UHGV virus genome: UHGV-0701411
Strand: one strand, 5' to 3'
DNA: 18,002 bases
Source of the DNA: a virus
Shown: positions 1 through 18,002 of the stretch, piece by piece
Numbering within the stretch: the stretch's first letter is position 1
How the letters are laid out: each line of letters starts with the position of its first letter
Made by a program: the position numbers and the translations under genes
Notes under the pieces: model-generated
Seen by the model: only the letters and a program-made list of their open reading frames with translations
Database searches by the model: none
Told to the model about the DNA's origin: nothing

Positions 1-333
1 GCAAACAACTTTAAGCCAATGTGCGATGCGCTGAATATGGCCCGTGCCGAGATGGGGAAAACGACGCAGCAACACCACTACACAAACGAGAGCAATATGA
101 TTTCTCGTATCGTTCTTGGTGGGCTAACTGCTAAGCAGTGGGCGCGGATAAATGGCTATTCTGGCGAACCTCGCGACCATATGAACGCAGAACAGCTTGA
201 GCACCTCTCATATCTCGAAAGCACCAATATCACGTTAATTGATATGGGCATGGAATATGAGCAGCGCAAAGGAGAACTCACCCGCCTGTCGCAACGCTGG
301 CTCGCCAAGCGTCTGGAGGCGCTCAATGTCTAA
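1..333 (+). CDS. Hypothetical small protein conserved in P4-like islands (possibly Ash-family); start may be at ATG 19 or upstream of the window
   Basis: Open frame runs from position 1 with no stop; first ATG at 19 has no obvious SD. Stop TAA at 331-333. Stop overlaps the start of the next ORF (ATG 326), typical of coupled phage operons. Family name is from memory of the protein sequence only. Confidence 0.5.
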   Translation, partial: ANNFKPMCDALNMARAEMGKTTQQHHYTNESNMISRIVLGGLTAKQWARINGYSGEPRDHMNAEQLEHLSYLESTNITLIDMGMEYEQRKGELTRLSQRWLAKRLEALNV

Positions 334-508
334 GCCAACAGGAATACCACAACCACAAAAACGCTACAAAGATGCCCACGGAGCACTCGTTACTGTCGAA
401 AGCGTGTCTCACAACCGAGTGACGTTTTATCGCGACGGGTATCAATCGCCATGCGTACAACCGCTGGCACGTTTCATGAAGGAGTTCGCGGAGGTTAACA
501 AATGCTAA
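326..508 (+). CDS. Small protein, DUF4222-like (60 aa, MSKPTGIPQPQKRYKDAHGALVTVESV...)
   Basis: ATG at 326 overlaps the upstream stop. Short, charged protein resembling the small DUF4222-type proteins found next to primases in P4-like prophages (recalled, not searched). Confidence 0.55.
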   Translation: MSKPTGIPQPQKRYKDAHGALVTVESVSHNRVTFYRDGYQSPCVQPLARFMKEFAEVNKC

Positions 509-1163
509 CCGCCCAGAAGAAGATATTTTCACTGGCTGGTATATCGCCAAAATCCAGCAATATGACAGCAAAGTCTGGCATTAATACAGCAGATACAAGC
601 AAAGTTTATCATTTTCTGGTGGTAGGAGCGGATGCCTTAACTATGTCAGAAATTACGGTCGATGGTGTTAGCATTGAGAAGGTCAGCGGCTGCGCCAGAG
701 AATTTCTGGTCGTAGATGGCTTTCTCTGCTCGTGTAGTGACTCCACAAAAACCTTCGTCCACGCGCGTGACGTTAACGAAATGAGCGCGATGTACTGTGC
801 ATCTGGTGCTTCCAATAGTGAGTTTTCGGAGTCCATAAAAAAGAGCTTGCCGTTATGCGGCAACACGGTTTATGGTTATAAGGCACCTCATAAAACGGGT
901 GCCGGGATTGGCGTCCTGAAAATTCTGAAGGCGACATATGACGCGCCGAGCGTCTTTTTTTATGTCGTAGGTCTGACTCACCCATTTTTTGGGCGTTGGT
1001 GTATAATCCAGCGCCTTTGTCAATCAATGGTGGCTCAGGCGGGGGCTTCTTCGGAAGCGCCGGTATCCTTCAGAGCCGGTTACGCCAACCCTGTCTGGGC
1101 TACCACCAGCGAAATTGGCGTTTCCGGTGGTAGCGTAACCTGCTATCTGAAGGAGGCTGCCAC

Positions 1164-1358
1164 ATGCTGGCTACTACCCCTACCCAAAAAACGCAATTTA
1201 TCTGGATTATCGCCGCAGTTCGCCGCGATTGCCCGACAATTACCGCCAAAATTCATCATATTGCTGCCGAGTCTGAACGCGATGCTCGCCGTTCTCTGGT
1301 GCGCGATCACATCTGCTTTTTTGCTGGTCGTATCCGCATGGAGGTGGCACATGATTAA
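1164..1358 (+). CDS. Hypothetical small protein (64 aa)
   Basis: Strong SD AAGGAGG 7 nt upstream of ATG 1164. Stop TAA 1356-1358 overlaps the next start (ATG 1351). Confidence 0.6.
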   Translation: MLATTPTQKTQFIWIIAAVRRDCPTITAKIHHIAAESERDARRSLVRDHICFFAGRIRMEVAHD

Positions 1359-1569
1359 AACCTACGATGTGCATATGGACCCCCTCGAACGCACAAGCCA
1401 GATCATCACACTGACAGAAGTGATTAATGACATTCTGGTGAGCAACTCTCCCTCACGAGACGAAAAACTGAAGGCGTTACTCGCGATATTGGACCTCGCC
1501 GTTCGTGACGTTCATTTCCTGCTGGAAGGTGGACAAATGCCATGCAAAACGGGGGCAACCAATGAATAA
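1351..1569 (+). CDS. Hypothetical small protein (72 aa, MIKTYDVHMDPLERTSQIITLTEVINDIL...)
   Basis: SD GGAGGTGG directly upstream of ATG 1351. It is the in-frame 3' part of the long ORF 502..1569 but has its own RBS. Coupled to neighbours by overlapping stop/start. Confidence 0.5.
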   Translation: MIKTYDVHMDPLERTSQIITLTEVINDILVSNSPSRDEKLKALLAILDLAVRDVHFLLEGGQMPCKTGATNE

Positions 1570-1756
1570 CTCAATTAATACCCATCGCCTTACGTCCGCA
1601 CTTCAATTAATCGAGCAAGCAGCGGCTATCCTGGTTGCTGTCAGTCTTTCGGCTGAAGAAATGGACGCTGCTGATGTCGTGGATGCGATTAAAGCGTGCT
1701 CATCTTTGGTTAACGATGCCCGTGCAGAGCTGGTAATTCTTGGTGGTGAAAAATGA
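1562..1756 (+). CDS. Hypothetical small protein (64 aa, MNNSINTHRLTSALQLIEQAAAILVAV...)
   Basis: ATG 1562 overlaps the upstream stop (1567-1569), with a G-rich stretch upstream. Internal start of track ORF 1505..1756. Confidence 0.5.
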   Translation: MNNSINTHRLTSALQLIEQAAAILVAVSLSAEEMDAADVVDAIKACSSLVNDARAELVILGGEK

Positions 1757-2016
1757 ATATCAACTTAATTTATCGTCATCCGTGTGAGCTGGAAATTGAA
1801 TCATTGCTGGGGCGCGAAGAGCCATATCCAGACACATTCACTCCCGCAGATTGCGCGACTGAACGGCTTACCAGAGCGCGCACAGGTCTGGTTCATGTGA
1901 TGAATGAGATTATTCCCTCGGTGGGAGGGGAACAGGCGACAGTAATCAATAGCTGGCTACAAAAAGTTACCTCCCTGATAGATATCAGTTTAATCGATGT
2001 GGAGAGTGCGAAATGA
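1753..2016 (+). CDS. Hypothetical small protein (87 aa)
   Basis: ATGA start/stop overlap with the upstream gene at 1753-1756; SD-like GGTGGTGA upstream. Confidence 0.55.
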   Translation: MNINLIYRHPCELEIESLLGREEPYPDTFTPADCATERLTRARTGLVHVMNEIIPSVGGEQATVINSWLQKVTSLIDISLIDVESAK

Positions 2017-2234
2017 CCAACATCCAGCTCATTGAAGCGCAATGTCGCATCGAACAGGTTCAGACTGTTTTAGGGTTCTGGCTTGAAGGGGCCAGCCCAA
2101 GCAACAGAGACAAGTTAATGATTGGCGCGGTTATGTCACTGCTCAATGGCGTACCAGAAGCTATTCAGGAAGCGGACGAATTGTTGGGCAAATATGAGTT
2201 ACAGAATCATTCAGGCGAGGCGAAACATGAATAA
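2013..2234 (+). CDS. Hypothetical small protein (73 aa)
   Basis: ATGA overlap at 2013-2016; SD-like GGAGAGTG upstream. Confidence 0.55.
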   Translation: MTNIQLIEAQCRIEQVQTVLGFWLEGASPSNRDKLMIGAVMSLLNGVPEAIQEADELLGKYELQNHSGEAKHE

Positions 2235-2829
2235 TTTCTTAACCTTCCATGCAGAAGCAACGCCTGACGGCGTAAACATCATGCACCGCAGCAACGATGG
2301 CATGACAGAACGCGTTGAGACCGTCTCATATATTGATGCCGTAAATCGTCTGGATGCCGGGGATTATGACGATAAACCAGATGAAGGCATGTTTATACAT
2401 CTCGCTATTGCCAGTGGCGGCAACCAGGGATATTTCGATTACACATCACAGCATCACGTGATTATGTGGCGCTGGCTGATAGCAACAGCATTCATCAATG
2501 AAATGAGAAAGGAAAACGGCACCGTCAGCATTATTGATGACAGTGGCAATCATTCCGTGGTTTCTGTTTATTCCAATGGCATCGTCGCCATGCCGCTGTA
2601 TCCAGTAGCAGAGCGCCTCGCTATGGCAAACAACATTGAGGGCGCAATGATCGAGAAATATGGTGTTGATGTCGGAACAAAGAATGCCATCATTTTTTAC
2701 AGCAACATGTTCGATGTCGAACAGGGAACACTCACTTCGTTTGGGCGAGAAGTGCTTGCCGATCTTCACAACAGCTTTATTGCCGAACTAAACGAAAACG
2801 GCATCCCAGAAGCACCAGTGACGCACTAA
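2227..2829 (+). CDS. Hypothetical protein (200 aa, MNNFLTFHAEATPDGVNIMHRSNDG...); alternative start 2122
   Basis: ATG 2227 overlaps the upstream stop (2232-2234), in line with the coupled operon. Last gene before the primase; no family recognised. Confidence 0.6.
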   Translation: MNNFLTFHAEATPDGVNIMHRSNDGMTERVETVSYIDAVNRLDAGDYDDKPDEGMFIHLAIASGGNQGYFDYTSQHHVIMWRWLIATAFINEMRKENGTVSIIDDSGNHSVVSVYSNGIVAMPLYPVAERLAMANNIEGAMIEKYGVDVGTKNAIIFYSNMFDVEQGTLTSFGREVLADLHNSFIAELNENGIPEAPVTH

Positions 2830-2841
2830 ACGGGGGCCAGA

Positions 2842-5193
2842 ATGCGAAACATTGATCTTATCCGTCAGGTTATCAGTGCGTCTGAAAACAACTGGCCTCA
2901 TGTGCTGGGCTGCCTGAACATAAATGTCCCTGACTCTCCGCGCCGTCATGCTCCCTGCCCTGCATGTGGGGGCAAAGATCGATTCCGGTTCGATGACAAC
3001 GGGCGCGGTAGCTTCATCTGTAATCAGTGCGGCGCTGGTGATGGGCTGGATTTAATTAAACGCGTAAATAACTGCGACACAACAGAGGCGGCGCTTCTTG
3101 CCGCTGATGTTCTGGGTATTGATTACCGGACAACGGAAACACCAGAAGCCACCAGCCAGAAACGGGAACAACTGGAAACCGAGCGCCAGCGACGCGAACA
3201 GGAGCGCCTGAAAAGGGCAGAGAAGGACGAACAACAAAGACGGGATACGTTTTCCCGTCAGTTTGATGACATGCGCAGAAAGGCTGTAAACGGCAAATCT
3301 GATTATCTGGTTGCGAAAGGGGTAGGTGATTTTACATTCCCCGTGTTGCCCGATGGATCTCTGTTGCTGGCGCTGGTGGATAAATCCGGCGCAGTCACAG
3401 CAGCACAGACTATTACCTCACATGGTGAAAAAAGACTCCTGACAGGTTCGGCAAAGCGGGGGGCATATCACGCCATAAACGCACAGAAACGACCTCACAG
3501 CATCATAATTGCTGAGGGGGTGGCTACCGCCCTGTCGTGCCATTTAATTCGCCCTGACGCAATGACAGTGGCAGCAATCGACGCTGGCAACCTGTTGCCA
3601 GTAGCGGAAGTCATGCGCAGAACATATCCACAGGCACAAATCATCATTGCCGCAGATAACGATCACCAGCAAGGAAACTCCGAAAGTGGAGGGATCAACA
3701 CGGGGAAAGATGCCGCAGAGAGGGCCGCTATTTCCGTAGCTGGCTGGGTGTCTCTGCCACCGACTGACTATAAAGCCGACTGGAACGACTATCACCAACA
3801 ACACGGGCTGGCGGCAGCCACAGCAGCATTTAAAGATTCGATGTACCAGCCACGGGGGAAAGGGGCGCAGGTGAAAAATCACAAACAGCCAGTCGGGGCG
3901 CTGAATGAGATCAGTTCTGGCGAGGTGTTAAGCGATGATGAAATTGCTGTCCTCGAAGAAATCAACCGGACGTTTACGCATGTCACCATTGGCGGGAAAC
4001 ACAAGGTGGTGTCGCTAAAGCCTTCTCAAACCGGCGGTGTATCGCACGTTTTCGAGGATTTATCACAATTTCAGCATTATTTTCATCATAAACCGAGAGT
4101 CGCCAGAAAGCTGGCGGGATCGGCGTGGCTGTCATGGAGTGGGAAGAACTACAAGCCAGGAGGCGTAGGATTTTATCCAGTACCAGGCAAATGCCCTGGC
4201 GATGTTTTTAATCTGTATGAGGGGCTGGCACTGGAACCAATTGAAGGAGATTGCACGGTATACCTTAATCACCTGTTGCAGGTTGTCTGTGCCGGTAATG
4301 AAGAGGCATACCAATATCTTATCCAGTGGATGGCGCACATTATCCAAAAGCCTGATGAAAAACCGTCCGTGGCAATCGTGATGAAATCTGTCCCGGGCAC
4401 AGGGAAAGGCACAACGGTTAAACCGCTGCTGCAAATACTGGGGCAGTACGCCGCCCACATTAACGGGGCGGGACATATTTCAGGGCGCTTCAATTCAATA
4501 CTTGCTAACAAGCTACTGGTATTTGCTGACGAAGTGACGATCCACAAGCCGTCTGAAGCTGACAGACTTAAAGCGATTATTAGCGAACCGACGTTTAACC
4601 TTGAGCGCAAGGGAATTGATGCTGAACCAATGCCGAATTTTGCCCGGTTGATATTTGCCAGTAACAGCACACAGGTATTACAGGCAGGGATAAGAGAGCG
4701 CCGCTATCTCGTGCTTGAGCCATCTCCTGAAAAAGCACAGAGCCGGGAGTATTTTGATCGGCTGTACAGTTGGCTTAATGATGGCGGTGCCGCAAAGTTG
4801 CTTTGGCATCTTAAAGGGGTGGATCTCTCAGGTTTTGACCCTCAACGAGCGCCACAGACCGATGCCTTACGTGAAGAAATCTTGCTGGGGCTGTCTGGCG
4901 TTGAATTGTTTCTTTATGGCGAGCTAATCAATGAACCTCCGTTTAATGGCGAAGTCCGTTTGTTTGCAAAGGATATGGTTAGTCGATTTGTAGCGTGGTC
5001 GCTTGAGCGTGGGGAAAAGCTTAAAGAGCCAGCAGCCAGATCACTACTGGGTAAATCACTTGCACAAATGGGGCTGGTGAAGCATGGAAGACCAGACCGA
5101 GGGAATGGCGTGTTCTACGAACTACCAGAGGTCGGAGTTCTACAGGCTGCGTTTGCCCGTCTGATCGGTATGGGGGGTTATGATGTTTTTTAA
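2842..5193 (+). CDS. P4 alpha-type bifunctional DNA primase/helicase (783 aa)
   Basis: N-terminal zinc ribbon CPACGG...CNQCG. Central TOPRIM-like segment (IIIAEGVATALS, AADND). C-terminal P-loop NTPase with Walker A VMKSVPGTGKGT and Walker B LLVFADEV. Architecture matches P4 alpha / D5-like primase-helicases. Confidence 0.93.
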   Translation: MRNIDLIRQVISASENNWPHVLGCLNINVPDSPRRHAPCPACGGKDRFRFDDNGRGSFICNQCGAGDGLDLIKRVNNCDTTEAALLAADVLGIDYRTTETPEATSQKREQLETERQRREQERLKRAEKDEQQRRDTFSRQFDDMRRKAVNGKSDYLVAKGVGDFTFPVLPDGSLLLALVDKSGAVTAAQTITSHGEKRLLTGSAKRGAYHAINAQKRPHSIIIAEGVATALSCHLIRPDAMTVAAIDAGNLLPVAEVMRRTYPQAQIIIAADNDHQQGNSESGGINTGKDAAERAAISVAGWVSLPPTDYKADWNDYHQQHGLAAATAAFKDSMYQPRGKGAQVKNHKQPVGALNEISSGEVLSDDEIAVLEEINRTFTHVTIGGKHKVVSLKPSQTGGVSHVFEDLSQFQHYFHHKPRVARKLAGSAWLSWSGKNYKPGGVGFYPVPGKCPGDVFNLYEGLALEPIEGDCTVYLNHLLQVVCAGNEEAYQYLIQWMAHIIQKPDEKPSVAIVMKSVPGTGKGTTVKPLLQILGQYAAHINGAGHISGRFNSILANKLLVFADEVTIHKPSEADRLKAIISEPTFNLERKGIDAEPMPNFARLIFASNSTQVLQAGIRERRYLVLEPSPEKAQSREYFDRLYSWLNDGGAAKLLWHLKGVDLSGFDPQRAPQTDALREEILLGLSGVELFLYGELINEPPFNGEVRLFAKDMVSRFVAWSLERGEKLKEPAARSLLGKSLAQMGLVKHGRPDRGNGVFYELPEVGVLQAAFARLIGMGGYDVF

Positions 5194-5223
5194 TATAGTC
5201 TTTTTACAAGAAGATCGCTTTTA

Positions 5224-5328
5224 CCTGTACCACCTATACCACTTTGCTAATTCAGTATTAAAAACAGTGCGTTATAGTGGTACAGGTCAATATCTTACCT
5301 ATACCAGACCTGTACCACCTATACCATT
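5224..5328. repeat. Iteron-like repeat cluster A: three copies of CCTGTACCAC(C)TATACC, two direct (5224-5242, 5309-5328) and one inverted (5271-5288)
   Basis: Read directly from sequence. Lies just 3' of the primase stop; candidate primase/replication-protein binding sites (ori/crr-like) or recombination sites. Confidence 0.6.
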
Positions 5329-5369
5329 AACAAACGCATTTCTTCTGGCTGGCTGAGAGGAAACAACCA

Positions 5370-5600
5370 ATGATGAGCACACCATTTTACAAAGTGCGCC
5401 AGTTAGCTTCTTCCTCTGGCTGGCAGCTACGGTTTGAGGGGCGTTCAGACTGGCTACCCATTGCGGCATGGGCGAATGTTGAAATGTGTATTGACGGCGA
5501 TACCGTTGAAATCATTATTCCCTGCGTGGCAAGTCGGGACGGCTGTATAGAGCCAACAGATATGGCAGCAGAAATCAGAGAGGTAAAACATGAACAATAA
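5370..5600 (+). CDS. Hypothetical protein (76 aa)
   Basis: SD AGAGGAAA 6 nt upstream of ATG 5370; overlaps the downstream gene start at 5590. Confidence 0.55.
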   Translation: MMSTPFYKVRQLASSSGWQLRFEGRSDWLPIAAWANVEMCIDGDTVEIIIPCVASRDGCIEPTDMAAEIREVKHEQ

Positions 5601-6327
5601 CTATTGCATACCGCAGGGAATGACCAGAACGGAGCGCGAAGAATTAAAAAGTTTCGCTACACAGTGCGGGAATGCTGGCGACATCCAAAGTCTGGAACGC
5701 ACTTTAATTATGATTGCGCACTGGATGCGCCAGGGGCAAAGAGTTTCATTTACTGAATATGCCAGCCAGTGGACAGAGGCACAGCGCGAACGGAGCGACG
5801 GTAATCACTCAACACCCGAAATGGCGAAGCAATGGCCTTTCAGTGGTAAACGCTGTATCAGTCCCGGTGGTTCAGATTATTACCCTGCTGGTGTGGGAGA
5901 TGAGCCATGTTGTGACGAGACTGAAATCCGCCACGCAGTGACAGTAATTACCGCTGAATACCCACAATTTAACCTTGACGGACTGGCGCTCCACAACCGG
6001 AATGCGGACTGGGAAAACCCGCTTGATAACCCGTCATTTATCGTATCGGCGAAAAGCTGCCTGAGATGGATCAGAGACAACGGGATGAGTAATGCCCAGA
6101 TTGAGAGCTTCCCGCAGGATAACCCCACATCTGACACGTTGAAGCATGAAGTGGAGCGATATAACCAGATAAACCACCAGCACAGTGATCACCCGCACTA
6201 TATCCCCAACGGAGCATTTATTGCGGCGATGGTGGCAAGCGGCTACAAGGTTAAGCCAGCGGGAAGAATGAACGCATTTTTCAATATTTCAAAAAAGGGA
6301 TTATGTGCTGCTATGGGTAAAAATTAA
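5590..6327 (+). CDS. Hypothetical protein (245 aa)
   Basis: ATG 5590 preceded by AGAGG; 11-nt overlap with the upstream ORF; no recognisable domain. Confidence 0.6.
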   Translation: MNNNYCIPQGMTRTEREELKSFATQCGNAGDIQSLERTLIMIAHWMRQGQRVSFTEYASQWTEAQRERSDGNHSTPEMAKQWPFSGKRCISPGGSDYYPAGVGDEPCCDETEIRHAVTVITAEYPQFNLDGLALHNRNADWENPLDNPSFIVSAKSCLRWIRDNGMSNAQIESFPQDNPTSDTLKHEVERYNQINHQHSDHPHYIPNGAFIAAMVASGYKVKPAGRMNAFFNISKKGLCAAMGKN

Positions 6328-6332
6328 ATAAA

Positions 6333-6437
6333 TGGTACAGGTCTGTACAGGTGGGGAGAGGTCATTTTTACCCACCTGTACCACCTGCAGGCCGCGCCAC
6401 ACAAGGGTTTGTGACATGGTGGTACAGGTGGTACAGC
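6333..6437. repeat. Iteron-like repeat cluster B: GGTACAGG / CCTGTACCACCT copies at 6333-6356, 6371-6391 and 6418-6437, partly arranged as an imperfect palindrome
   Basis: Same core motif as cluster A; together the clusters bracket the 5370..6327 module. Confidence 0.6.
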
Positions 6438-6801
6438 AAAAACAGCGATTTTCTTTATAAGGTATGTTTTGCTCATCTGGCAGACGGAGGTATTCGCTGC
6501 GGTTTGGCACATAGCCCAGAATAGCAAAGAGTTTTACGAGACTTTTGTAAAATCCAGTGTACAAGGGCGTGACGTTTTTGAAGGAGAGACCTACGAAATT
6601 TTCGTAGTTCAAAAAATAGCCTCTGAGATGTTGTTATGCCTGTTCAGCAAACCATCCGCATAGCTGATCGCGAATCAAATTACCAATGGAGCCAGAAGCA
6701 AGGGCAGAACTGAAAAGCTCACGCCATGAAGAATAATGCGACTCCATAAATATAGTTTTTAGAGTCCATAAAAAAACTGTCAAAACCTGACATACAGAAC
6801 G

Positions 6802-6835
6802 ATGCCACCAGCTACTGAACGGTGGCATTTTTTTG
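6802..6835 (+). terminator. Rho-independent terminator candidate (ATGCCACC-loop-GGTGGCAT followed by T7)
   Basis: 8-bp GC-rich stem, 11-nt loop, then TTTTTTTG on the + strand. Confidence 0.6.
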
Positions 6836-6854
6836 TGCTATTTGTTTCATATTT

Positions 6855-6916
6855 TGCAATCACAATGATGAATGTTGCGTTTTATGAAACTATAATAACT
6901 GTTGTTTTATACAGTT
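6855..6916 (+). promoter_or_regulatory. Putative promoter (-10 TATAAT at 6891-6896) with a LexA-box-like palindrome AACTGTTGTTTTATACAGTT (6897-6916)
   Basis: CTGT-N8-ACAG with an AT-rich spacer matches the E. coli SOS-box consensus CTGT-(AT)4-ACAG. It sits between the -10 and the RBS of the 6930 operon. The -35 is unclear. Confidence 0.4.
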
Positions 6917-6929
6917 CTAAGGGGGCGTT

Positions 6930-7103
6930 ATGGCTATTTCAGTAAAGCCAGTATTGATAAGTGAGAAGCAAATGGAAGCGATAAAGAAAATTCAGGAGGA
7001 GCAGCGTAAAAAATCAGAGGTAGGAGTTGCGCCAACGATCCACGAAATTGCTCGGGGATTAATGGATAAGGCGCTGGCTTACACTTTAACTGGACGTGGG
7101 TAA
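6930..7103 (+). CDS. Small protein (57 aa, MAISVKPVLISEKQMEAIKKIQEEQRKKSEVGVAPTIHEIARGLMDKALAYTLTGRG), possible ribbon-helix-helix fold
   Basis: Absent from the ORF track because it is short. SD AAGGGGG 4-5 nt upstream of ATG 6930; stop TAA at 7101-7103, 4 nt before the next start. The strand-helix-helix pattern is inferred from the sequence only. Confidence 0.45.
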   Translation: MAISVKPVLISEKQMEAIKKIQEEQRKKSEVGVAPTIHEIARGLMDKALAYTLTGRG

Positions 7104-7107
7104 ATCA

Positions 7108-8574
7108 ATGGCTACGTGGCAACAGGGTATTAATTCTGGTGGTTTTCTGGCTGGCATTGGTGCGCAAAATGAGAATGCGCCAAAGGCAAGCGACATTAAC
7201 GCAACGCTTGGTATGATCCGCGAAAACAATGAACTGGCTCGATCAGGTGCAAATAACGTTGCTCTGACAGGTCTTCGTGGTCTGGCTGGAGTTGCTGATA
7301 TTTATAAGCAGCAGCAACAGCAGGAGCGTAAAGCGGCATTCCAGAAAGGTTATGCAGATGCTTATGCGTCCGGTGACAGGGAGCAGATGCGTAATCTTAT
7401 TACAGCATTCCCAGAAGAGTTTGAGGAAGTCCGTAAAGGGATGAGTTATGTCGATGATGCTCAAAGGGATGATTATGGCAATCTGGCGCTCAAAGCACAG
7501 GTAGCCTCATCGCTTGGTCAGGGCGCATTTGGCAGGTTCATGATGGATAATGAGCAGGAGATGCGTCGTTTAGGTATCCCTCCAGAAACTATTGCTGAAA
7601 TGCAGGTTAATGACCCGCAGGGCTTCCAGCATTTCGCAGGTAATCTGGCGCTGTTTTCTCTCGGTCATGAGAAGTATTTCGATATCAAAGACCAAATGGA
7701 AGGTCGGGATATTGAGCGTGGCAAGTTGGCAGAGACAATCCGCAGCAATCAGGCTGGCGAAGCACTTCAGGCGAGAGGGCAGGATATTAGCCGAGCAAAT
7801 GCGTTAACGTCAGCATATGCCCCAACAGCAGCAATGCAGAATTACAATCAGTACGCTCAAATGTTAAAGGCGGATCCAGAGGGGGCGGCGGCATTTGCGG
7901 CAGCGGCTGGAATTAATACAAACGCCAAAAAATTAATGAGTGTTAGAGAAAACGATGATGGCACTGTCACAAAATACTACACAGACGGAAGTGAAGAGCA
8001 TGGAAAACTAAACCAGCCAATATCTGGAGATGGGTTTCGTCCAATAGCTTTGCCAACAGCCCAAAAGATCATGGAAAAGTCGCCAGAAGGGGCTAAAAAA
8101 GCTGCTGGATTTGCATACAGAGTTAGGGATGCTCTTGATTCAATGGATACACTGAAAGGCCAGCTTAGCCCACAGCGAGTGGCGATCATTAATAATGCTT
8201 TGGGTAATGGGACGCTGGCTAACTTAACGCTCAGCCCAACAGAGCAGCAATACGTTGTTAATGCTAATGACGCAATAATGGCAATACTCCGTCAGGAAAC
8301 AGGGGCAGCTATCGTACCTGCTGAAATGTCAAAATATTATCAAATGTATTTCCCTCAGCCTGGCGACTCCACAAAAACCATTGATACCAAGCGCCGGAAG
8401 ATGGAAAACCAGTTCAATTCGCTGAAAGCTGCTTCTGGTCGAGCTTATGATGCTTTGCGGGTTATTTCAGCAGTTGACAGAGGGACTTCTTCTTCGTCGC
8501 AGACATTGCCGCAATCTGAGCAGGTATCACAGCCAGCAGCCAGCAGTAATTTTTCTTCACTATGGGGTGATTAA
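7108..8574 (+). CDS. Large hypothetical protein A (488 aa), Ala/Gln/Gly-rich low-complexity, family not recognised
   Basis: Long ORF with start ATG 7108 (track begins at GTG 7096). Stop overlaps the start of protein B (TAATG at 8572-8576). No catalytic motif seen. Confidence 0.8.
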   Translation: MATWQQGINSGGFLAGIGAQNENAPKASDINATLGMIRENNELARSGANNVALTGLRGLAGVADIYKQQQQQERKAAFQKGYADAYASGDREQMRNLITAFPEEFEEVRKGMSYVDDAQRDDYGNLALKAQVASSLGQGAFGRFMMDNEQEMRRLGIPPETIAEMQVNDPQGFQHFAGNLALFSLGHEKYFDIKDQMEGRDIERGKLAETIRSNQAGEALQARGQDISRANALTSAYAPTAAMQNYNQYAQMLKADPEGAAAFAAAAGINTNAKKLMSVRENDDGTVTKYYTDGSEEHGKLNQPISGDGFRPIALPTAQKIMEKSPEGAKKAAGFAYRVRDALDSMDTLKGQLSPQRVAIINNALGNGTLANLTLSPTEQQYVVNANDAIMAILRQETGAAIVPAEMSKYYQMYFPQPGDSTKTIDTKRRKMENQFNSLKAASGRAYDALRVISAVDRGTSSSSQTLPQSEQVSQPAASSNFSSLWGD

Positions 8575-10679
8575 TGGCTAAAGCATGGAAAGATGTTATC
8601 GCCTCTCCACAGTATCAGGCGTTAGCACCAGAACAAAAAGCGCAGGCTCAGGAGCAATACTTCAATGAAGTCGTGGCCCCGCAAGCCGGAGAAAGTGTAG
8701 AGCAGGCTAAGCAGGCTTTTTATGCTGCCTATCCACTACCATCAACGAATGAAATAGACCGATCCCAATCAGCAACTCAAAATATTCAACATACATCATC
8801 TGATAATTCTCTTGCGTCAGGGTATGCAAAGTTAGCTACTCAGCAAAGAGAGGGGCTTGAGCGTTCAGCAGAACAGGGAGCCAGTCTTGGGGCTGCTATG
8901 CGCGATGCTATAACAGGCGAAAGCCGAATGACTCCAGAGATGGAGAGACTGCAAAATGTCGACCTTGCCCCAGAGTTAACCTCACTCAGCATGGATGCTC
9001 TAAAAGCTCGATGGTCTCAACTTTTCGGCTCTGACGCATCTCAGGAAAAGATTCTTCAGAGCATGGGAGCGAAATTAAGGCAGGATGAGAAGGGTAACAC
9101 TATCGTTTCCCTGCCATCCGGTGATTATGCTCTGAACAAGCCGGGTTTATCGCCGCAAGACGTGGCATCGTTTCTGGCTAATGCGCTGGCGTTTACACCA
9201 GCGGGCAGGGCTGGAACGGTGCTTGGTGCCATAGGAAAATCAGCAGCTACAGATTTAGCACTACAGGGAGCCACCAGCCTTGCTGGTGGAGAAGATATTG
9301 ATCCGTTACAAACGGTAATTTCTGCTGGCATTGGTGGTATTGGTAAGGGGCTGGAAAATACAGCGAGTGCGGTTTCGAGGGCTGTTCGTGGTGATATGTC
9401 GCCTGAAGCAAAGGCTGCTGTCAACTTTGCATCGGAAAGAAATCTGCCGTTAATGACCAGTGACATGCTGAAAGATAAAACCTTTATGCAGAGTCAGGCT
9501 CAGACATTAGGCGAAAGAGTTCCTTTTTTTGGAACCGGTAAGAATCGGCTGAATCAACAACAAGCACGAGAAAATTTAGTCAGAACATTTAGCGATGGTC
9601 TGGGTGGCATTTCTGATAAACAGCTTTATGAATCTGCGACTAAAGGGCAACAAAAATTCATTGAGGCAGCAGGAAAGCGATATAACCGCATAATTGACGC
9701 TATGGGGGATACCCCTGTCGATCTCTCAAACACGGTAAAAGCTATCGACAATCAGATTGCCGTGTTAAGCCGCCCTGGCAAATCTCAGGATAGAGCCGCG
9801 GTAAAAGTCTTGCAGCAATTTAAAGACGATATCACCAGCGGACCAAATGACCTGCGTCTGGCGAGGGAAAACAGAACCGATCTTCGAAAGCGATTTATGG
9901 CGTCATCTGACACTGTTGATAAAGATACGCTCCAGAAAGCCAGCGATATTATCTACAAGGCATATACGGCGGATATGAAAAAAGCCGTAGCCAAAAATCT
10001 TGGAGCAGACGAAGCCATTAATATGGCAAGGGTTGATCGCTCATGGTCTAAATTCAATGACATGATGGGAAGAACGCGCGTTCAAAAGGCAATAGCCAGC
10101 GGCAAGGCCACGCCTGAGGATGTAACAAAACTCGTTTTTAGCCAAAGCCCATCAGAACGTTCTCAGCTTTACAGGCTTCTGGATGACAATGGTAGGCAAA
10201 ACGCACGAGCAGCCATAGTTCAGAATGCTGTAGATAAGGCGACTGATCCGTCTGGAAATATCAGTGTTGAGAAGTTTATTAATGCGTTACACCGGAACAG
10301 GAAGCAATCAGCAACTTTCTTTAAAGGCGTACATGGAAAGGAACTGGACGGCGTTATTAAATACCTCAACGATACAAGACACGCGGCAAAAGCGAACGTT
10401 CAAAACTTAAATGGTCAGCAGCTTTATGGATTGTTAGTTGGTGGTGGCATCATAAACGCAGCAGTATTAGCGGGGATGCTAAAAACGGCTGCGTTTGTTG
10501 TTCCTGCTGCTGGTGCCGTAGGCGGAGCAGCGAAGGCATACGAAAGCCCTGTTATTCGAAATGCCTTGTTACGTCTGGCAAATACGCCAAAAGGTAGCAC
10601 AGCATATGACAGAGCGATCAGTACGGTCACACAATCACTGACCACAGCAGCACAAGCATCGCAAAAGGAAGCTCAATAA
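8574..10679 (+). CDS. Large hypothetical protein B (701 aa), Ala/Gln-rich with a C-proximal Gly/Ala-rich hydrophobic segment
   Basis: ATG 8574 is translationally coupled to A. Hydrophobic stretch LYGLLVGGGIINAAVLAGMLKTAAFVVPAAGAVGGAAKAY encoded at about 10424-10546. No enzymatic motif seen. Confidence 0.85.
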   Translation: MAKAWKDVIASPQYQALAPEQKAQAQEQYFNEVVAPQAGESVEQAKQAFYAAYPLPSTNEIDRSQSATQNIQHTSSDNSLASGYAKLATQQREGLERSAEQGASLGAAMRDAITGESRMTPEMERLQNVDLAPELTSLSMDALKARWSQLFGSDASQEKILQSMGAKLRQDEKGNTIVSLPSGDYALNKPGLSPQDVASFLANALAFTPAGRAGTVLGAIGKSAATDLALQGATSLAGGEDIDPLQTVISAGIGGIGKGLENTASAVSRAVRGDMSPEAKAAVNFASERNLPLMTSDMLKDKTFMQSQAQTLGERVPFFGTGKNRLNQQQARENLVRTFSDGLGGISDKQLYESATKGQQKFIEAAGKRYNRIIDAMGDTPVDLSNTVKAIDNQIAVLSRPGKSQDRAAVKVLQQFKDDITSGPNDLRLARENRTDLRKRFMASSDTVDKDTLQKASDIIYKAYTADMKKAVAKNLGADEAINMARVDRSWSKFNDMMGRTRVQKAIASGKATPEDVTKLVFSQSPSERSQLYRLLDDNGRQNARAAIVQNAVDKATDPSGNISVEKFINALHRNRKQSATFFKGVHGKELDGVIKYLNDTRHAAKANVQNLNGQQLYGLLVGGGIINAAVLAGMLKTAAFVVPAAGAVGGAAKAYESPVIRNALLRLANTPKGSTAYDRAISTVTQSLTTAAQASQKEAQ

Positions 10680-10740
10680 CAGATGACCATGGATGGTTGG
10701 TTATAATAGTAATTAGTATTTTTTCAAATAGTTATGAACA

Positions 10741-11139
10741 TTAACACTTGCCTTTAACATTGCCGACAAATGAGCCTGTAAATGAGCCTATATCAGATCG
10801 ACTAATTGTTCGTGTATGGATCACTTTTCCGTCATTTGAGATTGCCCATGTGACAAGCGTCAGTTGACCATCTCGATAGCTTCTTCCCATCATGGCATTC
10901 GGAGATAGCGGGTAATAATCAATACCTCCACCTATACCATCTTTTGCCAAGATAAGATCCGCCTTCTCTTTACTTATTACCAAATGAAATGTATCTGGTA
11001 TAGATGATAACTTATAGTTATACCCATCTGAACTTGAGGCTTCTTGTCCTTTCAGATCACCAATAATCCAGCATTCAGCGTTCGCTCCAAAAGAAGCAAA
11101 TAATAAACCGGAGACAACCAATCGCTTCAATTGATTCAC
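10741..11139 (-). CDS. Small secreted/periplasmic protein (132 aa) with Sec signal peptide MNQLKRLVVSGLLFASFGANA
   Basis: GTG start at 11139 preceded by SD GGGAGG with a 6-nt spacer on the minus strand; hydrophobic h-region and ANA-E cleavage-like site. The gene is AT-rich (about 41% GC). The track ORF extends to 11208 but that start lacks an RBS. Confidence 0.6.
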   Translation of the reverse strand: MNQLKRLVVSGLLFASFGANAECWIIGDLKGQEASSSDGYNYKLSSIPDTFHLVISKEKADLILAKDGIGGGIDYYPLSPNAMMGRSYRDGQLTLVTWAISNDGKVIHTRTISRSDIGSFTGSFVGNVKGKC

Positions 11140-11254
11140 ACCAACCCTCCCTTTAGCGTTGTTTAGAATGGCAATCATCATATATCCAAGACATGGCATT
11201 TGGTACATAGCTTGGGTCGGGATTTCAAATCCGATCCCCGTTGATGGGGCCGTT

Positions 11255-11410
11255 ACAGTACGCGCATATCCGCTTTATGTGAAACAGGAAGATTTTTCTG
11301 ATATCACTGCCACAGCAAAACACCAATTTCGTGACCAGTACGCGCGCGAGGGGTATCAGTTGCAAAAAGTTTTGCAACTACGTCCGACCAGTACGCGCAC
11401 GATGGAGGGG
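11255..11410. repeat. Three copies of the motif (A/C)CAGTACGCGC(G/A) at 11255-11266, 11333-11353 and 11386-11410, plus a 9-bp-arm palindrome GTTGCAAAAAGTTTTGCAAC at 11359-11378
   Basis: Read directly; they lie in the 520-bp intergenic region upstream of the secreted-protein gene. Confidence 0.65.
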
Positions 11411-11618
11411 AGTACCATAAAACTGCTCTCTACATAAGTCAGAGTGGTGGTGATGTGTTGATTATCGGCGTATATGCGCACAGGACGCGCTATGACGATG
11501 TTTTATGCGGGTACACTAATCACATGTATCTGGTGTGATAAATCGCGTTACATGACCTCTCATGTTGTGCTGGTGGTTATCACGACTTTCTGAATCTGGC
11601 CTTTGCCTGATATTTTGC

Positions 11619-11644
11619 GACAAGTACGCGCGCGTAGCATCGAC
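11619..11644. repeat. GACAAGTACGCGCGCGTAGCA repeat containing the perfect 12-bp palindrome TACGCGCGCGTA (11625-11636)
   Basis: Self-complementary alternating CG core; a near-identical copy lies at 12912-12936. Confidence 0.65.
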
Positions 11645-11662
11645 AGCATACACATTGGATAT

Positions 11663-11884
11663 TCATTTTGTGACCAATGCGATAAGTAGCGGGATAAGAA
11701 TTGATAAAATCAACAGGCCGATGAGCCATTTTTGATTCTCACTGGCTTTGTCTCTATTTTCATCCATCTTATCAATAATTCGACGCTCCATTCCGTGCAT
11801 ATCACCGCGAATGGCAATCATCTCATTGCGAACATCCGAGAAGTGGTTGGCTTGATGTTCAATGTGTGGCGTTCTGCCTTTCAT
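11663..11884 (-). CDS. Small C-terminally anchored membrane protein (73 aa; charged N-terminal helix + TM segment WLIGLLILSILIPLLIALV)
   Basis: ATG 11884 with SD-like GAGGA upstream on the minus strand. The architecture resembles XhlA/holin-like tail-anchored proteins; this is inferred from the sequence, not a database hit. Confidence 0.5.
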   Translation of the reverse strand: MKGRTPHIEHQANHFSDVRNEMIAIRGDMHGMERRIIDKMDENRDKASENQKWLIGLLILSILIPLLIALVTK

Positions 11885-11963
11885 TCCTGATCCTCACCTA
11901 TCGTCACCACCTGCTGGTGTATAAAGGTATTGGCCCAAGCAGCTTTCCAATGGGCACTCATGT

Positions 11964-12419
11964 TTATACGCTGACCTTACAATCAATCACCGCTTTTAAC
12001 TTTTCAGCATTGCTTCCCTGACGCTTCCACGCGCTGTAAATATCTTTATCCCACGCTTTACCAGCTTTTGTTTGATAGCCTGCTTCATTGATCCGTTCAG
12101 CTATCACACGCCCATTATCAAATCCCTGTTGGATGGTATCGGCAATGATCTTTATAACTGCCGTTTCGTTATATGGTTTTGGTGGGATGTTCGGCTTTCC
12201 GGCAATAAGCGACGCAGCGGCTTTTTCCATGCGCTCCACCAGCCCAAGCATTCGTGAATCAATAGACTTTTCCGGCTGCCCCAGCTTCATGCGAATCGCA
12301 TCAACAAGCCAGGAGGTTTTATCTCCTCCAGAAGCGAGAACAGACCGATTAAACTCATCCTGCAATTCAGATGGGATGCGGAACGCGATCAGATTAGATT
12401 TGCTCATTGCAAAGACCAT
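11964..12419 (-). CDS. Ribbon-helix-helix (CopG/Arc-like) DNA-binding regulator with ~100-aa C-terminal extension (start 12419 or 12407)
   Basis: N-terminus SKSNLIAFRIPSELQDEFNRSVLASGGDKTSWLVDAIRMKL has the classic strand-helix-helix pattern. No SD before either ATG, so the mRNA may be leaderless. Divergent from the PerC-like gene, with palindromes in its promoter region. Confidence 0.7.
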   Translation of the reverse strand: MVFAMSKSNLIAFRIPSELQDEFNRSVLASGGDKTSWLVDAIRMKLGQPEKSIDSRMLGLVERMEKAAASLIAGKPNIPPKPYNETAVIKIIADTIQQGFDNGRVIAERINEAGYQTKAGKAWDKDIYSAWKRQGSNAEKLKAVIDCKVSV

Positions 12420-12436
12420 ATCAGTGAGTAATATCC

Positions 12437-12468
12437 ATACAGTATACCACTGTATAACACTGTTATAC
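12437..12468. promoter_or_regulatory. Two overlapping palindromes (ATACAGT-N5-ACTGTAT at 12437-12455; GTATAACA-C-TGTTATAC at 12452-12468), candidate operators
   Basis: Perfect inverted repeats immediately upstream of the RHH regulator start, inside the divergent RHH / PerC-like promoter region. Confidence 0.5.
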
Positions 12469-12571
12469 GCTCAAATATCAGCCAGAAAATAACGGACCAA
12501 TCACAAAGCTATCGCTGTGTTGTTGGTTCAGAGCTGGGCTGTGTTGGTTCAAAATAATCTGAGAGGCAGAA

Positions 12572-12853
12572 ATGATAAGGGACAGGAAAGCTGAAGAGCT
12601 GGAGTCAAAAGGGCTATACCGGAGAGCTGCCGCACGATGGATGGAAGTCATGCTGTTATGCACCGAGGACGATGATCGGGAATGGATAAAGCGCCGCCGT
12701 GAAACGTGTCTGGAGAACGTGAAGCGCCCGCCCGTGAAGGTTGAGGACTTTGGCGACCTGCATAAAGCTGTTACCGAAACGCAACACCGCATGGGGATAG
12801 CGCAACCGAACGGTAACGCCTTCCGGTTAAATGGCGGCAAGAGGCAAAGGTAG
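12572..12853 (+). CDS. PerC-family-like transcriptional regulator (93 aa, MIRDRKAEELESKGLYRRAAARWMEV...)
   Basis: SD GAGAGG 5 nt upstream of ATG 12572. The N-terminal AEELE-KGL-RRAA-RW pattern resembles PerC-type prophage activators; the family call is from memory. Confidence 0.55.
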   Translation: MIRDRKAEELESKGLYRRAAARWMEVMLLCTEDDDREWIKRRRETCLENVKRPPVKVEDFGDLHKAVTETQHRMGIAQPNGNAFRLNGGKRQR

Positions 12854-12857
12854 ACCA

Positions 12858-12902
12858 CCAGAGGGAAATCATCCTCTGGCTGGCGGTTTCTGGTATTTCG
12901 GG
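12858..12902 (+). terminator. Hairpin CCAGAGG-N8-CCTCTGG followed by a T-rich tract; possible terminator of the PerC-like gene
   Basis: 7-bp perfect stem 5 nt after the stop codon; downstream tract GGTTTCTGGTATTTCG is only moderately U-rich. Confidence 0.4.
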
Positions 12903-12911
12903 ACAAGTACG

Positions 12912-12936
12912 CGCGCGCGTAGCACCCAATCGGTGA
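12912..12936. repeat. GACAAGTACGCGCGCGCGTAGCACC repeat (14-bp palindrome TACGCGCGCGCGTA at 12918-12931)
   Basis: Fifth copy of the GTACGCGC motif family; near-identical to 11619-11644. Confidence 0.65.
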
Positions 12937-13150
12937 GGAAATAGCGGCGACCTGAATGGTCAAAATCACAACGCAGCTATCCCCGTAAGCAGCGCTTAAC
13001 GGAATAGCAGTAACCTGAATCCAGTGGGGAGGGGGTAGTCAAATCTCTACAGCCCTGACTATCCGGGACTGCCAGCCCCATCGTTTTTTTATACCCGCGA
13101 AAAATGAAATTTAATCCGGGCGTGTTTCATCCTTCCAGAGGGTATGACGT

Positions 13151-13336
13151 ATGACACCACGCGAAATAGCCTTATTGACCATCGCCAAACTTGAGCACGG
13201 AGGCCACCAGCTTACACAGGCAGATCAACGGGAGATAGAACGATCAGTTAATGCCGATATAGCCCGGCGCGACAGGTTCCGCGAAATGATGCGAGCACCT
13301 GCCTACCAGTGGAAGAAGCCAGCGCCGCGCAGGTAG
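13151..13336 (+). CDS. Hypothetical small protein (61 aa)
   Basis: SD AGAGGG 6 nt upstream of ATG 13151; basic C-terminus. Confidence 0.45.
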   Translation: MTPREIALLTIAKLEHGGHQLTQADQREIERSVNADIARRDRFREMMRAPAYQWKKPAPRR

Positions 13337-13456
13337 ATATGGGATTATTCCACATGTAACTTATGCGTATTAAGCAAATTTCCTTTATTCACCTTTACAG
13401 AATTGTGAGTACGTCAGTATCGTTATCCTTCCGATTCGCATTTATTCAGGATTTGC

Positions 13457-13999
13457 ATGTACCAGCTAAAGATAACCATCCGAGACAGCAAACCACCTAT
13501 ATGGCGGCGTGTGCTGGTTCCAGAGCAAATCCCCTTTAGTAAACTTCATGCCGTGATCCAGTTAGCTTTTGGCTGGCATGACGAACACCTGTATATGTTC
13601 GAGAAAGGGCGTAAAGGTGATCCAGGTAGCGAGTATCACGTATGGGGTGAGGATGAAAGCATGGGTAACGCGGCAATCACGCCACTATGGGCGGCGCTCC
13701 AGAATGAGGGTGACAAGCTGGTTTACACGTATGACTTTGGCGACTGGTGGGATTGCGTCATTGTGCTGGAGAAGCAAACACACGATACGAGTAATCAGCC
13801 CATTAGCTGCCTGCGTGGGAAAGGCACCACCCCGGCGGAAAACTCAGGCGGCTTGCATGGTTACAATGAATTGCTATTACAGGCCAGAGAGTCTGATAAT
13901 CCTGAGCAGGCCGAGATCCACAATTTCCTGATGCTGGATATTGAACGCCGGGTTTACGACCTGAGCCGCATCAACGACAGATTGCAGGCTATTAACTGA
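13457..13999 (+). CDS. Plasmid pRiA4b ORF-3-like (MM3350-like) family protein (180 aa)
   Basis: Hallmark motifs YQLKITIRDSKPPIWRRVLVP ... LHAVIQLAFGWHDEHLYMF ... YTYDFGDWWDCVIVLE match the conserved signature of this family as I recall it. Confidence 0.8.
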   Translation: MYQLKITIRDSKPPIWRRVLVPEQIPFSKLHAVIQLAFGWHDEHLYMFEKGRKGDPGSEYHVWGEDESMGNAAITPLWAALQNEGDKLVYTYDFGDWWDCVIVLEKQTHDTSNQPISCLRGKGTTPAENSGGLHGYNELLLQARESDNPEQAEIHNFLMLDIERRVYDLSRINDRLQAIN

Positions 14000-14351
14000 C
14001 CCGCATGTATTCACCTGATATTGCGTTATCAGCGCCGCCAGTATCGCGCATAACAGCACAATGACCGGGTAAACCGTAACGCACGACCGTTGCGTTAGTC
14101 TCACCGCCGCGCCGTATCTGGCGCGATTCATACACTGTCACCCGCTCAAGCAGTCCACCAGCAACCATGCTTTCCAGTGTGCGCCGGGTTGATTCGAGCT
14201 GGTGACGCTTATCGAACGACACCATGCCATGAAGCAGGTAGGCCACACCCGACACATCGAACGGCGGCGCACCAATCTCACCAGTCACCCATTCGAGGTT
14301 ATCCGGCTCAAAATAACTGAGTATCTCTTTTTTACGGCTGGTCATTCTCAT
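13992..14351 (-). CDS. Hypothetical protein (119 aa), possibly a winged-helix DNA-binding protein
   Basis: Convergent with the pRiA4b ORF-3-like gene (8-nt overlap); SD-like AAGGAA upstream of ATG 14351 on the minus strand. Confidence 0.55.
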   Translation of the reverse strand: MRMTSRKKEILSYFEPDNLEWVTGEIGAPPFDVSGVAYLLHGMVSFDKRHQLESTRRTLESMVAGGLLERVTVYESRQIRRGGETNATVVRYGLPGHCAVMRDTGGADNAISGEYMRVS

Positions 14352-14471
14352 GGCTGGCTGATTCCTTATTGTGGGATAGCGGTATCATACAATAAGGCGC
14401 AAAAGATAAGAGGCCAGAACAGCAAGCACAAGAGCATAAAATGAGCAACCAAAGGCAGCACCTCAAAATAC

Positions 14472-14738
14472 CGTGTACACAAGGGTGTACCTACTGAGAA
14501 AACGCATTACAAGAAACACAGCAACCACGGGAGTTTAAAGCCACTACTCAATAAACAGATCCAGAATATCGAATAAGCTATCAGCAAAAATCACCAAGCA
14601 GCAAAAAACCATAAAGCCCGCGAAATGTCGGGCTTTTTTGTTATCATGAGCTATCATAACGACGCAACAAAGCGCATGATTATGGTGTACACAAAGGTGT
14701 ACCCAATGAGGTTTGGGTACATTGCTTTGGGTACACCC
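14472..14738. repeat. Repeat family GTGTACACAA(A/G)GGTGTACC (14472-14492, 14684-14704) and GGGTACATTGCTTTGGGTACACCC (14715-14738) upstream of the integrase; candidate Int arm-type (attL) sites
   Basis: Near-identical 20-mers about 210 bp apart, directly 5' of the integrase start; related copies at 6555-6575, 11192-11207 and 11505-11515. Confidence 0.55.
14613..14640 (+). terminator. Rho-independent terminator (AAAGCCCG-loop-CGGGCTTT then TTTTTTG)
   Basis: Perfect 8-bp stem with 8-nt loop and a T-run; A-run on the 5' side makes it potentially bidirectional. Sits between the att-like repeats and the integrase start. Confidence 0.7.
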
Positions 14739-14765
14739 CCTATTCAAAGTTTGGATATTCGCAAA

Positions 14766-16025
14766 ATGCCAAAACTAACAGACATGCAGATCCGCGCATG
14801 GATTAAGAGCGGAGAGCGATTCGAGGGGCGGGCAGACGGTAACGGTTTATACCTACGTTACCGTGAAGCCGACAAAACCCCCACATGGAGATTCCGCTAT
14901 AAACTCGCAGGGAAGTCCCGCGCCATGCTAATTGGTTCGTATAGCGAGATATCACTATCAAAGGCCAGAGAGACAGCCAAAGAGCTGTCAGCCAGAGTTG
15001 CTCTTGGCTATGACGTAGCAGCAGAGAAACAGGAACGAAAAGCTGAAGCACTGGCAAAAATGGAGGCTGAGAAAAACGCCATGCGTGTTTCAGATCTGGC
15101 CTCCGAATACTTCGAGCGCCAGATACTTCCGAGATGGAAACATCCCGATATCCTTCGCCGGAGAATTGATAAGGATATTAACCCCTGCATTGGGCATATG
15201 AAGGTAGAGGACGTTAAGCCACGCCACATTGACGACATGTTGAAAGGTATCGTTGACCGAGGAGCACCAACGATAGCAACAGATGTATTACGCTGGACAC
15301 GCCGTATCTTTGACTACGGGATAAAACGCCACGCTCTGGAGATAAACCCTTGTTCAGCGTTTGAAGTATCTGATGCTGGTGGTAAAGAGGTTTCCCGCGA
15401 CCGTTGGCTAACTCGCGATGAGCTTATCAGGCTATTCGAGGCTATGCGCACCGCAAAAGGATTCAGCCGCCAGAACGAACTGACATTTAAGCTATTGCTG
15501 GCACTATGCGTTCGTAAGATGGAGTTATGCGCCGCACGATGGGAAGAGTTTGATTTAGATGGTGCGGTATGGCATTTGCCGGAAGAACGCAGCAAAAACG
15601 GAGACCCTATTGATATACCTCTACCTTCTCCAGCCGTTGAATGGTTGAGAGAACTACACACCTTTTCATGTAATAGCGCATGGGTGCTTCCAGCCAGGAA
15701 GATGCAAAACAGAATGATCCCACATATTCAGGAAAGCACTTTGCCCGTAGCACTGGCTAAGGTTCGCGCCGAAATGCCGGATGTGCCTAATTTCACGATT
15801 CACGACTTCCGACGCACCGCACGTACTCATTTAGCAGCGTTGGGCGTTGATCCGGTAGTCGCAGAAAGATGCCTTAATCACAAAATTAAAGGTGTGGAGG
15901 GTATCTATAACCGTCACCAGTATTTTGATGAGCGTAAAGCGGCGCTGGCGCAGTGGTGTGATTTGCTGGTGGCACTGGAGCGCGGCGAAGAATACAACGT
16001 GACGCCTATCAGAAAGGCAAAGTAA
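14766..16025 (+). CDS. Tyrosine site-specific integrase, P4/CP4-57 type (419 aa; alternative starts 14706 or 14625)
   Basis: N-terminus MPKLTDMQIRAWIK...GLYLRY...WRFRYK matches the P4-type Int N-terminal pattern. C-terminal catalytic signature HDFRRTARTHL ... Y. The track ORF begins at 14625 but overlaps the terminator hairpin, so a downstream start is preferred. Confidence 0.93.
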   Translation: MPKLTDMQIRAWIKSGERFEGRADGNGLYLRYREADKTPTWRFRYKLAGKSRAMLIGSYSEISLSKARETAKELSARVALGYDVAAEKQERKAEALAKMEAEKNAMRVSDLASEYFERQILPRWKHPDILRRRIDKDINPCIGHMKVEDVKPRHIDDMLKGIVDRGAPTIATDVLRWTRRIFDYGIKRHALEINPCSAFEVSDAGGKEVSRDRWLTRDELIRLFEAMRTAKGFSRQNELTFKLLLALCVRKMELCAARWEEFDLDGAVWHLPEERSKNGDPIDIPLPSPAVEWLRELHTFSCNSAWVLPARKMQNRMIPHIQESTLPVALAKVRAEMPDVPNFTIHDFRRTARTHLAALGVDPVVAERCLNHKIKGVEGIYNRHQYFDERKAALAQWCDLLVALERGEEYNVTPIRKAK

Positions 16026-16118
16026 CCGAACAGACCGGAACTAGCCCGACGGGGCGAAAAGCGGAAAGCCTTACCGCCTGTTCCGGTCACTCTTTAAGGC
16101 AGCGCGAAAGGTTACGCT

Positions 16119-17000
16119 ATGAGCAAATTGTTCCAGTTCAAAAGTTGGTTGACCATAGAGGAAACCGCAAACAGGTTAAGCACAACACTCGGTGAAAGGG
16201 TATCTGTAGCCGATTGCCTGCAATTGGCTGTAGAAGGCCACATTACAATTTCAGCGATATTGGACGAAGGCCGTTACGCTATCGCTGCTCAAGTCATCAA
16301 AAACTCGCAACGAAGAGTTTTTGAAAAGTGGATTGTTGAAAATACTAACGAAGGTGCGGTAATTAGAACTCCTGCCGGTGATGAATTCTATACCAATGAA
16401 CAATTGGATTATGAATACGAAGATATAGAAAGAGTCAGTGATGTTTTTCGTATTAATCATGGCATATACGATCTACCGATGGTTGGGGCTGAATCTTTAG
16501 ATGTTATGCACGAGTTTGACCTTTCACGCGACAAGGTTCCCCGTGAATTTCACAACATGGAAGGTGCTTTCCTCTTAACAGAATTTGGTCTGGTGAATAT
16601 TCTGAACGCGTTCAATGAATATGCCATCAAGTCAGATGAAAATGGCAAACCTAAACTGTACGACAAAGAATCACAGAGGTTTGTTGACTTTAGCCTCGAT
16701 GGTTATCATCCCTTTTTCTATCCTGCTGATGGGCTGGGTAATGTCGAGTTCGTATTCAGAAAAGAAAATATTGCAGAATTTGAAAAGAAAACACTCAGTG
16801 ATAACAACAGTCTCCTGAACCTCGATGAAAGCCTTTTACTGCTTGGCGCGGTGCTCAACGCTTTAAAGAAAGCCGAACCAACTTCTAAAAGGTGGACACA
16901 AGAAGCCCTCAAAGCAGAAATGCTGGATAGGGGTTTAAAATTAAGCTCCCGCTTACTGGATGAATATTTCTCATCAGCTAACAAATCTTTTAAATCATAA
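16119..17000 (+). CDS. Hypothetical protein (293 aa), AT-rich cargo gene between int and alpA
   Basis: SD GAAAGG 7 nt upstream of ATG 16119. About 42% GC versus about 52% in flanks. No recognisable domain. Confidence 0.8.
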   Translation: MSKLFQFKSWLTIEETANRLSTTLGERVSVADCLQLAVEGHITISAILDEGRYAIAAQVIKNSQRRVFEKWIVENTNEGAVIRTPAGDEFYTNEQLDYEYEDIERVSDVFRINHGIYDLPMVGAESLDVMHEFDLSRDKVPREFHNMEGAFLLTEFGLVNILNAFNEYAIKSDENGKPKLYDKESQRFVDFSLDGYHPFFYPADGLGNVEFVFRKENIAEFEKKTLSDNNSLLNLDESLLLLGAVLNALKKAEPTSKRWTQEALKAEMLDRGLKLSSRLLDEYFSSANKSFKS

Positions 17001-17004
17001 AGAT

Positions 17005-17036
17005 AATTTCGCAACGAAAATCCATTTTTCGTTGCG
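17005..17036 (+). terminator. Perfect inverted repeat TCGCAACGAAAA-N5-TTTTCGTTGCGA; terminator or operator candidate
   Basis: 12-bp stem, 5-nt loop, immediately after the 16119..17000 stop and before alpA. Confidence 0.45.
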
Positions 17037-17105
17037 ATGACATCTAATCCCCCTGCTCACATGATTACCGTAACTTCAACAGCTATCACAGGAGTTACAG
17101 GACAT

Positions 17106-17324
17106 ATGACAGCACATAACGCAGCGCAATCAGCACTTCCTACTACTGGATACATCCGCCGTTTTCGTATGCCGGAACTTCTGGGTGTTTCCATGCCAAC
17201 CATTGACCGCTGGGTTAAGAACGGCACGCTGCCGCGCCCAGTGAAACTCACCGATAACGTGACCGCCTTTGATGCGGTAGAGATTAATAACTGGCTGGCT
17301 GAGCGCCGGGGAAAGGTGGCGTAA
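17106..17324 (+). CDS. alpA: AlpA-family phage transcriptional regulator/excisionase-like protein (start uncertain: 17037, 17061 or 17106)
   Basis: Segment IRRFRMPELLGVSMPTIDRWVKNGTLPRPVKL...AFDAVEINNWLAER matches the AlpA/Vis-type MerR-like HTH pattern. Position after int is as in CP4-57. Confidence 0.75.
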   Translation: MTAHNAAQSALPTTGYIRRFRMPELLGVSMPTIDRWVKNGTLPRPVKLTDNVTAFDAVEINNWLAERRGKVA

Positions 17325-17758
17325 TGAAAAAGAAAAACCGCCCCGTACAGCAGGCGGCTAACTCAGATATTCGCACGTCTGATATTACGCCGACCACCAG
17401 CCCGGTACAAGTACCTAAGCGTACCCCAAAGAAACACCGCGCCCGCGTCTATATGCTGCGTACTGGTATAGAGGGATGGACAGAAAATGACATTCTTCGC
17501 TACTGCCGTCTGTCTTCTGGTCGTAACTATGCAACAGAGTTAGAACGCCAGCTTGGAATCACTCTGGAGCGTATCGACGAAAAGAATCCTGATGGTATCG
17601 GAACACACCTTCGCTACCGTTTCTCCTGCCGTGGTGATGTTCTGAAAGTGATCACTCATGTTAACCATCTTGCGAACATAAATGATCACAACGGACTTTC
17701 TCAGCAGGAAATTGCCGACATTCTGAAACTCTACCCGGACGCGTTTAACGCCGCCTAA
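17324..17758 (+). CDS. Hypothetical protein (144 aa) with basic N-terminus
   Basis: ATG 17324 overlaps the alpA stop (TAATG), indicating coupling; no family recognised with confidence. Confidence 0.65.
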   Translation: MKKKNRPVQQAANSDIRTSDITPTTSPVQVPKRTPKKHRARVYMLRTGIEGWTENDILRYCRLSSGRNYATELERQLGITLERIDEKNPDGIGTHLRYRFSCRGDVLKVITHVNHLANINDHNGLSQQEIADILKLYPDAFNAA

Positions 17759-17770
17759 CGGAGACTGAAA

Positions 17771-18002
17771 ATGAACATCGAAAAAAGCAGATTAATTTCT
17801 GAGGCTGCCCCTCATCTGAACGCCTCTCTGGGCACAATTAACGGTAATGAATTTGCCGCAATTGTCCCGGTTATTCCTGGTCATATCGGTGGGCGTGAAA
17901 CCAATATTGTTAGCGCAAAAGCGTTACACAAAGCGTTGGGCGTGGGAAAAGACTTCTCTACATGGATCACTGATCGCATCTCTGAATATGACTTCACCAT
18001 TG
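17771..18002 (+). CDS. Phage antirepressor-like protein (AntA/Bro-N-type N-terminal domain), 3' end outside window
   Basis: SD GGAGA upstream of ATG 17771. Motif SAKALHKALGVGKDFSTWITDRISEY resembles the antirepressor N-terminal domain; the ORF is open to the window end. Confidence 0.55.
   Translation, partial: MNIEKSRLISEAAPHLNASLGTINGNEFAAIVPVIPGHIGGRETNIVSAKALHKALGVGKDFSTWITDRISEYDFTI

Follow-up and report, generated by a model that had tools for sequence, protein, structure and literature searches.

The origin of PICI satellites is the closest known system to the repeats described here (PMC6092414). PICI origins directly follow the 3' end of a fused Pri-Rep gene and consist of opposed iterons placed around an AT-rich spacer; the initiators carry an SF3 helicase and a C-terminal winged helix, and the iterons are allele-specific. 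All these features recur at the present locus, where the winged helix is a predicted one. Deletion of the EcCICFT073 ori impairs plasmid maintenance driven by Pri-Rep (Fillol-Salom et al. 2018, PMC6092414). In SaPIs, the C-terminal winged helix of Rep binds iterons that surround an AT-rich centre right after the 3' end of rep (PMC9371898). Binding of Rep to iterons, and autonomous replication of rep plus ori, have been demonstrated for these other alleles (PMC6092414, PMC9371898). The spacing grammar of the validated EcCICFT073 ori, in which arrowheads give iteron orientation and numbers the start-to-start distance in bp, is > 9 > 49 < 19 > 11 > 9 > 34 < 11 < .. < 9 <, and the whole array forms one block of roughly 230 bp.

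The split ori/crr arrangement of phage P4 is a long-standing puzzle. An ori-type array resides 4.5 kb upstream of crr, the whole replication operon lies in between, and the two sites communicate over this distance by protein-mediated looping. The grammar of ori1 is > 10 > 43 < 22 > 11 > 10 >, and the equivalent of the AT-rich spacer is 35 bp long and 83% AT. The crr region is a tandem duplication of a unit with the grammar < 14 > 18 > 43 < 9 <.

The window, i.e. the whole stretch of 18,002 nucleotides analysed here (UHGV virus genome UHGV-0701411), is a PICI-type satellite island of the E. coli chromosome. Gene order is PICI-like and shared with EcCICFT073 (int, alpA, DUF4222, pri-rep, ori, PerC, the latter at 12572-12853), and the annotated H10407 copy features int, alpA, a unidirectional operon, pri-rep and accessory genes. 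The Pri-Rep allele of the window is carried by ~2.6% of complete E. coli genomes, ETEC H10407 among them. Neither the annotation of H10407 nor Pfam and PHROG scans of the window revealed any member of the P4 set sid, delta, psu, epsilon and cos. Positions 5150-6500 had no megablast match in 50,697 phage records, and the window hosts no tRNA genes. The initiator gene, and the part of it that encodes the putative origin-binding domain, are the following.

2842-5193, plus strand: Pri-Rep initiator gene, 783 aa; Pfam Zn_Ribbon_Prim, Toprim_3 and DUF5906; PHROG DNA primase.
4939-5190, plus strand: winged-helix origin-binding domain, predicted from a structure model.

Pri-Rep includes a Zn-ribbon/Toprim primase (residues ~1-340), a DUF5906 SF3 helicase (~470-680) matching the NrS-1 helicase 6k9c, and a C-terminal winged helix (~700-783). 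The C-terminal domain was modelled with a pLDDT of 88.5, and its structural neighbours, among which Cdc6/ORC, Cdt1 and the P4 origin-binding domain, are all winged helices. The predicted recognition helix spans residues ~729-742 (nt 5026-5067), and the beta-hairpin wing K747-E760 (nt 5080-5121) bears a near-invariant GRxDRGxG..YE motif. The N-terminal primase is of the P4 alpha type. Its Pfam domains match those of alpha, and residues 1-337 share with it 33% identity over 335 aa (E = 2e-40). Beyond residue 337, however, no similarity to alpha was detected by BLASTP. With TIGR01613 (primase_Cterm), Pri-Rep scores 20.3 bits where the cutoff is 108.7, and the Pfam domains D5_N and Pox_D5, present in alpha, are absent. 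Similarly, BLASTP similarity between Pri-Rep and the EcCICFT073 protein is absent, and the NrS-1-like DUF5906 helicase, devoid of D5_N and Pox_D5, differs from that of EcCICFT073.

Downstream of the initiator gene are two clusters of ~105 bp (5224-5326 and 6333-6437), made by 10-11 copies of the 9-bp unit CCTRTACCA, which enclose two genes.

5224-5326, unstranded: left origin arm, with six iterons of 9 bp, at 5224+, 5233+, 5278-, 5298+, 5309+ and 5318+.
5370-5600, plus strand: orf76, a small protein predicted to be all-beta, nested between the origin arms.
5590-6327, plus strand: orf245, an accessory gene nested between the origin arms.
6333-6437, unstranded: right origin arm, with iterons at 6333-, 6343- (degenerate, 7/9), 6375+, 6420- and 6429- (8/9).

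A preliminary description of this DNA had reported, at the same coordinates, clusters of direct and inverted copies of a 12-18-nt motif, set just downstream of the primase and flanking ORFs 5370-5600 and 5590-6327. Repeat scans confirmed copies, orientations and position. Allowing up to 2 mismatches, CCTGTACCACCT has 14 matches in the window versus 0.8 expected, a number reached by none of 200 shuffles, and 8 of the 14 fall within 5224-5328 or 6330-6437. The first iteron starts 31 bp past the stop codon at 5193. The ATG of orf76 is found 43 bp beyond the end of the last left-arm iteron, and 5 bp separate the orf245 stop codon from the first right-arm iteron. The motif is repeated, but its length had been overestimated: the 12-18 nt correspond to one 9-mer plus part, or all, of its neighbour, and nine of the ten exact CCTRTACCA matches in the 18-kb window map within the two clusters. 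An Rfam scan of 4900-7200 gave chance-level matches only. Initiator-binding repeats adjoin the rep gene also in iteron theta plasmids of the pSC101, P1, F and RK2 type, and, by likeness to these, the second cluster could act in copy control. Theta plasmid iterons are 17-22 bp long, however, whereas those described here measure 9 bp, occur in both orientations and follow a fixed dyad grammar. Moreover, the Rep of theta plasmids recruits DnaB, whereas the initiator of the island is itself a helicase-primase, and no DnaA box is found anywhere in the window.

The left arm has the grammar > 9 > 45 < 20 > 11 > 9 >, which matches that of P4 ori1 as well as that of the left-hand part of the validated origin of EcCICFT073 (> 9 > 49 < 19 > 11 > 9 >). 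As in PICI origins, opposed short iterons (two forward, one reverse) flank an AT-rich region.

5242-5277, unstranded: candidate DNA-unwinding spacer of the left arm; 36 bp, 69% AT, between convergent iterons.

The same grammar was found in 11 loci from at least seven genera, and varies across genera by 1-2 bp. In the footprint obtained from these loci, iteron columns are conserved at 93% and spacer columns at 48%; diverged E. coli copies (H71, H73, H74) have zero substitutions in the strong iterons. Spacer equivalents in 8 loci have a fixed length of 36-37 bp, and an AT content ranging from 57 to 81%. The sequence of the unit is a different matter, since CCTRTACCA is unrelated to the type I iteron of P4, TGTTCACC, and the iteron of EcCICFT073 is CTGTCTACC. 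The spacing grammar is common to P4, to a validated PICI origin and to at least three unrelated helicase/origin-binding modules, and implies that origin assembly by these self-loading helicase-primases obeys a shared geometric constraint. In all likelihood, the clusters are the iterons of a PICI-type replication origin, made by two arms and served by the adjacent Pri-Rep. The kind of origin is already known, and is unusual only in the two genes hosted between its halves.

The preliminary description had suggested to check whether the repeats are conserved in relatives and co-vary with the C-terminal domain of the primase, and the outcome was positive. About 50 related loci were compared; homologues were searched for with residues 341-783, as the last 164 residues alone returned just fragments. 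Virtually all relatives examined carry an iteron array 3' of the initiator gene, and in 23 of 24 related loci it begins 19-63 bp past the stop codon of that gene. What the iteron type follows is the helicase together with the C-terminal part of the protein, and neither the N-terminal primase domain nor other island genes. Initiators of the DUF927 type are associated with TGAACCAAC, TGAGACAAC or ACGGGTTA, a D5_N/Pox_D5-type initiator with ATCCCTACCA. Wherever residues 341-783 resemble those of the window, from 100% down to 50% identity, the iteron is C(C)TGTACC(A); over the C-terminal 134 residues, the lower limit for this co-occurrence is 43% identity. L004 shares 88% of the primase domain with the window, but both the C-terminal half and the iteron differ. 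Int, alpA, antA, PerC and the primase domain of L014 are shared at 58-70%, but helicase, C-terminus and iteron differ. Conversely, the capsid-forming PICI L037 has little else in common with the window than residues 341-783 (the similarity of its int and AlpA to those of the window is weak, 23-33%), and has the same iterons. These natural domain swaps indicate that helicase, winged helix and origin travel as a block, with a generic primase domain in front of them. As iterons physically adjoin the C-terminal half of the gene, co-inheritance could in part be due to linkage. The concerted change of all copies, along with the L037 case, argues against pure linkage. Among initiators of the DUF927 group, a switch of iteron goes along with a change of ~10 residues in the last 40, while most of the remaining protein is 81-98% identical (one 100-column block is 69% identical). 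Within the protein family of the window co-variation is coarse: the CTGTACC core is constant from 100% to 43% identity, and the sole clear switch among close relatives is that of L036 (TCTAACCCA). No residue-level recognition code emerged for this winged-helix family. The adjacent primase-helicase probably binds both clusters, as suggested by iteron tracking. PICIs carry packaging signals of helper phages (PMC6092414), and the repeats could accordingly be thought of as a site for packaging (pac/cos) or for partition, at which a protein of the helper phage or of the host acts. The same iterons, however, are found in elements which differ in packaging, as the capsid-forming L037, the P4-like L035 and the island in the window; moreover, iterons always follow the same helicase/winged-helix module, and par genes are absent. 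A packaging or partition role seems therefore next to negligible.

The right arm has the grammar < 10 < 32 > 45 < 9 < and nearly mirrors the left one, as denoted by the inverted repeats I1, I3 and I4 (I1 is 24 nt long and 88% complementary). It resembles the crr unit of P4 in its terminal > 45 < 9 <. Two separated iteron-bearing cis sites, arranged like ori1 and crr, are thus present as in P4. The right arm is conserved in L002, L030, L032 and L033. Whether it belongs to the origin proper can be debated. The left cluster could be the origin by itself, and the right one a crr-like enhancer, an element involved in copy control or handcuffing, a roadblock controlling read-through into the genes downstream, or a decaying duplicate. 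This is less likely than a two-armed origin. The left arm displays by itself the full P4 ori1 grammar and the AT-rich spacer, and the right arm is more degenerate (copies matching at 7/9 and 8/9) and more variable between loci. L031 and L056 have the left arm only, and since L031 lacks the right arm but has an intact primase, along with orf76 and orf245, the right arm may be dispensable. Yet, the right arm has been kept, with its > 45 < 9 < grammar, in Buttiauxella, Raoultella, Salmonella and Xenorhabdus as well as in E. coli. It is present, too, in every contiguous origin, the validated EcCICFT073 ori included, and P4 crr is annotated in GenBank as required in cis for replication.

The distance between the arms is what sets the locus apart from the compact PICI origins. 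In the window, 1006 bp separate the arms and accommodate two expressed-looking genes, whereas EcCICFT073 has a single block. Relatives sharing the same iteron differ in this distance, which measures 23-32 bp in L037, L046 and L047; in Xenorhabdus the arms are separated by 296 bp, and orf76 alone lies between them; in Escherichia, Raoultella, Salmonella and Buttiauxella the distance is ~1.0 kb. By sequence comparison, the two clusters are the mirror-image arms of a single dyad-symmetric origin, which is contiguous in relatives, and in the lineage of the window two genes set at the dyad centre, orf76 and orf245, have moved them 1 kb away from each other. The preliminary description had compared the clusters to P4 ori and crr. 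The comparison is supported. A role as origin or cis-acting site agrees with position, co-variation, the predicted winged helix and grammar. The account is amended in that helicase and C-terminus differ from those of P4 alpha, the PICI origin is the closer match, and the clusters belong to one origin, contiguous in relatives. The tolerance of arm separation, from 24 bp to 1 kb, connects P4, with its split ori/crr, to the compact origins of PICIs, and provides a simpler system in which to test the role of crr.

The same data bear on the alternative offered in the preliminary description, that repeats are recombination or transposition ends delimiting a mobile two-gene cassette. The mutual inversion of the clusters, best seen in I1, would suit such ends, as would the lack of the module in relatives and the movement of orf245 between islands. 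But in L037, L046, L047, L066 and EcCICFT073 the arms adjoin in the lack of any cassette, orf245 is not flanked by CCTRTACCA repeats in L027 and L028, the module encodes no recombinase, and the internal grammar is that of known origins. Cassette ends are thus extremely unlikely, and the alternative has been abandoned.

orf76 has homologues in L002, L003 and L030-L033 (43-86% aa identity), always directly 3' of the left arm, and a dN/dS of 0.07-0.28. One marginal match in L007 aside, it is limited to enterobacterial elements in which arms are split, or the right arm is missing. No family was assigned to orf76 by Pfam, NCBIfam, PHROG or PADLOC scans, and a structure search with its model (pLDDT 71) gave no informative fold match. 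orf245 (dN/dS 0.08-0.16) is found just 3' of the origin also in PICIs with an unrelated RepA-type helicase. It belongs to no family in any library scanned. An exhaustive HMMER search of 1.8 billion proteins retrieved only 64 small representative clusters of relatives, and in none of 10 sampled was a Pfam domain informative about orf245. Since the clusters occupy both intergenic regions around the gene pair, and inverted 9-mers are operator-like, they may be taken as operators at which an island transcription factor (AlpA, Ash, PerC or the orf76 product) controls orf76, orf245 and downstream genes. This is very unlikely. The iteron is independent of AlpA, Ash, AntA and PerC, as L014 has these proteins and a different iteron, and L037, its weak int/AlpA similarity aside, lacks them and has the same iteron. 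L034, L035, L037, L046 and L047 are all devoid of orf76, and yet retain iterons. Finally, a promoter and terminator scan revealed nothing above shuffle expectation at the clusters, including any promoter-like signal.

For the two-armed origin, we infer initiator binding, the melting site, the looping and the need for the right arm, and the following scenario can be drawn. Upon induction of the island, the C-terminal winged helix of Pri-Rep would bind the 9-bp CCTRTACCA sites. Convergent sites, 36 bp apart, would bracket the AT-rich spacer of the left arm (5242-5277), where helicase rings may self-load and melt the DNA; the fused primase would then prime, and the host polymerase extend. The separated arms presumably communicate via protein-mediated looping, as ori and crr of P4. 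Having located a cis-acting origin and a probable origin-binding domain provides a basis to build replicons and to track satellite induction. A further, rather doubtful possibility is that PICI origins and P4 ori/crr derive from one ancestral dyad-symmetric design, and that orf76 is not passive cargo. According to this view, ori1 would be the counterpart of the left arm and crr that of the right one, and the nested insert apparently ranges from none in L037 to orf76 in Xenorhabdus, orf76 plus orf245 in the window, and the whole replication operon in P4. orf76 could act as a cognate factor in replication or copy number, gated in its expression by initiator binding or arm looping, in a role likened to that of P4 Cnr.

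A further feature of the right arm is its spacer.

6384-6419, unstranded: right-arm spacer; 36 bp, GC-rich, with a conserved GGCCGCGCCA core at 6390-6399.

Binding of the initiator leaves the conservation of the CCGCGCC core in this GC-rich spacer unaccounted for; the GGCCGCGCCA core is found also in the origins of unrelated initiator alleles (L014, EcCICFT073).

The repeat region is, functionally and by context, a predicted origin of a phage-inducible chromosomal island (PICI). Direct reading of 5000-6700 shows two repeat clusters, as the preliminary description had claimed, but the 12-18-nt motif reported there corresponds to one 9-mer unit plus part or all of its neighbour. The true repeat unit is the 9-mer CCTRTACCA, and nine of its ten exact matches in 18 kb fall inside two stretches of ~105 bp. 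With up to 2 mismatches allowed, CCTGTACCACCT matches the window 14 times (expected, 0.8), a number reached in 0 of 200 shuffles. The region is organized as follows.

2842-5193, + strand: initiator (Pri-Rep), 783 aa
5224-5326: left arm; iterons at 5224 (+), 5233 (+), 5278 (-), 5298 (+), 5309 (+), 5318 (+)
5370-5600, + strand: orf76
5590-6327, + strand: orf245
6333-6437: right arm; iterons at 6333 (-), 6343 (-, degenerate), 6375 (+), 6420 (-), 6429 (-)

The first iteron is found 31 bp past the initiator stop codon, and the two clusters are mutually inverted (5219-5242, for instance, is 88% complementary to 6419-6442 over 24 nt). No DnaA boxes were found within the window and, at the clusters, neither promoter nor terminator signals.

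Repeat arrays are conserved in related elements, a check that had been suggested. A primase scan of one genome per species identified 24 related loci (L-numbers), and in essentially all of them an array of short repeats lies 19-63 bp past the initiator stop. The repeat sequence is lineage-dependent: TGAACCAAC is found in many loci, TGAGACAAC in L010, L012 and L016, ACGGGTTA in L007, ATCCCTACCA in L014, CCGGTCACA in L022, TGGGATAAG in L013 and L025, AATTCGCA in L024, CCTGTACCA in L002 and L003. Residues 341-783, used as query, retrieved a large family, 12 further loci being added by protein look-ups and 24 by viral contigs. In this family the C(C)TGTACC(A) core is kept down to ~43% identity of the C-terminal domain, and more distant relatives carry other repeats. 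By segment-wise tblastn, identity of the primase (residues 1-340) is 56-88% among loci that represent six iteron types, and similarity to residues 341-783 is detectable only at loci with iteron CCTGTACCA.

Co-variation of the repeats with the C-terminal part of the initiator, also suggested earlier as a check, emerges as a clean double dissociation from gene-by-gene comparison of L014 and L037. L014 resembles the window in int (70% identity), AlpA (69%), AntA (67%), PerC (58%) and primase domain (67%), yet helicase, C-terminus and iteron are all unlike those of the window. L037, a capsid-forming PICI, has essentially only residues 341-783 in common with the window (50%; similarity of int and AlpA is weak, 23-33%), and its iterons are identical. 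Linkage alone could make neighbouring DNA and protein travel together; however, the fact that all 10-12 copies are replaced in concert, and the situation in L037, speak for a trans-acting iteron reader, putatively encoded in the helicase/C-terminal module. In the DUF927 group, ~10 of the last 40 residues change exactly at iteron switches, between proteins whose identity elsewhere is mostly 81-98% (in one alignment block, 69%). Within L004-L022, over the last 40 primase codons and the next ~300 bp, switches among TGAACCAAC, TGAGACAAC and ACGGGTTA correspond to QRKSPRI, QGRVRED and YKRKALKRIG. The pairing of DUF927-type C-terminal segment and iteron is a candidate recognition code.

In the product of ORF 2842-5193, a Zn-ribbon/Toprim primase is joined to a DUF5906 SF3 helicase resembling the helicase of phage NrS-1. 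Likeness to P4 alpha is confined to residues 1-337 (33% identity), and beyond the primase domain the initiator falls outside the P4 alpha family: its TIGR01613 score is far under the cutoff, it lacks D5_N and Pox_D5, and its iteron differs. At other loci the same primase domain is followed by another helicase module: DUF927 in proteins of the ~930-aa group, and D5_N, DUF5906 and Pox_D5 in L014. Natural chimeras have a junction near residue 340 (window 2842-3861 versus L004-L025); one Zn-ribbon/Toprim primase domain is fused to three unrelated helicase and origin-binding modules (DUF5906, DUF927, D5_N/DUF5906/Pox_D5), each with its own iterons.

For residues 650-783, AlphaFold2 modelling from 48 sequences gave a mean pLDDT of 88.5 and the order helix, strand, helix, helix, beta-hairpin. 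Foldseek searches with the C-terminal-domain model gave nothing below E = 1e-3, hence winged helix is a fold-class assignment implying no specific relationship. The wing of the predicted domain carries a near-invariant GRxDRGxG..YE motif. L036, the sole family member with a different iteron (TCTAACCCA), differs chiefly in the predicted recognition helix. The predicted winged helix and the downstream iterons agree with the mechanism published for SaPIs. SaPI Rep is an SF3 helicase whose C-terminal winged-helix domain binds iterons directly downstream of rep; the SaPI origin has an AT-rich region at its centre, and two Rep hexamers are thought to self-load (PMC9371898).

Iteron spacing follows a fixed grammar.

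Iteron orientation and start-to-start distances ('>', copy reading in the same direction as the initiator gene)
Window, left arm: > 9 > 45 < 20 > 11 > 9 >
Window, right arm: < 10 < 32 > 45 < 9 <
P4 ori1, alpha orientation: > 10 > 43 < 22 > 11 > 10 >
P4 crr, each 120-bp unit: < 14 > 18 > 43 < 9 <
EcCICFT073 validated ori, iteron CTGTCTACC: > 9 > 49 < 19 > 11 > 9 > 34 < 11 < 68 < 9 <

With deviations of no more than 1-2 bp, the left-arm grammar reappears in Buttiauxella, Pantoea, Raoultella, Enterobacter, Salmonella and Xenorhabdus, in several viral contigs, and also in L036 despite the different iteron. Across 11 loci, identity to the window is 93% in iteron columns and 48% in spacer columns. 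Three diverged E. coli copies (H71, H73, H74) have 0 substitutions in strong iterons, against ~20 in the surrounding intergenic DNA. The left-arm spacer between convergent iterons (36-37 bp) is 69% AT here and 57-81% elsewhere, compared with 52% for the whole window; its P4 counterpart is 35 bp long and 83% AT. The analogy with P4 ori/crr drawn in the preliminary description is supported: the region shares the spacing grammar of ori1 and would work like ori/crr. The P4 annotation has crr 45 bp past the stop codon of alpha, with ori at a distance of 4.5 kb. The right-arm spacer (35-36 bp) is GC-rich, with a conserved RCCGCGYC (CCGCGCC) core at 6390-6399. The core is found also in L066 (~11186), L037, L002, L030 and L014, and is missing in Xenorhabdus. 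As it recurs under unrelated initiator alleles, the validated EcCICFT073 ori included, it is not explained by initiator specificity.

Judging from arm arrangement across related loci, the two clusters are a single predicted origin, split. The arms are 23-32 bp apart in L037, L046 and L047, which carry the same iterons as the window in a whole origin of ~220 bp, and contiguous in L014, L034, L035, L036 and EcCICFT073. They are 296 bp apart in Xenorhabdus (L033, L044), enclosing an orf76 homologue alone, and ~1.0 kb apart in Escherichia, Raoultella, Salmonella and Buttiauxella, enclosing both orf76 and orf245. The insertion occupies the precise centre of the dyad and leaves little free space: 43 bp separate the last left-arm iteron from the orf76 ATG, and 5 bp the orf245 stop from the first right-arm iteron. 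The earlier suggestion that the repeats are recombination sites delimiting a cassette is contradicted by distribution data. The same holds for transcription-factor operators and packaging sites.

Both orf76 and orf245 are real genes (dN/dS 0.07-0.28); neither has a family, defence-system or informative fold match. Bar one marginal match in L007, orf76 is restricted to enterobacterial elements with split arms or without the right arm. The L007 match (9139-9456; HMM E = 2e-4, small database) is a weak orf76-like ORF that immediately follows the origin in an element with a DUF927-type primase, and hints that a small post-origin gene may be more widespread. Homologues of orf245 (64-67% aa identity) occur in L027 (6019-6792) and L028 (5881-6654), just past the AAAAGTGAGG-repeat origin in PICIs with an unrelated RepA (AAA_25) helicase; orf245 is thus a shuffled post-origin accessory gene, tied to no single replicon.

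Only the left arm is found in L003 (primase truncated) and L031 (primase intact), and the right arm may therefore be auxiliary. That the left arm only is the origin proper is a live alternative to the split origin. In L031 (6260-7500), an Enterobacter island, orf76 and orf245 are present, and unrelated sequence stands in place of the right arm.

In the model proposed for the split origin, AlpA-dependent induction would be followed by binding of Pri-Rep to the 9-mers via the predicted winged helix. Convergent sites at one fixed distance would bracket the AT-rich spacer, where helicase rings would load and melt DNA, priming being plausibly ensured by the fused primase. The mirror-image right arm may load the opposing ring, or steady the complex by looping over the 1-kb insert, as in the P4 ori-crr pair. 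Relative to the literature found, two features are new: nested genes separate the arms, and a base-pair-level grammar is common to P4 and across unrelated helicase modules.

Identity of the 5150-6500 region is at least 99% in 118 complete E. coli genomes; of 5426 such genomes, 140 have some match. The copies are chromosomal without exception, and no match was found by megablast among 50,697 phage records. Gene order in the ETEC H10407 copy is integrase, divergent small gene, AlpA-like HTH, antA, DUF4222, ash, small ORFs, primase-helicase, two hypotheticals, ejection-protein genes, PerC; in EcCICFT073 it is int, alpA, ..., DUF4222, pri-rep, 290-bp gap, ..., SSB, PerC, capsid. The layout is that of Gram-negative PICIs, syntenic with the experimentally studied EcCICFT073. 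In these islands the origin lies directly 3' of the replication gene, and its deletion impairs Pri-Rep-dependent plasmid maintenance (Fillol-Salom et al., PMC6092414).

The island carries as cargo two podovirus-type DNA-ejection protein genes (7096-8574, 8574-10679). One encodes a P22 gp16-like Inj_translocase and is a pseudogene in ETEC H10407; the product of the second is a DNA-transfer/transglycosylase protein of 701 aa. Also aboard are genes for a PerC/ANR-family regulator (12572-12853) and a pRiA4b ORF-3-like protein (13457-13999); activation of LEE by PerC homologues of E. coli PICIs has been reported in some strains (PMC6092414). A second tyrosine integrase (14625-16025), followed by an AlpA-like HTH gene (17037-17324), seems to open a further satellite-type element, arranged in tandem with the first. 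The ETEC H10407 copy instead enters the pao locus at the corresponding position.

Follow-up and report, generated by a model that had tools for sequence, protein, structure and literature searches.

The described systems closest to the locus studied here are the replication region of P4 and the origins of PICIs. In P4, the α protein binds ori and crr and loops the DNA between the two. The origin-binding domain of α and the P4 protein Cnr are both RFX-like winged-helix proteins (PDB 1ka8). Read in the direction of α, the type-I iterons of ori follow the layout + (10) + (43) - (22) + (11) + (10) +, where signs stand for the strand and numbers for the start-to-start spacing. The crr element consists of two direct 120-bp repeats that directly follow the replicase gene, and about 4.7 kb containing α and other genes separate it from ori. 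In PICIs, the replicase gene is immediately followed on its 3' side by the origin, where two sets of iterons flank an AT-rich region (PMC6092414). EcCIMP1 is such an island, and its mobilisation by the P22-like phage Kapi1 has been shown experimentally (PMC11773190). The Rpp proteins of E. coli PICIs, which are 144-153 aa long, work via a winged-helix domain: they have an N-terminal MerR-like winged helix-turn-helix and a C-terminal coiled-coil dimerisation helix (PMC6739421).

This type of island was already known, as were the origins of PICIs and the ori/crr system of P4. Here, we analysed a stretch of 18,002 nucleotides of viral DNA (hereafter, the window), and more particularly a segment of it that encodes two small proteins, ORF76 and ORF245, between two clusters of iterons. 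To what was known, the comparison of sequences adds that the architecture of the P4 ori core is shared by origins whose iterons are of at least four unrelated sequences. Two further elements are new: a split form of the origin that encloses genes and a family of two-domain proteins, as yet without a name, whose genes are associated with those of replicases and SSB. Our preferred reading, to which we give about an even chance, is that the segment lies in the middle of a P4-type origin that has been split and that ORF245 and ORF76 are a pair of replication accessory proteins that do not read the iterons.

Judged by its gene content and sequence identity, the island is an EcCIMP1-like PICI at thrW. 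A thrW-linked island with 99% identity to the region occurs in about 130 of 5,426 complete E. coli genomes; in about 380 more E. coli genomes the shared DNA starts only at 6528. The window has in common with EcCIMP1 the genes for AntA/B, DUF4222, the Ash/Icd region, the primase, the P22-like ejection proteins and PerC. The complete H10407 copy of the island shows the thrW integrase and an AlpA-type HTH gene, also as in EcCIMP1, upstream of where the window starts. EcCIMP1 differs by its TOPRIM+DUF927 replicase, by its other iterons and by the lack of ORF76 and ORF245. Since it is mobilised nonetheless, the two genes are not generally required by this type of island.

Two other thrW islands (L002 and L003) have the gene order of EcCIMP1 and are 93-99% identical to the window in DNA sequence, except in one block (Table 1). 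At the equivalent place, these two islands and EcCIMP1 carry the C-terminal two-thirds of the TOPRIM+DUF927 replicase and their own GTTGGTTCA iterons, and they have neither ORF76 nor ORF245. Hence, with another C-terminal half of the primase, other iterons and no module in L002 and L003, the block has been exchanged as one piece. The iterons are swapped along with the C-terminal half of the primase, and the type of the primase C-terminal domain mostly tracks the type of iteron, an indirect hint that this domain may bind the iterons. The preliminary description had proposed to look for presence/absence polymorphism of the two-gene module between the repeat clusters of related islands. Among E. 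coli islands there is none for the module alone, which is swapped only with the whole block, and we found no E. coli island with the primase type of the window that lacks ORF76 and ORF245. The block is in this sense a self-contained exchangeable unit, which should be useful to annotate or engineer EcCIMP1-like islands.

Table 1. Positions of the replication features in the window.
Feature	Coordinates	Strand	Description
Replicase, 783-aa primase-helicase	2842..5193	+	Pfam Zn_Ribbon_Prim, Toprim_3, DUF5906; PHROG DNA primase families
Exchangeable replication-specificity block	3863..6528		Primase C-terminal half, cluster A, ORF76, ORF245, cluster B; from alignment with L002 and L003
Iteron cluster A, candidate ori core	5223..5325	+	Six ACCTRTACC iterons
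Shine-Dalgarno-like site of ORF76	5356..5362	+	Purine-rich GAGAGGA, 7 nt before the start
ORF76	5370..5600	+	ATG start, 76 aa; small acidic protein, predicted all-β; optional partner upstream of ORF245
Shine-Dalgarno-like site of ORF245	5576..5582	+	Purine-rich AGAGAGG, 7 nt before the start
ORF245	5590..6327	+	ATG start, 245 aa; two predicted domains, helical N-terminal and basic winged-helix-like C-terminal
Iteron cluster B	6334..6438	-	Crr-like, inverted partial copy of the ori unit
Intrinsic terminator	6802..6835	+	ATGCCACC...GGTGGCAT, then a run of T

ORF76 and ORF245 are genuine genes under purifying selection. Between E. coli and Buttiauxella the dN/dS of ORF76 is 0.28, and between two Xenorhabdus it is 0.07; for ORF245 the values are 0.08 and 0.10. 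The preliminary description rightly saw two overlapping ORFs, each with a ribosome-binding site: the overlap is of 11 nt and a Shine-Dalgarno-like motif precedes each start codon. It was also right that neither has a recognisable domain. Searches of Pfam, NCBIfam and PADLOC gave no match for either protein, the defence models of PADLOC giving none at E<=0.1. The sole PHROG match is a weak one (E=7e-4), between residues 184-238 of ORF245 and phrog_9576, whose function is unassigned. A literature search by protein accession returned nothing usable.

The two genes lie between repeats of one family, as previously claimed. Exact copies of ACCTRTACC number nine in the two clusters, at 5223-5325 and 6334-6429, plus a stray one, when 0.10 are expected by chance, and no cluster of this motif other than A and B was found in the complete island copy of ETEC H10407. 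The clusters are not equivalent. Cluster A begins 30 nt past the stop codon of the primase gene and its six iterons, read in the direction of the primase, follow the layout + (9) + (45) - (20) + (11) + (9) +. This is the six-iteron arrangement of the P4 ori core, i.e. two direct copies, a gap of ~43-45 bp, an inverted copy, a gap of ~20 bp and three direct copies, with the same number and orientation of iterons as in P4 and near-equal spacing. Cluster B has four to five iterons and is inverted, with the layout - (42) + (45) - (9) - plus a degenerate copy at about 6344.

The layout of cluster A recurs 3' of the primase genes of other elements, where it is kept with four different iteron sequences, as well as in the annotated ori of P4. 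The elements are L004 from Buttiauxella and L009 from X. innexi (both with iterons of the CTGTACC type), the Xenorhabdus locus L008, L007 from X. hominickii (TGTTCAT), L010 and L028 from Atlantibacter and E. coli 0H26 (GTAGGG), and the metagenomic contig L029 (TRTTCAT). The layout of cluster B is conserved in four loci, the window, L004, L008 and L009. What changes is the distance between the two clusters and its content. They are 32 bp apart with nothing in between in L007, about 0.3 kb apart in L008 and L009, where they enclose ORF76 alone, and 1.0 kb apart in E. coli and Buttiauxella, where they enclose ORF76 and ORF245. Because the gap differs so much among elements, from these 32 bp to the 4.7 kb of P4, the enclosure of both genes is lineage-specific. 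The description of the pair as enclosed by iterons is therefore accurate for the window and fails as a trait of the module: Xenorhabdus encloses only ORF76, and in other replicons ORF245 lies past all iterons. Comparison of the layouts further shows that the P4-type ori core and its partner cluster can be as little as 32 bp or as much as several kilobases apart.

The resemblance with P4 goes beyond the core. The island has a single multifunctional primase-helicase, as P4 has α, with a Zn-ribbon, a Toprim primase domain, a DUF5906 helicase of the SF3 type and a presumed C-terminal origin-binding domain. It has a second iteron cluster at a distance, in the manner of crr, and genes between the two cis elements. 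The differences are also clear. BLASTP aligns the primase of the window with α at 33% identity over residues 7-337 only, leaving the helicase and C-terminal parts unaligned; homology to α is thus not over the whole length and the domain architecture is analogous. The iteron is TGTTCACC in P4 and ACCTRTACC in the island. P4 has crr directly 3' of the replicase gene, where the island has the putative ori core, and cluster B is single and inverted whereas crr is made of direct repeats. The island also lacks sid, psu and delta, and no homologue of Cnr (DUF5375) was found in it. As for PICI origins, the window conforms to them in the position immediately 3' of the replicase gene and in the two sets of iterons. 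It departs from them in that these sets flank 1.0 kb of coding DNA of ordinary composition (~51% GC) instead of a short AT-rich stretch. The only AT-rich stretch is the 36-bp spacer within cluster A (5241-5278 region); the GC content at cluster A is 36-38%. Taken together, we have fairly high confidence, from the sequence comparisons, that the cis anatomy is that of a P4-type origin, the two parts of which are separated by two genes. If so, conservation of the ori core ties PICI origins to P4 ori/crr and provides a simple rule for finding the origins of islands.

We regard ORF76 as a small acidic protein that is an optional partner of ORF245. Its homologues, with 44-86% identity, were found in Raoultella, Pantoea, Salmonella, Buttiauxella and Xenorhabdus, those of the last two genera by tblastn. 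The protein is acidic (pI 4.6), and its AF2 model is all-β with a pLDDT of 65, too uncertain for a fold search. Where present, the gene is always immediately 5' of ORF245. The two overlap in the window, in L004 and in L029, and cluster B separates them in Xenorhabdus. Homologues of ORF245 without ORF76 are found in L007, L022, L024 and L005. We considered that ORF76 might co-vary with the primase C-terminal domain and the iteron type, and rejected this given L029, where ORF76 and ORF245 stand behind an origin-binding domain of the P4 type and TGTTCAT-type iterons. The P4 ORF that is predicted within crr did not align with ORF76 in BLASTP.

The family of ORF245 is much larger. At the level of 90% clusters it counts 29 relatives, with identities down to 41%, all in Enterobacterales and all unnamed proteins. 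In a profile search among 1.84 billion representatives, the number of relatives with E<=0.001 was 837. Some proteins of about 100 residues correspond to residues ~5-100 alone and others, of about 130 residues, to ~110-245 alone; these stand-alone homologues match no Pfam family and only PHROGs of unassigned function. We found no homologue by tblastn in GenBank phages, and in plasmids only a PICI remnant carried by Klebsiella plasmids.

The AlphaFold model of ORF245, a confident one (pLDDT 88.5, pTM 0.83), has a helical N-terminal domain at about residues 10-100 and a C-terminal domain at about residues 145-245 (nt ~6022-6324). In the model, the elements of the latter come in winged-helix order: helices at 148-163, 181-195 and 207-216, then a hairpin with strands 221-223 and 229-231. 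Foldseek gave no significant match against PDB or BFVD; the top of its list, all non-significant, is made of wHTH proteins and of regulators of the MarR, ArsR, BlaI and RosR types. All 22 aligned members have a basic C-terminal part (pI 8.0-10.1). With weak structural support, the model suggests that the C-terminal domain is a winged-helix DNA-binding domain. Searches of PDB sequences with the profiles of ORF245 and ORF76 returned nothing meaningful.

The preliminary description held that its view would fall upon confident homology to known P4 accessory replication proteins. We detected no such homology to Cnr or to the origin-binding domain of α. With hhalign, the C-terminal domain of ORF245 matches Cnr with a probability of 0.4%, and both types of origin-binding domain, including the C-terminus of the primase of this lineage, with probabilities below 1%. 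ORF245 differs from Cnr and from the α domain by its larger size, its two domains and its presence with non-α replicases.

Another observation concerns what the protein might recognise. The putative recognition helix YIxNGAFIAAM and the motif SYGLKH hardly vary, even among distant relatives that stand alone. The proteins of L022 and L024 (P0009 and P0012) are 73% identical, whereas the replicases and the iterons of these two loci are unrelated. Because the putative helix is almost invariant in spite of unrelated replicases and iterons, we infer that the family does not read iterons.

We inspected the gene neighbourhoods of about ten loci among the 837 relatives. Homologues of ORF245 lie directly 3' of a replicase gene and iterons in at least seven independent types of replicon. 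The preceding replicases belong to at least four unrelated types, each with its own iterons. Those ahead of full-length homologues include P4-like primases with two types of C-terminal domain (L004, L007, L008, L009 and L029), an AAA_25 replicase followed by AAGTGGGGA iterons (L022) and a DUF927 replicase followed by GGCGGATA iterons (L024). In L022 and L024 the next gene encodes an SSB and overlaps the stop codon of ORF245; ProQ and PerC follow. The remnant on Klebsiella plasmids retains the C-terminal domain, SSB and PerC in that order. The separate domains show similar associations. In L010 and L028, a gene encoding only the N-terminal domain comes after a P4-family primase and overlaps an SSB gene. 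In a phage-like contig, a DUF3854+DUF5906 primase-helicase has its stop codon overlapped by a gene encoding only the C-terminal domain, and in an integrative element another such gene comes after a PriCT_2+VapE protein. Some loci depart from this pattern. One homologue of ORF245 adjoins gam in the early region of a Mu-like prophage, with no replicase beside it, one C-domain protein is found within a KilA-N/RuvC phage fragment, and a large group of C-domain proteins of 128 aa is chromosomal, in a conserved context that is unrelated to replication.

These neighbourhoods weigh on the alternatives to an accessory role in replication. The preliminary description hesitated between replication accessory proteins and a small cargo cassette. 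The former fits much better, given the position after the replicase and the coupling to SSB and primase-helicase genes. That the pair would be cargo, a defence system or a toxin-antitoxin cassette landed by chance between duplicated iterons has some appeal, since a small acidic ORF overlapping a larger downstream one is a toxin-antitoxin-like layout, and the pair does move between replicons, being seen with two types of iterons and origin-binding domains. Yet, a toxin would need its antitoxin, and ORF245 often stands without ORF76 (L007, L022 and L024). The position after the replicase is kept across genera, PADLOC gave no match and E. coli islands with this primase show no presence/absence polymorphism of the cassette. 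We find this explanation very improbable. Two of its specific forms were rejected: a toxin-antitoxin pair, given that the two genes do not obligately co-occur (ORF245 is alone in L005 as well), and a known anti-phage defence system, given that no PADLOC model matches.

Two other explanations take the putative winged helix as their starting point. ORF245, with or without ORF76, might interfere with the helper phage or redirect packaging, its winged helix mimicking or binding a DNA-binding protein of the helper. PICI genes for interference and packaging come right behind the origin (PMC6092414), and the family is largely limited to satellite-like islands in Enterobacterales. There is also a parallel with Rpp: a small PICI protein with a winged helix-turn-helix, encoded downstream of the replication module and acting through that domain (PMC6739421). 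But ORF245 is larger than Rpp and its winged-helix-like part is C-terminal, which is the opposite order of domains, and Rpp is absent from the sequence and fold matches of ORF245 although its structure is in PDB. Homologues moreover occur in a phage contig and a Mu-like prophage, as well as in islands that do not share the same modules downstream, and the coupling to SSB and primase-helicase genes favours replication. We regard a role in interference as unlikely. One might also propose that ORF245 is a winged-helix transcription factor of the genes behind the origin (SSB-ProQ-PerC or those of the ejection proteins), its proximity to the origin being incidental. A basic, winged-helix-like C-terminal domain with regulators as its best, non-significant, Foldseek matches would suit such a function, as would the place of ORF245 at the head of the post-origin genes in several islands. 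This is at odds with the almost invariant putative recognition helix, since the downstream genes are wholly different among islands, with the coupling of stand-alone C-terminal domains to primase-helicases in distant elements, and with the fact that no conserved operator-like repeat was seen beside ORF245. We consider this function decidedly unlikely.

An accessory role of ORF245 in replication is suggested by its conserved position, its translational coupling and the fusion of its domains. In the mechanism that we propose, cluster A would be the ori core and cluster B an inverted partial copy of it, playing the role that crr has in P4. By analogy with α, the C-terminal domain of the primase-helicase would bind both clusters and loop out the 1.0-kb spacer. 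ORF245 would bind a generic target, which might be a DNA structure, the replicase or SSB, and serve at the origin as an accessory or organiser of the replisome. ORF76 would probably modulate ORF245. If this is true, many satellite and phage replicons with self-loading primase-helicases carry an unrecognised accessory family, with 837 relatives and no Pfam model, and this family could explain how self-loading replicases connect to SSB and to the host replisome.

One might speculate further that ORF245 is a new and widespread replisome adaptor, the N-terminal domain of which engages SSB while the winged-helix C-terminal domain engages the primase-helicase or the unwound origin, and that the placement of the genes in the ori-crr loop provides copy-number feedback. 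We hold this extended version to be doubtful. Were it true, the fused ORF245 would bridge the initiator and SSB for replicases that bypass DnaA and DnaC. With ORF245 and its acidic modulator ORF76 both within the ori-crr loop, their expression would then depend on the occupancy of the origin.

We also searched for signals of transcription around the genes. A sigma-70 scan of cluster A found no convincing promoter. On the + strand between 5193 and 6327, the terminator scan gave a single weak site, which lies within ORF76. The first terminator-like site 3' of the string formed by the primase gene, ORF76 and ORF245 is the intrinsic terminator listed in Table 1.

Decayed versions of the two-gene module enclosed by the iteron clusters (ORF76 and ORF245, window 5370-6327) were found in some E. 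coli strains (proteins P0041, P0003, P0039 and P0040). In one, an in-frame deletion leaves ~23 N-terminal residues of ORF76 joined to the C-terminal ~73 residues of ORF245. A second form has ORF245 truncated to 183 aa (37 member sequences), and further variants show a frameshift in ORF76. In two other, PICI-like E. coli islands with ORF245 homologues (L022 and L024), the homologue is followed by a conserved string of genes encoding an SSB, a ProQ/FinO-domain protein and PerC. The ProQ-type RNA chaperone is satellite-encoded, its gene adjoining that of the SSB.

In the Xenorhabdus ehlersii locus (L008), an additional iteron cluster resembling the ori core lies at 2793-2888, ~2.2 kb 5' of the primase gene, with the layout + (9) + (45) - ... 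+ (11) + (strand signs, start-to-start spacings in brackets), and only two iterons are left in the cluster immediately 3' of that gene. The upstream placement of the additional cluster is P4-like.

Immediately after the replication block, window 6528-7100 is common to ~500 E. coli islands at 92-97% identity, independently of the replicase. It holds no convincing ORF upstream of 6930 and, in Rfam, gave no match. The stretch includes a strong terminator and two related near-palindromes (Table), and it could be a regulatory site, a packaging site or a small RNA.

Table. Features in and around the island, with their positions
Feature	Position	Strand	Remarks
isrK Hfq-binding RNA	window 883-960	+	Rfam, 67.8 bits
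C4 antisense RNA	window 1023-1110	+	Rfam, 79.9 bits
near-palindrome TACGAGACTTTTGTA	6535-6549		related to TACGAAATTTTCGTA; seen for L002 (thrW island with another replicase)
near-palindrome TACGAAATTTTCGTA	6592-6606		related to TACGAGACTTTTGTA; seen for L002
strong terminator	6802-6835	+	within shared 6528-7100 stretch
P22 ejection-protein homologues gp20 and gp16	window 7096-8574 and 8574-10679
tyrosine integrase	window 14625-16025		second island
int-alpA RNA	window 16034-16100		second island

Further downstream, this phage satellite has its own P22-type ejection-protein genes, the gp20-type match being to Inj_translocase (E=1e-83). The island's helper is Kapi1, a P22-like phage (PMC11773190), and gp20/gp16-type genes in the satellite are in keeping with a helper of this type. 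The gp20-like gene is a pseudogene in the copy of ETEC H10407, and other relatives additionally have gp14-like and gp7-like genes.

At the other end of the island, the isrK and C4 matches both fall within a 355-aa ORF (502-1569), named 'ash family protein' in RefSeq. This ORF is probably over-called, since at the same place the annotation of relatives gives a truncated Ash and an Icd-like gene. The RNAs at 883-1110 look like a P1/P7/P4-type antisense-RNA immunity region, with Icd coming after it.

Finally, a second, related island follows in tandem at window ~14400-18002, and over 17139-18002 it matches the HTH-gene region of the thrW islands at 89-95% identity.

Follow-up and report, generated by a model that had tools for sequence, protein, structure and literature searches.

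The locus described here raises the question of what two large genes, led by a very small one, do on a phage satellite. The window, i.e., the whole stretch of DNA that was analysed (18,002 nt of the virus genome UHGV-0701411), contains them together with their leader:

6525..6929, + strand: conserved module leader with terminator, promoter, repeats and RBS
6930..7103, + strand: o57, 57-aa small protein, first gene of the module; conserved, satellite-specific
7108..8574, + strand: A, P22 gp20-type ejection protein (from Pfam and PHROG matches)
8574..10679, + strand: B, P22 gp16-type ejection (DNA transfer) protein, 701 aa (from PHROG and Pfam matches)

The three ORFs are real: their lengths far exceed chance, all three are conserved genes, and the anatomy given in the preliminary description was matched exactly, including the TAATG at 8572-8576, in which the stop codon of A overlaps the start codon of B. 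The stop codon of o57 (TAA, 7101-7103) is located 4 nt ahead of the ATG of A. ATG 7108 was taken as the start of A (488 aa), since the conserved gp20 N-terminus MATWQQ and RefSeq agree on it; an alternative GTG start at 7096 (492 aa) was set aside.

The operon had been proposed as an undescribed system without a recognisable domain in either large protein. Both statements have to be revised, since RefSeq already names the products of A and B ejection or injection proteins and the EcCIMP1 family was characterised experimentally in 2025. A shows a strong match to PF16928 Inj_translocase (1.1e-83, residues 12-228) and matches over residues 1-488 to phrog_917 (4e-142), a family annotated as 'released from the phage upon host infection'. 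The protein shows 55% identity to P22 gp20 in the N-terminal half, 52% to APSE P33 (residues 50-455), and 87-88% over residues 1-253 to gp20 of two P22-like prophage contigs. The first ~70 residues of gp20 are nearly invariant among A, P22, N7, and Kapi1. B belongs to the P22 gp16 family over its full length: residues 19-700 match phrog_770 'DNA transfer protein' (3e-161), and a precomputed match to PF26808 Phage_P22_gp16 exists for a protein identical to B. Identity is 28-33% to gp16 of P22 and Sf6 (full length), 67% to gp16 of phage N7, and 98.3% across the entire 701 aa to gp16 of the contig L010, which represents a genuine P22-like prophage and in addition has gp7, gp14, needle protein, and gp10. 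The exact B sequence is found in 885 index blocks. Homology thus identifies A as a gp20-type and B as a gp16-type ejection protein, as the early remark on DNA-pilot/ejection proteins had rightly sensed, and the sequence matches indicate that alleles of both are swapped with genuine P22-like prophages. By analogy with their homologues, A would be a periplasmic-tunnel component of the DNA conduit, and B would form its inner-membrane end.

Both proteins are Ala/Gln/Gly-rich (A: 13.9% Ala, 8.6% Gly, 7.8% Gln; B: 14.3% Ala, 7.6% Gly, 7.1% Gln), but calling them low-complexity was an overstatement, since P22 gp16 shows equal bias. The Gly/Ala-rich hydrophobic segment reported near the C-terminus of B does exist (residues about 617-655, about 10424-10546 in the window; Kyte-Doolittle maximum 1.79 in a 19-residue window). 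It is the homologue of the corresponding region of P22 gp16, and the P22 SieA-escape positions G532 and P546 align to G614 and T638 of B, at and inside this segment.

P22 (genes 14-7-20-16-sieA) and the E. coli Lederbergviruses N7 and HZ41 share with the window the full-length homology of both proteins, the order 20 then 16 with a stop/start overlap, the conserved N-terminal domain of gp20 with variable, mosaic C-terminal halves, and the hydrophobic region near the C-terminus of gp16. In P22, however, these genes are part of the phage late operon, whereas A and B are located behind a satellite-specific small ORF and an SOS-box-type promoter, on a satellite without genes for coat, portal, terminase, tail, or gp7. 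The other features of this element are:

502..1569, + strand: 'Ash family' ORF (PF10554, 5.8e-34)
2842..5193, + strand: PICI primase/replicase with Zn-ribbon, Toprim and DUF5906 (Pfam and PHROG DNA primase matches)
10741..11208, - strand: d155, signal-peptide protein, 146-155 aa (phrog_2651, 2e-22)
12572..12853, + strand: PerC-family regulator, accessory gene (PF06069, 1.7e-30)
14556..14576, no strand: att core CAGATCCAGAATATCGAATAA, 3' end of yicC
14625..16025, + strand: PICI tyrosine integrase of the yicC/dinD site (Pfam Arm-DNA-bind_3, Phage_int_M, Phage_integrase)
17037..17324, + strand: AlpA-family regulator (PF05930 Phage_AlpA, 7e-06)

Sequence comparison identified the carrier of the operon as an EcCIMP1-like phage-inducible chromosomal island (PICI) of E. 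coli, a parasite of phages, and the satellite context had been recognised correctly. The element is of a known kind, from an island family described in 2025. The gene order of the island is int, AlpA, AntA, DUF4222, Ash, primase, o57, A, B, variable genes, PerC, with either yicC and dinD or thrW as neighbours. The gene content includes no capsid, portal, terminase, or tail genes, and A and B are the sole virion genes. Homology to virion proteins, which the preliminary description had envisaged as a counter-argument, is therefore real, but the complete morphogenesis cluster expected along with it is missing. In the integrated island the operon is located just 3' of the primase, and the integrase is found at the opposite end. 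The apparent location of the operon as cargo between these two genes results from circular permutation of the window and is an artefact. The att core has the right arm of the island on one side and the integrase arm on the other (attR-side matches stop at 14576, attL-side matches begin at 14556), i.e., an attP-type junction, which was present as a single contiguous stretch in none of 5,426 complete E. coli genomes. The integrase is 99.8% identical to a yicC-adjacent integrase from another locus. In EcCIMP1-type PICIs, AlpA acts as master regulator (Pick, Stadel & Raivio, ISME J 2025, PMC11773190). The Ash region contains Rfam matches to an isrK-like RNA (883-960, 67.8 bits) and a C4-antisense-like RNA (1023-1110, 79.9 bits); such RNA genes near Ash are typical of P4/P1-type RNA immunity regions.

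The slot that immediately follows gp16, which is the position of sieA in P22, differs in content among islands. In the window it is occupied by d155, for which neither Pfam nor PADLOC gave a match. This protein is 100% identical in three of the compared loci, and its N-terminal 39 aa also occur in the gene after gp16 of phage L010. In sister islands a SieA homologue is found in its place.

EcCIMP1 is a PICI of E. coli MP1 with the P22-like phage vB_EcoP_Kapi1 as helper. Its backbone and gene order match the window (int, AlpA, AntA antirepressor, DUF4222, Ash, small genes, primase, small ORF, ejection-protein genes, variable genes, PerC, pRiA4b-ORF3), and 7.4 kb of the window (41%) align at 88-99% identity, including the operon leader and o57 (87% identical to the small ORF of EcCIMP1). 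The PerC proteins are 99% identical, and the EcCIMP1 homologue represses the LEE (PMC11773190). EcCIMP1 differs in its thrW site, its integrase, and its DUF927 primase. Four of its genes derive from phage: gp14/DUF2824, gp7, gp20 (439 aa), and gp16 (906 aa), the last with a lytic transglycosylase domain that B does not have. The window variant lacks gp14 and gp7 and has, of this set, just gp20 and gp16, as a different allele type: A is about 26% identical to EcCIMP1 gp20, and BLASTP found no match between EcCIMP1 gp16 and B. The ejection (E-) proteins of EcCIMP1 are not copies from the helper, since they are only 26% (gp20) and 24% (gp16) identical to those of Kapi1. The homologous module was noted as 'DNA transfer'-like and a packaging role was tentatively suggested, without identification of the genes as the P22 ejection set (PMC11773190). 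Excision of EcCIMP1 occurs only with Kapi1 present, and Kapi1 transduces it, although very inefficiently (about 5e3 particles per ml); a Kapi1-like prophage was found in only 2 of 21 EcCIMP1 strains (PMC11773190).

The module has its own leader, and homology to islands with a different primase begins at its first nucleotide (6525). It comprises an intrinsic terminator (stem 6811-6826 followed by a T-run), a -10 element TATAAT (6891-6896) with a poor -35, a LexA-box-like sequence CTGTTGTTTTATACAG at 6899-6914, and the RBS AAGGGGG. In an alignment of eight loci across genera the -10 element is invariant, and the palindromes of an inverted repeat, TGCAAT...(A/G)TTGC, spanning the -35 region (about 6856-6880) are conserved. 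The motif CTGT-N8-ACAG occurs once in the window versus 0.18 expected by chance, and a lone occurrence is seen in about 17% of shuffles. The invariant TATAAT is followed by CTGT-N8-ACAG at equal offset in E. coli and in Leclercia, Serratia, and Erwinia relatives; in several lineages the box is degenerate, with its spacing off by one. This arrangement suggests that the operon is apparently under direct LexA control.

The first gene had been called RHH-like, but searches gave no RHH match, and the AF2 model (pLDDT 76) has an extended N-terminus followed by two helices (12-28 and 37-53). We found 45 homologues, all from Enterobacterales, none of them with a Pfam domain assigned to the o57-type protein; 20 columns are invariant in an alignment of 14 sequences. 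P22-like phage loci lack o57, which is the conserved first gene specific to the EcCIMP1-like satellite family.

The operon is present in 315 of the 5,426 complete E. coli genomes (counted at ≥80% coverage), promoter plus o57 in 499. A and B are intact, conserved, and under purifying selection (pN/pS 0.11-0.29; A 0.16-0.29, B 0.11). The module is retained across islands, and integrase, primase, and cargo are exchanged around it.

We therefore favour, with a probability of roughly 0.6, the view that the operon is a virion-internal DNA-ejection module of an EcCIMP1-like PICI that is mobilised by P22-like (Lederbergvirus) helpers; the exploitation of helpers, a side remark in the preliminary description, would then have been right. 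The best reading of the sequences is that A and B are working ejection proteins. The operon would be transcribed from its own LexA-type-box promoter when SOS also induces the helper prophage. P22 E-proteins enter during procapsid assembly via the scaffolding protein, and P22 tolerates foreign E-protein cassettes, which are functional; the helper scaffolding protein may likewise recruit A and B into helper procapsids. Upon the next infection both would be ejected before the DNA. A could then form the periplasmic tube together with helper-supplied gp7, with B as the part of the conduit at the inner membrane, and island DNA would enter through it. Several points count against this view: transduction of EcCIMP1 by Kapi1 is very inefficient and few EcCIMP1 strains have a Kapi1-like prophage, the LexA-like box is degenerate in several lineages, the window variant has no gp7 or gp14 and would have to work with those of the helper, and B is in essence a phage allele in circulation, without visible satellite-specific adaptation.

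The benefit is more speculative. Own alleles may make island delivery independent of the helper's gp20/gp16, and the island might enter cells, helper lysogens included, that exclude the helper's conduit, because the C-terminal regions of gp20 and gp16 decide sensitivity to SieA-type exclusion: SieA-escape mutations map to these regions, and gp7 is not involved. A and B possibly serve evasion of such entry exclusion, and the SieA homologue behind gp16 in sister islands fits this idea. It loses weight, however, since phages with widely different gp16/gp20 are excluded by two SieA types that are themselves very dissimilar.

Alternatively, gp20 and gp16 of the island could act against phages and not for the island, either by competing with helper E-proteins, resulting in helper virions with a mismatched conduit, or by disturbing from within the cell the conduit of superinfecting P22-like phages, adding to the superinfection immunity of EcCIMP1. 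EcCIMP1 does make lysogens of Kapi1 more immune to this phage, but it neither lowers Kapi1 titres after induction nor affects infection of non-lysogens (PMC11773190). No known defence system was detected on EcCIMP1, helper interference is common among satellites, and the PICI E-proteins are strongly unlike those of the helper; B, however, shares 98% identity with a functional allele of a phage and is not an obvious poison. The SieA homologue adjoining gp16 in sister islands fits exclusion, yet the neighbouring genes for membrane or secreted proteins (SieA-like, d155, the lipoprotein of EcCIMP1) are the better candidates for it, and E-proteins work from outside after ejection, not from the cytoplasm. 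We consider this alternative rather unlikely.

Passive carriage of a relic, i.e., of a P22-like prophage 14-7-20-16 block captured by recombination, is less probable still. It would account for the phage gp7/gp20 intergenic RBS sequence retained at the left junction, the mosaic of A/B and phage alleles, the loss of gp14 and gp7 compared to EcCIMP1, and an IS insertion within B in one strain (H7). Hundreds of genomes with intact ORFs at the pN/pS values given above argue against it, as do the retention of the operon amid swapped neighbours, its own promoter and lead gene, both conserved in several genera, and the two-gene gp20+gp16 layout that arose again in Serratia with other alleles.

We regard it as very unlikely that A and B redirect packaging or capsid assembly of the helper to island DNA. 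The slot 3' of the primase is the site of packaging/capsid-remodelling genes in other PICIs and E-proteins enter at the procapsid stage, but homology makes A and B conduit proteins, and Pfam and PHROG searches found no terminase, Ppi, Rpp, or capsid-size motif. A membrane toxin, a bacteriocin, or a new anti-phage defence system, as considered earlier, is extremely improbable: the hydrophobic segment of B, the one feature in its favour, is homologous to a P22 gp16 region, A and B are full-length homologues of virion proteins, and PADLOC gave no match.

Other satellites also contribute some of their virion parts or alter the morphogenesis of the helper, but an ejection module would set this island apart from them. 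Capsid-forming PICIs (cf-PICIs) build capsids of their own and obtain just the tails from the helper, and among P4-like satellites P4 uses Sid and Psu to remodel P2 capsids; the window island encodes no virion components other than internal DNA-conduit proteins. Operon I of staphylococcal pathogenicity islands (SaPIs), reportedly described by Ubeda et al. in 2007 as a LexA-controlled morphogenesis/packaging operon, is similar in having virion-related genes 3' of the replication module under apparently direct LexA control, which for the A/B operon is deduced from sequence only. Its products redirect capsid size and provide small terminase functions; ejection proteins are not among them. The small protein o57 is possibly a regulator with the inverted repeat at the -35 region as its target, and in other Enterobacterales its homologues are located 5' of other DNA-delivery proteins (internal virion or tape-measure proteins). 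This association of o57 homologues with varied DNA-delivery proteins is the most novel lead of our analysis.

The central operon of the window comprises three open reading frames, and its anatomy is as claimed in the preliminary description:

6930-7103 (+), ORF of 57 amino acids (o57)
7108-8574 (+), protein A, 488 amino acids
8574-10679 (+), protein B, 701 amino acids

The stop codon of o57 is separated from the start of A by 4 nt, and the ORFs of A and B overlap in a TAATG, as had been described. The richness of A and B in Ala, Gly and Gln was confirmed and is also seen in P22 gp16. Likewise, the Gly/Ala-rich hydrophobic stretch of B was found at residues ~617-655, with a maximum Kyte-Doolittle score (19 residues) of 1.79. 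The view that neither of the large proteins contains a recognisable domain is wrong, since matches in Pfam, PHROG and RefSeq and to P22-like prophages identify both of them. RefSeq already uses the labels "phage DNA ejection protein", "injection protein" or "P22-gp16 family". The idea of an undescribed system is thus unsupported: judged by sequence, the operon is the pair of P22-type gp20 and gp16 ejection genes of a phage-inducible chromosomal island (PICI) that resembles EcCIMP1 of E. coli MP1.

Protein A matched PF16928 (Inj_translocase, in the Pfam text "DNA/protein translocase of phage P22 injectosome") over residues 12-228 and profile positions 1-217 of 218, with 280.6 bits against a cut-off of 29.7 and an E value of 1.1e-83. 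The match to phrog_917 extends from end to end (residues 1-488, 4e-142). Alignment with gp20 of P22, of the E. coli Lederbergvirus N7 and of the P22-like phage Kapi1 revealed that A retains the gp20 N-terminus MATWQQGINSGGFLAGIG. In tblastn, the N-terminal half of A was 55% identical to P22 gp20, and residues 50-455 were 52% identical to APSE P33, while the gp20 N-terminal halves of other P22-like contigs are 87-88% identical to A. The gene for A is located directly 5' of a gp16 gene, but it does not have the position between gene 7 and gene 16 that it holds in P22-like virion modules. No gp7 or gp14 gene is present anywhere in the window, and the lack of these neighbours is a difference in context, not in protein family. 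A hidden homologue of gp7 or Arc was also considered, but when 18 window ORFs were compared by tblastn with the virion region of N7, A and B alone gave matches.

For protein B, phrog_770 ("DNA transfer protein") was matched over residues 19-700 (3.3e-161). The gp16 proteins of Sf6 and P22-like phages covered 100% of the B query in tblastn, and the alignment to gp16 of P22 and Sf6 runs from end to end with 28-33% identity. Identity rises to 67% for gp16 of the E. coli Lederbergviruses N7 and HZ41, and to 98.3% over all 701 residues for gp16 of a metagenomic P22-like prophage contig (L010), which also carries gp7, gp14, needle and gp10 homologues. A precomputed match to PF26808 (Phage_P22_gp16) exists for a sequence identical to B; our local Pfam copy gave no match for B, and we assume that the newer PF26808 model is absent from that copy. 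A sequence search of the PDB retrieved no solved structure for A or B.

E. coli is the host of the element. In those complete genomes that carry it, the operon is part of a ~15-18-kb island, located either between yicC and dinD or adjoining tRNA-Thr (thrW). The genes of the island follow in this order:

Integrase, hypothetical, AlpA-type HTH, hypothetical, AntA/AntB antirepressor, DUF4222, Ash, four small genes, primase
After the primase: 57-aa ORF, gp20, gp16, opposite-strand gene, variable cargo (Abi, pRiA4b-ORF3), PerC

Capsid, portal, terminase, tail or lysis genes were found neither on the window nor on annotated relatives. Integrase, AlpA and primase/replicase are present in the conserved order, in an element within about 10-20 kb, as for EcCIMP1-like PICIs. 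Sequence relatedness of the antirepressor, Ash and primase genes, by which the EcCIMP1 paper itself defines "EcCIMP1-like", is likewise seen in the window. Alignment to EcCIMP1 totals 7.4 kb at 88-99% identity (1-2827, 92%; 2842-3863, 88%; 6528-7078, 92%; 12554-14396, 99%) and includes the operon leader and the small ORF. Behind this ORF the cassette of EcCIMP1 is larger, with DUF2824 (gp14), gp7, gp20 and a gp16 that includes a transglycosylase domain. EcCIMP1 was excised only in the presence of the P22-like phage Kapi1, which transduces it (PMC11773190). Induction and transduction by a helper were demonstrated for EcCIMP1 with Kapi1 only (PMC11773190).

Compared to the integrated island the window is circularly permuted, with the integrase side at 14556-18002. 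Positions 1-961 resume the antirepressor gene 270 nt further on, and those 270 nt are missing between the window ends 18002 and 1; the element would measure ~18.3 kb if the window is a permuted circle. A 21-nt att core at 14556-14576 (end of yicC) joins the right arm of the island to the integrase arm (junction region 14396-14625). This attP-type junction was contiguous in none of 5,426 complete E. coli genomes, the exact junction had no match in IMG/VR or JGI metagenomes, and exact-protein look-ups retrieved singly integrated copies only. Given the arrangement of the window, the junction would stem from an excised circle, from a concatemer or from a tandem array. The element is a modular recombinant, since it combines a right arm of the thrW/EcCIMP1 type with an integrase of the yicC type.

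Some further features of the island were noted. Within the "Ash family" ORF, Rfam located isrK (883-960, 67.8 bits) and C4 antisense RNA (1023-1110, 79.9 bits), and int-alpA RNA was found at 16034-16100, just after the integrase. These three RNAs suggest an RNA-based immunity of the P4/P1 type, and they raise the possibility that part of the Ash ORF (355 aa) is over-annotation. Direct and inverted ACCTGTACCACCTATACCA repeats at 5219-5326 and 6328-6442, which may be iterons or an origin, flank a pair of hypothetical genes (76 and 245 aa) restricted to islands whose primase is of the DUF5906 kind. In strain Res13-Lact-PEB17-18, the right end of the island carries a second copy of a 234-nt segment (6294-6527; comparison locus L002:25883-26116). 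The variable cargo contains four copies of a 20-28-nt repeat with GAC(A/C)AGTACGCGCGCG (11321-11405, 11607-11638, 12890-12921) that may mark the boundaries of exchangeable cargo modules. It also encodes a pRiA4b ORF-3 family protein (13457-13999) and a PerC-family regulator (12572-12853). The latter shares 99% identity with its EcCIMP1 counterpart, a repressor of LEE in Citrobacter rodentium (PMC11773190).

In P22, the scaffolding protein brings the ejection proteins gp7, gp20 and gp16 into procapsids during assembly. They leave the particle before the DNA and build a conduit across the envelope, in which gp20 forms the periplasmic tube and gp16 sits at the inner membrane. P22's own ejection proteins can be replaced by very different cassettes. 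The most economical reading of the sequence data is that A and B are working ejection proteins. They would be made upon induction of the helper and loaded into helper procapsids, and the island DNA would be delivered via A and B together with gp7 supplied by the helper.

SieA, an inner-membrane exclusion protein of P22, blocks DNA entry. Mutations that escape SieA lie in the C-terminal parts of gp16 and gp20, whereas gp7 plays no role; gp16 and gp20 are exactly the two genes kept by this island. Residues 617-655 of B correspond by homology to the part of P22 gp16 with the SieA-escape sites, and G532 and P546 of P22 gp16 align with G614 and T638 of B, at and inside its hydrophobic segment. Tape-measure proteins are the targets of exclusion by HK97 gp15 and Ltp. 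Since conduit proteins are targets of entry exclusion, satellites may carry their own alleles to enter excluding helper lysogens. It is a speculative idea that a non-helper allele set could let particles of the present island enter lysogens, and it is weakened by the reported breadth of SieA exclusion. Type-A SieA of P22 is absent from the window, Kapi1 and N7, and a divergent SieA homologue occurs in sister islands only. There (L105:17858-18472 (-), L007, L013, L032) a multi-TM protein of 204 aa is encoded directly after gp16, as sieA is in P22, with 29% identity to P22 SieA over 108 aa and a weak match to Pfam SIEA. The same slot is occupied in the window by a gene (10741-11208 (-)) for a signal-peptide protein of 146-155 aa (phrog_2651), and in EcCIMP1 by a lipoprotein.

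A role of the ejection proteins themselves in interference or exclusion has to be weighed against delivery. EcCIMP1 adds superinfection immunity by an unexplained route, which would suit such a role, but it does not lower helper titres, and the genes in the slot after gp16 are candidates for this immunity. The authors of the EcCIMP1 study described the genes as "DNA transfer"-like and guessed, without a test, that they function in packaging (PMC11773190). For A and B homology points elsewhere, namely to conduit proteins.

Conservation of the ORFs and of the module contradicts the view of the operon as a passive relic. The operon was covered to at least 80% in 315 of 5,426 complete E. coli genomes, and pN/pS, determined against two other copies, was low (0.16-0.29 for A, 0.11 for B). 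Promoter and small ORF were present in 499 complete E. coli genomes, so that ~9% carry the o57-led module. Among the 20 best matches the only disrupted copy was that of strain ETEC1731 (H7, NZ_CP122816.1 70686-75823), in which the gp16 homologue is broken by the IS3-family element IS1203. The module from 6525 to ~10696 remains constant, while its surroundings (integrase, type of primase, cargo) are swapped. Phage-derived DNA starts at ~7094, and the RBS sequence of the phage gp7/gp20 intergenic region is kept. Many E. coli islands harbor a four-gene form with the same B allele, and Serratia islands have an independent two-gene form of gp20 and gp16. In EcCIMP1, gp20 and gp16 share just 26% and 24% identity with the corresponding proteins of its helper Kapi1, and this island therefore does more than duplicate genes of the helper. 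A toxin or defence system, as considered in the preliminary description, has no support: PADLOC returned no match for o57, A, B, the product of the 10741-11208 gene or six neighbouring proteins.

Upstream of the small ORF the following elements were recognized:

Terminator
Inverted repeat over the -35 region, with a poor -35
6891-6896, invariant TATAAT
6899-6914, LexA-box-like CTGTTGTTTTATACAG, 2 nt past the -10

CTGT-N8-ACAG occurs once in the window, with ~0.18 occurrences expected by chance and at least one in 35 of 200 shuffled sequences. The same arrangement of promoter elements is found in four genera, in E. coli, Leclercia adecarboxylata, Serratia and Erwinia relatives, and the box is degenerate in other lineages. 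We take the box to be closely similar to the LexA site of E. coli uvrB, and we infer that the operon is under LexA control. Operon I of SaPIs is controlled by LexA. We also considered a late promoter of the helper type (Q/gp23-dependent, P22-type), and blastn of 6500-6935 against 50,697 phage records found none similar. The sole match in this region was a 39-nt stretch of the non-coding leader (6578-6616); it shares 95% identity with antirepressor genes (ant1/ant2) of the P1-like phages RCS47 and phi456 and is probably the remnant of a gene.

The small ORF o57 is a real and conserved gene: 20 positions are invariant across 14 homologues, and the gene is confined to Enterobacterales and to satellite loci. 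No Pfam domain is assigned to this protein in any homologue. Profile and fold searches gave no support to its earlier assignment as a ribbon-helix-helix (RHH) protein: Pfam returned no match for any of the 14 homologues at E values up to 10, and hhalign against an Arc/Mnt alignment gave a probability of 1%. The AlphaFold model (pLDDT 76) shows an extended N-terminus and two helices, which fits a ribbon-helix-helix fold and leaves the assignment unproven. The homologues share the promoter layout and the PICI backbone, but precede different virion proteins.

Virion genes behind members of the o57 family
Escherichia, Leclercia, Serratia: P22-type gp14-7-20-16, or gp20-16 alone
Leclercia sp. EMC7: internal virion proteins (four, with an SLT domain in one of them) that are related to Ab31-like temperate podoviruses
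Erwinia persicina and one other assembly: full-length tape-measure protein and a 108-aa partner
Serratia silvae: truncated tape-measure protein
Raoultella: 605-aa protein with an injection-transglycosylase-like C-terminus
Klebsiella: SLT-domain protein, then a Dit-like gene
Comparison loci with delivery proteins other than P22-type: L088:9001-16988; L094:10001-13662; L099:9001-13011; L093:10001-12064; L096:9001-11602; L089:9001-10126

Because o57 homologues precede other envelope-bound virion proteins in the same PICI backbone, the comparison suggests a general module in this satellite family that provides its own DNA conduit. Our searches of open-access literature, outside of which most subscription journals fall, found no description of such a module, and on satellites that carry ejection proteins they retrieved the EcCIMP1 paper alone. 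Our full proposal is that of an Enterobacterales PICI family with a backbone of AlpA, AntA, Ash, primase and PerC, whose sole virion genes encode conduit proteins of the helper type behind o57 and a promoter with TATAAT and SOS-box-like sequence, and which would use its own alleles to enter excluding helper lysogens. This proposal is tentative, and we put its probability at roughly 0.3.

It is established that satellites hijack or remodel capsids, terminases and tails. To our knowledge there is no functional analysis to date of a satellite that supplies injected conduit proteins. For annotation, the lesson is that a P22-like prophage should not be deduced from an "ejection protein" gene in E. 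coli. Both the function of the satellite gp20 and gp16 and the pattern of o57 across genera are worth following up. If gp20 and gp16 of the island are loaded into helper capsids, this would be a simple and genetically tractable case of a parasite tailoring the DNA-entry step of the helper virion, and a natural experiment on alleles of ejection proteins versus exclusion of the SieA type.

Follow-up and report, generated by a model that had tools for sequence, protein, structure and literature searches.

Copies of a motif in a P4-like satellite island match the most conserved segment of Sf6-type small-terminase genes

The island and its motif copies

The window, by which we mean the whole 18,002-nt stretch of viral DNA analysed here (UHGV-0701411), is a P4-like satellite island. 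It carries C4/isrK immunity RNAs, a primase, genes for P22-type ejection proteins (P22 gp20-like and gp16-like), a cos site of the HK97/phiP27 type and a truncated replication origin; no Rpp-like, TerS-like or other terminase gene was identified in it. The cos site, of the phiP27/SfV/ST64B/SKA5 type, was placed at 13024-13125 by blastn and alignment, with blastn matches at phage genome ends and at the annotated phiP27 cos site. Two TGTTGGTTCA iterons of the truncated origin lie on the plus strand at 12521-12551, upstream of PerC. The origins of the related islands L040 and L002 have an AT-rich stretch between three direct and three inverted iterons, and the window is missing about 105 bp of this architecture. 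Matches to Rfam 15 in the window are limited to C4, isrK and int-alpA, all away from the motif described below, with a sub-threshold match to c4-a1b1 at 870-922.

The sequence-only reading had noticed five copies of a CG-rich motif, and a shuffle test and exact positions in the window confirm them. The sequence AGTACGCGC starts at 11257, 11337, 11390, 11623 and 12906, on the plus strand only, compared with a mean of 0.13 occurrences in dinucleotide-preserving shuffles, none of which (0/200) held five or more; the longer form GACMAGTACGCGCRCG is present four times where 0.01 is expected. The copies share a core, GAC(C/A)A(G/A)TACGCGCGCG, with a TTTyGn prefix, and are non-coding and in one orientation, with reading frames that differ among copies or are broken. 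Copy 1 (11252-11268, CAGTACGCGCA), located by repeat search, is short and holds the 11-nt core only; copy 2 (ATTTCGTGACCAGTACGCGCGCGAGG) occupies 11326-11352 and copy 3 (CGACCAGTACGCGCACG) 11379-11405. Copy 4 and its extended flank (CTGGCC..TATTTTGCGACAAGTACGCGCGCGTAGCATCGA) span 11596-11643. Copy 5, about 100 bp upstream of the cos site, starts at 12902, so that the position first given for it, 12912, falls within the copy without being its start; together with a 51-nt terS-like stretch, which is followed by CGTAGCACC, it extends over 12869-12927. Copies 4 and 5 contain the perfect palindromes originally ascribed to them (TACGCGCGCGTA at 11625-11636 and TACGCGCGCGCGTA at 12908-12921), and are paralogous over about 50 nt (CTGGC..TATTTyGsGACAAGTACGCGCGCG(CG)TAGCAyC). 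The presence of the cos site near copy 5 and the identity of the motif with terS, set out below, had both gone unmentioned in the earlier reading.

Further repeats accompany these copies. A decayed sixth copy (cgtccaCGCGCGtgacgttaacg, 752-772, plus strand) precedes the isrK/C4 immunity RNAs by about 110 nt, within the leader; the homologous position in L193 reads ATTTTGCGACAAGTACGCGCGCGcgacgttaacgaaatgagcgcg, after which the sequence is the same as that of the window, and in L226 an intact copy precedes isrK/C4 by about 150 nt. At 11287-11315 the plus strand holds a single unit of a related family of 28-nt repeats (GGAAGATTTTTCTGATATCACTGCCACAG). This unit is repeated in L177, where the form GGAAGATTTTTCCGACATCACTACGCGAG occurs at least ten times upstream of alpA with motif copies in between. 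A palindrome between copies 2 and 3, originally put at 20 bp, is real and slightly longer, at 22 bp (AGTTGCAAAA-AG-TTTTGCAACT, 11358-11379, with 10-bp arms). Its arms are invariant in relatives and its central dinucleotide is AG, AA or TT. As a general partner of the motif this A/T-rich palindrome was rejected, being present in this island family only and not beside the motif elsewhere.

Among E. coli relatives of the island, approximately 13% of sites are variable in the motif copies and approximately 13% in the flanks too, and CpG transitions account for several of the substitutions in the copies. Most relatives have a decayed copy 3, which reads GTACGCACAC or GTATGCACAC.

Identity with small-terminase genes and distribution of the core

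In small-terminase (terS) genes of the Sf6 family, the motif DNA is the coding segment for the invariant peptide (E)FRD(Q/K)YARAR. FRD(Q/K)YARA sits at the end of the TerS DNA-binding domain; in 2013 Leavitt et al. reportedly placed the Sf6 pac in the part of the gene encoding this domain. At locus L162 the open reading frame across the motif is a Pfam Sf6_terminase (E = 1e-41), followed by a large-terminase gene, and intact terS genes account for 6 or 7 of the 13 matches in viral contigs outside the island family. Sf6 gene 1 reads TTTCGCGACAAGTACGCG, with the motif at about nt 163-189 and likewise an 18-nt identity, and an E. coli prophage terS (L316) reads TTTCGTGACCAGTACGCG, identical to copy 2 at 18 of 18 nt. 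When a DNA profile of 52 terS genes, selected by peptide rather than by DNA, was searched against the window with nhmmer, it matched only copies 5, 2, 4 and 3 (E = 1e-6, 7e-5, 1e-3 and 0.07, respectively). The match to copy 5 covers 12869-12919 (E = 1.1e-6); these 51 nt align with the FRWLA..EFRDQYARA-coding DNA of Sf6 and E. coli prophage terS across a 2-nt gap, with the frame broken. TerS similarity in the window is confined to the motif and this FRWLA stretch, with no intact Sf6_terminase (PF20901) reading frame for the HTH domain, oligomerisation helix and barrel. The terS genes of E. coli and Shigella part from the island copies after TACGCG, continuing with AAGGCA in the phages versus CGCGCG in the island.

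The codons of the segment are unusually uniform within terS. Summed modal-codon counts at D-Q-Y-A-R-A reach 182, as against 116.5 +/- 5.4 in simulations that drew on the codon usage of each locus itself; TAC, for example, is used in 43 of 44 cases and CGC in 31 of 41. A control peptide, KKYGDK, is also raised (186 versus 139.7 +/- 6.5), so that part of the codon signal in terS is general. Expressed as z, the excess is about +12 for DQYARA, about +7 for KKYGDK and about 0 to +2 for three other controls. The 18 nt with uniform codons in terS are the core that is kept in the non-coding copies.

The motif is present in 548 of 5426 E. coli genomes (approximately 10%), at a median of one place and a maximum of five per genome, and the exact 20-mer was found in a single MAG among 185,579 species representatives. 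This whole-genome scan, which the sequence-only reading had proposed as a check, yields few places per genome and not hundreds of chromosomal intergenic sites. Low carriage and a median of one place per genome, together with five copies in one island and near-absence from the species representatives, led us to reject a REP-like element; the motif is non-random and island-specific, the view that had been set against a REP origin.

With unrelated flanks, the core recurs in about 30 contigs from soil, peat, freshwater and marine sources and in other enterobacterial islands. By tblastn the environmental contigs have no TerS similarity outside the core of about 30 nt, which argues against their being decayed terS genes, and no terS gene was found in the stretches examined around non-terS copies. 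The core is often arranged in co-oriented arrays, which comprise at least seven units in L173, three in L211 and four in L177, and most copies outside the window end in CGAGG and form no palindrome. At locus L124, in an alphaproteobacterial MAG of 40% G+C, a 31-nt copy is inserted in frame in a primase gene. Genes neighbouring the motif loci encode integrases, resolvases, primases (DUF927, DUF3987), Ash, AntA and excisionase, a general enrichment in mobile-element genes. A 16-mer scan of viral contigs was unspecific, returning mostly chance singletons in high-G+C phages; a search of the L177 repeat array against E. coli genomes matched only 70 nt resembling an IS end, and a literature search on the motif sequence returned nothing relevant.

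Regulatory, coding, RNA and recombination readings

Could the copies be operators? The earlier proposal that they serve RHH-like or PerC proteins is not supported, as the divergent promoter region of the genes for these proteins (12420-12570) contains no copy and many elements with the motif have no such genes. A broader version, in which an element-encoded regulator of transcription or excision (for instance of AlpA/Vis type or another HTH protein) binds the copies as operator- or iteron-like sites and the likeness to terS is secondary, we consider unlikely. It would fit the arrays of motif and 28-nt repeats that immediately precede alpA and an excisionase gene in L177, the position of the motif upstream of isrK/C4 in L226 and L193, the orientation of the copies along transcription and the enrichment of integrases and excisionases among neighbouring genes. 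However, an all-against-all BLASTP and Pfam comparison of 150 neighbouring ORFs revealed no protein family common to the motif loci, no promoter-like sites adjoining the window copies were found, and the embedding of the core, with its uniform codons, in phage terS is left unexplained. The only characterised AlpA site, GGGACG-N5-GGTA of P. aeruginosa (PMC7969949), does not match the motif, and the motif was rejected as an AlpA binding element of that kind.

Two other roles were also discarded. The motif does not represent the iterons of a P4-like primase or origin, since a classical origin with different iterons lies upstream of PerC; TGTTGGTTCA fills that role here and GGGATAA in L227, and unlike the iterons of P4 ori/crr or PICI ori the motif has no AT-rich region found beside it. 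Nor is it a cosB-like part of the helper cos, as the homologous cos regions of phages are without it.

Copies 1-3 might also belong to a coding gene (ORF 11168-11437, about 130 aa in relatives) in which the motif is a peptide repeat. In L002 the frame is open from an ATG at the position equivalent to window 11168 to a TGA at about 11550, and its translation looks protein-like. Against this, each of the three copies is in a different frame of the ORF, a difference in poly-G length disrupts the frame both in L040 and in the window, and the homologous repeat array of L177 is full of stop codons. The ORF has no RefSeq annotation, and Pfam returned no family for it or for the reading frame delimited as 11159-11437. 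A protein repeat was rejected on these grounds, and we regard a coding role as very unlikely.

The suggestion that the copies are terminators or structured RNA was likewise rejected. An alternating CG run is prone to form Z-DNA, the 12-14-nt CG palindromes could form a short hairpin, and copies 4 and 5 closely follow the 3' ends of genes; structured RNA, intrinsic terminators or Z-DNA-forming signals might act in cis on the neighbouring genes. Yet there are no terminator-like sites in 10600-13500 and no T run after any copy. Folding of the flanks, another check put forward from the sequence, gave ordinary energies for the sequence surrounding copies 5 and 4 (z = -1.0, +1.5 and +0.3), and no Rfam family covers the motif in the window or at 25 further motif loci. 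The conserved part, moreover, includes the non-palindromic TTTyGnGACmAG, and the CGAGG ending of most other copies is likewise at odds with a palindrome-based function. We consider a role as structured RNA, terminator or Z-DNA signal highly improbable.

The proposal of recombination sites stands in part. Homology among related islands mostly ends at 11643, after copy 4. This copy delimits a variable cassette region on the left and is followed by one of at least three different cassettes, and natural deletions have joined copy 2 either to copy 4 (L157) or to copy 3. The exchange looks like passive repeat-mediated recombination, with nothing to implicate a dedicated recombinase. It is conceivable, if somewhat unlikely, that the copies are terS-derived relics, short stretches of helper terS captured by recombination and retained as direct repeats, which have no binding function and only mediate deletions and module exchange, like the linkers of mosaic phages. 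Both the break exactly after copy 4 and the deletions agree with this, as do the resemblance of copy 5 to about 50 nt of terS with the frame broken, the decay of copy 3 and conservation of the copies no better than that of their flanks. Relics would be expected to decay uniformly, yet about 30 unrelated contigs keep only the core and no trace of terS in the flanks. Recurrence of co-oriented arrays in distant lineages, the single orientation of all five window copies and the uniform codons of the core within terS genes are also left unaccounted for.

A candidate packaging signal and its parallels

Because the motif matches the most conserved stretch of terS, it may be a packaging signal by which the island enters phage particles. 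We tentatively propose, with a confidence well short of even, that the copies are pac-like recognition sites for the Sf6-type TerS of a helper phage. The core would form all or part of pac, the recognition site of an Sf6-type TerS within the gene for that protein. A P4-like satellite with no terS of its own would carry several copies as packaging-recognition or decoy sites, and a P22-like helper with an Sf6-type TerS would load terminase onto the satellite DNA. As direct repeats, the copies would also be substrates for deletion and module exchange. TerS binding and a role in packaging are inferred here from sequence comparison, namely from the identity with terS, the non-coding nature and co-orientation of the copies, the occurrence of the core in other mobile elements and the codon uniformity in terS. 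A preprint places the pac of many phages, Sf6 included (Leavitt 2013), within terS (bioRxiv 10.1101/851345).

At least 232 of the 5426 E. coli genomes contain a P22-like prophage with an Sf6-type terS; the frequency of these prophages and the P22-type ejection genes of the island were counted in favour of a pac function. Several observations were counted against it. In vitro, TerS generally binds pac DNA weakly and with poor sequence specificity (PMC9611059), the terS genes diverge after TACGCG, and conservation of the copies does not exceed that of the flanks; the decay of copy 3, the CpG transitions and the codon uniformity of KKYGDK were entered on the same side. With the cos of another phage type already present, the island does not require a second packaging signal. 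Other P4-like islands have the motif 5' of immunity RNAs or alpA, beside a more divergent family of 28-nt repeats, and these are positions where one would expect regulatory operators.

A wider proposal, which we think rather doubtful, is that the terS core (TTTyGnGACCARTACGCGCGCG), in isolated copies and in arrays, constitutes a widespread, undescribed cis element by which satellites and other integrative elements of Proteobacteria capture or titrate the TerS of helper phages with a TerS of the Sf6 family. Under this proposal the best-conserved coding part of terS would serve in addition as a portable packaging signal, and the copy embedded in the L124 primase gene would be a further example.

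To our knowledge, DNA recognition by pac-type TerS is poorly understood and no short consensus for Sf6-type TerS is in general use. If the core is a recognition element, it would provide a defined candidate site of 16-23 nt for a very widespread TerS family, and a sequence signature for satellites and phage-hijacking elements that encode no packaging genes; the satellite would then join two helper signals, a cos of HK97/phiP27 type and a pac of P22/Sf6 type. Should the copies prove to be no more than relics, they nonetheless identify the junctions at which these E. coli islands exchange cargo cassettes.

The motif is GC-rich, partly palindromic and intergenic like REP/BIME elements, and differs from them in its restriction to one island with five copies and in the lack of a predicted REP-like stem-loop. 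As in the linkers of mosaic lambdoid phages, a short conserved sequence lies at a recurrent breakpoint (copy 4) with alternative cassettes beyond; unlike such junction sequences, the core is conserved far beyond the island family and forms arrays. Several short repeats in the same orientation near a packaging site, as an oligomeric TerS would lead one to expect, recall the R sites of lambda cosB and SPP1 pacL/pacR, although four of the island copies are 1.3-1.8 kb from cos and there is no sequence similarity. Satellites are known to pirate packaging signals: P4 uses cos, E. coli PICIs use cos with Rpp, and SaPIs use pac with a TerS of their own. The island resembles them as a satellite carrying a helper's DNA-recognition sequence, and has a helper-type cos; it departs from them in that the proposed signal is a multi-copy fragment of helper terS coding sequence, with no Rpp-like or TerS-like gene identified. 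In contrast to the pac within P22 gene 3 or Sf6 gene 1, the island copies lie outside terS, are non-coding, number five or six in one orientation and belong to an element without terminase genes. They are nevertheless like the pac of these headful phages in that the core is terS DNA; the segment concerned lies in the part encoding the DNA-binding domain, and its codons are unusually uniform within terS, as those of the KKYGDK control partly are too.

A repeated, island-specific motif

Two thirds of a P4-like integrative element, its right-hand part, fall within the window, and a second, tandem island starts after 14396 (integrase, 14625-16025, followed by an int-alpA RNA, 16034-16100). The window carries the C4 and isrK antisense immunity RNAs (883-1110) within a mechanically called Ash-family ORF (502-1569), a zinc-ribbon/Toprim/DUF5906 primase (2842-5193), a PRiA4_ORF3 gene and a PerC-family gene (12572-12853). 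ORFs 7096-8574 and 8574-10679 encode proteins homologous to two P22 ejection proteins, gp20 (Inj_translocase, 55% identity across the N-terminal half) and gp16 (a DNA transfer protein/transglycosylase); among the phage matches listed for these ORFs, all were P22-like or related, save two weak ones to a Vibrio and an Aeromonas phage. The presence of such proteins in a P4-like island suggests interaction with P22-like podoviruses. Two TGTTGGTTCA iterons lie upstream of PerC (12521-12551), whereas the full origin in related loci (L040, 1590-1720; L002, 7730-7860) has an AT-rich stretch between three direct and three inverted iterons; a probable replication origin in the window has thus lost ~105 bp by deletion. 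A family of small ORFs of ~61-67 aa (window 13151-13336; L002 7470-7660; L227 96-299), with the signature ..HQLxPAELRxLxRQLAExPVIARRYREMM.., adjoins origins with differing iterons.

Five copies of the 9-mer AGTACGCGC lie in the window, all on the + strand (copies 1-5, at 11257, 11337, 11390, 11623 and 12906), against 0.13 expected from dinucleotide-preserving shuffles, which confirms the repeat noticed in the sequence-only reading; for the 16-mer GACMAGTACGCGCRCG the count is four, with 0.01 expected. Perfect palindromes are present in copy 4 (TACGCGCGCGTA) and copy 5 (TACGCGCGCGCGTA), and these two copies are paralogous across ~50 nt. The A/T-rich palindrome previously put at 20 bp is real and measures 22 bp (11358-11379), with 10-bp arms that are invariant in relatives around a variable central dinucleotide. 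The earlier suggestion of terminators or structured RNA was not supported: folding z-scores were ordinary, and neither a terminator-like site nor an Rfam match was found for the copies. RNA, terminator or Z-DNA elements are a highly improbable explanation of them. A unit of a related 28-nt repeat lies at 11287-11315, and a decayed motif copy at 752-772, the place matching the motif position in two other P4-like islands. The region also holds an unannotated ORF at 11168-11560 (ORF 11159-11437), continuous at ~130 aa in L002 and broken in the window and L040 by a change in G-run length at ~11407-11412; ORF 11159-11437 is probably not a gene.

Of 5426 complete E. coli genomes, 545 contain the 522-bp block that spans copies 1-4 (95-99% identity), and a 55-mer around copy 4 matches 548, with one location in the median genome. 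The exact 20-mer of copies 4 and 5 was not found in 185,579 species-representative genomes, one MAG excepted (alphaproteobacterial UBA6187, 40% G+C). This sole match (L124, 1963-1993) is nearly identical to copy 5 over 31 nt, GTAGCA tail included; it falls on the opposite strand of a Toprim primase gene, within a 17-residue in-frame insertion. By this distribution the motif is island-specific rather than REP-like, a distinction that had been left to a genome-wide check. Homology among related islands repeatedly stops at 11643, right after copy 4, with at least three different cassettes beyond; in a metagenomic variant (L157) the left flank of copy 2 continues into the right flank of copy 4, and two haplotypes lack exactly the interval between copies 2 and 3. 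The repeats are thus natural recombination substrates. The 18-kb window has 14 Chi sites (GCTGGTGG), where shuffles predict 0.57; they are roughly three times as dense as the E. coli average, and one, at 11569-11576, precedes copy 4 by 45 nt. Their density may shield linear DNA against RecBCD.

Identity of the core with small-terminase genes

Scanning of metagenomes with ATTTYGNKACMAGTACGCGCGCG recovered, besides the E. coli island, ~30 contigs (50-64% G+C) of soil, peat, freshwater and marine origin, which have in common only a core of ~30 nt, (g)gaATTTyGnGACCAGTACGCGCGCG(cg)agg, between unrelated flanks. In some contigs the motif lies inside an ORF matching Pfam Sf6_terminase (E = 1e-41) and followed by a large-terminase gene; of 13 non-island matches on viral contigs, six or seven are intact small-terminase (terS) genes of this kind. 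In these genes (E)FRDQYARAR(E) is the peptide encoded by the motif, directly after the helix-turn-helix region GRPS..(V)FRWL. The corresponding stretch of Sf6 gene 1 is TTTCGCGACAAGTACGCG, and an E. coli prophage terS has TTTCGTGACCAGTACGCG there, an exact match to copy 2 across 18 nt.

Further terS genes were gathered by peptide pattern, so that codon choice was not a selection criterion, and a 120-nt DNA profile was built from 52 of them. It matched the 18-kb window at motif copies only: copy 5 (E = 1.1e-6) over 51 nt that include the FRWLA-coding TGGCTGGC and a frame-breaking gap of 2 nt, copy 2 (7e-5), copy 4 (1.2e-3) and copy 3 (0.07). No TerS similarity was found outside the core, either in the window or in environmental non-terS loci, and Pfam returned nothing for ORF 11159-11437. 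Since the frames also differ, the copies are not TerS-coding; that they are coding sequence is highly improbable. The L227 member of the small-ORF family starts exactly at the motif (MGFRDQYARAK..).

Within terS genes the codons for the peptide D-Q-Y-A-R-A vary unusually little, being GAC in 33/39, CAA in 28/41, TAC in 43/44, GCG in 25/44, CGC in 31/41 and GCG in 22/44. The sum of modal-codon counts for DQYARA was 182, against 116.5 +/- 5.4 in simulations drawing codons from each locus's own usage, the strongest outlier among the peptides compared (KKYGDK, 186 against 139.7 +/- 6.5; RLRVDARKW, 87 against 78.6; EILDIAD, 127 against 118.4; GRPS, 46 against 53.2). As one control is elevated too, this uniformity is supportive and not decisive. 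The constrained 18 nt coincide with the core conserved among the non-coding copies.

Copies outside terS and a neighbouring cos site

Outside terS the core often forms co-oriented arrays, with at least seven units spaced ~55 nt in L173 (62% G+C), three in L211, and four in the enterobacterial L177, where they are interleaved with at least ten units of the 28-nt repeat (GAAGATTTTTCyGAyATCACTACGCGAG; 5380-6033, minus strand, dense) upstream of an int-alpA-like region, of alpA and of an excisionase gene. Two other P4-like islands have the motif ~150 nt ahead of isrK/C4 or at the equivalent place; in L227 it comes right before an ORF homologous to the 61-aa one of the window and a different origin. 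Genes nearby include those for integrases, resolvases, primases, Ash, AntA and an excisionase; no single gene family among the neighbouring genes is common to all motif loci.

A cos site (13024-13125) separates PerC from the 61-aa ORF in the window and is homologous to the cohesive-end regions of phiP27, SfV, SfII, SfIV, ST64B and SKA5 (HNH-cos-TerS-TerL type). The homology falls at the ends of the SfV, SfII and ST64B genomes and on the annotated cos of phiP27, between its HNH and terminase genes; the 10-nt phiP27 cos aligns to ~13070-13079. The sequence-only reading was partly right, the motif being island-specific and recombination occurring at the copies; it had missed both the terS identity and this adjacent cos. 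The interval between copy 5 and cos contains the two units of a direct repeat, AATAGCGGCGACCTGAAT (12940-12957) and AATAGCAGTAACCTGAAT (13003-13020), the second of which adjoins the cos homology at its start; both could serve the satellite as terminase-binding (cosB/cosQ-like) sites.

Packaging-site and rival readings

The Sf6 pac site is reported by Leavitt (2013) to lie in the gene part encoding the DNA-binding domain. The island has P22-type ejection-protein genes, and a search of the E. coli genomes with Sf6 gene 1 showed that at least 232 of them harbour P22-like prophages with a full-length terS of the Sf6 type; ~400 more match its last ~90 nt only, which fits swapping of the DNA-binding-domain part among P22-like prophages. 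A pac site within terS is common and is the case in Sf6 too (Leavitt 2013, as cited in 10.1101/851345). The most economical reading, which we hold tentatively, is that the core would be the whole or part of a candidate TerS recognition site, and that the satellite may carry it several times over to provide pac-like or decoy sites.

Several observations count against this pac-like reading. The TerS-pac interaction is weak in vitro (PMC9611059), local phage terS genes part from the island copies after TACGCG, and the island has a cos site already. Within E. coli, moreover, the copies are conserved no better than their flanks and copy 3 is decaying; that all are relics, acting only as recombination anchors, is possible but doubtful. 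The motif positions in other islands would suit regulatory operators; that the copies are operators for a regulator encoded by the element we consider unlikely. The pac-like reading itself would amount to packaging-signal piracy by satellites.

What the first reader, a model, noticed from the sequence alone, without database searches (positions are those of the whole stretch)
11663..12853. Divergent regulatory switch: RHH regulator (possibly leaderless) with palindromic operators, facing a PerC-like activator, with a small membrane protein downstream
The RHH gene has no SD and two overlapping perfect palindromes directly upstream (12437-12468); the PerC-like gene diverges from the same region. 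A 73-aa tail-anchored membrane protein follows the RHH gene on the same strand after a 79-nt gap. This resembles a repressor/activator immunity switch or a regulator plus membrane toxin/holin pair.
Basis: partly seen in the sequence, partly recalled or inferred. Interest (0 to 1): 0.45.

Follow-up and report, generated by a model that had tools for sequence, protein, structure and literature searches.

The report
Autoregulated RHH regulator in a phage satellite
This stretch is the right-hand accessory region of a known kind of E. coli phage satellite (an EcCIMP1-type island), where an uncharacterised two-domain DNA-binding protein most likely represses its own promoter through a conserved palindrome; it is probably not a two-way switch with the neighbouring PerC gene, and probably not a toxin pair with the small membrane protein.

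Summary
The three ORFs, the 79-nt gap, the two overlapping palindromes and the PerC domain are all at the stated coordinates.

- **Setting.** The window is an EcCIMP1-family PICI, a satellite of P22-like phages (PMC11773190).
- **The 147-aa protein** (true start 12407) has a predicted Arc/Mnt-like RHH N-terminus, a linker helix and a divergent recombinase-type winged-HTH C-terminus. The family is spread across Enterobacterales satellites, has no Pfam family and is absent from 50,697 phage records.
- **Operator.** The 17-bp palindrome 12452-12468 is conserved. In 43 intact homologous loci an operator sits at -62 to -45, directly before an extended -10 in most of them. Two operator types pair without exception with two RHH beta-strand variants.
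- **Leader.** This predicts a leader of about 28 nt, so the mRNA is not leaderless.
- **Second palindrome.** It is the operator arm plus the -10 box.
- **PerC.** Adjacency is E. coli-specific. EcCIMP1 itself has perC without the RHH gene. The DNA between the two genes is a decayed second copy of the satellite's iteron/AT-rich ori-like array, missing 107 bp.
- **The 73-aa protein.** It is a sporadic, weakly XhlA-like passenger. Its homologues sit in the Mnt operon of P22-like prophages. It is absent from all 49 other-genus loci and frameshifted in one E. coli strain.

Ordinary mechanism, uncharacterised family.

The parts
11964..12407 (-). Gene for the 147-aa RHH + linker helix + recombinase-like wHTH protein. 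Conserved start MSKSN at 12407; an in-frame ATG at 12419 would give 151 aa.
12452..12468 (.). Operator: 17-bp perfect palindrome GTATAAC-N3-GTTATAC, spanning roughly -33 to -17 of the predicted RHH promoter.
   Evidence: Conserved in 21 distinct type-A upstream sequences from E. coli to Providencia, with a variable central triplet and unconserved flanks. Single occurrence in the window at up to 3 mismatches.
12441..12449 (-). Predicted extended -10 (TGGTATACT on the minus strand) of the RHH promoter. Predicted TSS near 12434.
   Evidence: TGnTAnnnT found 35-43 nt upstream of the ATG in most loci. The second palindrome is confined to the E. coli/Klebsiella/Pluralibacter/Serratia clade. L002 has a 10-bp shorter variant. 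The TSS is inferred, not measured.
11663..11884 (-). 73-aa tail-anchored membrane protein (m73), weakly XhlA-like. A passenger gene of P22-immI type, possibly co-transcribed with the RHH gene.
   Evidence: phrog_6324 E=8e-13; holin phrog_689 E=0.004. XhlA PF10779 sub-threshold in 11/19 family members, best 23.6 bits against a cutoff of 34.7. 56% identical to a 111-aa protein in the Mnt operon of P22-like prophages. Frameshifted in CP53.
11885..11963 (-). 79-nt spacer between the RHH gene and m73. Contains the m73 SD (GAGGA at 11891-11895).
   Evidence: Sequence read directly. No promoter-like or terminator-like site found.
12514..12554 (+). Remnant of an iteron/AT-rich ori-like array. Two TGTTGGTTCA iterons (12521-12530, 12542-12551) remain. 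The 107-bp deletion junction lies at 12554/12555.
   Evidence: In CP53, L002 and EcCIMP1 the full array (3 iterons, AT-rich spacer, 3 inverted tandem iterons) occurs twice: after the DUF927 primase and before perC. The layout matches the Gram-negative PICI ori description in PMC6092414.
12572..12853 (+). PerC-family gene, 92/93 identical to EcCIMP1_025. SD GAGAGG at 12561-12566.
   Evidence: PF06069 E=1.7e-30. NCBIfam ANR 31.4 bits against a cutoff of 32. Identity to the MP1 copy. EcCIMP1_025 repressed LEE1-lux in C. rodentium (PMC11773190).
10741..11208 (-). 155-aa ORF with a signal-peptide-like N-terminus (phrog_2651). The last gene on the minus strand, convergent with the gp16-like gene.
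   Evidence: RefSeq annotates the CP53 homologue as hypothetical.
11214..11643 (+). Conserved ORF-poor block carrying three copies of the motif GACMAGTACGCGCGCG. A fourth copy lies at 12902-12921, after perC.
   Evidence: 95.6% identical in EcCIMP1. The motif occurs 4 times against 0.06 expected. No Rfam match. Function unknown.

Best explanation
The region is the right-arm accessory and regulatory part of an EcCIMP1-family phage-inducible chromosomal island, a satellite of P22-like phages.

**The 147-aa protein.** It is an uncharacterised two-domain DNA-binding protein. It has an Arc/Mnt-like ribbon-helix-helix N-terminus, a central helix that probably mediates oligomerisation, and a divergent recombinase-type winged-HTH C-terminus.

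**Proposed mechanism.** Two RHH dimers bind the two 7-bp half-sites of the 17-bp palindrome, which are spaced 10 bp centre to centre. The palindrome fills the space between the -35 position and an extended -10. Binding would occlude RNA polymerase and repress the gene's own transcription.

**Downstream genes.** In this island the same transcript probably reads on into the 73-aa membrane-protein gene, and perhaps into the 155-aa gene. These are passengers of the kind found in the Mnt-led immI operon of P22-like prophages.

**perC.** It is a separate module. Its constant upstream partner is the iteron array, not the RHH gene. In this window that array is a 107-bp-deleted relic, left after the primase/ori module was exchanged.

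**Status of each step.**
- Shown: gene content, operator conservation, promoter position, module distribution.
- Inferred: DNA binding, repression, co-transcription.
For: - Island identity: DNA homology to EcCIMP1/MP1 and CP53 at the thrW site; paper PMC11773190.
- Operator: conserved at -62 to -45 in 43 intact loci, followed by TGnTAnnnT in most.
- Co-variation: 23/23 type-A palindromes go with an xL(I/V)AF(R/H) strand (22 of 23 have the conserved Arg). 20/20 type-B direct repeats (TGTCTTAC x2, 10-bp spacing) go with (L/I)SVTFR.
- The two types are intermixed on a tree of residues 46-130, so operator and strand travel as a cassette.
- The operator is unique in the window.
- C-terminal domain.
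- m73 homologue in the Mnt operon next to gp16/gp20 in P22-like prophages.
- No terminator or promoter in the 79-nt gap.
- perC plus iteron array is present without the RHH gene in EcCIMP1.
Against: - No RHH Pfam model reaches threshold. RHH_1 hits 1 of 30 members at E=0.074.
- Foldseek E-values are above 1. hhalign probabilities are about 1%.
- The operator and the beta-strand codons are under 100 bp apart. Their co-variation could therefore reflect linkage rather than recognition.
- The simple sigma-70 scan found no promoter, because there is no -35 match. The promoter call rests on the conserved extended -10.
- There is no experimental transcript, binding or expression data for this gene. 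EcCIMP1, the only studied relative, lacks it.
- The role of the almost invariant C-terminal wHTH is unexplained by simple autorepression.
Confidence: 0.6

Rival explanations
1. Replication or copy-number regulator. The RHH-wHTH protein acts at the satellite's iteron arrays, like CopG or ParG/omega-type RHH proteins. It would use the RHH on its own operator and the C-terminal wHTH on iterons or a nearby motif, coupling its expression to origin function.
For: - A complete TGAACCAAC/GTTGGTTCA array lies directly upstream (-191 to -76) of the RHH promoter in 13 loci from several genera, and within 700 bp in 3 more.
- In E. coli the gene abuts the second copy of the array.
- The protein has a second DNA-binding-type domain that is nearly invariant, as are the iterons.
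- P4 has two alpha-binding regions, ori and crr (established knowledge; mentioned in PMC6092414).
Against: - About two thirds of the loci have no such iterons near the gene.
- The C-terminal domain is unchanged in islands with a different primase and different iterons, including this window (ACCTRTACCA).
- The array next to the gene is deleted here while the gene stays intact.
- EcCIMP1 is mobilised without this gene (PMC11773190).
Confidence: 0.15
2. A bistable divergent switch in which the RHH repressor and the PerC-like activator oppose each other from a shared control region and decide the satellite's state.
For: - The genes are divergent and 164 nt apart, with palindromes between them.
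- The arrangement is found in 351 of 5,426 complete E. coli genomes.
- Both products are predicted regulators.
Against: - The palindrome belongs to the RHH promoter only.
- The rest of the spacer is an ori-like iteron array, about 107 bp longer in relatives.
- PerC is not the neighbour in any of the 49 other-genus loci.
- EcCIMP1 has perC with no RHH gene and is still inducible and transducible, with alpA as master regulator.
- C4/isrK immunity-type RNAs lie 11 kb away.
- No sigma-70 promoter was detected towards perC.
Confidence: 0.08
3. Regulator plus membrane toxin/holin, or an abortive-infection or superinfection-exclusion cassette. The RHH protein keeps the 73-aa membrane protein silent until helper-phage infection, when the protein permeabilises or modifies the membrane.
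For: - Same strand, no terminator, and its own strong SD.
- Weak XhlA and holin-PHROG similarity.
- Homologues lie in the lysogen-expressed Mnt operon region of P22-like prophages, where P22 carries sieA (the sieA location is from established knowledge of P22).
- EcCIMP1-type islands add to superinfection immunity by an unknown gene (PMC11773190).
Against: - The pair is not co-conserved: 0/49 loci outside E. coli, and about half of the E. coli islands.
- EcCIMP1, which shows the immunity phenotype, lacks m73.
- The gene is frameshifted in CP53 and length-variable.
- All XhlA scores are below the Pfam cutoff.
- No PADLOC hit.
- No endolysin partner was seen among the ORFs scanned.
Confidence: 0.12

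Closest known systems
Phage P22 immI region: Mnt and Arc ribbon-helix-helix repressors
   Same: - A small N-terminal beta-strand/two-helix DNA-binding domain followed by a helical oligomerisation segment, as in Mnt.
- An operator of two subsites overlapping the gene's own promoter.
- The gene lies next to, and convergent with, the ejection-protein genes (gp20/gp16 homologues).
- It is followed by small passenger ORFs. The m73 homologue sits in an Mnt-led operon in P22-like prophages.
   Different: - No detectable sequence homology to Mnt or Arc (blastp gave nothing; hhalign E about 0.04-0.07).
- It carries an extra recombinase-type wHTH domain.
- There is no arc/ant partner, and the operator is not shared with an antirepressor promoter.
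- It is absent from all 50,697 deposited phage records.
EcCIMP1 PICI of E. coli MP1 (Pick, Stadel and Raivio, ISME J 2025; PMC11773190)
   Same: - Same island family: AlpA region, antirepressor, Ash/isrK/C4, primase N-terminus, the p57 gene, and PerC-p61-pRiA4b-p119 at 92-99% DNA identity.
- PerC is 92/93 identical.
- Both carry ejection-protein-like genes.
   Different: - Between the conserved block 11214-11643 and perC, EcCIMP1 has alpA_1 (Xis-like) and a p61 paralogue instead of m73 and the RHH gene.
- Different integrase (29% identity), different primase C-terminus, and different iterons.
CopG/RepA-type and omega/ParG-type plasmid RHH autorepressors
   Same: An RHH dimer-of-dimers on repeated subsites at a spacing of about one helical turn. 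The subsites are in inverted (type A) or direct (type B) orientation, overlap the promoter, and lie beside a replication-origin-like iteron array.
   Different: - No rep or par gene lies downstream in the operon.
- The protein is about three times larger, with a second DNA-binding-type domain.
- The element is an integrative satellite, not a plasmid.
SaPI Stl/Str divergent master-repressor module
   Same: A satellite-encoded regulator with an N-terminal DNA-binding domain and a C-terminal domain of unknown partner, beside a divergent regulator gene.
   Different: - It is not next to int/alpA.
- The Gram-negative PICI cycle is driven by AlpA.
- The gene is dispensable, in the sense that EcCIMP1 lacks it yet is inducible.
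XhlA (PF10779), the membrane protein of the PBSX-type lysis cassette
   Same: About 70-110 aa, an N-terminal coiled-coil-like segment and a single C-terminal transmembrane helix. Sub-threshold Pfam matches in 11/19 family members.
   Different: - Scores are 13-24 bits against a cutoff of 34.7. The window copy itself gives no hit.
- No holin or endolysin partner is present.
- It is located in an immI-like region, not a lysis cassette.

Membership tests
Ribbon-helix-helix (Arc/MetJ/CopG) DNA-binding proteins | N-terminal beta-strand followed by two helices (beta-alpha-alpha) that dimerises to form a two-stranded sheet | tested here: inconclusive
Ribbon-helix-helix (Arc/MetJ/CopG) DNA-binding proteins | Significant match to an RHH sequence family model | tested here: not met
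   No Pfam hit at E<=0.1 for the window protein. RHH_1 hits 1 of 30 members at E=0.074. No PDB sequence hit at E<=10. hhalign to Mnt/Arc gives E 0.04-0.07, in the expected register.
Ribbon-helix-helix (Arc/MetJ/CopG) DNA-binding proteins | Operator of repeated subsites overlapping the regulated (own) promoter, recognised by beta-strand residues | tested here: met
   Tested in silico only. The operator is conserved at -62 to -45 in 43 loci and is followed by an extended -10 in most of them. There are two operator types, each always paired with one strand variant. Binding itself is not testable with these tools.
PerC family (PF06069) | Match to the Pfam PerC model above the gathering score | tested here: met
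   105.6 bits against a cutoff of 22.6, E=1.7e-30, covering residues 1-85.
PerC family (PF06069) | Transcriptional activation of LEE1/ler | not testable with these tools
   The 92/93-identical EcCIMP1_025 silenced LEE1-lux in C. rodentium, while EPEC perC activated it (PMC11773190). ANR-family NCBIfam score is 31.4 against a cutoff of 32.
Leaderless mRNA | Transcription start at, or within a few nt of, the start codon, so the -10 element lies about 7-12 nt upstream of the ATG | tested here: not met
   The conserved extended -10 lies 35-43 nt upstream of the conserved ATG in most loci. This predicts a leader of about 28 nt. No experimental TSS is available.
Type II toxin-antitoxin pair (RHH antitoxin plus downstream toxin) | Toxin gene immediately downstream or overlapping, and co-conserved with the antitoxin | tested here: not met
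   79-nt gap. No m73 homologue and no conserved same-strand downstream ORF in 49 loci from other genera. Present in about 167 against 351 E. coli genomes. Frameshifted in CP53.
Holin / XhlA lysis-associated membrane proteins | Family model match above threshold, and linkage to an endolysin | tested here: not met
   XhlA best score is 23.6 bits against a cutoff of 34.7, and the window copy gives no hit. Holin phrog_689 E=0.0037. No endolysin was found among the ORFs scanned.
EcCIMP1-type PICI (Gram-negative phage-inducible chromosomal island) | int, alpA region, primase-helicase with adjacent iteron/AT-rich ori, about 10-20 kb, no capsid or terminase genes, homology to a proven member | tested here: met
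   Homology blocks to EcCIMP1. Integrase, primase, int-alpA RNA and iterons are present. Helper-dependent excision and transfer are not testable here. They were shown for EcCIMP1 only.
[quoted passage not shown] | Two opposed iteron sets around an AT-rich spacer, upstream of perC | tested here: not met
   Met in CP53, L002 and EcCIMP1, with 3+3 GTTGGTTCA. In the window only 2 iterons remain after a 107-bp deletion. The window's functional candidates are ACCTRTACCA arrays at 5223-5326 and 6333-6436.
Recombinase-domain winged HTH (PF07508 / PF20552 HTH_62) | Match of the C-terminal 75 residues to these models | tested here: inconclusive
   Sub-threshold matches in 25/30 members (HTH_62, best E=0.013) and 13/30 (Recombinase, best E=0.032). 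A profile of the domain finds proteins that score well above the cutoff for these families, including a Resolvase+Recombinase protein.

The most novel reading that the evidence does not exclude
The RHH-wHTH protein could be a satellite-specific regulator with a second job beyond autorepression. Its exchangeable operator/beta-strand cassette would set identity, or 'immunity', between co-resident satellites. Its invariant recombinase-like wHTH would bind a conserved cis element (the ori-like iteron array or the GACAAGTACGCGCGCG motif) or a helper-phage protein. Either would link satellite replication or packaging to helper infection. That would make it a missing Stl-like or Cnr-like control layer in Gram-negative PICIs.
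Probability: 0.12. Interest if true: 0.6.

Novelty: new member of a known kind. Interest (0 to 1): 0.3.

Why it matters
The mechanism is textbook: an RHH repressor sitting on its own promoter. The island family was described in 2025.

Three things are of modest value.
1. **An unannotated protein family.** It has about 365 hits at 90% clustering, no Pfam family, and is labelled 'hypothetical' in RefSeq. It is specific to Enterobacterales phage satellites and now has a defined start, domain architecture, promoter and operator.
2. **A ready specificity experiment.** There are two natural operator/beta-strand specificity classes. A clean RHH recognition experiment would swap L6/A8 for S6/T8.
3. 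**A clearer map of the perC region.** In EcCIMP1-type islands perC sits behind a second, inverted copy of the ori-like iteron array. The m73 and ejection-protein genes resemble, in gene type and order, the immI end of P22-like phages. This helps in reading these islands, which are present in about 6-12% of complete E. coli genomes. It also cautions against calling the region an immunity switch or a toxin-antitoxin pair.

Tried and rejected
- **Phage DNA similarity.** Megablast of 10700-13400 against 50,697 phage records gave no match. tblastn of the RHH protein gave none. tblastn of m73 gave one weak Klebsiella phage hit.
- **Family scans.** Pfam, NCBIfam and PADLOC gave nothing for the RHH protein or m73 at normal thresholds.
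- **PDB sequence search.** A profile of the family gave 0 hits at E<=10.
- **Rfam.** At E<=1 on 11150-13200 there was nothing. The repeated GACMAGTACGCGCGCG motif therefore stays unexplained.
- **Promoter/terminator scans.** Sigma-70 and terminator scans of 10500-13200 found nothing useful. The promoter was found only by comparative alignment.
- **Operator scan of viral contigs.** It returned 120+ stretches that look like chance matches for a 14-specified-base pattern. I did not pursue it.
- **Cross-regulation of the helper phage.** There is no operator-like site (up to 2 mismatches) and no RHH, m73 or p155 homologue in helper phage Kapi1 or in the P22-like prophage fragments. Cross-regulation is therefore not supported.
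- **EcCIMP1 att core.** TCCTATTATC is absent from the window. This island uses another integrase and att site.
- **m73 versus Kapi1_061.** hhalign of m73 to the XhlA-motif ORF Kapi1_061 showed no relation.
- **Iterons as the functional ori here.** I considered that the perC-proximal iterons were this island's working origin. I rejected it because the window's primase has a different C-terminus with its own iterons, and because the array is deleted.
- **Co-variation as independent proof of recognition.** I tempered this. The operator and the strand codons are physically linked, even though the two types are intermixed on the C-terminal tree.
Full report
**1. What is in the sequence**

The finding's coordinates hold three ORFs:
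- a 73-aa ORF on the minus strand (11663-11884);
- a 151-aa ORF on the minus strand (11964-12419);
- a 93-aa ORF on the plus strand (12572-12853).

The two inverted repeats are real. One is GTATAACA-c-TGTTATAC at 12452-12468. The other is ATACAGT-5-ACTGTAT at 12437-12455. The 93-aa protein is a clear PerC-family member (PF06069, E=1.7e-30). The 73-aa protein ends in one hydrophobic helix and has a good SD. The gap to the upstream gene is 79 nt.

Two corrections apply. First, thirty homologues fix the start of the middle gene at the ATG at 12407 (MSKSN...), giving 147 aa. Second, perfect palindromes of this size are not rare in this window, with 7 observed against 1.9 expected. The palindrome needed outside evidence.

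**2. Where it comes from**

- The DNA has no match in 50,697 phage records. It matches 676 E. coli records in 674 genomes.
- In strain CP53 the homologous island lies beside tRNA-Thr, between proA and the pao/yagU genes.
- This is the site and gene set of EcCIMP1, a phage-inducible chromosomal island mobilised by the P22-like phage Kapi1 (PMC11773190).
- The window shares 92-99% identical blocks with EcCIMP1.
- Its PerC protein differs from EcCIMP1_025 by one residue. In that paper EcCIMP1_025 silenced LEE1 expression, whereas EPEC PerC activated it. 'Activator' is therefore a family label, not a finding.
- The window also carries isrK and C4 RNAs at 883-1110 and an int-alpA RNA at 16034-16100. 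These are the usual immunity/induction-side elements of P4-like and PICI elements, and they lie far from the finding.

**3. The middle protein**

- It has no Pfam, NCBIfam or PADLOC match. It has no homologue in any deposited phage.
- It has 365 relatives at 60-99% identity across Enterobacterales, all unnamed. One is labelled 'Arc-like DNA binding domain protein'.
- An AlphaFold2 model (pLDDT 76) shows four parts: an extended N-terminus, helices 13-26 and 30-42, a long helix 49-68, and a confident four-helix C-terminal domain.
- Foldseek's best PDB matches are almost all ribbon-helix-helix proteins (TacA, VapB, Arc, CopG, NikA, MazE6-N). None is significant.
- hhalign aligns FRxP-helix in register with a P22-like prophage's Mnt and Arc, at E about 0.04-0.07.
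- The C-terminal 75 residues give sub-threshold HTH_62 and Recombinase matches in 25 and 13 of 30 members.
- A profile of that domain, searched against 1.84 billion representatives, reaches proteins that are bona fide Recombinase/HTH_62 proteins, including a serine recombinase.

I therefore read the protein as RHH + helix + recombinase-type winged HTH. The RHH call is probable, not proven.

**4. The palindromes are a conserved operator plus a promoter**

I fetched 49 loci encoding relatives, one genome per species, and lined up the DNA before each start codon.

Every one of the 43 intact loci has an operator-like element at -62 to -45. In most it is followed within 2-3 nt by an extended -10 (TGnTAnnnT) at -43 to -35. 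The flanks are unrelated between genera.

There are two operator types:

| Type | Operator | Found in | Distinct sequences |
|---|---|---|---|
| A | Palindrome GTATAAC-N3-GTTATAC, central triplet free to vary | E. coli, Klebsiella, Serratia, Photorhabdus, Morganella, Providencia, Proteus | 21 |
| B | Two (once three) direct repeats TGTCTTAC, 10 bp apart | Pantoea, Erwinia, Tatumella, Rosenbergiella, Mixta, Cedecea | 21 |

Type A always goes with the N-terminal strand xL(I/V)AF(R/H) (23/23; in 22 of them the last residue is the conserved Arg). Type B always goes with (L/I)SVTFR (20/20). By alignment with Arc (from my knowledge of the Arc-operator structure), the changed residues, positions 6 and 8, are the ones that would face the bases.

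On a tree of residues 46-130 the two types are intermixed. For example, two Buttiauxella species differ in type. Operator and strand therefore move as a cassette. Because they are under 100 bp apart, this is suggestive of recognition rather than proof.

Three consequences follow:
- The operator fills the -35/spacer region of the gene's own promoter. This is the classic geometry for autorepression.
- The predicted transcription start is near 12434, giving a leader of about 28 nt. The mRNA is not leaderless, although the E. coli SD is indeed poor.
It is confined to the E. coli/Klebsiella/Serratia clade. A 12-kb circular relative, L002, has a 10-bp shorter version.

The operator occurs only once in the window at up to 3 mismatches. 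It does not occur in helper phage Kapi1.

**5. PerC is not the partner**

- In the other genera the neighbours of the RHH gene are homologues of the window's p61, p57 and p119 ORFs and of the primase. PerC is rare and never divergent-adjacent.
- EcCIMP1 keeps perC but replaces the RHH gene and m73 with alpA_1 and a p61 paralogue.
- What perC always has upstream is an array of three TGTTGGTTCA repeats at about 21-bp spacing, an AT-rich stretch, and three inverted tandem repeats.
- In CP53, L002 and EcCIMP1 the same array occurs a second time, inverted, immediately after the DUF927 primase gene.
[quoted passage not shown] The pair of arrays recalls P4 ori/crr.
- In this window the primase shares only its first kilobase with EcCIMP1's. 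It has a DUF5906 C-terminus and its own iterons (ACCTRTACCA) at 5223-5326 and 6333-6436.
- The perC-proximal array has lost 107 bp, leaving two iterons at 12521-12551.
- The twelve best-matching complete genomes all carry about 97-108 bp more at this junction.

So the 'shared control region' is really an RHH promoter/operator next to a relic origin-like array.

The same array abuts the RHH promoter in 13 loci of other genera, and lies within 700 bp in 3 more. This keeps a replication-related role as a minority hypothesis. However, the protein's C-terminus does not change with iteron type.

**6. The 73-aa protein**

- Its family is small and mostly from E. coli (35 hits).
- It matches phrog_6324 (unknown function, E=8e-13) and weakly a holin PHROG.
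- Eleven of 19 members give sub-threshold XhlA matches, at most 23.6 bits against a cutoff of 34.7.
- A 111-aa homologue (56% identity) lies in P22-like prophages. The gene order there is Mnt (Arc family) - 121 aa - homologue - 107 aa, convergent on gp16/gp20/gp7.
- The window shows the same geometry. A gp20-like gene (7096-8574) and a gp16-position gene (8574-10679) on the plus strand meet the 155-aa, m73 and RHH genes on the minus strand.
- m73 is therefore best seen as a passenger of the phage immI type, sitting behind an RHH-led promoter.
- It is not a conserved partner. It is absent from all 49 other-genus loci. It is present in about 167 E. coli genomes, against 351 with the RHH-perC junction. 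It is missing from L002 and EcCIMP1. It is frameshifted in CP53.
- No promoter or terminator was detected in the 79-nt gap. Co-transcription with the RHH gene is therefore plausible but unproven.

**7. Verdict**

- Best explanation (confidence about 0.6): an autorepressed RHH-wHTH regulator of an EcCIMP1-family satellite, with m73 as a possibly co-transcribed passenger, and perC as an independent module behind a decayed origin-like array.
- Rivals: a replication-linked regulator (0.15), a regulator plus membrane effector (0.12), and a divergent RHH/PerC switch (0.08).
- The mechanism is conventional and the island family is published. The protein family, its operator code and the duplicated origin-like array are undescribed details.
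- Novelty: new member of a known kind. Interest: 0.3.

Noticed in passing
window 14200-14800 and both window ends: The window looks like the excised circular (or concatemeric) form of an ~18.3-kb island. The right-end gene p119 (13992-14351) is joined to an integrase gene (14625-16025) at about 14566-14577. None of 615 matching complete E. coli genomes has this junction contiguous. The window's two ends map 270 bp apart on a 12-kb circular 'plasmid' relative (NZ_CP148430).
   Followed up: partly
window 2842-6436: Replicon swap relative to EcCIMP1. The primase shares only its first ~1 kb, has a DUF5906 rather than a DUF927 C-terminus, and is followed by two clusters of its own iterons (ACCTRTACCA) at 5223-5326 and 6333-6436. 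These flank a 76-aa ORF and a 245-aa ORF.
   Followed up: partly
L001 9670-9780 and 15812-15932; L002 6540-6650 and 8436-8556; L007 9853-9973 and 18393-18513: EcCIMP1-type islands carry two inverted copies of a complete iteron/AT-rich ori-like array (GTTGGTTCA, 3+3). One follows the primase gene and one precedes perC. This is reminiscent of P4 ori/crr, and I found no description of it in the papers read.
   Followed up: partly
window 11333-11352, 11386-11405, 11619-11638, 12902-12921: Four same-strand copies of GACMAGTACGCGCGCG (0.06 expected). Three lie in a 430-bp ORF-poor block that is conserved in EcCIMP1, and the homology breaks exactly after the third copy. The same motif occurs near the RHH gene in Serratia fonticola (L011 5775-5876). 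There is no Rfam match and the function is unknown.
   Followed up: partly
window 7096-10679: The satellite encodes homologues of P22-type ejection proteins. One is gp20-like (PF16928; N-terminus 53-57% identical to Kapi1 and prophage gp20). The other is a 701-aa DNA-transfer/transglycosylase-type protein (phrog_770). These are virion proteins brought by a satellite.
   Followed up: no
window 883-1110: isrK (883-960) and C4 antisense RNA (1023-1110) lie inside the 355-aa ORF that RefSeq-type annotation calls an 'ash family protein' (502-1569). This suggests P4-like RNA immunity, and possibly an over-called ORF.
   Followed up: no
L001 14875-15174 (E. coli CP53): The m73 homologue carries a 5-bp deletion. 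The resulting frameshift removes the transmembrane helix, yet the gene is annotated as a 99-aa hypothetical protein.
   Followed up: yes
L017 5700-7900 (Pantoea coffeiphila): Tandem duplication of the whole unit: iteron array, operator, RHH gene, p61 (RHH copies start at 6001 and 7252).
   Followed up: no
L002 8340-8400: A 10-bp deletion in the RHH promoter of the 12-kb circular relative places the -10 box inside the operator's right arm.
   Followed up: partly
L177 32628-33804 (phage Kapi1): The helper phage's immI region also has small signal-peptide or membrane ORFs, including one annotated with an XhlA motif (Kapi1_061), between the gp16-like gene and an Arc-family (Mnt-position) gene. None is homologous to m73 or to the 155-aa ORF.
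   Followed up: yes
window 11359-11378: A perfect 9-bp-arm hairpin (GTTGCAAAA-ag-TTTTGCAAC) lies between two copies of the GACMAGTACGCGCGCG motif. It is not followed by a T-run.
   Followed up: no

Follow-up and report, generated by a model that had tools for sequence, protein, structure and literature searches.

A predicted attP-form site beside the integrase gene of a PICI-like satellite that targets the 3' end of yicC

Positions 14397 to 14765 of the 18,002-nucleotide stretch of DNA analyzed here (the window) represent, with an estimated probability of about 0.88, the attP-form site of a Gram-negative PICI-like phage satellite of ~18.3 kb that inserts at the end of yicC. The interval under study comprises the 414 bp between a leftward 119-aa open reading frame (ORF; positions 13992 to 14351) and int (Table 1). 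In the multi-site alignment, the segment from 14397 to 14765 consists of the arm from the right end of the element, a 21-bp core, and the arm from its left end and is followed by int; judged by its sequence, this is an attP-configured site with a P arm, a core, and a P' arm.

The two sides of the junction are found apart from each other in integrated copies. A megablast search of complete E. coli genomes showed that positions 14556 to 16100 of the window are 99.9% identical to a segment that carries the 3' end of yicC, which accounts for its initial 21 bases, and a tyrosine integrase gene. In the blastn comparison with an integrated copy (L001, in which yicC is followed by int, the rest of the element, and dinD), positions 14556 to 18002 matched the attL side with 99.9% identity, positions 1 to 10696 matched the element interior, and positions 14411 to 14563 matched the attR-proximal end. 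Between the yicC stop codon and int, integrated copies carry a sequence with 99.9% identity to the P' arm, and the core is identical to the terminal 21 bp of E. coli yicC. This core was defined by aligning the window junction with attL, attR, and the empty attB of E. coli K-12, and the same comparison was repeated with the matched attR of the same element and with attL sites that adjoin an identical int. In the alignment, the window junction reads CTCAATAAA / CAGATCCAGAATATCGAATAA / GCTATCAGC, attL reads yicC...GAG / CAGATTCAGAATATCGAATAA / GCTATCAGC, and K-12 attB reads ...GAG / CAGATTCAGAACATCGAATAA / CTCGTAAC; the attR core in the ENA contig NODE_193 (see below) is CAGATCCAGAACATCGAATAA.

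Two core polymorphisms are reciprocal: attP has C6/T12, attB has T6/C12, attL has T6/T12, and attR has C6/C12, with the attB markers read from K-12, which is not the same strain, on the assumption that the host attB is K-12-like. This pattern places strand exchange between core positions 6 and 12, in CAGAA, a crossover interval that we infer from these two single-nucleotide polymorphisms. The attL of L105, which has C6, is an exception to the marker pattern. In other strains, attR deletions begin immediately past CAGATTCA. The initial annotation had proposed an att site upstream of int, in the form of either an attP-like site or an attR/attL hybrid, and both proposals were borne out: the core and the arms match the ends of integrated copies, and the four-way alignment resolves the P arm, the core, and the P' arm. 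The comparison with an empty site that it had envisaged, made here with K-12 attB in the same core alignment, is what defined the 21-bp core.

Many integrated copies of the element in E. coli have attR cores that were eroded by deletions of variable extent; the attP-type junctions are intact.

Table 1. Features of the attP-form site and of the adjoining genes, in window coordinates
Feature	Position	Strand	Remarks
Inverted repeat of the cargo module, not part of the att site	14364..14397	.	Upstream of the leftward 119-aa gene
P arm (right end of the element), specific to the recombination module	14397..14555	+	Matches the attR-proximal end of integrated elements
P-arm doubled motif, co-oriented half-sites TGTACACA and TGTACCTA	14473..14493	+	Half-sites 12 bp apart; center 81.5 bp upstream of the crossover
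Conserved block AAAACGCATTACAAGAAAC, between arm sites and core	14499..14517	+	Kept in the P arms of E. coli, Serratia (L043), and Erwinia (L065)
Core (identity block) CAGATCCAGAATATCGAATAA	14556..14576	+	Final 7 codons of yicC (QIQNIE + stop)
Inferred strand-exchange segment CAGAA	14562..14566	+	Bracketed by two natural polymorphisms
P' arm (left end of the element), including the int upstream region	14577..14765	+
Intrinsic terminator, bidirectional	14613..14642	.	Hairpin at 14613..14636 plus T-run
Conserved block ATCATGAGCTATCATAACGACGCAACAAAGCGCATGATT	14643..14681	+	Kept across Enterobacterales homologues
P'-arm doubled motif, half-sites TGTACACA and TGTACCCA	14685..14705	+	Half-sites 12 bp apart; center 130.5 bp downstream of the crossover
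Two inverted half-sites TGTACCCAAA	14712..14737	-	Centers at +153 and +167; 29 to 54 bp before the int ATG
P4-type tyrosine integrase, 419 aa	14766..16025	+	Start MPKLTD
AlpA-family small HTH protein	17106..17324	+	Pfam Phage_AlpA, 26.3 bits (cut-off 21)

The integrase (Int) contains the Pfam domains Arm-DNA-bind_3 (72 bits), Phage_int_M, and Phage_integrase and shows 25% identity to P4 Int (E = 2e-20). The MPKLTD start was favored over the ATG codons at 14706 and 14625, with an N-terminus that is conserved among the homologues; gene callers use a start that results in a 439-aa Int. ARAGORN detected no tRNA or tmRNA gene in the whole window, and an Rfam search of positions 14200 to 14900 gave no significant match. 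A scan for Int homologues, which covered one genome per species, returned proteins with 93% to ~41% identity from Enterobacterales, Aeromonas, Tolumonas, Zobellella, Vogesella, Azonexus, Propionivibrio, and Steroidobacteraceae. In nearly all of these, down to 41% identity, a full yicC gene ends ~190 bp ahead of int, and the clade adjoins yicC in both Gamma- and Betaproteobacteria. Since the C-terminus of yicC (EQIQNIE + stop) is highly conserved at the DNA level, the yicC end fills the role that the 3' end of a tRNA gene has for other P4-type integrases. The core next to int is the 3' end of yicC, which sets this element apart from the P4-like islands that target tRNA or tmRNA genes. A sister Int clade (65% identity; L036 and L066) follows a gene ending in ...KRKRLIKHIKKSK, which we take to be der/engA.

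The direct repeats, the strong terminator, and the lack of a tRNA gene upstream of int, all listed in the initial annotation, are real, with coordinates that needed a correction of about 1 base. Its reading of the missing tRNA gene as an anomaly did not hold, because the target of these integrases is the end of a protein-coding gene, the 3' end of yicC, which has been published as the att site of MGIVflInd1, SGI1-like elements, Shewanella islands, and the “reference PICIs.” The counter-scenario that it raised, a tRNA gene located just outside the window, is moot.

The direct repeat GTGTACACAAGGGTGTACC occupies positions 14473 to 14491, and its second copy, GTGTACACAAAGGTGTACC, with one mismatch, occupies positions 14685 to 14703; taken as a 26-nt family, the copies are 88% identical and 212 bp apart. 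The sequence TTTGGGTACA, found twice (14712 to 14721 and 14726 to 14735), represents reverse-strand copies of the same half-site. All 6 copies of the 8-mer TGTACMYA in the 18-kb window, 4 on the plus strand and 2 on the minus strand, lie inside 14474 to 14735, compared with shuffle expectations of 1.34 for the whole window and ~0.02 for a span of that size; GGTGTAC was observed 4 times (0.97 expected), with all copies in the same region. Counts of de novo 7-mers per locus with one mismatch allowed did not exceed those in shuffled sequences. As this kind of counting failed to separate real sequences from shuffled ones, the analysis was based on the enrichment of exact patterns and on the conservation of positions.

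The P and P' half-sites of the window are the same. The doubled motif of the P arm is a candidate for arm-type Int sites, and the inverted half-sites are a candidate site of Int autoregulation, which we presume by analogy with P4. A scan for a sigma-70 promoter of int, which included 14643 to 14681, found nothing convincing, so that autoregulation is proposed here by analogy only. The inverted repeat that precedes the P arm is kept unchanged in elements with another integrase and another chromosomal site.

The terminator hairpin was detected on both strands by the scan and folds better than shuffled sequences (z = -2.6). A hairpin with a T-run is found at the equivalent position in 40 of the 42 distinct homologous loci, with stems that vary yet remain complementary (GCCCG/CGGGC, CCCCG/CGGGG, GCCTGC/GCAGGC, GCCACG/CGTGGC, ACCCG/CGGGT, and others). 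Because it directly follows the rebuilt yicC stop codon after integration, the element donates the final seven codons of yicC together with a terminator, which would serve yicC in the integrated state and would insulate int from cargo transcription in the attP form. The conserved block between the P-arm sites and the core is possibly a site for an accessory factor, AlpA/Xis or IHF, and the one that follows the terminator is a candidate accessory-protein site or promoter element. Comparison of the conserved blocks with the IHF consensus by eye gave no convincing match.

A doubled motif with a 12-bp period is found at about +130 in nearly all of the ~50 homologous loci, whatever the sequence of the half-site, which is GTGTACCC in most Enterobacterales and in Aeromonas, ATGTACCA in Yersinia, Rahnella, Pantoea, and Serratia proteamaculans, GTGCACCC in Azonexus and its relatives, and GTAGCT in Steroidobacteraceae. 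The doubled motif of the P arm is found at -81.5 wherever this arm is readable, i.e., in E. coli, Serratia, and Erwinia (L003 to L005, L043, and L065). In elements that combine the same neighboring cargo with a different integrase, the match to the window stops at ~14396 and another arm follows; this replacement arm has a doubled GGGGGTA motif ~81 bp, as counted by hand, from the point where the flanks diverge.

In phage lambda, the attP core is flanked by arm-type sites, Int has separate arm- and core-binding domains, and a small protein serves as the directionality factor. The site in the window resembles it in being a complex att site with arm-type sites on both arms, whereas the lambda att site lies downstream of int, differs in the number and spacing of its arm sites, and has an intergenic attB. 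The likeness to P4 is much closer: as in a P4-type complex attP, the site adjoins the gene for an arm-domain integrase, its core and arms correspond to the ends of integrated copies, the markers are exchanged reciprocally, and arm sites lie at fixed distances from the core on both sides. The P4 record (GenBank accession number X51522) is annotated with a core and with doubled 12-bp “attP arm sequence repeats” at -75 and +134 from the core center, as well as an inverted arm repeat at +167, at the start of int, with the half-site GGGGGCA. Both integrases belong to the family with an N-terminal Arm-DNA-bind_3 domain, and both int genes read away from the core. The upstream doubled repeat is located at -75 from the core center in P4 and at -81.5 from the crossover in the window, the co-oriented downstream one is at +134 and +130.5, respectively, and both sites have an inverted copy at +167, at or just before the start of int. 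However, P4 has the 3' end of a tRNA-Leu gene as its core, whereas the core in the window is the 3' end of a protein-coding gene, yicC; the half-sites are GGGGGCA and TGTACMC, respectively; and, in contrast to P4, the window element has a terminator that separates the core from the P' sites, as well as two inverted copies instead of one.

A similar arrangement has been described for the attP sites of HE-PICIs, where a doubled tgTGTATTGCantgTGTATTGCa motif with the half-site TGTATTGC is located at -81±2 and +132±2 from the attP center, with Int arm domains or AlpA suggested as its binder, and is reported to be absent from other PICIs (PMC10111431). The window has two co-oriented doubled motifs with the same 12-bp spacing, at -81.5 and +130.5, and the PICI-type organization with int and alpA. 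It does not have the tgTGTATTGCantgTGTATTGCa motif, showing the half-site TGTACMC instead, and its element targets yicC, whereas HE-PICIs target prophage late genes. The HE-PICI motif is reported as restricted, but the same geometry is found in the yicC clade with other half-sites. The ruler formed by doubled motifs at -81 and +131 was found in P4, in the yicC clade (from Enterobacterales to Rhodocyclales, as well as Steroidobacteraceae), in the der-targeting sister clade, and in the GGGGGTA-type PICI. We regard it as somewhat better than an even bet that this ruler, with an inverted copy at ~+167, is a general and deeply conserved architecture of P4/PICI-type attP sites, in which the half-sites coevolve with the Int arm domain.

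The element unit is 18,271 bp long, and the window is an exact rotation that covers 18,002 bp of it. Pfam scans and gene calls identified Int, a 293-aa protein, and the AlpA-like HTH protein, whose gene was confirmed by the gene calls in identical loci; AntA, DUF4222, and Ash in the Bro zone; a primase-helicase with the zinc-ribbon/Toprim/DUF5906 combination; P22 gp20-like and gp16-like ejection proteins; PerC; and PRiA4_ORF3. The genes are arranged in the order int, alpA, the Bro/AntA/Ash zone, primase, “late” genes for P22-type ejection proteins, and accessory genes. The AlpA-like protein is a candidate excisionase and activator, with its role in directionality taken from the literature. Gram-negative PICIs have been described as consisting of Integration, Bro, Replication, and Late zones, inserting at yicC, and occurring as tandems of two PICIs (bioRxiv 10.1101/2022.07.18.500453). 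The window element shares with them the co-oriented series of int, alpA, Bro-type, primase, and late genes, the size range of 10 to 20 kb, the yicC attB, and the matching gene content, and the internal site of their tandem pairs is an attP; its late zone, however, encodes P22-type ejection proteins (gp20-like and gp16-like), as opposed to the commonly cited PICI capsid gene. On the basis of this gene content, we refer to the element as PICI-like. Insertion at the 3' end of a protein-coding gene, with restoration of the gene end, is also seen in SGI1 (trmE), MGIVflInd1, SGI1-like integrative elements, and GISpuPO1/GI21 (yicC). However, the SGI1/MGI islands are mobilized by conjugation and carry mpsA/traG/traN or oriT-mimic modules and an RdfM-type excisionase gene near attR, whereas none of mpsA, traG, traN, sgaC, or an RdfM-type recombination directionality factor was found among the Pfam matches of the main window ORFs.

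The N-terminal arm domain of Int is the most likely binder of the arm motifs, as suggested by sequence covariation. The der-targeting L036 keeps GTGTAC half-sites, and the arm domain of its Int is 83% identical to that of the window Int, compared with 55% for the core-binding domain and 61% for the catalytic domain. In the yicC-targeting GTAGCT lineage, the catalytic domain is ~52% identical, but the arm domain is just 30 to 37% identical. AlpA is co-inherited with Int and is also 86% conserved in L036, but it is only 35 to 40% identical in L019, L023, and L027, where the half-site is unchanged and the Int arm domain is 82 to 87% identical. This covariation tilts towards Int as the motif binder, with AlpA or a different protein of the element as a less likely one. 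An alternative that we consider unlikely is that the repeats are operators through which AlpA or a repressor regulates int and the leftward 119-aa gene, with the att function residing in the core alone. The inverted copies immediately upstream of int and the co-conservation of AlpA with the motif in L036 agree with this reading, and AlpA or an unidentified protein was left possible as the binder in the HE-PICI study (PMC10111431). It does not readily explain, however, why the motifs occupy both arms, with distances to the core that are fixed and match those of the annotated attP arm repeats of P4, why they are exchanged along with the integrase module while the neighboring cargo stays constant, and why the half-site is constant in those loci where AlpA has diverged and the Int arm domain has not.

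Other records of the same junction bear on the state of the element from which the window was derived. The ENA metagenome contig ERZ1024453 NODE_193 (19,157 bp; L107 and L123) matches the window with 100% identity and contains, in this order, 44 bp of the P arm, the core, P', int, the whole element, the P arm, the core, B', and dinD; it carries both an attP-type junction and, at its far end, attR with dinD. The ends of this contig have just the 55-mer region of the P arm and core in common, and it starts exactly 55 nt ahead of the T12/C12 difference, as expected of a branch in a k = 55 assembly graph; hence, the sample contained reads for the attP-type junction as well as for attR. The junction is also found in a metagenome contig with 99.9% identity (L090) and in a Logan contig (L108), and a diverged version (~84% identity) is found in three records from complete E. 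coli assemblies. One is a circular “plasmid” of 12,152 bp, another is a permuted “phage” contig of 19,226 bp, and the third is the chromosome of E. coli HB37, in which two near-identical copies lie between yicC and dinD with an intact internal core. A chromosomal tandem and an excised circle next to an integrated copy would yield an identical junction and an identical assembly graph, and we give them about equal odds, each slightly short of even.

In the case of a tandem, the window would come from a chromosome with at least two copies of the same element at yicC, formed when Int inserted a circle at the attL or attR of a resident copy or through attL x attR exchange between sister chromosomes, and 14397 to 14765 would be the internal junction. 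This has a complete-genome precedent in HB37, two-PICI tandems have been reported (bioRxiv 10.1101/2022.07.18.500453), hetero-tandem junctions occur in Rahnella, Pantoea, and Erwinia, and the assembly of the attP path at only ~11x beside attR in the metagenome is easier to explain if the two are equimolar, which slightly favors a tandem. However, the window covers less than one unit, with neither a second copy nor a chromosomal flank, and a chromosomal tandem was seen in just 1 of the 481 E. coli genomes with a match. In the case of a circle, the window would contain the circularization junction of an excised copy, replicated with the help of the primase or packaged as a concatemer, that coexists with an integrated one. 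This agrees with the window being an exact rotation of one unit, with the primase-helicase encoded on the element, and with the deposition of its relatives as a circular “plasmid” and a permuted “phage” contig, both with the junction; Gram-negative PICIs replicate after excision and are packaged as concatemers (bioRxiv 10.1101/2022.07.18.500453). On the other hand, spontaneous excision is usually rare, so that a junction assembled from low coverage would call for induction or for maintenance in the manner of a plasmid; the attB junction was not recovered from the same sample, and searches of IMG/VR with exact and degenerate junction patterns gave 0 matches. A similarity search of a phage database with the junction also gave no match. 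The tandem junction proposed in the initial annotation stands as to its type, which is seen inside the HB37 tandem, whereas an excised circle, which gives the identical junction, is equally viable.

The same annotation had also suggested an accretion of at least two different elements, with the primase part belonging to one island, int being the start of another, and a hybrid attR/attL between them. Hetero-junctions do exist in relatives: the P-arm motifs of L031 and L063 (GGGTAGTA and GTACCA) differ from their own P' motifs, and L048 and L065 are two different int genes 11 kb apart on one contig. In the window, however, the P and P' half-sites are alike, and both flanks map to a single contiguous element in L001 and again in NODE_193, with its series of junction, int, whole element, attR, and dinD. 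The primase gene, ~9.5 kb upstream, and int are parts of the same 18,271-bp unit, and the accretion of two elements, being highly improbable, was rejected for the window. We attach the least credence to an assembly artefact, i.e., a false attR-attL join via the common 21-bp core. The att sites do have a repeat in common, and the 100% identical ENA contig terminates in an Illumina adapter, a sign of imperfect read cleaning. However, the same junction turns up in independent data sets as well as in finished genomes, and, as the 21-bp core is shorter than the apparent k, real reads must cross from P through the core to P'.

We propose the following model for the attP-form site of this satellite. 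The P4-type Int would recombine the 21-bp core with the identical terminal 21 bp of yicC, with strand exchange inside the CAGAA segment, so that the integrated element would rebuild the 3' end of yicC and bring a new terminator. Binding of the N-terminal arm domain of Int to the arm sites would lead to assembly of the intasome and probably to autoregulation of int, and the AlpA-like protein may act as the directionality factor. The P-core-P' arrangement implies that the sequence stems either from excised DNA that replicates as a circle or concatemer or from the boundary between head-to-tail copies of the same element at yicC. Either way, the attP-form junction would be an Int substrate, for integration if it is on a circle and for the release of a single unit if it is in a tandem.

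These results leave the current understanding of site-specific recombination unchanged, and the site is an ordinary, well-built example of its kind. They account for a P4-type integrase without a tRNA gene through a known alternative target, the 3' end of yicC, and break down an intergenic stretch that carried no annotation into the core with its crossover interval of 5 bp, the arm sites, and a terminator that the element donates. The junction itself marks a satellite beyond the simple integrated state, whether circle or tandem. Two aspects appear to be mildly new: the contrast between eroded attR cores and intact attP-type junctions in E. coli and the -81/+131 architecture that P4 and the widespread yicC clade have in common, with covarying half-sites. 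The latter extends the motif architecture published as “unique” to HE-PICIs to a wider group of integrases, and its geometry can be used for locating the crossover sites of related islands. If the ruler is general, crossover points and attP sites would be predictable from attL alone, and in E. coli carriers with an eroded attR, the intact internal or circular attP would be the sole fully competent partner left for Int.

Within the window, the satellite's late zone contains genes for homologues of phage P22 ejection proteins, and P22_gp7 and DUF2824 are additionally present in relatives. Such late genes may mean that the helper is P22-like or that the satellite provides its own ejection proteins. 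The integrase gene, int, has three possible in-frame ATG starts, at 14625, 14706, and 14766. The start at 14706, which lies within the arm-site cluster and gives a product of 439 aa, is often chosen by gene callers and PGAP. Nevertheless, the start at 14766 is favored as the probable one, because the N-terminus MPKLTD is conserved and the annotation of Escherichia coli HB37, a strain carrying a two-copy tandem of a diverged form of the element, gives 419 aa.

Features of the satellite, its attachment sites, and related loci (L-numbers denote the homologous loci compared)
Feature	Location	Remarks
Inj_translocase (gp20-like) and Phage_P22_gp16 homologues	window 7108-8574 and 8574-10679	satellite late zone
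Right-end cargo module (PerC, 61-aa ORF, PRiA4_ORF3, 119-aa ORF)	window 12572-14396	
attR sites of elements integrated in E. coli	L001 38251-38270, L005 38269-38290, L086 2057-2075, L087, L088, L092, L094, L097, L121	
Loci of sister integrase clade	L036 2741-2775; L066 2741-2775	
attP-type junctions with mixed arms	L031 2700-2830 and L063 2700-2830	Rahnella, Pantoea

Most single-copy integrated E. coli elements have deletions in their attR cores. The deletions vary in length from 2 to >11 bp and share a common start directly after CAGATTCA. In the E. coli comparison, the full 21-bp core is kept in all attL and all attP-type junctions, and a single intact attR was seen, on the metagenome contig NODE_193 (L123). 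A similar pattern, the “DNA damage” of tRNA fragments at attR, has been described for PICIs (PMC10111431), but the target here is a protein-coding gene. NODE_193 itself ends in the Illumina adapter sequence AGATCGGAAGAGCACACGTCTGAACTCCAGTCAC (L123 18255-18290), a technical contaminant of the deposited assembly. Just ahead of the adapter, dinD appears to be broken up by a fragment of IS type.

Besides its collinear match, a 234-bp segment of the window (6294-6527) has a second copy, 97.9% identical, near the right end of the integrated E. coli element L001 (37887-38120), which may reflect either an internal duplication or a transposed segment. Strain Res13-Lact-PEB17-18 also carries a reverse-transcriptase family gene between slmA and pyrE (L001 16351-17310), a few kilobases from the yicC island and with no relation to the window.

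In the sister clade (L036 and L066), the integrase shows ~65% identity, the arms carry GTGTAC half-sites as in the window, and the P' arm is nearly identical. In place of yicC, the gene upstream of int ends in ...KRKRLIKHIKKSK and is, we assume, probably der/engA. It thus looks as if core specificity has been switched and arm specificity retained in this clade. The attP-type junctions from Rahnella and Pantoea combine a P-arm half-site of one type with a P' arm of another, and in Erwinia endophytica a truncated second int lies 11 kb past the first on the same contig (L048 and L065). All of these are hetero-tandems, so outside E. coli, in other genera, accretion of different elements does take place at yicC.

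The right-end cargo module is also found in related islands (L091, L093, L095, L098 to L100, L111, and L112) that have a different integrase and occupy a second chromosomal site, adjoining yagQ/paoD-type xanthine-dehydrogenase genes. Since their similarity to the window ends at ~14396, exactly where the P arm starts, this arrangement indicates that recombination modules are exchanged as units between islands.

What the first reader, a model, noticed from the sequence alone, without database searches (positions are those of the whole stretch)
16119..17000. AT-rich 293-aa unknown gene in the int-alpA cargo slot
GC content drops to about 42% for exactly this ORF, indicating separate acquisition. 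The position between integrase and AlpA is a variable cargo site in CP4-57-like islands. No domain recognised; candidate single-gene defence or abortive-infection factor.
Basis: partly seen in the sequence, partly recalled or inferred. Interest (0 to 1): 0.55.

Follow-up and report, generated by a model that had tools for sequence, protein, structure and literature searches.

The report
Conserved DNA-binding gatekeeper gene before alpA
The AT-rich 293-aa gene is real, but rather than random defence cargo it belongs to a large uncharacterised protein family that sits between integrase and alpA in genomic islands across Proteobacteria, and it probably binds a pair of operator-like sites at the alpA promoter to control when the island activates.

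Summary
ORF 16119-17000 (+, 293 aa) lies between a P4-type integrase and alpA. It is 40.8% GC against 49-52% for its neighbours and matches no Pfam, NCBIfam, PHROG or PADLOC model.

The defence-cargo reading is not supported.
- The protein belongs to a large unnamed family: 2,209 cluster representatives in a 1.84-billion-protein library.
- In 51 loci from gamma-, beta- and delta-proteobacteria it sits in the same place: integrase upstream in 35/42 loci, and an AlpA/Xis gene downstream in about 36-38/45.
- It is absent from 50,697 phage genomes and has one weak hit in 72,556 plasmids.
- Where recognisable defence genes occur (MmeI-type restriction-modification in L041), they lie between int and this gene, which stays next to alpA.
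- The GC dip is family-wide (31/32 loci), so it is not a mark of recent acquisition here.

The predicted structure has an N-terminal excisionase-type winged helix, a β-rich middle domain with no structural match, and a variable helical C-terminus. Just after the stop codon lie two palindromic sites 20 bp apart (17008-17018, 17028-17038), abutting a positionally conserved -35/-10 pair for alpA. Such twin sites follow 29/49 family genes against about 1% of controls, and they track this gene rather than AlpA or Int.

Best reading (confidence 0.45): a site-specific regulator of the alpA promoter. The slot is genuinely variable in E. coli. The Rfam int-alpA RNA (16034-16100) looks like this gene's 5' leader.

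The parts
14561..14576 (.). Attachment-site core, approximate (the 3' end of yicC, CAGAATATCGAATAAG). Here it is a junction between an island right end and the integrase end.
   Evidence: Homology to the E. coli yicC-int junction starts at 14556. Island right-end matches stop at 14563-14576.
14706..16025 (+). P4-type tyrosine integrase. The longest ORF starts at 14625; the RefSeq start corresponds to 14706.
   Evidence: Pfam Arm-DNA-bind_3 5e-20, Phage_int_M 1e-16, Phage_integrase 6e-17. RefSeq annotation is in L001.
16034..16100 (+). int-alpA RNA motif (Rfam RF02996), a three-way junction. It ends 18 nt before the ORF start codon and is a likely 5' leader of the slot gene.
   Evidence: 66.1 bits against a gathering score of 35.8. 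The same motif lies 12-20 nt upstream of the slot gene in 14/14 loci, whatever protein follows. Compensatory P1 stems are visible.
16119..17000 (+). The 293-aa gene of the finding, a member of a large unnamed family (called FAM in this report).
   Evidence: AlphaFold2 model with pLDDT 88.3.
16119..16253 (+). N-terminal domain (residues 1-45 plus the wing that follows): excisionase/AlpA/MerR-type winged helix, and the most conserved part of the family.
16254..16793 (+). Central beta-rich domain (residues about 46-225) with the family motifs G-x-[YW]-D-L-P-M-x-G-x-E-x-L-D-V-x-H and Y-P-A-x-G-L...R. It has no structural or sequence relative.
16821..16997 (+). C-terminal three-helix domain (residues about 235-293), helix-turn-helix-like. 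It is conserved within Enterobacterales and variable across the wider family.
   Evidence: Model helices 235-251, 261-270 and 277-292, pLDDT 64-87. Subthreshold Pfam HTH_62 hit at residues 244-269.
17008..17018 (.). Operator-like site 1, TTCGCAACGAA (TTCG-N3-CGAA palindrome).
17028..17038 (.). Operator-like site 2, TTCGTTGCGAT, 20 bp from site 1 and overlapping the -35-like hexamer.
   Evidence: Twin sites follow 29/49 family genes against 23/1879 random windows and 16/1960 shuffles.
17037..17065 (+). Putative alpA promoter: ATGACA, 17 nt, CATGAT.
   Evidence: Consensus scan. The same ATGAC[AT]-17-nt-(AATCAT/TTTAAT/TTAAAT/AATGAT) arrangement can be read in L003, L005, L007, L020, L025 and L029 despite divergent spacers.
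17068..17101 (+). Conserved inverted repeat CCGTAAC...GTTACAGG enclosing the alpA ribosome-binding site.
   Evidence: Eight predicted pairs, only one with a compensatory change.
17106..17324 (+). alpA (72 aa), AlpA-family winged-helix regulator/excisionase.
   Evidence: Pfam PF05930 7e-06. RefSeq start is in L001.
17324..17758 (+). 144-aa gene translationally coupled to alpA, named 'PM1773 family protein' in one RefSeq record.

Best explanation
The gene encodes a three-domain DNA-binding protein that is a standing component of the int-X-alpA control module of integrative islands, here an EcCIMP1-like phage satellite at yicC. It is not a passenger.

Inferred mechanism: two dimers bind the pair of palindromic sites (TTCG-N3-CGAA, 20 bp apart) that lie 8-38 nt after its own stop codon and abut the -35 element of the alpA promoter. 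This would set whether AlpA, the master activator/excision factor, is made. The highly conserved N-terminal excisionase-type winged helix and the central beta domain would contact a conserved partner or signal. The variable C-terminal helical domain is the best candidate for reading the element-specific sites. The int-alpA RNA is the gene's 5' leader.

Shown here: family size, synteny, domain layout, the twin sites and their linkage to this gene.
Inferred: that the protein binds those sites and regulates alpA. Whether it activates or represses is not resolved.
For: 1. Synteny. In 51 loci from gamma-, beta- and delta-proteobacteria, a P4-type Int lies upstream on the same strand in 35/42 loci (29 within 400 nt). 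An AlpA/Xis-type gene lies within 400 nt downstream in 27/45 by a small HMM, plus 7 of 8 further loci by Pfam. Individual contexts in Yersinia, Providencia, Salmonella, Pectobacterium and Neptunomonas agree.
2. Distribution. The family has 2,209 representatives yet none in 50,697 phage genomes and one weak hit in 72,556 plasmids.
3. Cargo sits elsewhere. Extra genes insert between int and this gene, leaving it beside alpA: a MmeI-type IIG restriction-modification gene in L041, an HSDR_N-AAA-CSD protein in L042, and transposase-like ORFs (by inspection) in L025.
4. Twin sites. Self-palindromic sites spaced 20-21 bp follow the stop codon in 29/49 loci, against 1.2% of random windows and 0.8% of shuffles.
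5. The sites track this gene, not AlpA or Int.
   - L010 and L012 have identical AlpA but different sites.
   - L009 has nearly the window's AlpA but no such sites.
   - Pectobacterium loci (L023, L071) have a 24%-identical Int and an unrelated AlpA; the matching twin site is read in L023, which carries two substitutions and fell below the strict scan.
6. The sites behave like protein sites, not an RNA stem. The outer TTCG/CGAA tetramers are invariant or near-invariant in most enterobacterial loci, while the central base varies without compensation. No T-tract follows.
7. Site 2 overlaps a -35/-10 pair that keeps its position across enterobacterial loci.
8. Fold. N-terminal Xis/AlpA-type winged helix; C-terminal three-helix domain with a weak HTH_62 hit.
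9. Fast divergence. The protein is 40-54% identical where Int is 89-94% identical, as expected for a specificity determinant.
10. Literature. alpA is switched on specifically by helper phage and the trigger is unknown (PMC6092414, PMC11773190, PMC10803314). In PICMI115 the gene between int and alpA is needed for helper-induced excision, and 13 unrelated families occupy that position (PMC10803314).
Against: - There is no binding or expression data; the link between protein and sites rests on co-inheritance of adjacent DNA.
- The N-terminal recognition helix is almost invariant while the sites differ, so it cannot be the specific reader.
- The C-terminal domain is only moderately confident (pLDDT 64-87) and is not a recognised HTH family.
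- A test of site class against domain similarity could not separate the C-terminus from overall relatedness.
- 20/49 loci lack a clean twin site, though several of these are truncated genes.
- The unrelated slot genes in L010 and L011 are followed by ordinary terminators.
- Islands with an empty slot exist (L016).
- The EcCICFT073 alpA promoter responds to helper phage on a plasmid without other island genes (PMC6092414), so such a factor is not universally needed.
- The promoter hexamers are weak consensus matches (9/12).
Confidence: 0.45

Rival explanations
1. Excision or integration cofactor. The protein works with Int and AlpA in the recombination complex (an enlarged recombination-directionality-type factor), like the IOLG/ICG genes of Vibrio PICMI satellites. 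It would not be a transcription regulator.
For: - Same position as PICMI iolg/icg, which is required for helper-induced excision (PMC10803314).
- The N-terminal domain has the excisionase fold.
- The gene is strictly coupled to P4-type integrases.
- In Shewanella, Pseudoalteromonas, Colwellia and Nitrosomonas loci the gene overlaps or abuts int (-8 to +16 nt), as iolg does.
- An unrelated E. coli slot gene (L009) overlaps int by 4 nt.
Against: - The only conserved sites linked to the gene lie about 2.4 kb from the att core, next to alpA, not in an att arm.
- The family pairs with unrelated integrases: 24% identity in Pectobacterium and Brenneria at 43-47% family identity.
- Homology to PICMI115 IOLG could not be tested. 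No Vibrio member appeared among the 120 listed hits of a marine-seeded search.
- The PICMI iolg deletion overlaps int, so polarity is possible.
Confidence: 0.2
2. One reading: a single-gene anti-phage defence or abortive-infection protein carried as cargo in the 5' accessory slot of the satellite.
For: - PICIs are reported to carry immune systems at their 5' or 3' ends (PMC11364771, citing Fillol-Salom 2022).
- The slot is exchangeable in E. coli and all occupants are AT-rich.
- The protein diverges much faster than Int.
- EcCIMP1-type satellites give unexplained superinfection immunity with no known defence system (PMC11773190).
Against: - No PADLOC hit for this gene or for six alternative slot genes, apart from one weak PDC-S31 hit for L010.
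- No nuclease, NTPase, transmembrane or other effector-like domain; no structural relative.
- Position-locked next to int and alpA across classes of Proteobacteria and absent from phages and plasmids, unlike known defence genes.
- Recognisable defence genes occupy a separate place between int and this gene.
- The GC dip is family-wide.
Confidence: 0.12
3. The twin palindromes are only the gene's transcription terminator or an RNA-stabilising hairpin. The protein would then be an unrelated accessory factor of unknown role.
For: Because each site is a palindrome, the two copies can pair into a 10-18-bp hairpin. In L049 the hairpin is flanked by A and T runs like a bidirectional terminator. The unrelated slot genes in L010 and L011 end with canonical terminators.
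Against: - Each arm is itself palindromic, which an RNA stem does not need.
- Spacing is fixed at 20-21 bp.
- The central base differs between arms without compensation in most enterobacterial loci.
- Most loci have no T-tract after the stem.
Confidence: 0.1

Closest known systems
IOLG/ICG genes of PICMI satellites (Vibrionaceae; Barcia-Cruz et al. 2024, PMC10803314)
   Same: Both are defined by position between int and alpA, on the same strand, with unknown function and many unrelated families in the same place. One of them (PICMI115 iolg) is needed for helper-induced excision. Marine members of the present family also overlap or abut int.
   Different: Sequence relatedness was not established. 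In this window the gene is separated from int by 93 nt that hold the int-alpA RNA. The PICMI authors propose a role in the excision complex, not at a promoter.
SaPI/PICI master repressor Stl (Rpr) of Gram-positive satellites
   Same: Both are satellite-encoded DNA-binding proteins next to int. Both are highly divergent between otherwise similar elements and are positioned to control the gene that starts the satellite cycle. The known family couples induction to helper-phage proteins.
   Different: There is no sequence or fold relation. This gene is co-directional with the gene it would control, not divergent from it. Activator versus repressor is unknown. Gram-negative PICIs are described as lacking such a repressor (PMC6092414).
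Excisionase / AlpA / MerR-type winged-helix proteins (Pukovnik Xis 4j2n, GIsul2 excisionase 8c3t, RdfS 8dgl)
   Different: Those are 50-70-residue single-domain proteins. This one carries about 240 further residues. No Pfam AlpA or HTH_17 sequence match was found.
5'-end immune cargo of PICIs (Fillol-Salom et al. 2022, as cited in PMC11364771)
   Same: Located at the int-proximal end of a Gram-negative satellite, in an exchangeable interval.
   Different: There is no match to known defence models. The gene is conserved in position across Proteobacteria, and defence genes in related loci sit upstream of it.
Rfam RF02996 int-alpA RNA
   Same: The 16034-16100 element is a clear member (66 bits).
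   Different: Rfam lists it as an sRNA gene. Here it always abuts the ribosome-binding site of the slot gene, which suggests a cis-acting leader.

Membership tests
Known or candidate anti-phage defence proteins (PADLOC-DB v2) | Significant match to a defence-system protein model | tested here: not met
   0 families at E<=1 for the ORF. Alternative slot genes also give none, apart from one weak PDC-S31 hit (E=0.002) for L010.
Known or candidate anti-phage defence proteins | Found in varied mobile contexts (prophages, plasmids, defence islands) rather than one fixed position | tested here: not met
   No hit in 50,697 phage genomes; 1 weak hit in 72,556 plasmids. Int lies upstream in 35/42 loci.
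Known or candidate anti-phage defence proteins | Protection against phage when expressed | not testable with these tools
   Needs plaque assays.
Excisionase/AlpA/MerR winged-helix fold (N-terminal domain only) | beta-alpha-alpha-beta-beta winged helix that superposes on solved excisionases | tested here: met
Pfam Phage_AlpA (PF05930) / HTH_17 (PF12728) | Sequence match above the gathering score | tested here: not met
   No hit in the ORF or in any of 75 family members.
PICMI IOLG/ICG class | Gene between int and alpA, on the same strand | tested here: met
PICMI IOLG/ICG class | Overlaps int by 1-13 nt (iolg) or is contiguous with it (icg) | tested here: inconclusive
   In this window there is a 93-nt gap holding an RNA motif. 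Other family members overlap by 8 nt or lie 2-16 nt away (L047-L050, L038, L056, L062).
PICMI IOLG/ICG class | Required for helper-induced excision | not testable with these tools
   Needs a deletion mutant and attP qPCR.
PICMI IOLG/ICG class | Sequence homology to one of the 13 IOLG/ICG families | not tested
   Only locus tags are given in the paper's supplement, and the sequences could not be fetched. No Vibrio member was seen among the 120 listed hits.
Stl-like satellite master regulator (functional class) | Cognate operator sites at the promoter of the gene that starts the satellite cycle | tested here: inconclusive
   Twin palindromes that track the gene abut the alpA -35 element. Binding was not shown.
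Stl-like satellite master regulator (functional class) | Divergent transcription from the controlled operon | tested here: not met
   Same strand as alpA.
Rfam RF02996 int-alpA RNA (the element at 16034-16100) | Covariance-model score above the gathering threshold | tested here: met
   66.1 bits against 35.8; full-length model match 1-71.

The most novel reading that the evidence does not exclude
The family is the missing input device of AlpA-controlled islands in Gram-negative bacteria. Its conserved N-terminal and central domains would sense a helper-derived cue (a phage or conjugative-element protein, or a nucleic-acid state). Its variable C-terminal domain, bound at the twin operators, would then switch the alpA promoter. 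That would make it a functional counterpart of the Gram-positive Stl repressor, built on an unrelated and structurally new scaffold, with the int-alpA RNA as its own regulatory leader. The unrelated genes that replace it in E. coli islands, several of which share the same kind of N-terminal domain and are followed by their own palindromes, would be alternative sensors tuned to different helpers.
Probability: 0.22. Interest if true: 0.85.

Novelty: new variant of a known kind. Interest (0 to 1): 0.6.

Why it matters
AlpA is the master switch of Gram-negative phage satellites (PICIs, PICMIs) and of many integrative islands. Three papers state that how a helper phage turns alpA on is unknown (PMC6092414, PMC10803314, PMC11773190).

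This analysis gives a concrete candidate: one protein family, a defined pair of DNA sites and a defined promoter. It can be tested with a gel shift, a reporter fusion and one deletion.

It also has practical consequences for genome mining:
- It warns against reading every AT-rich gene in the int-alpA interval as defence cargo.
- It indicates where real cargo enters, between int and this gene.
- It suggests that the Rfam int-alpA RNA is a 5' leader rather than a free small RNA.
- It defines a large (>2,000 clusters) protein family with no Pfam entry and a central domain with no structural relative.

Tried and rejected
- Subthreshold matches judged to be chance: Pfam TEBP_beta, Anticodon_2 and HTH_48, and a PDB sequence hit to the T7 capsid protein (E=0.027).
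- Foldseek against PDB and BFVD gave nothing with E<=0.001. The afdb50 library was not available.
- The broad alignment A2 was too diverse to seed a locus scan, so A1 was used instead.
- The Cell 2022 paper on PICI immune systems is not held, so it is cited only through PMC11364771.
- I tested whether site class follows the C-terminal domain more than the rest of the protein. Both are higher in same-site pairs, so the test cannot separate domain from relatedness.
- A profile-profile comparison of the family with the alternative E. coli slot genes aligned only the N-terminal 40 columns, in register but weakly (E=0.03, probability 1.6%). I treat this as suggestive only.
- A link to PICMI iolg could not be made.
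- An AlpA-binding explanation for the twin sites was rejected on the natural experiments. An Int arm-site explanation was rejected because of distance from att and the unrelated integrases.
- CP4-57 itself is not a good model: yfjH lies between intA and alpA on the opposite strand.
- The strict even-palindrome scan missed the enterobacterial TTCG-N3-CGAA type and was replaced by a gapped-palindrome scan.

Full report
OBSERVATION. It is 40.8% GC (GC3 39.5%). The integrase upstream is 49.0%, alpA downstream is 51.7% and the window as a whole is 47.9%. Only 1.1% of equally long windows in this sequence are as AT-rich. The upstream gene is a P4-type tyrosine integrase and the downstream gene is an AlpA-family winged-helix protein. 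No model in Pfam, PADLOC, NCBIfam or PHROGs reaches threshold.

WHAT THE ELEMENT IS. The right part of the window (14556-18002) is 99.9% identical to an island inserted at the 3' end of yicC in E. coli. The gene order there is int, this gene, alpA, a 144-aa gene, antA/antB, DUF4222, ash, a DUF5906 primase and two phage DNA-ejection-protein homologues. That layout matches EcCIMP1, a satellite of the P22-like phage Kapi1 (PMC11773190). Window 1-10696 equals the downstream part of the same island type (97.7% to L001 15717-26374). The window is therefore a tandem copy or a circular permutation, joined at a core of about 16 bp near 14561-14576. No complete E. coli genome carries that junction.

THE PROTEIN FAMILY. 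A word-indexed search found 54 full-length homologues at 39-93% identity in Escherichia, Enterobacter, Serratia, Morganella, Providencia, Yersinia, Salmonella, Pectobacterium and others. All are annotated as hypothetical. A profile search that read all 1.84 billion cluster representatives found 2,209 with E<=0.001 and 390 with E<=1e-30. Named members come from Aquitalea, Rhodoferax, Neptunomonas and similar genera and are again hypothetical. None of 75 diverse members hits a Pfam family consistently. Conservation is at the protein level, because synonymous sites vary freely in the first 15 codons.

STRUCTURE. AlphaFold2 on the family alignment gives pLDDT 88.3. The model has three parts:
- an N-terminal beta-alpha-alpha-beta-beta winged helix;
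- a beta-rich middle domain (about residues 46-225);
- three C-terminal helices (residues 235-292, pLDDT 64-87).

IS IT CARGO? In E. coli the interval is exchangeable. Islands whose int and alpA flanks are about 91-93% identical hold unrelated genes in the slot:
- 216 aa, overlapping int by 4 nt (L009);
- 321, 316, 281 and 307 aa (L010, L011, L012, L014);
- a DUF6387 protein, or nothing, in tRNA-Thr islands (L017, L016).
All are AT-rich (35-42% GC) and none is a known defence protein. Only 32 of 5,426 complete genomes carry a close copy of this particular gene.

Outside this local exchange the family is strikingly fixed in position. In 51 loci recovered from one genome per species, a P4-type integrase lies upstream on the same strand in 35 of 42 informative loci, 29 of them within 400 nt. 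An AlpA/Xis-type gene follows within 400 nt in 27 of 45 by a small HMM. Pfam confirms it in 7 of 8 further loci that the HMM had missed. The hosts span gamma-, beta- and delta-proteobacteria.

The family is absent from 50,697 phage genomes and has one weak hit among 72,556 plasmids. Where extra genes occur they lie between int and the family gene, which stays next to alpA. Examples are a MmeI-type IIG restriction-modification enzyme in L041, an HSDR_N-AAA-cold-shock-domain protein in L042, and ORFs that look like transposases by inspection in L025.

The gene is less GC-rich than its integrase in 31 of 32 loci, whether the neighbouring integrase is at 39% or 69% GC. The dip therefore does not date an acquisition. 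The protein also evolves much faster than Int: 40-54% identity where Int is 89-94% identical. It also pairs with unrelated integrases.

TWO FLANKING NUCLEIC-ACID ELEMENTS. Upstream, 16034-16100 is a full-length match to the Rfam int-alpA RNA (66 bits against a gathering score of 35.8). It folds as a three-way junction whose outer stem changes in a compensatory way between loci. In 14 of 14 loci the motif ends 12-20 nt before the start codon of whatever gene fills the slot. It is absent where the slot is empty. This suggests a 5' leader rather than a free small RNA.

Downstream, 8 nt after the stop codon, lie TTCGCAACGAA (17008-17018) and TTCGTTGCGAT (17028-17038), 20 bp apart. Almost every family locus has such a pair directly after the stop codon, but with different sequences. 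Examples are CCGAATTCGG x2, CCCAATTGGG x2, CCGCAATTGCGG x2, GGCAATTGCC x2, GGTTAACC x2 and CCGCnnGCGG x2, spaced 20-21 bp. A gapped-palindrome scan finds a pair in 29 of 49 loci. The control rates are 23 of 1,879 random windows from the same loci and 16 of 1,960 shuffles.

The arms are themselves palindromic. In most enterobacterial loci the outer tetramers are invariant or near-invariant, while the central base differs between the arms without compensation, and no T-tract follows. This fits protein-binding sites better than a terminator stem.

The sites travel with the slot gene, not with AlpA or Int:
- L010 and L012 encode identical AlpA but have different downstream sequences.
- L009 has nearly the window's AlpA but no such sites.
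- Pectobacterium loci (L023, L071) have an unrelated AlpA and a 24%-identical Int. The matching twin site is read in L023, although it carries two substitutions and fell below the strict scan.

Site 2 overlaps a -35-like ATGACA, followed 17 nt later by a -10-like hexamer. That arrangement can be read at the same distance in L003, L005, L007, L020, L025 and L029 despite unrelated spacers. With a transcription start about 7 nt after the -10 hexamer, the sites would be centred near -39 and -59. That position suits either an activator or a repressor.

MOST LIKELY FUNCTION. Taken together, the gene is best read as a site-specific DNA-binding protein that belongs to the int-X-alpA module and acts at the alpA promoter (confidence 0.45).

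The literature gives the context. AlpA is the master activator of Gram-negative satellites and its transcription is triggered by the helper phage by an unknown route (PMC6092414; PMC11773190). In the Vibrio satellite PICMI115 the gene between int and alpA is needed for helper-induced excision, and 13 unrelated families occupy that position (PMC10803314).

What remains inferred:
- that the protein binds the sites;
- which domain reads them: the N-terminal helix is too invariant, the C-terminus is the candidate, and my covariation test was confounded by relatedness;
- the direction of regulation.

Counter-evidence:
- islands with an empty slot exist;
- two of the unrelated slot genes end in ordinary terminators;
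- the EcCICFT073 alpA promoter responds to helper phage without other island genes (PMC6092414).

RIVALS.
- An excision-complex cofactor in the PICMI sense (0.2). This fits the excisionase fold and the integrase coupling, but not sites that lie 2.4 kb from att.
- A defence or abortive-infection protein (0.12). This fits the exchangeable slot and the statement that PICIs carry immune genes at their 5' end (PMC11364771). It is contradicted by the distribution, by the lack of any effector-like feature and by the separate location of real defence genes.
- A plain terminator with an unrelated protein (0.1).

COMPARISON AND NOVELTY. The family has no Pfam entry, no solved or predicted structural relative for its central domain, and no mention in the held literature. 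By position and logic it resembles PICMI IOLG and, functionally, the Stl repressors of Gram-positive satellites. It shares sequence with neither as far as could be tested. I class it as a new variant of a known kind: a mobile-element control protein. If the sensor model holds, it would make the long-standing question of how helpers induce alpA directly testable.

Noticed in passing
window 16034-16100 (+); also L003, L005, L010, L012, L014, L017, L018, L020, L029, L037, L046, L055, L064: The Rfam int-alpA RNA (RF02996, listed as an sRNA) ends 12-20 nt before the start codon of the gene in the int-alpA slot in 14/14 loci, whatever protein family follows. It is absent where the slot is empty (L016). 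It looks like a cis-acting 5' leader.
   Followed up: partly
window 17068-17101 (+): A conserved inverted repeat, CCGTAAC-N19-GTTACAGG in this window (N23 in the gapped alignment), encloses the alpA ribosome-binding site just before the ATG. It is present with all slot genes examined. The sequence is conserved with only one compensatory change, so it could be an RNA hairpin controlling translation or a DNA site, for example for AlpA autoregulation.
   Followed up: partly
window 1-10696 and 14556-18002: The window is a circular permutation or tandem repeat of one ~18.3-kb EcCIMP1-like satellite. Its left part equals the region downstream of its right part in E. coli NZ_CP062855. The junction at about 14561-14576 joins an island right end to the int end through the yicC-derived core, and no complete E. 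coli genome has this junction.
   Followed up: partly
window 883-960 and 1023-1110 (+): Full-length isrK and C4 antisense RNA matches (Rfam, 68 and 80 bits) lie inside the 355-aa ORF 502-1569 that RefSeq names 'ash family protein'. This is a P4/P1-type immunity RNA region that recurs in all related islands.
   Followed up: no
L041 2224-4989; L042 1478-4420; L025 2553-4696: In some family loci a recognisable or likely defence gene, or ORFs that look like transposases by inspection, sits between int and the family gene. These are a MmeI-type IIG restriction-modification enzyme (L041), a 981-aa HSDR_N-AAA-cold-shock-domain protein with no PADLOC hit (L042) and the transposase-like ORFs (L025). 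This marks the real cargo insertion point.
   Followed up: partly
L009-L012, L014, L017 (E. coli islands at yicC and tRNA-Thr): The alternative slot genes (216-321 aa, 35-42% GC) form a mosaic. L010, L011 and L012 share a C-terminal ~70-aa module. L010, L011, L012 and L014 share an N-terminal ~40-aa segment that aligns in register with the N-terminus of the family studied here (weakly, hhalign E=0.03). L012 is followed by its own twin site, TAAAATTTA x2, spaced 21 bp.
   Followed up: partly
window 7096-10679 (+): Two large ORFs (492 and 701 aa) correspond to genes annotated as phage DNA ejection/injection proteins in the near-identical E. coli island. This is unusual content for a satellite and parallels EcCIMP1_017-019, which resemble proteins of its P22-like helper.
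   Followed up: no
L046 4359-5819: Variovorax robiniae carries two adjacent family-related ORFs. The upstream copy is a weak match (E=5e-07). The int-alpA RNA sits before that first copy and the twin sites follow the second.
   Followed up: no
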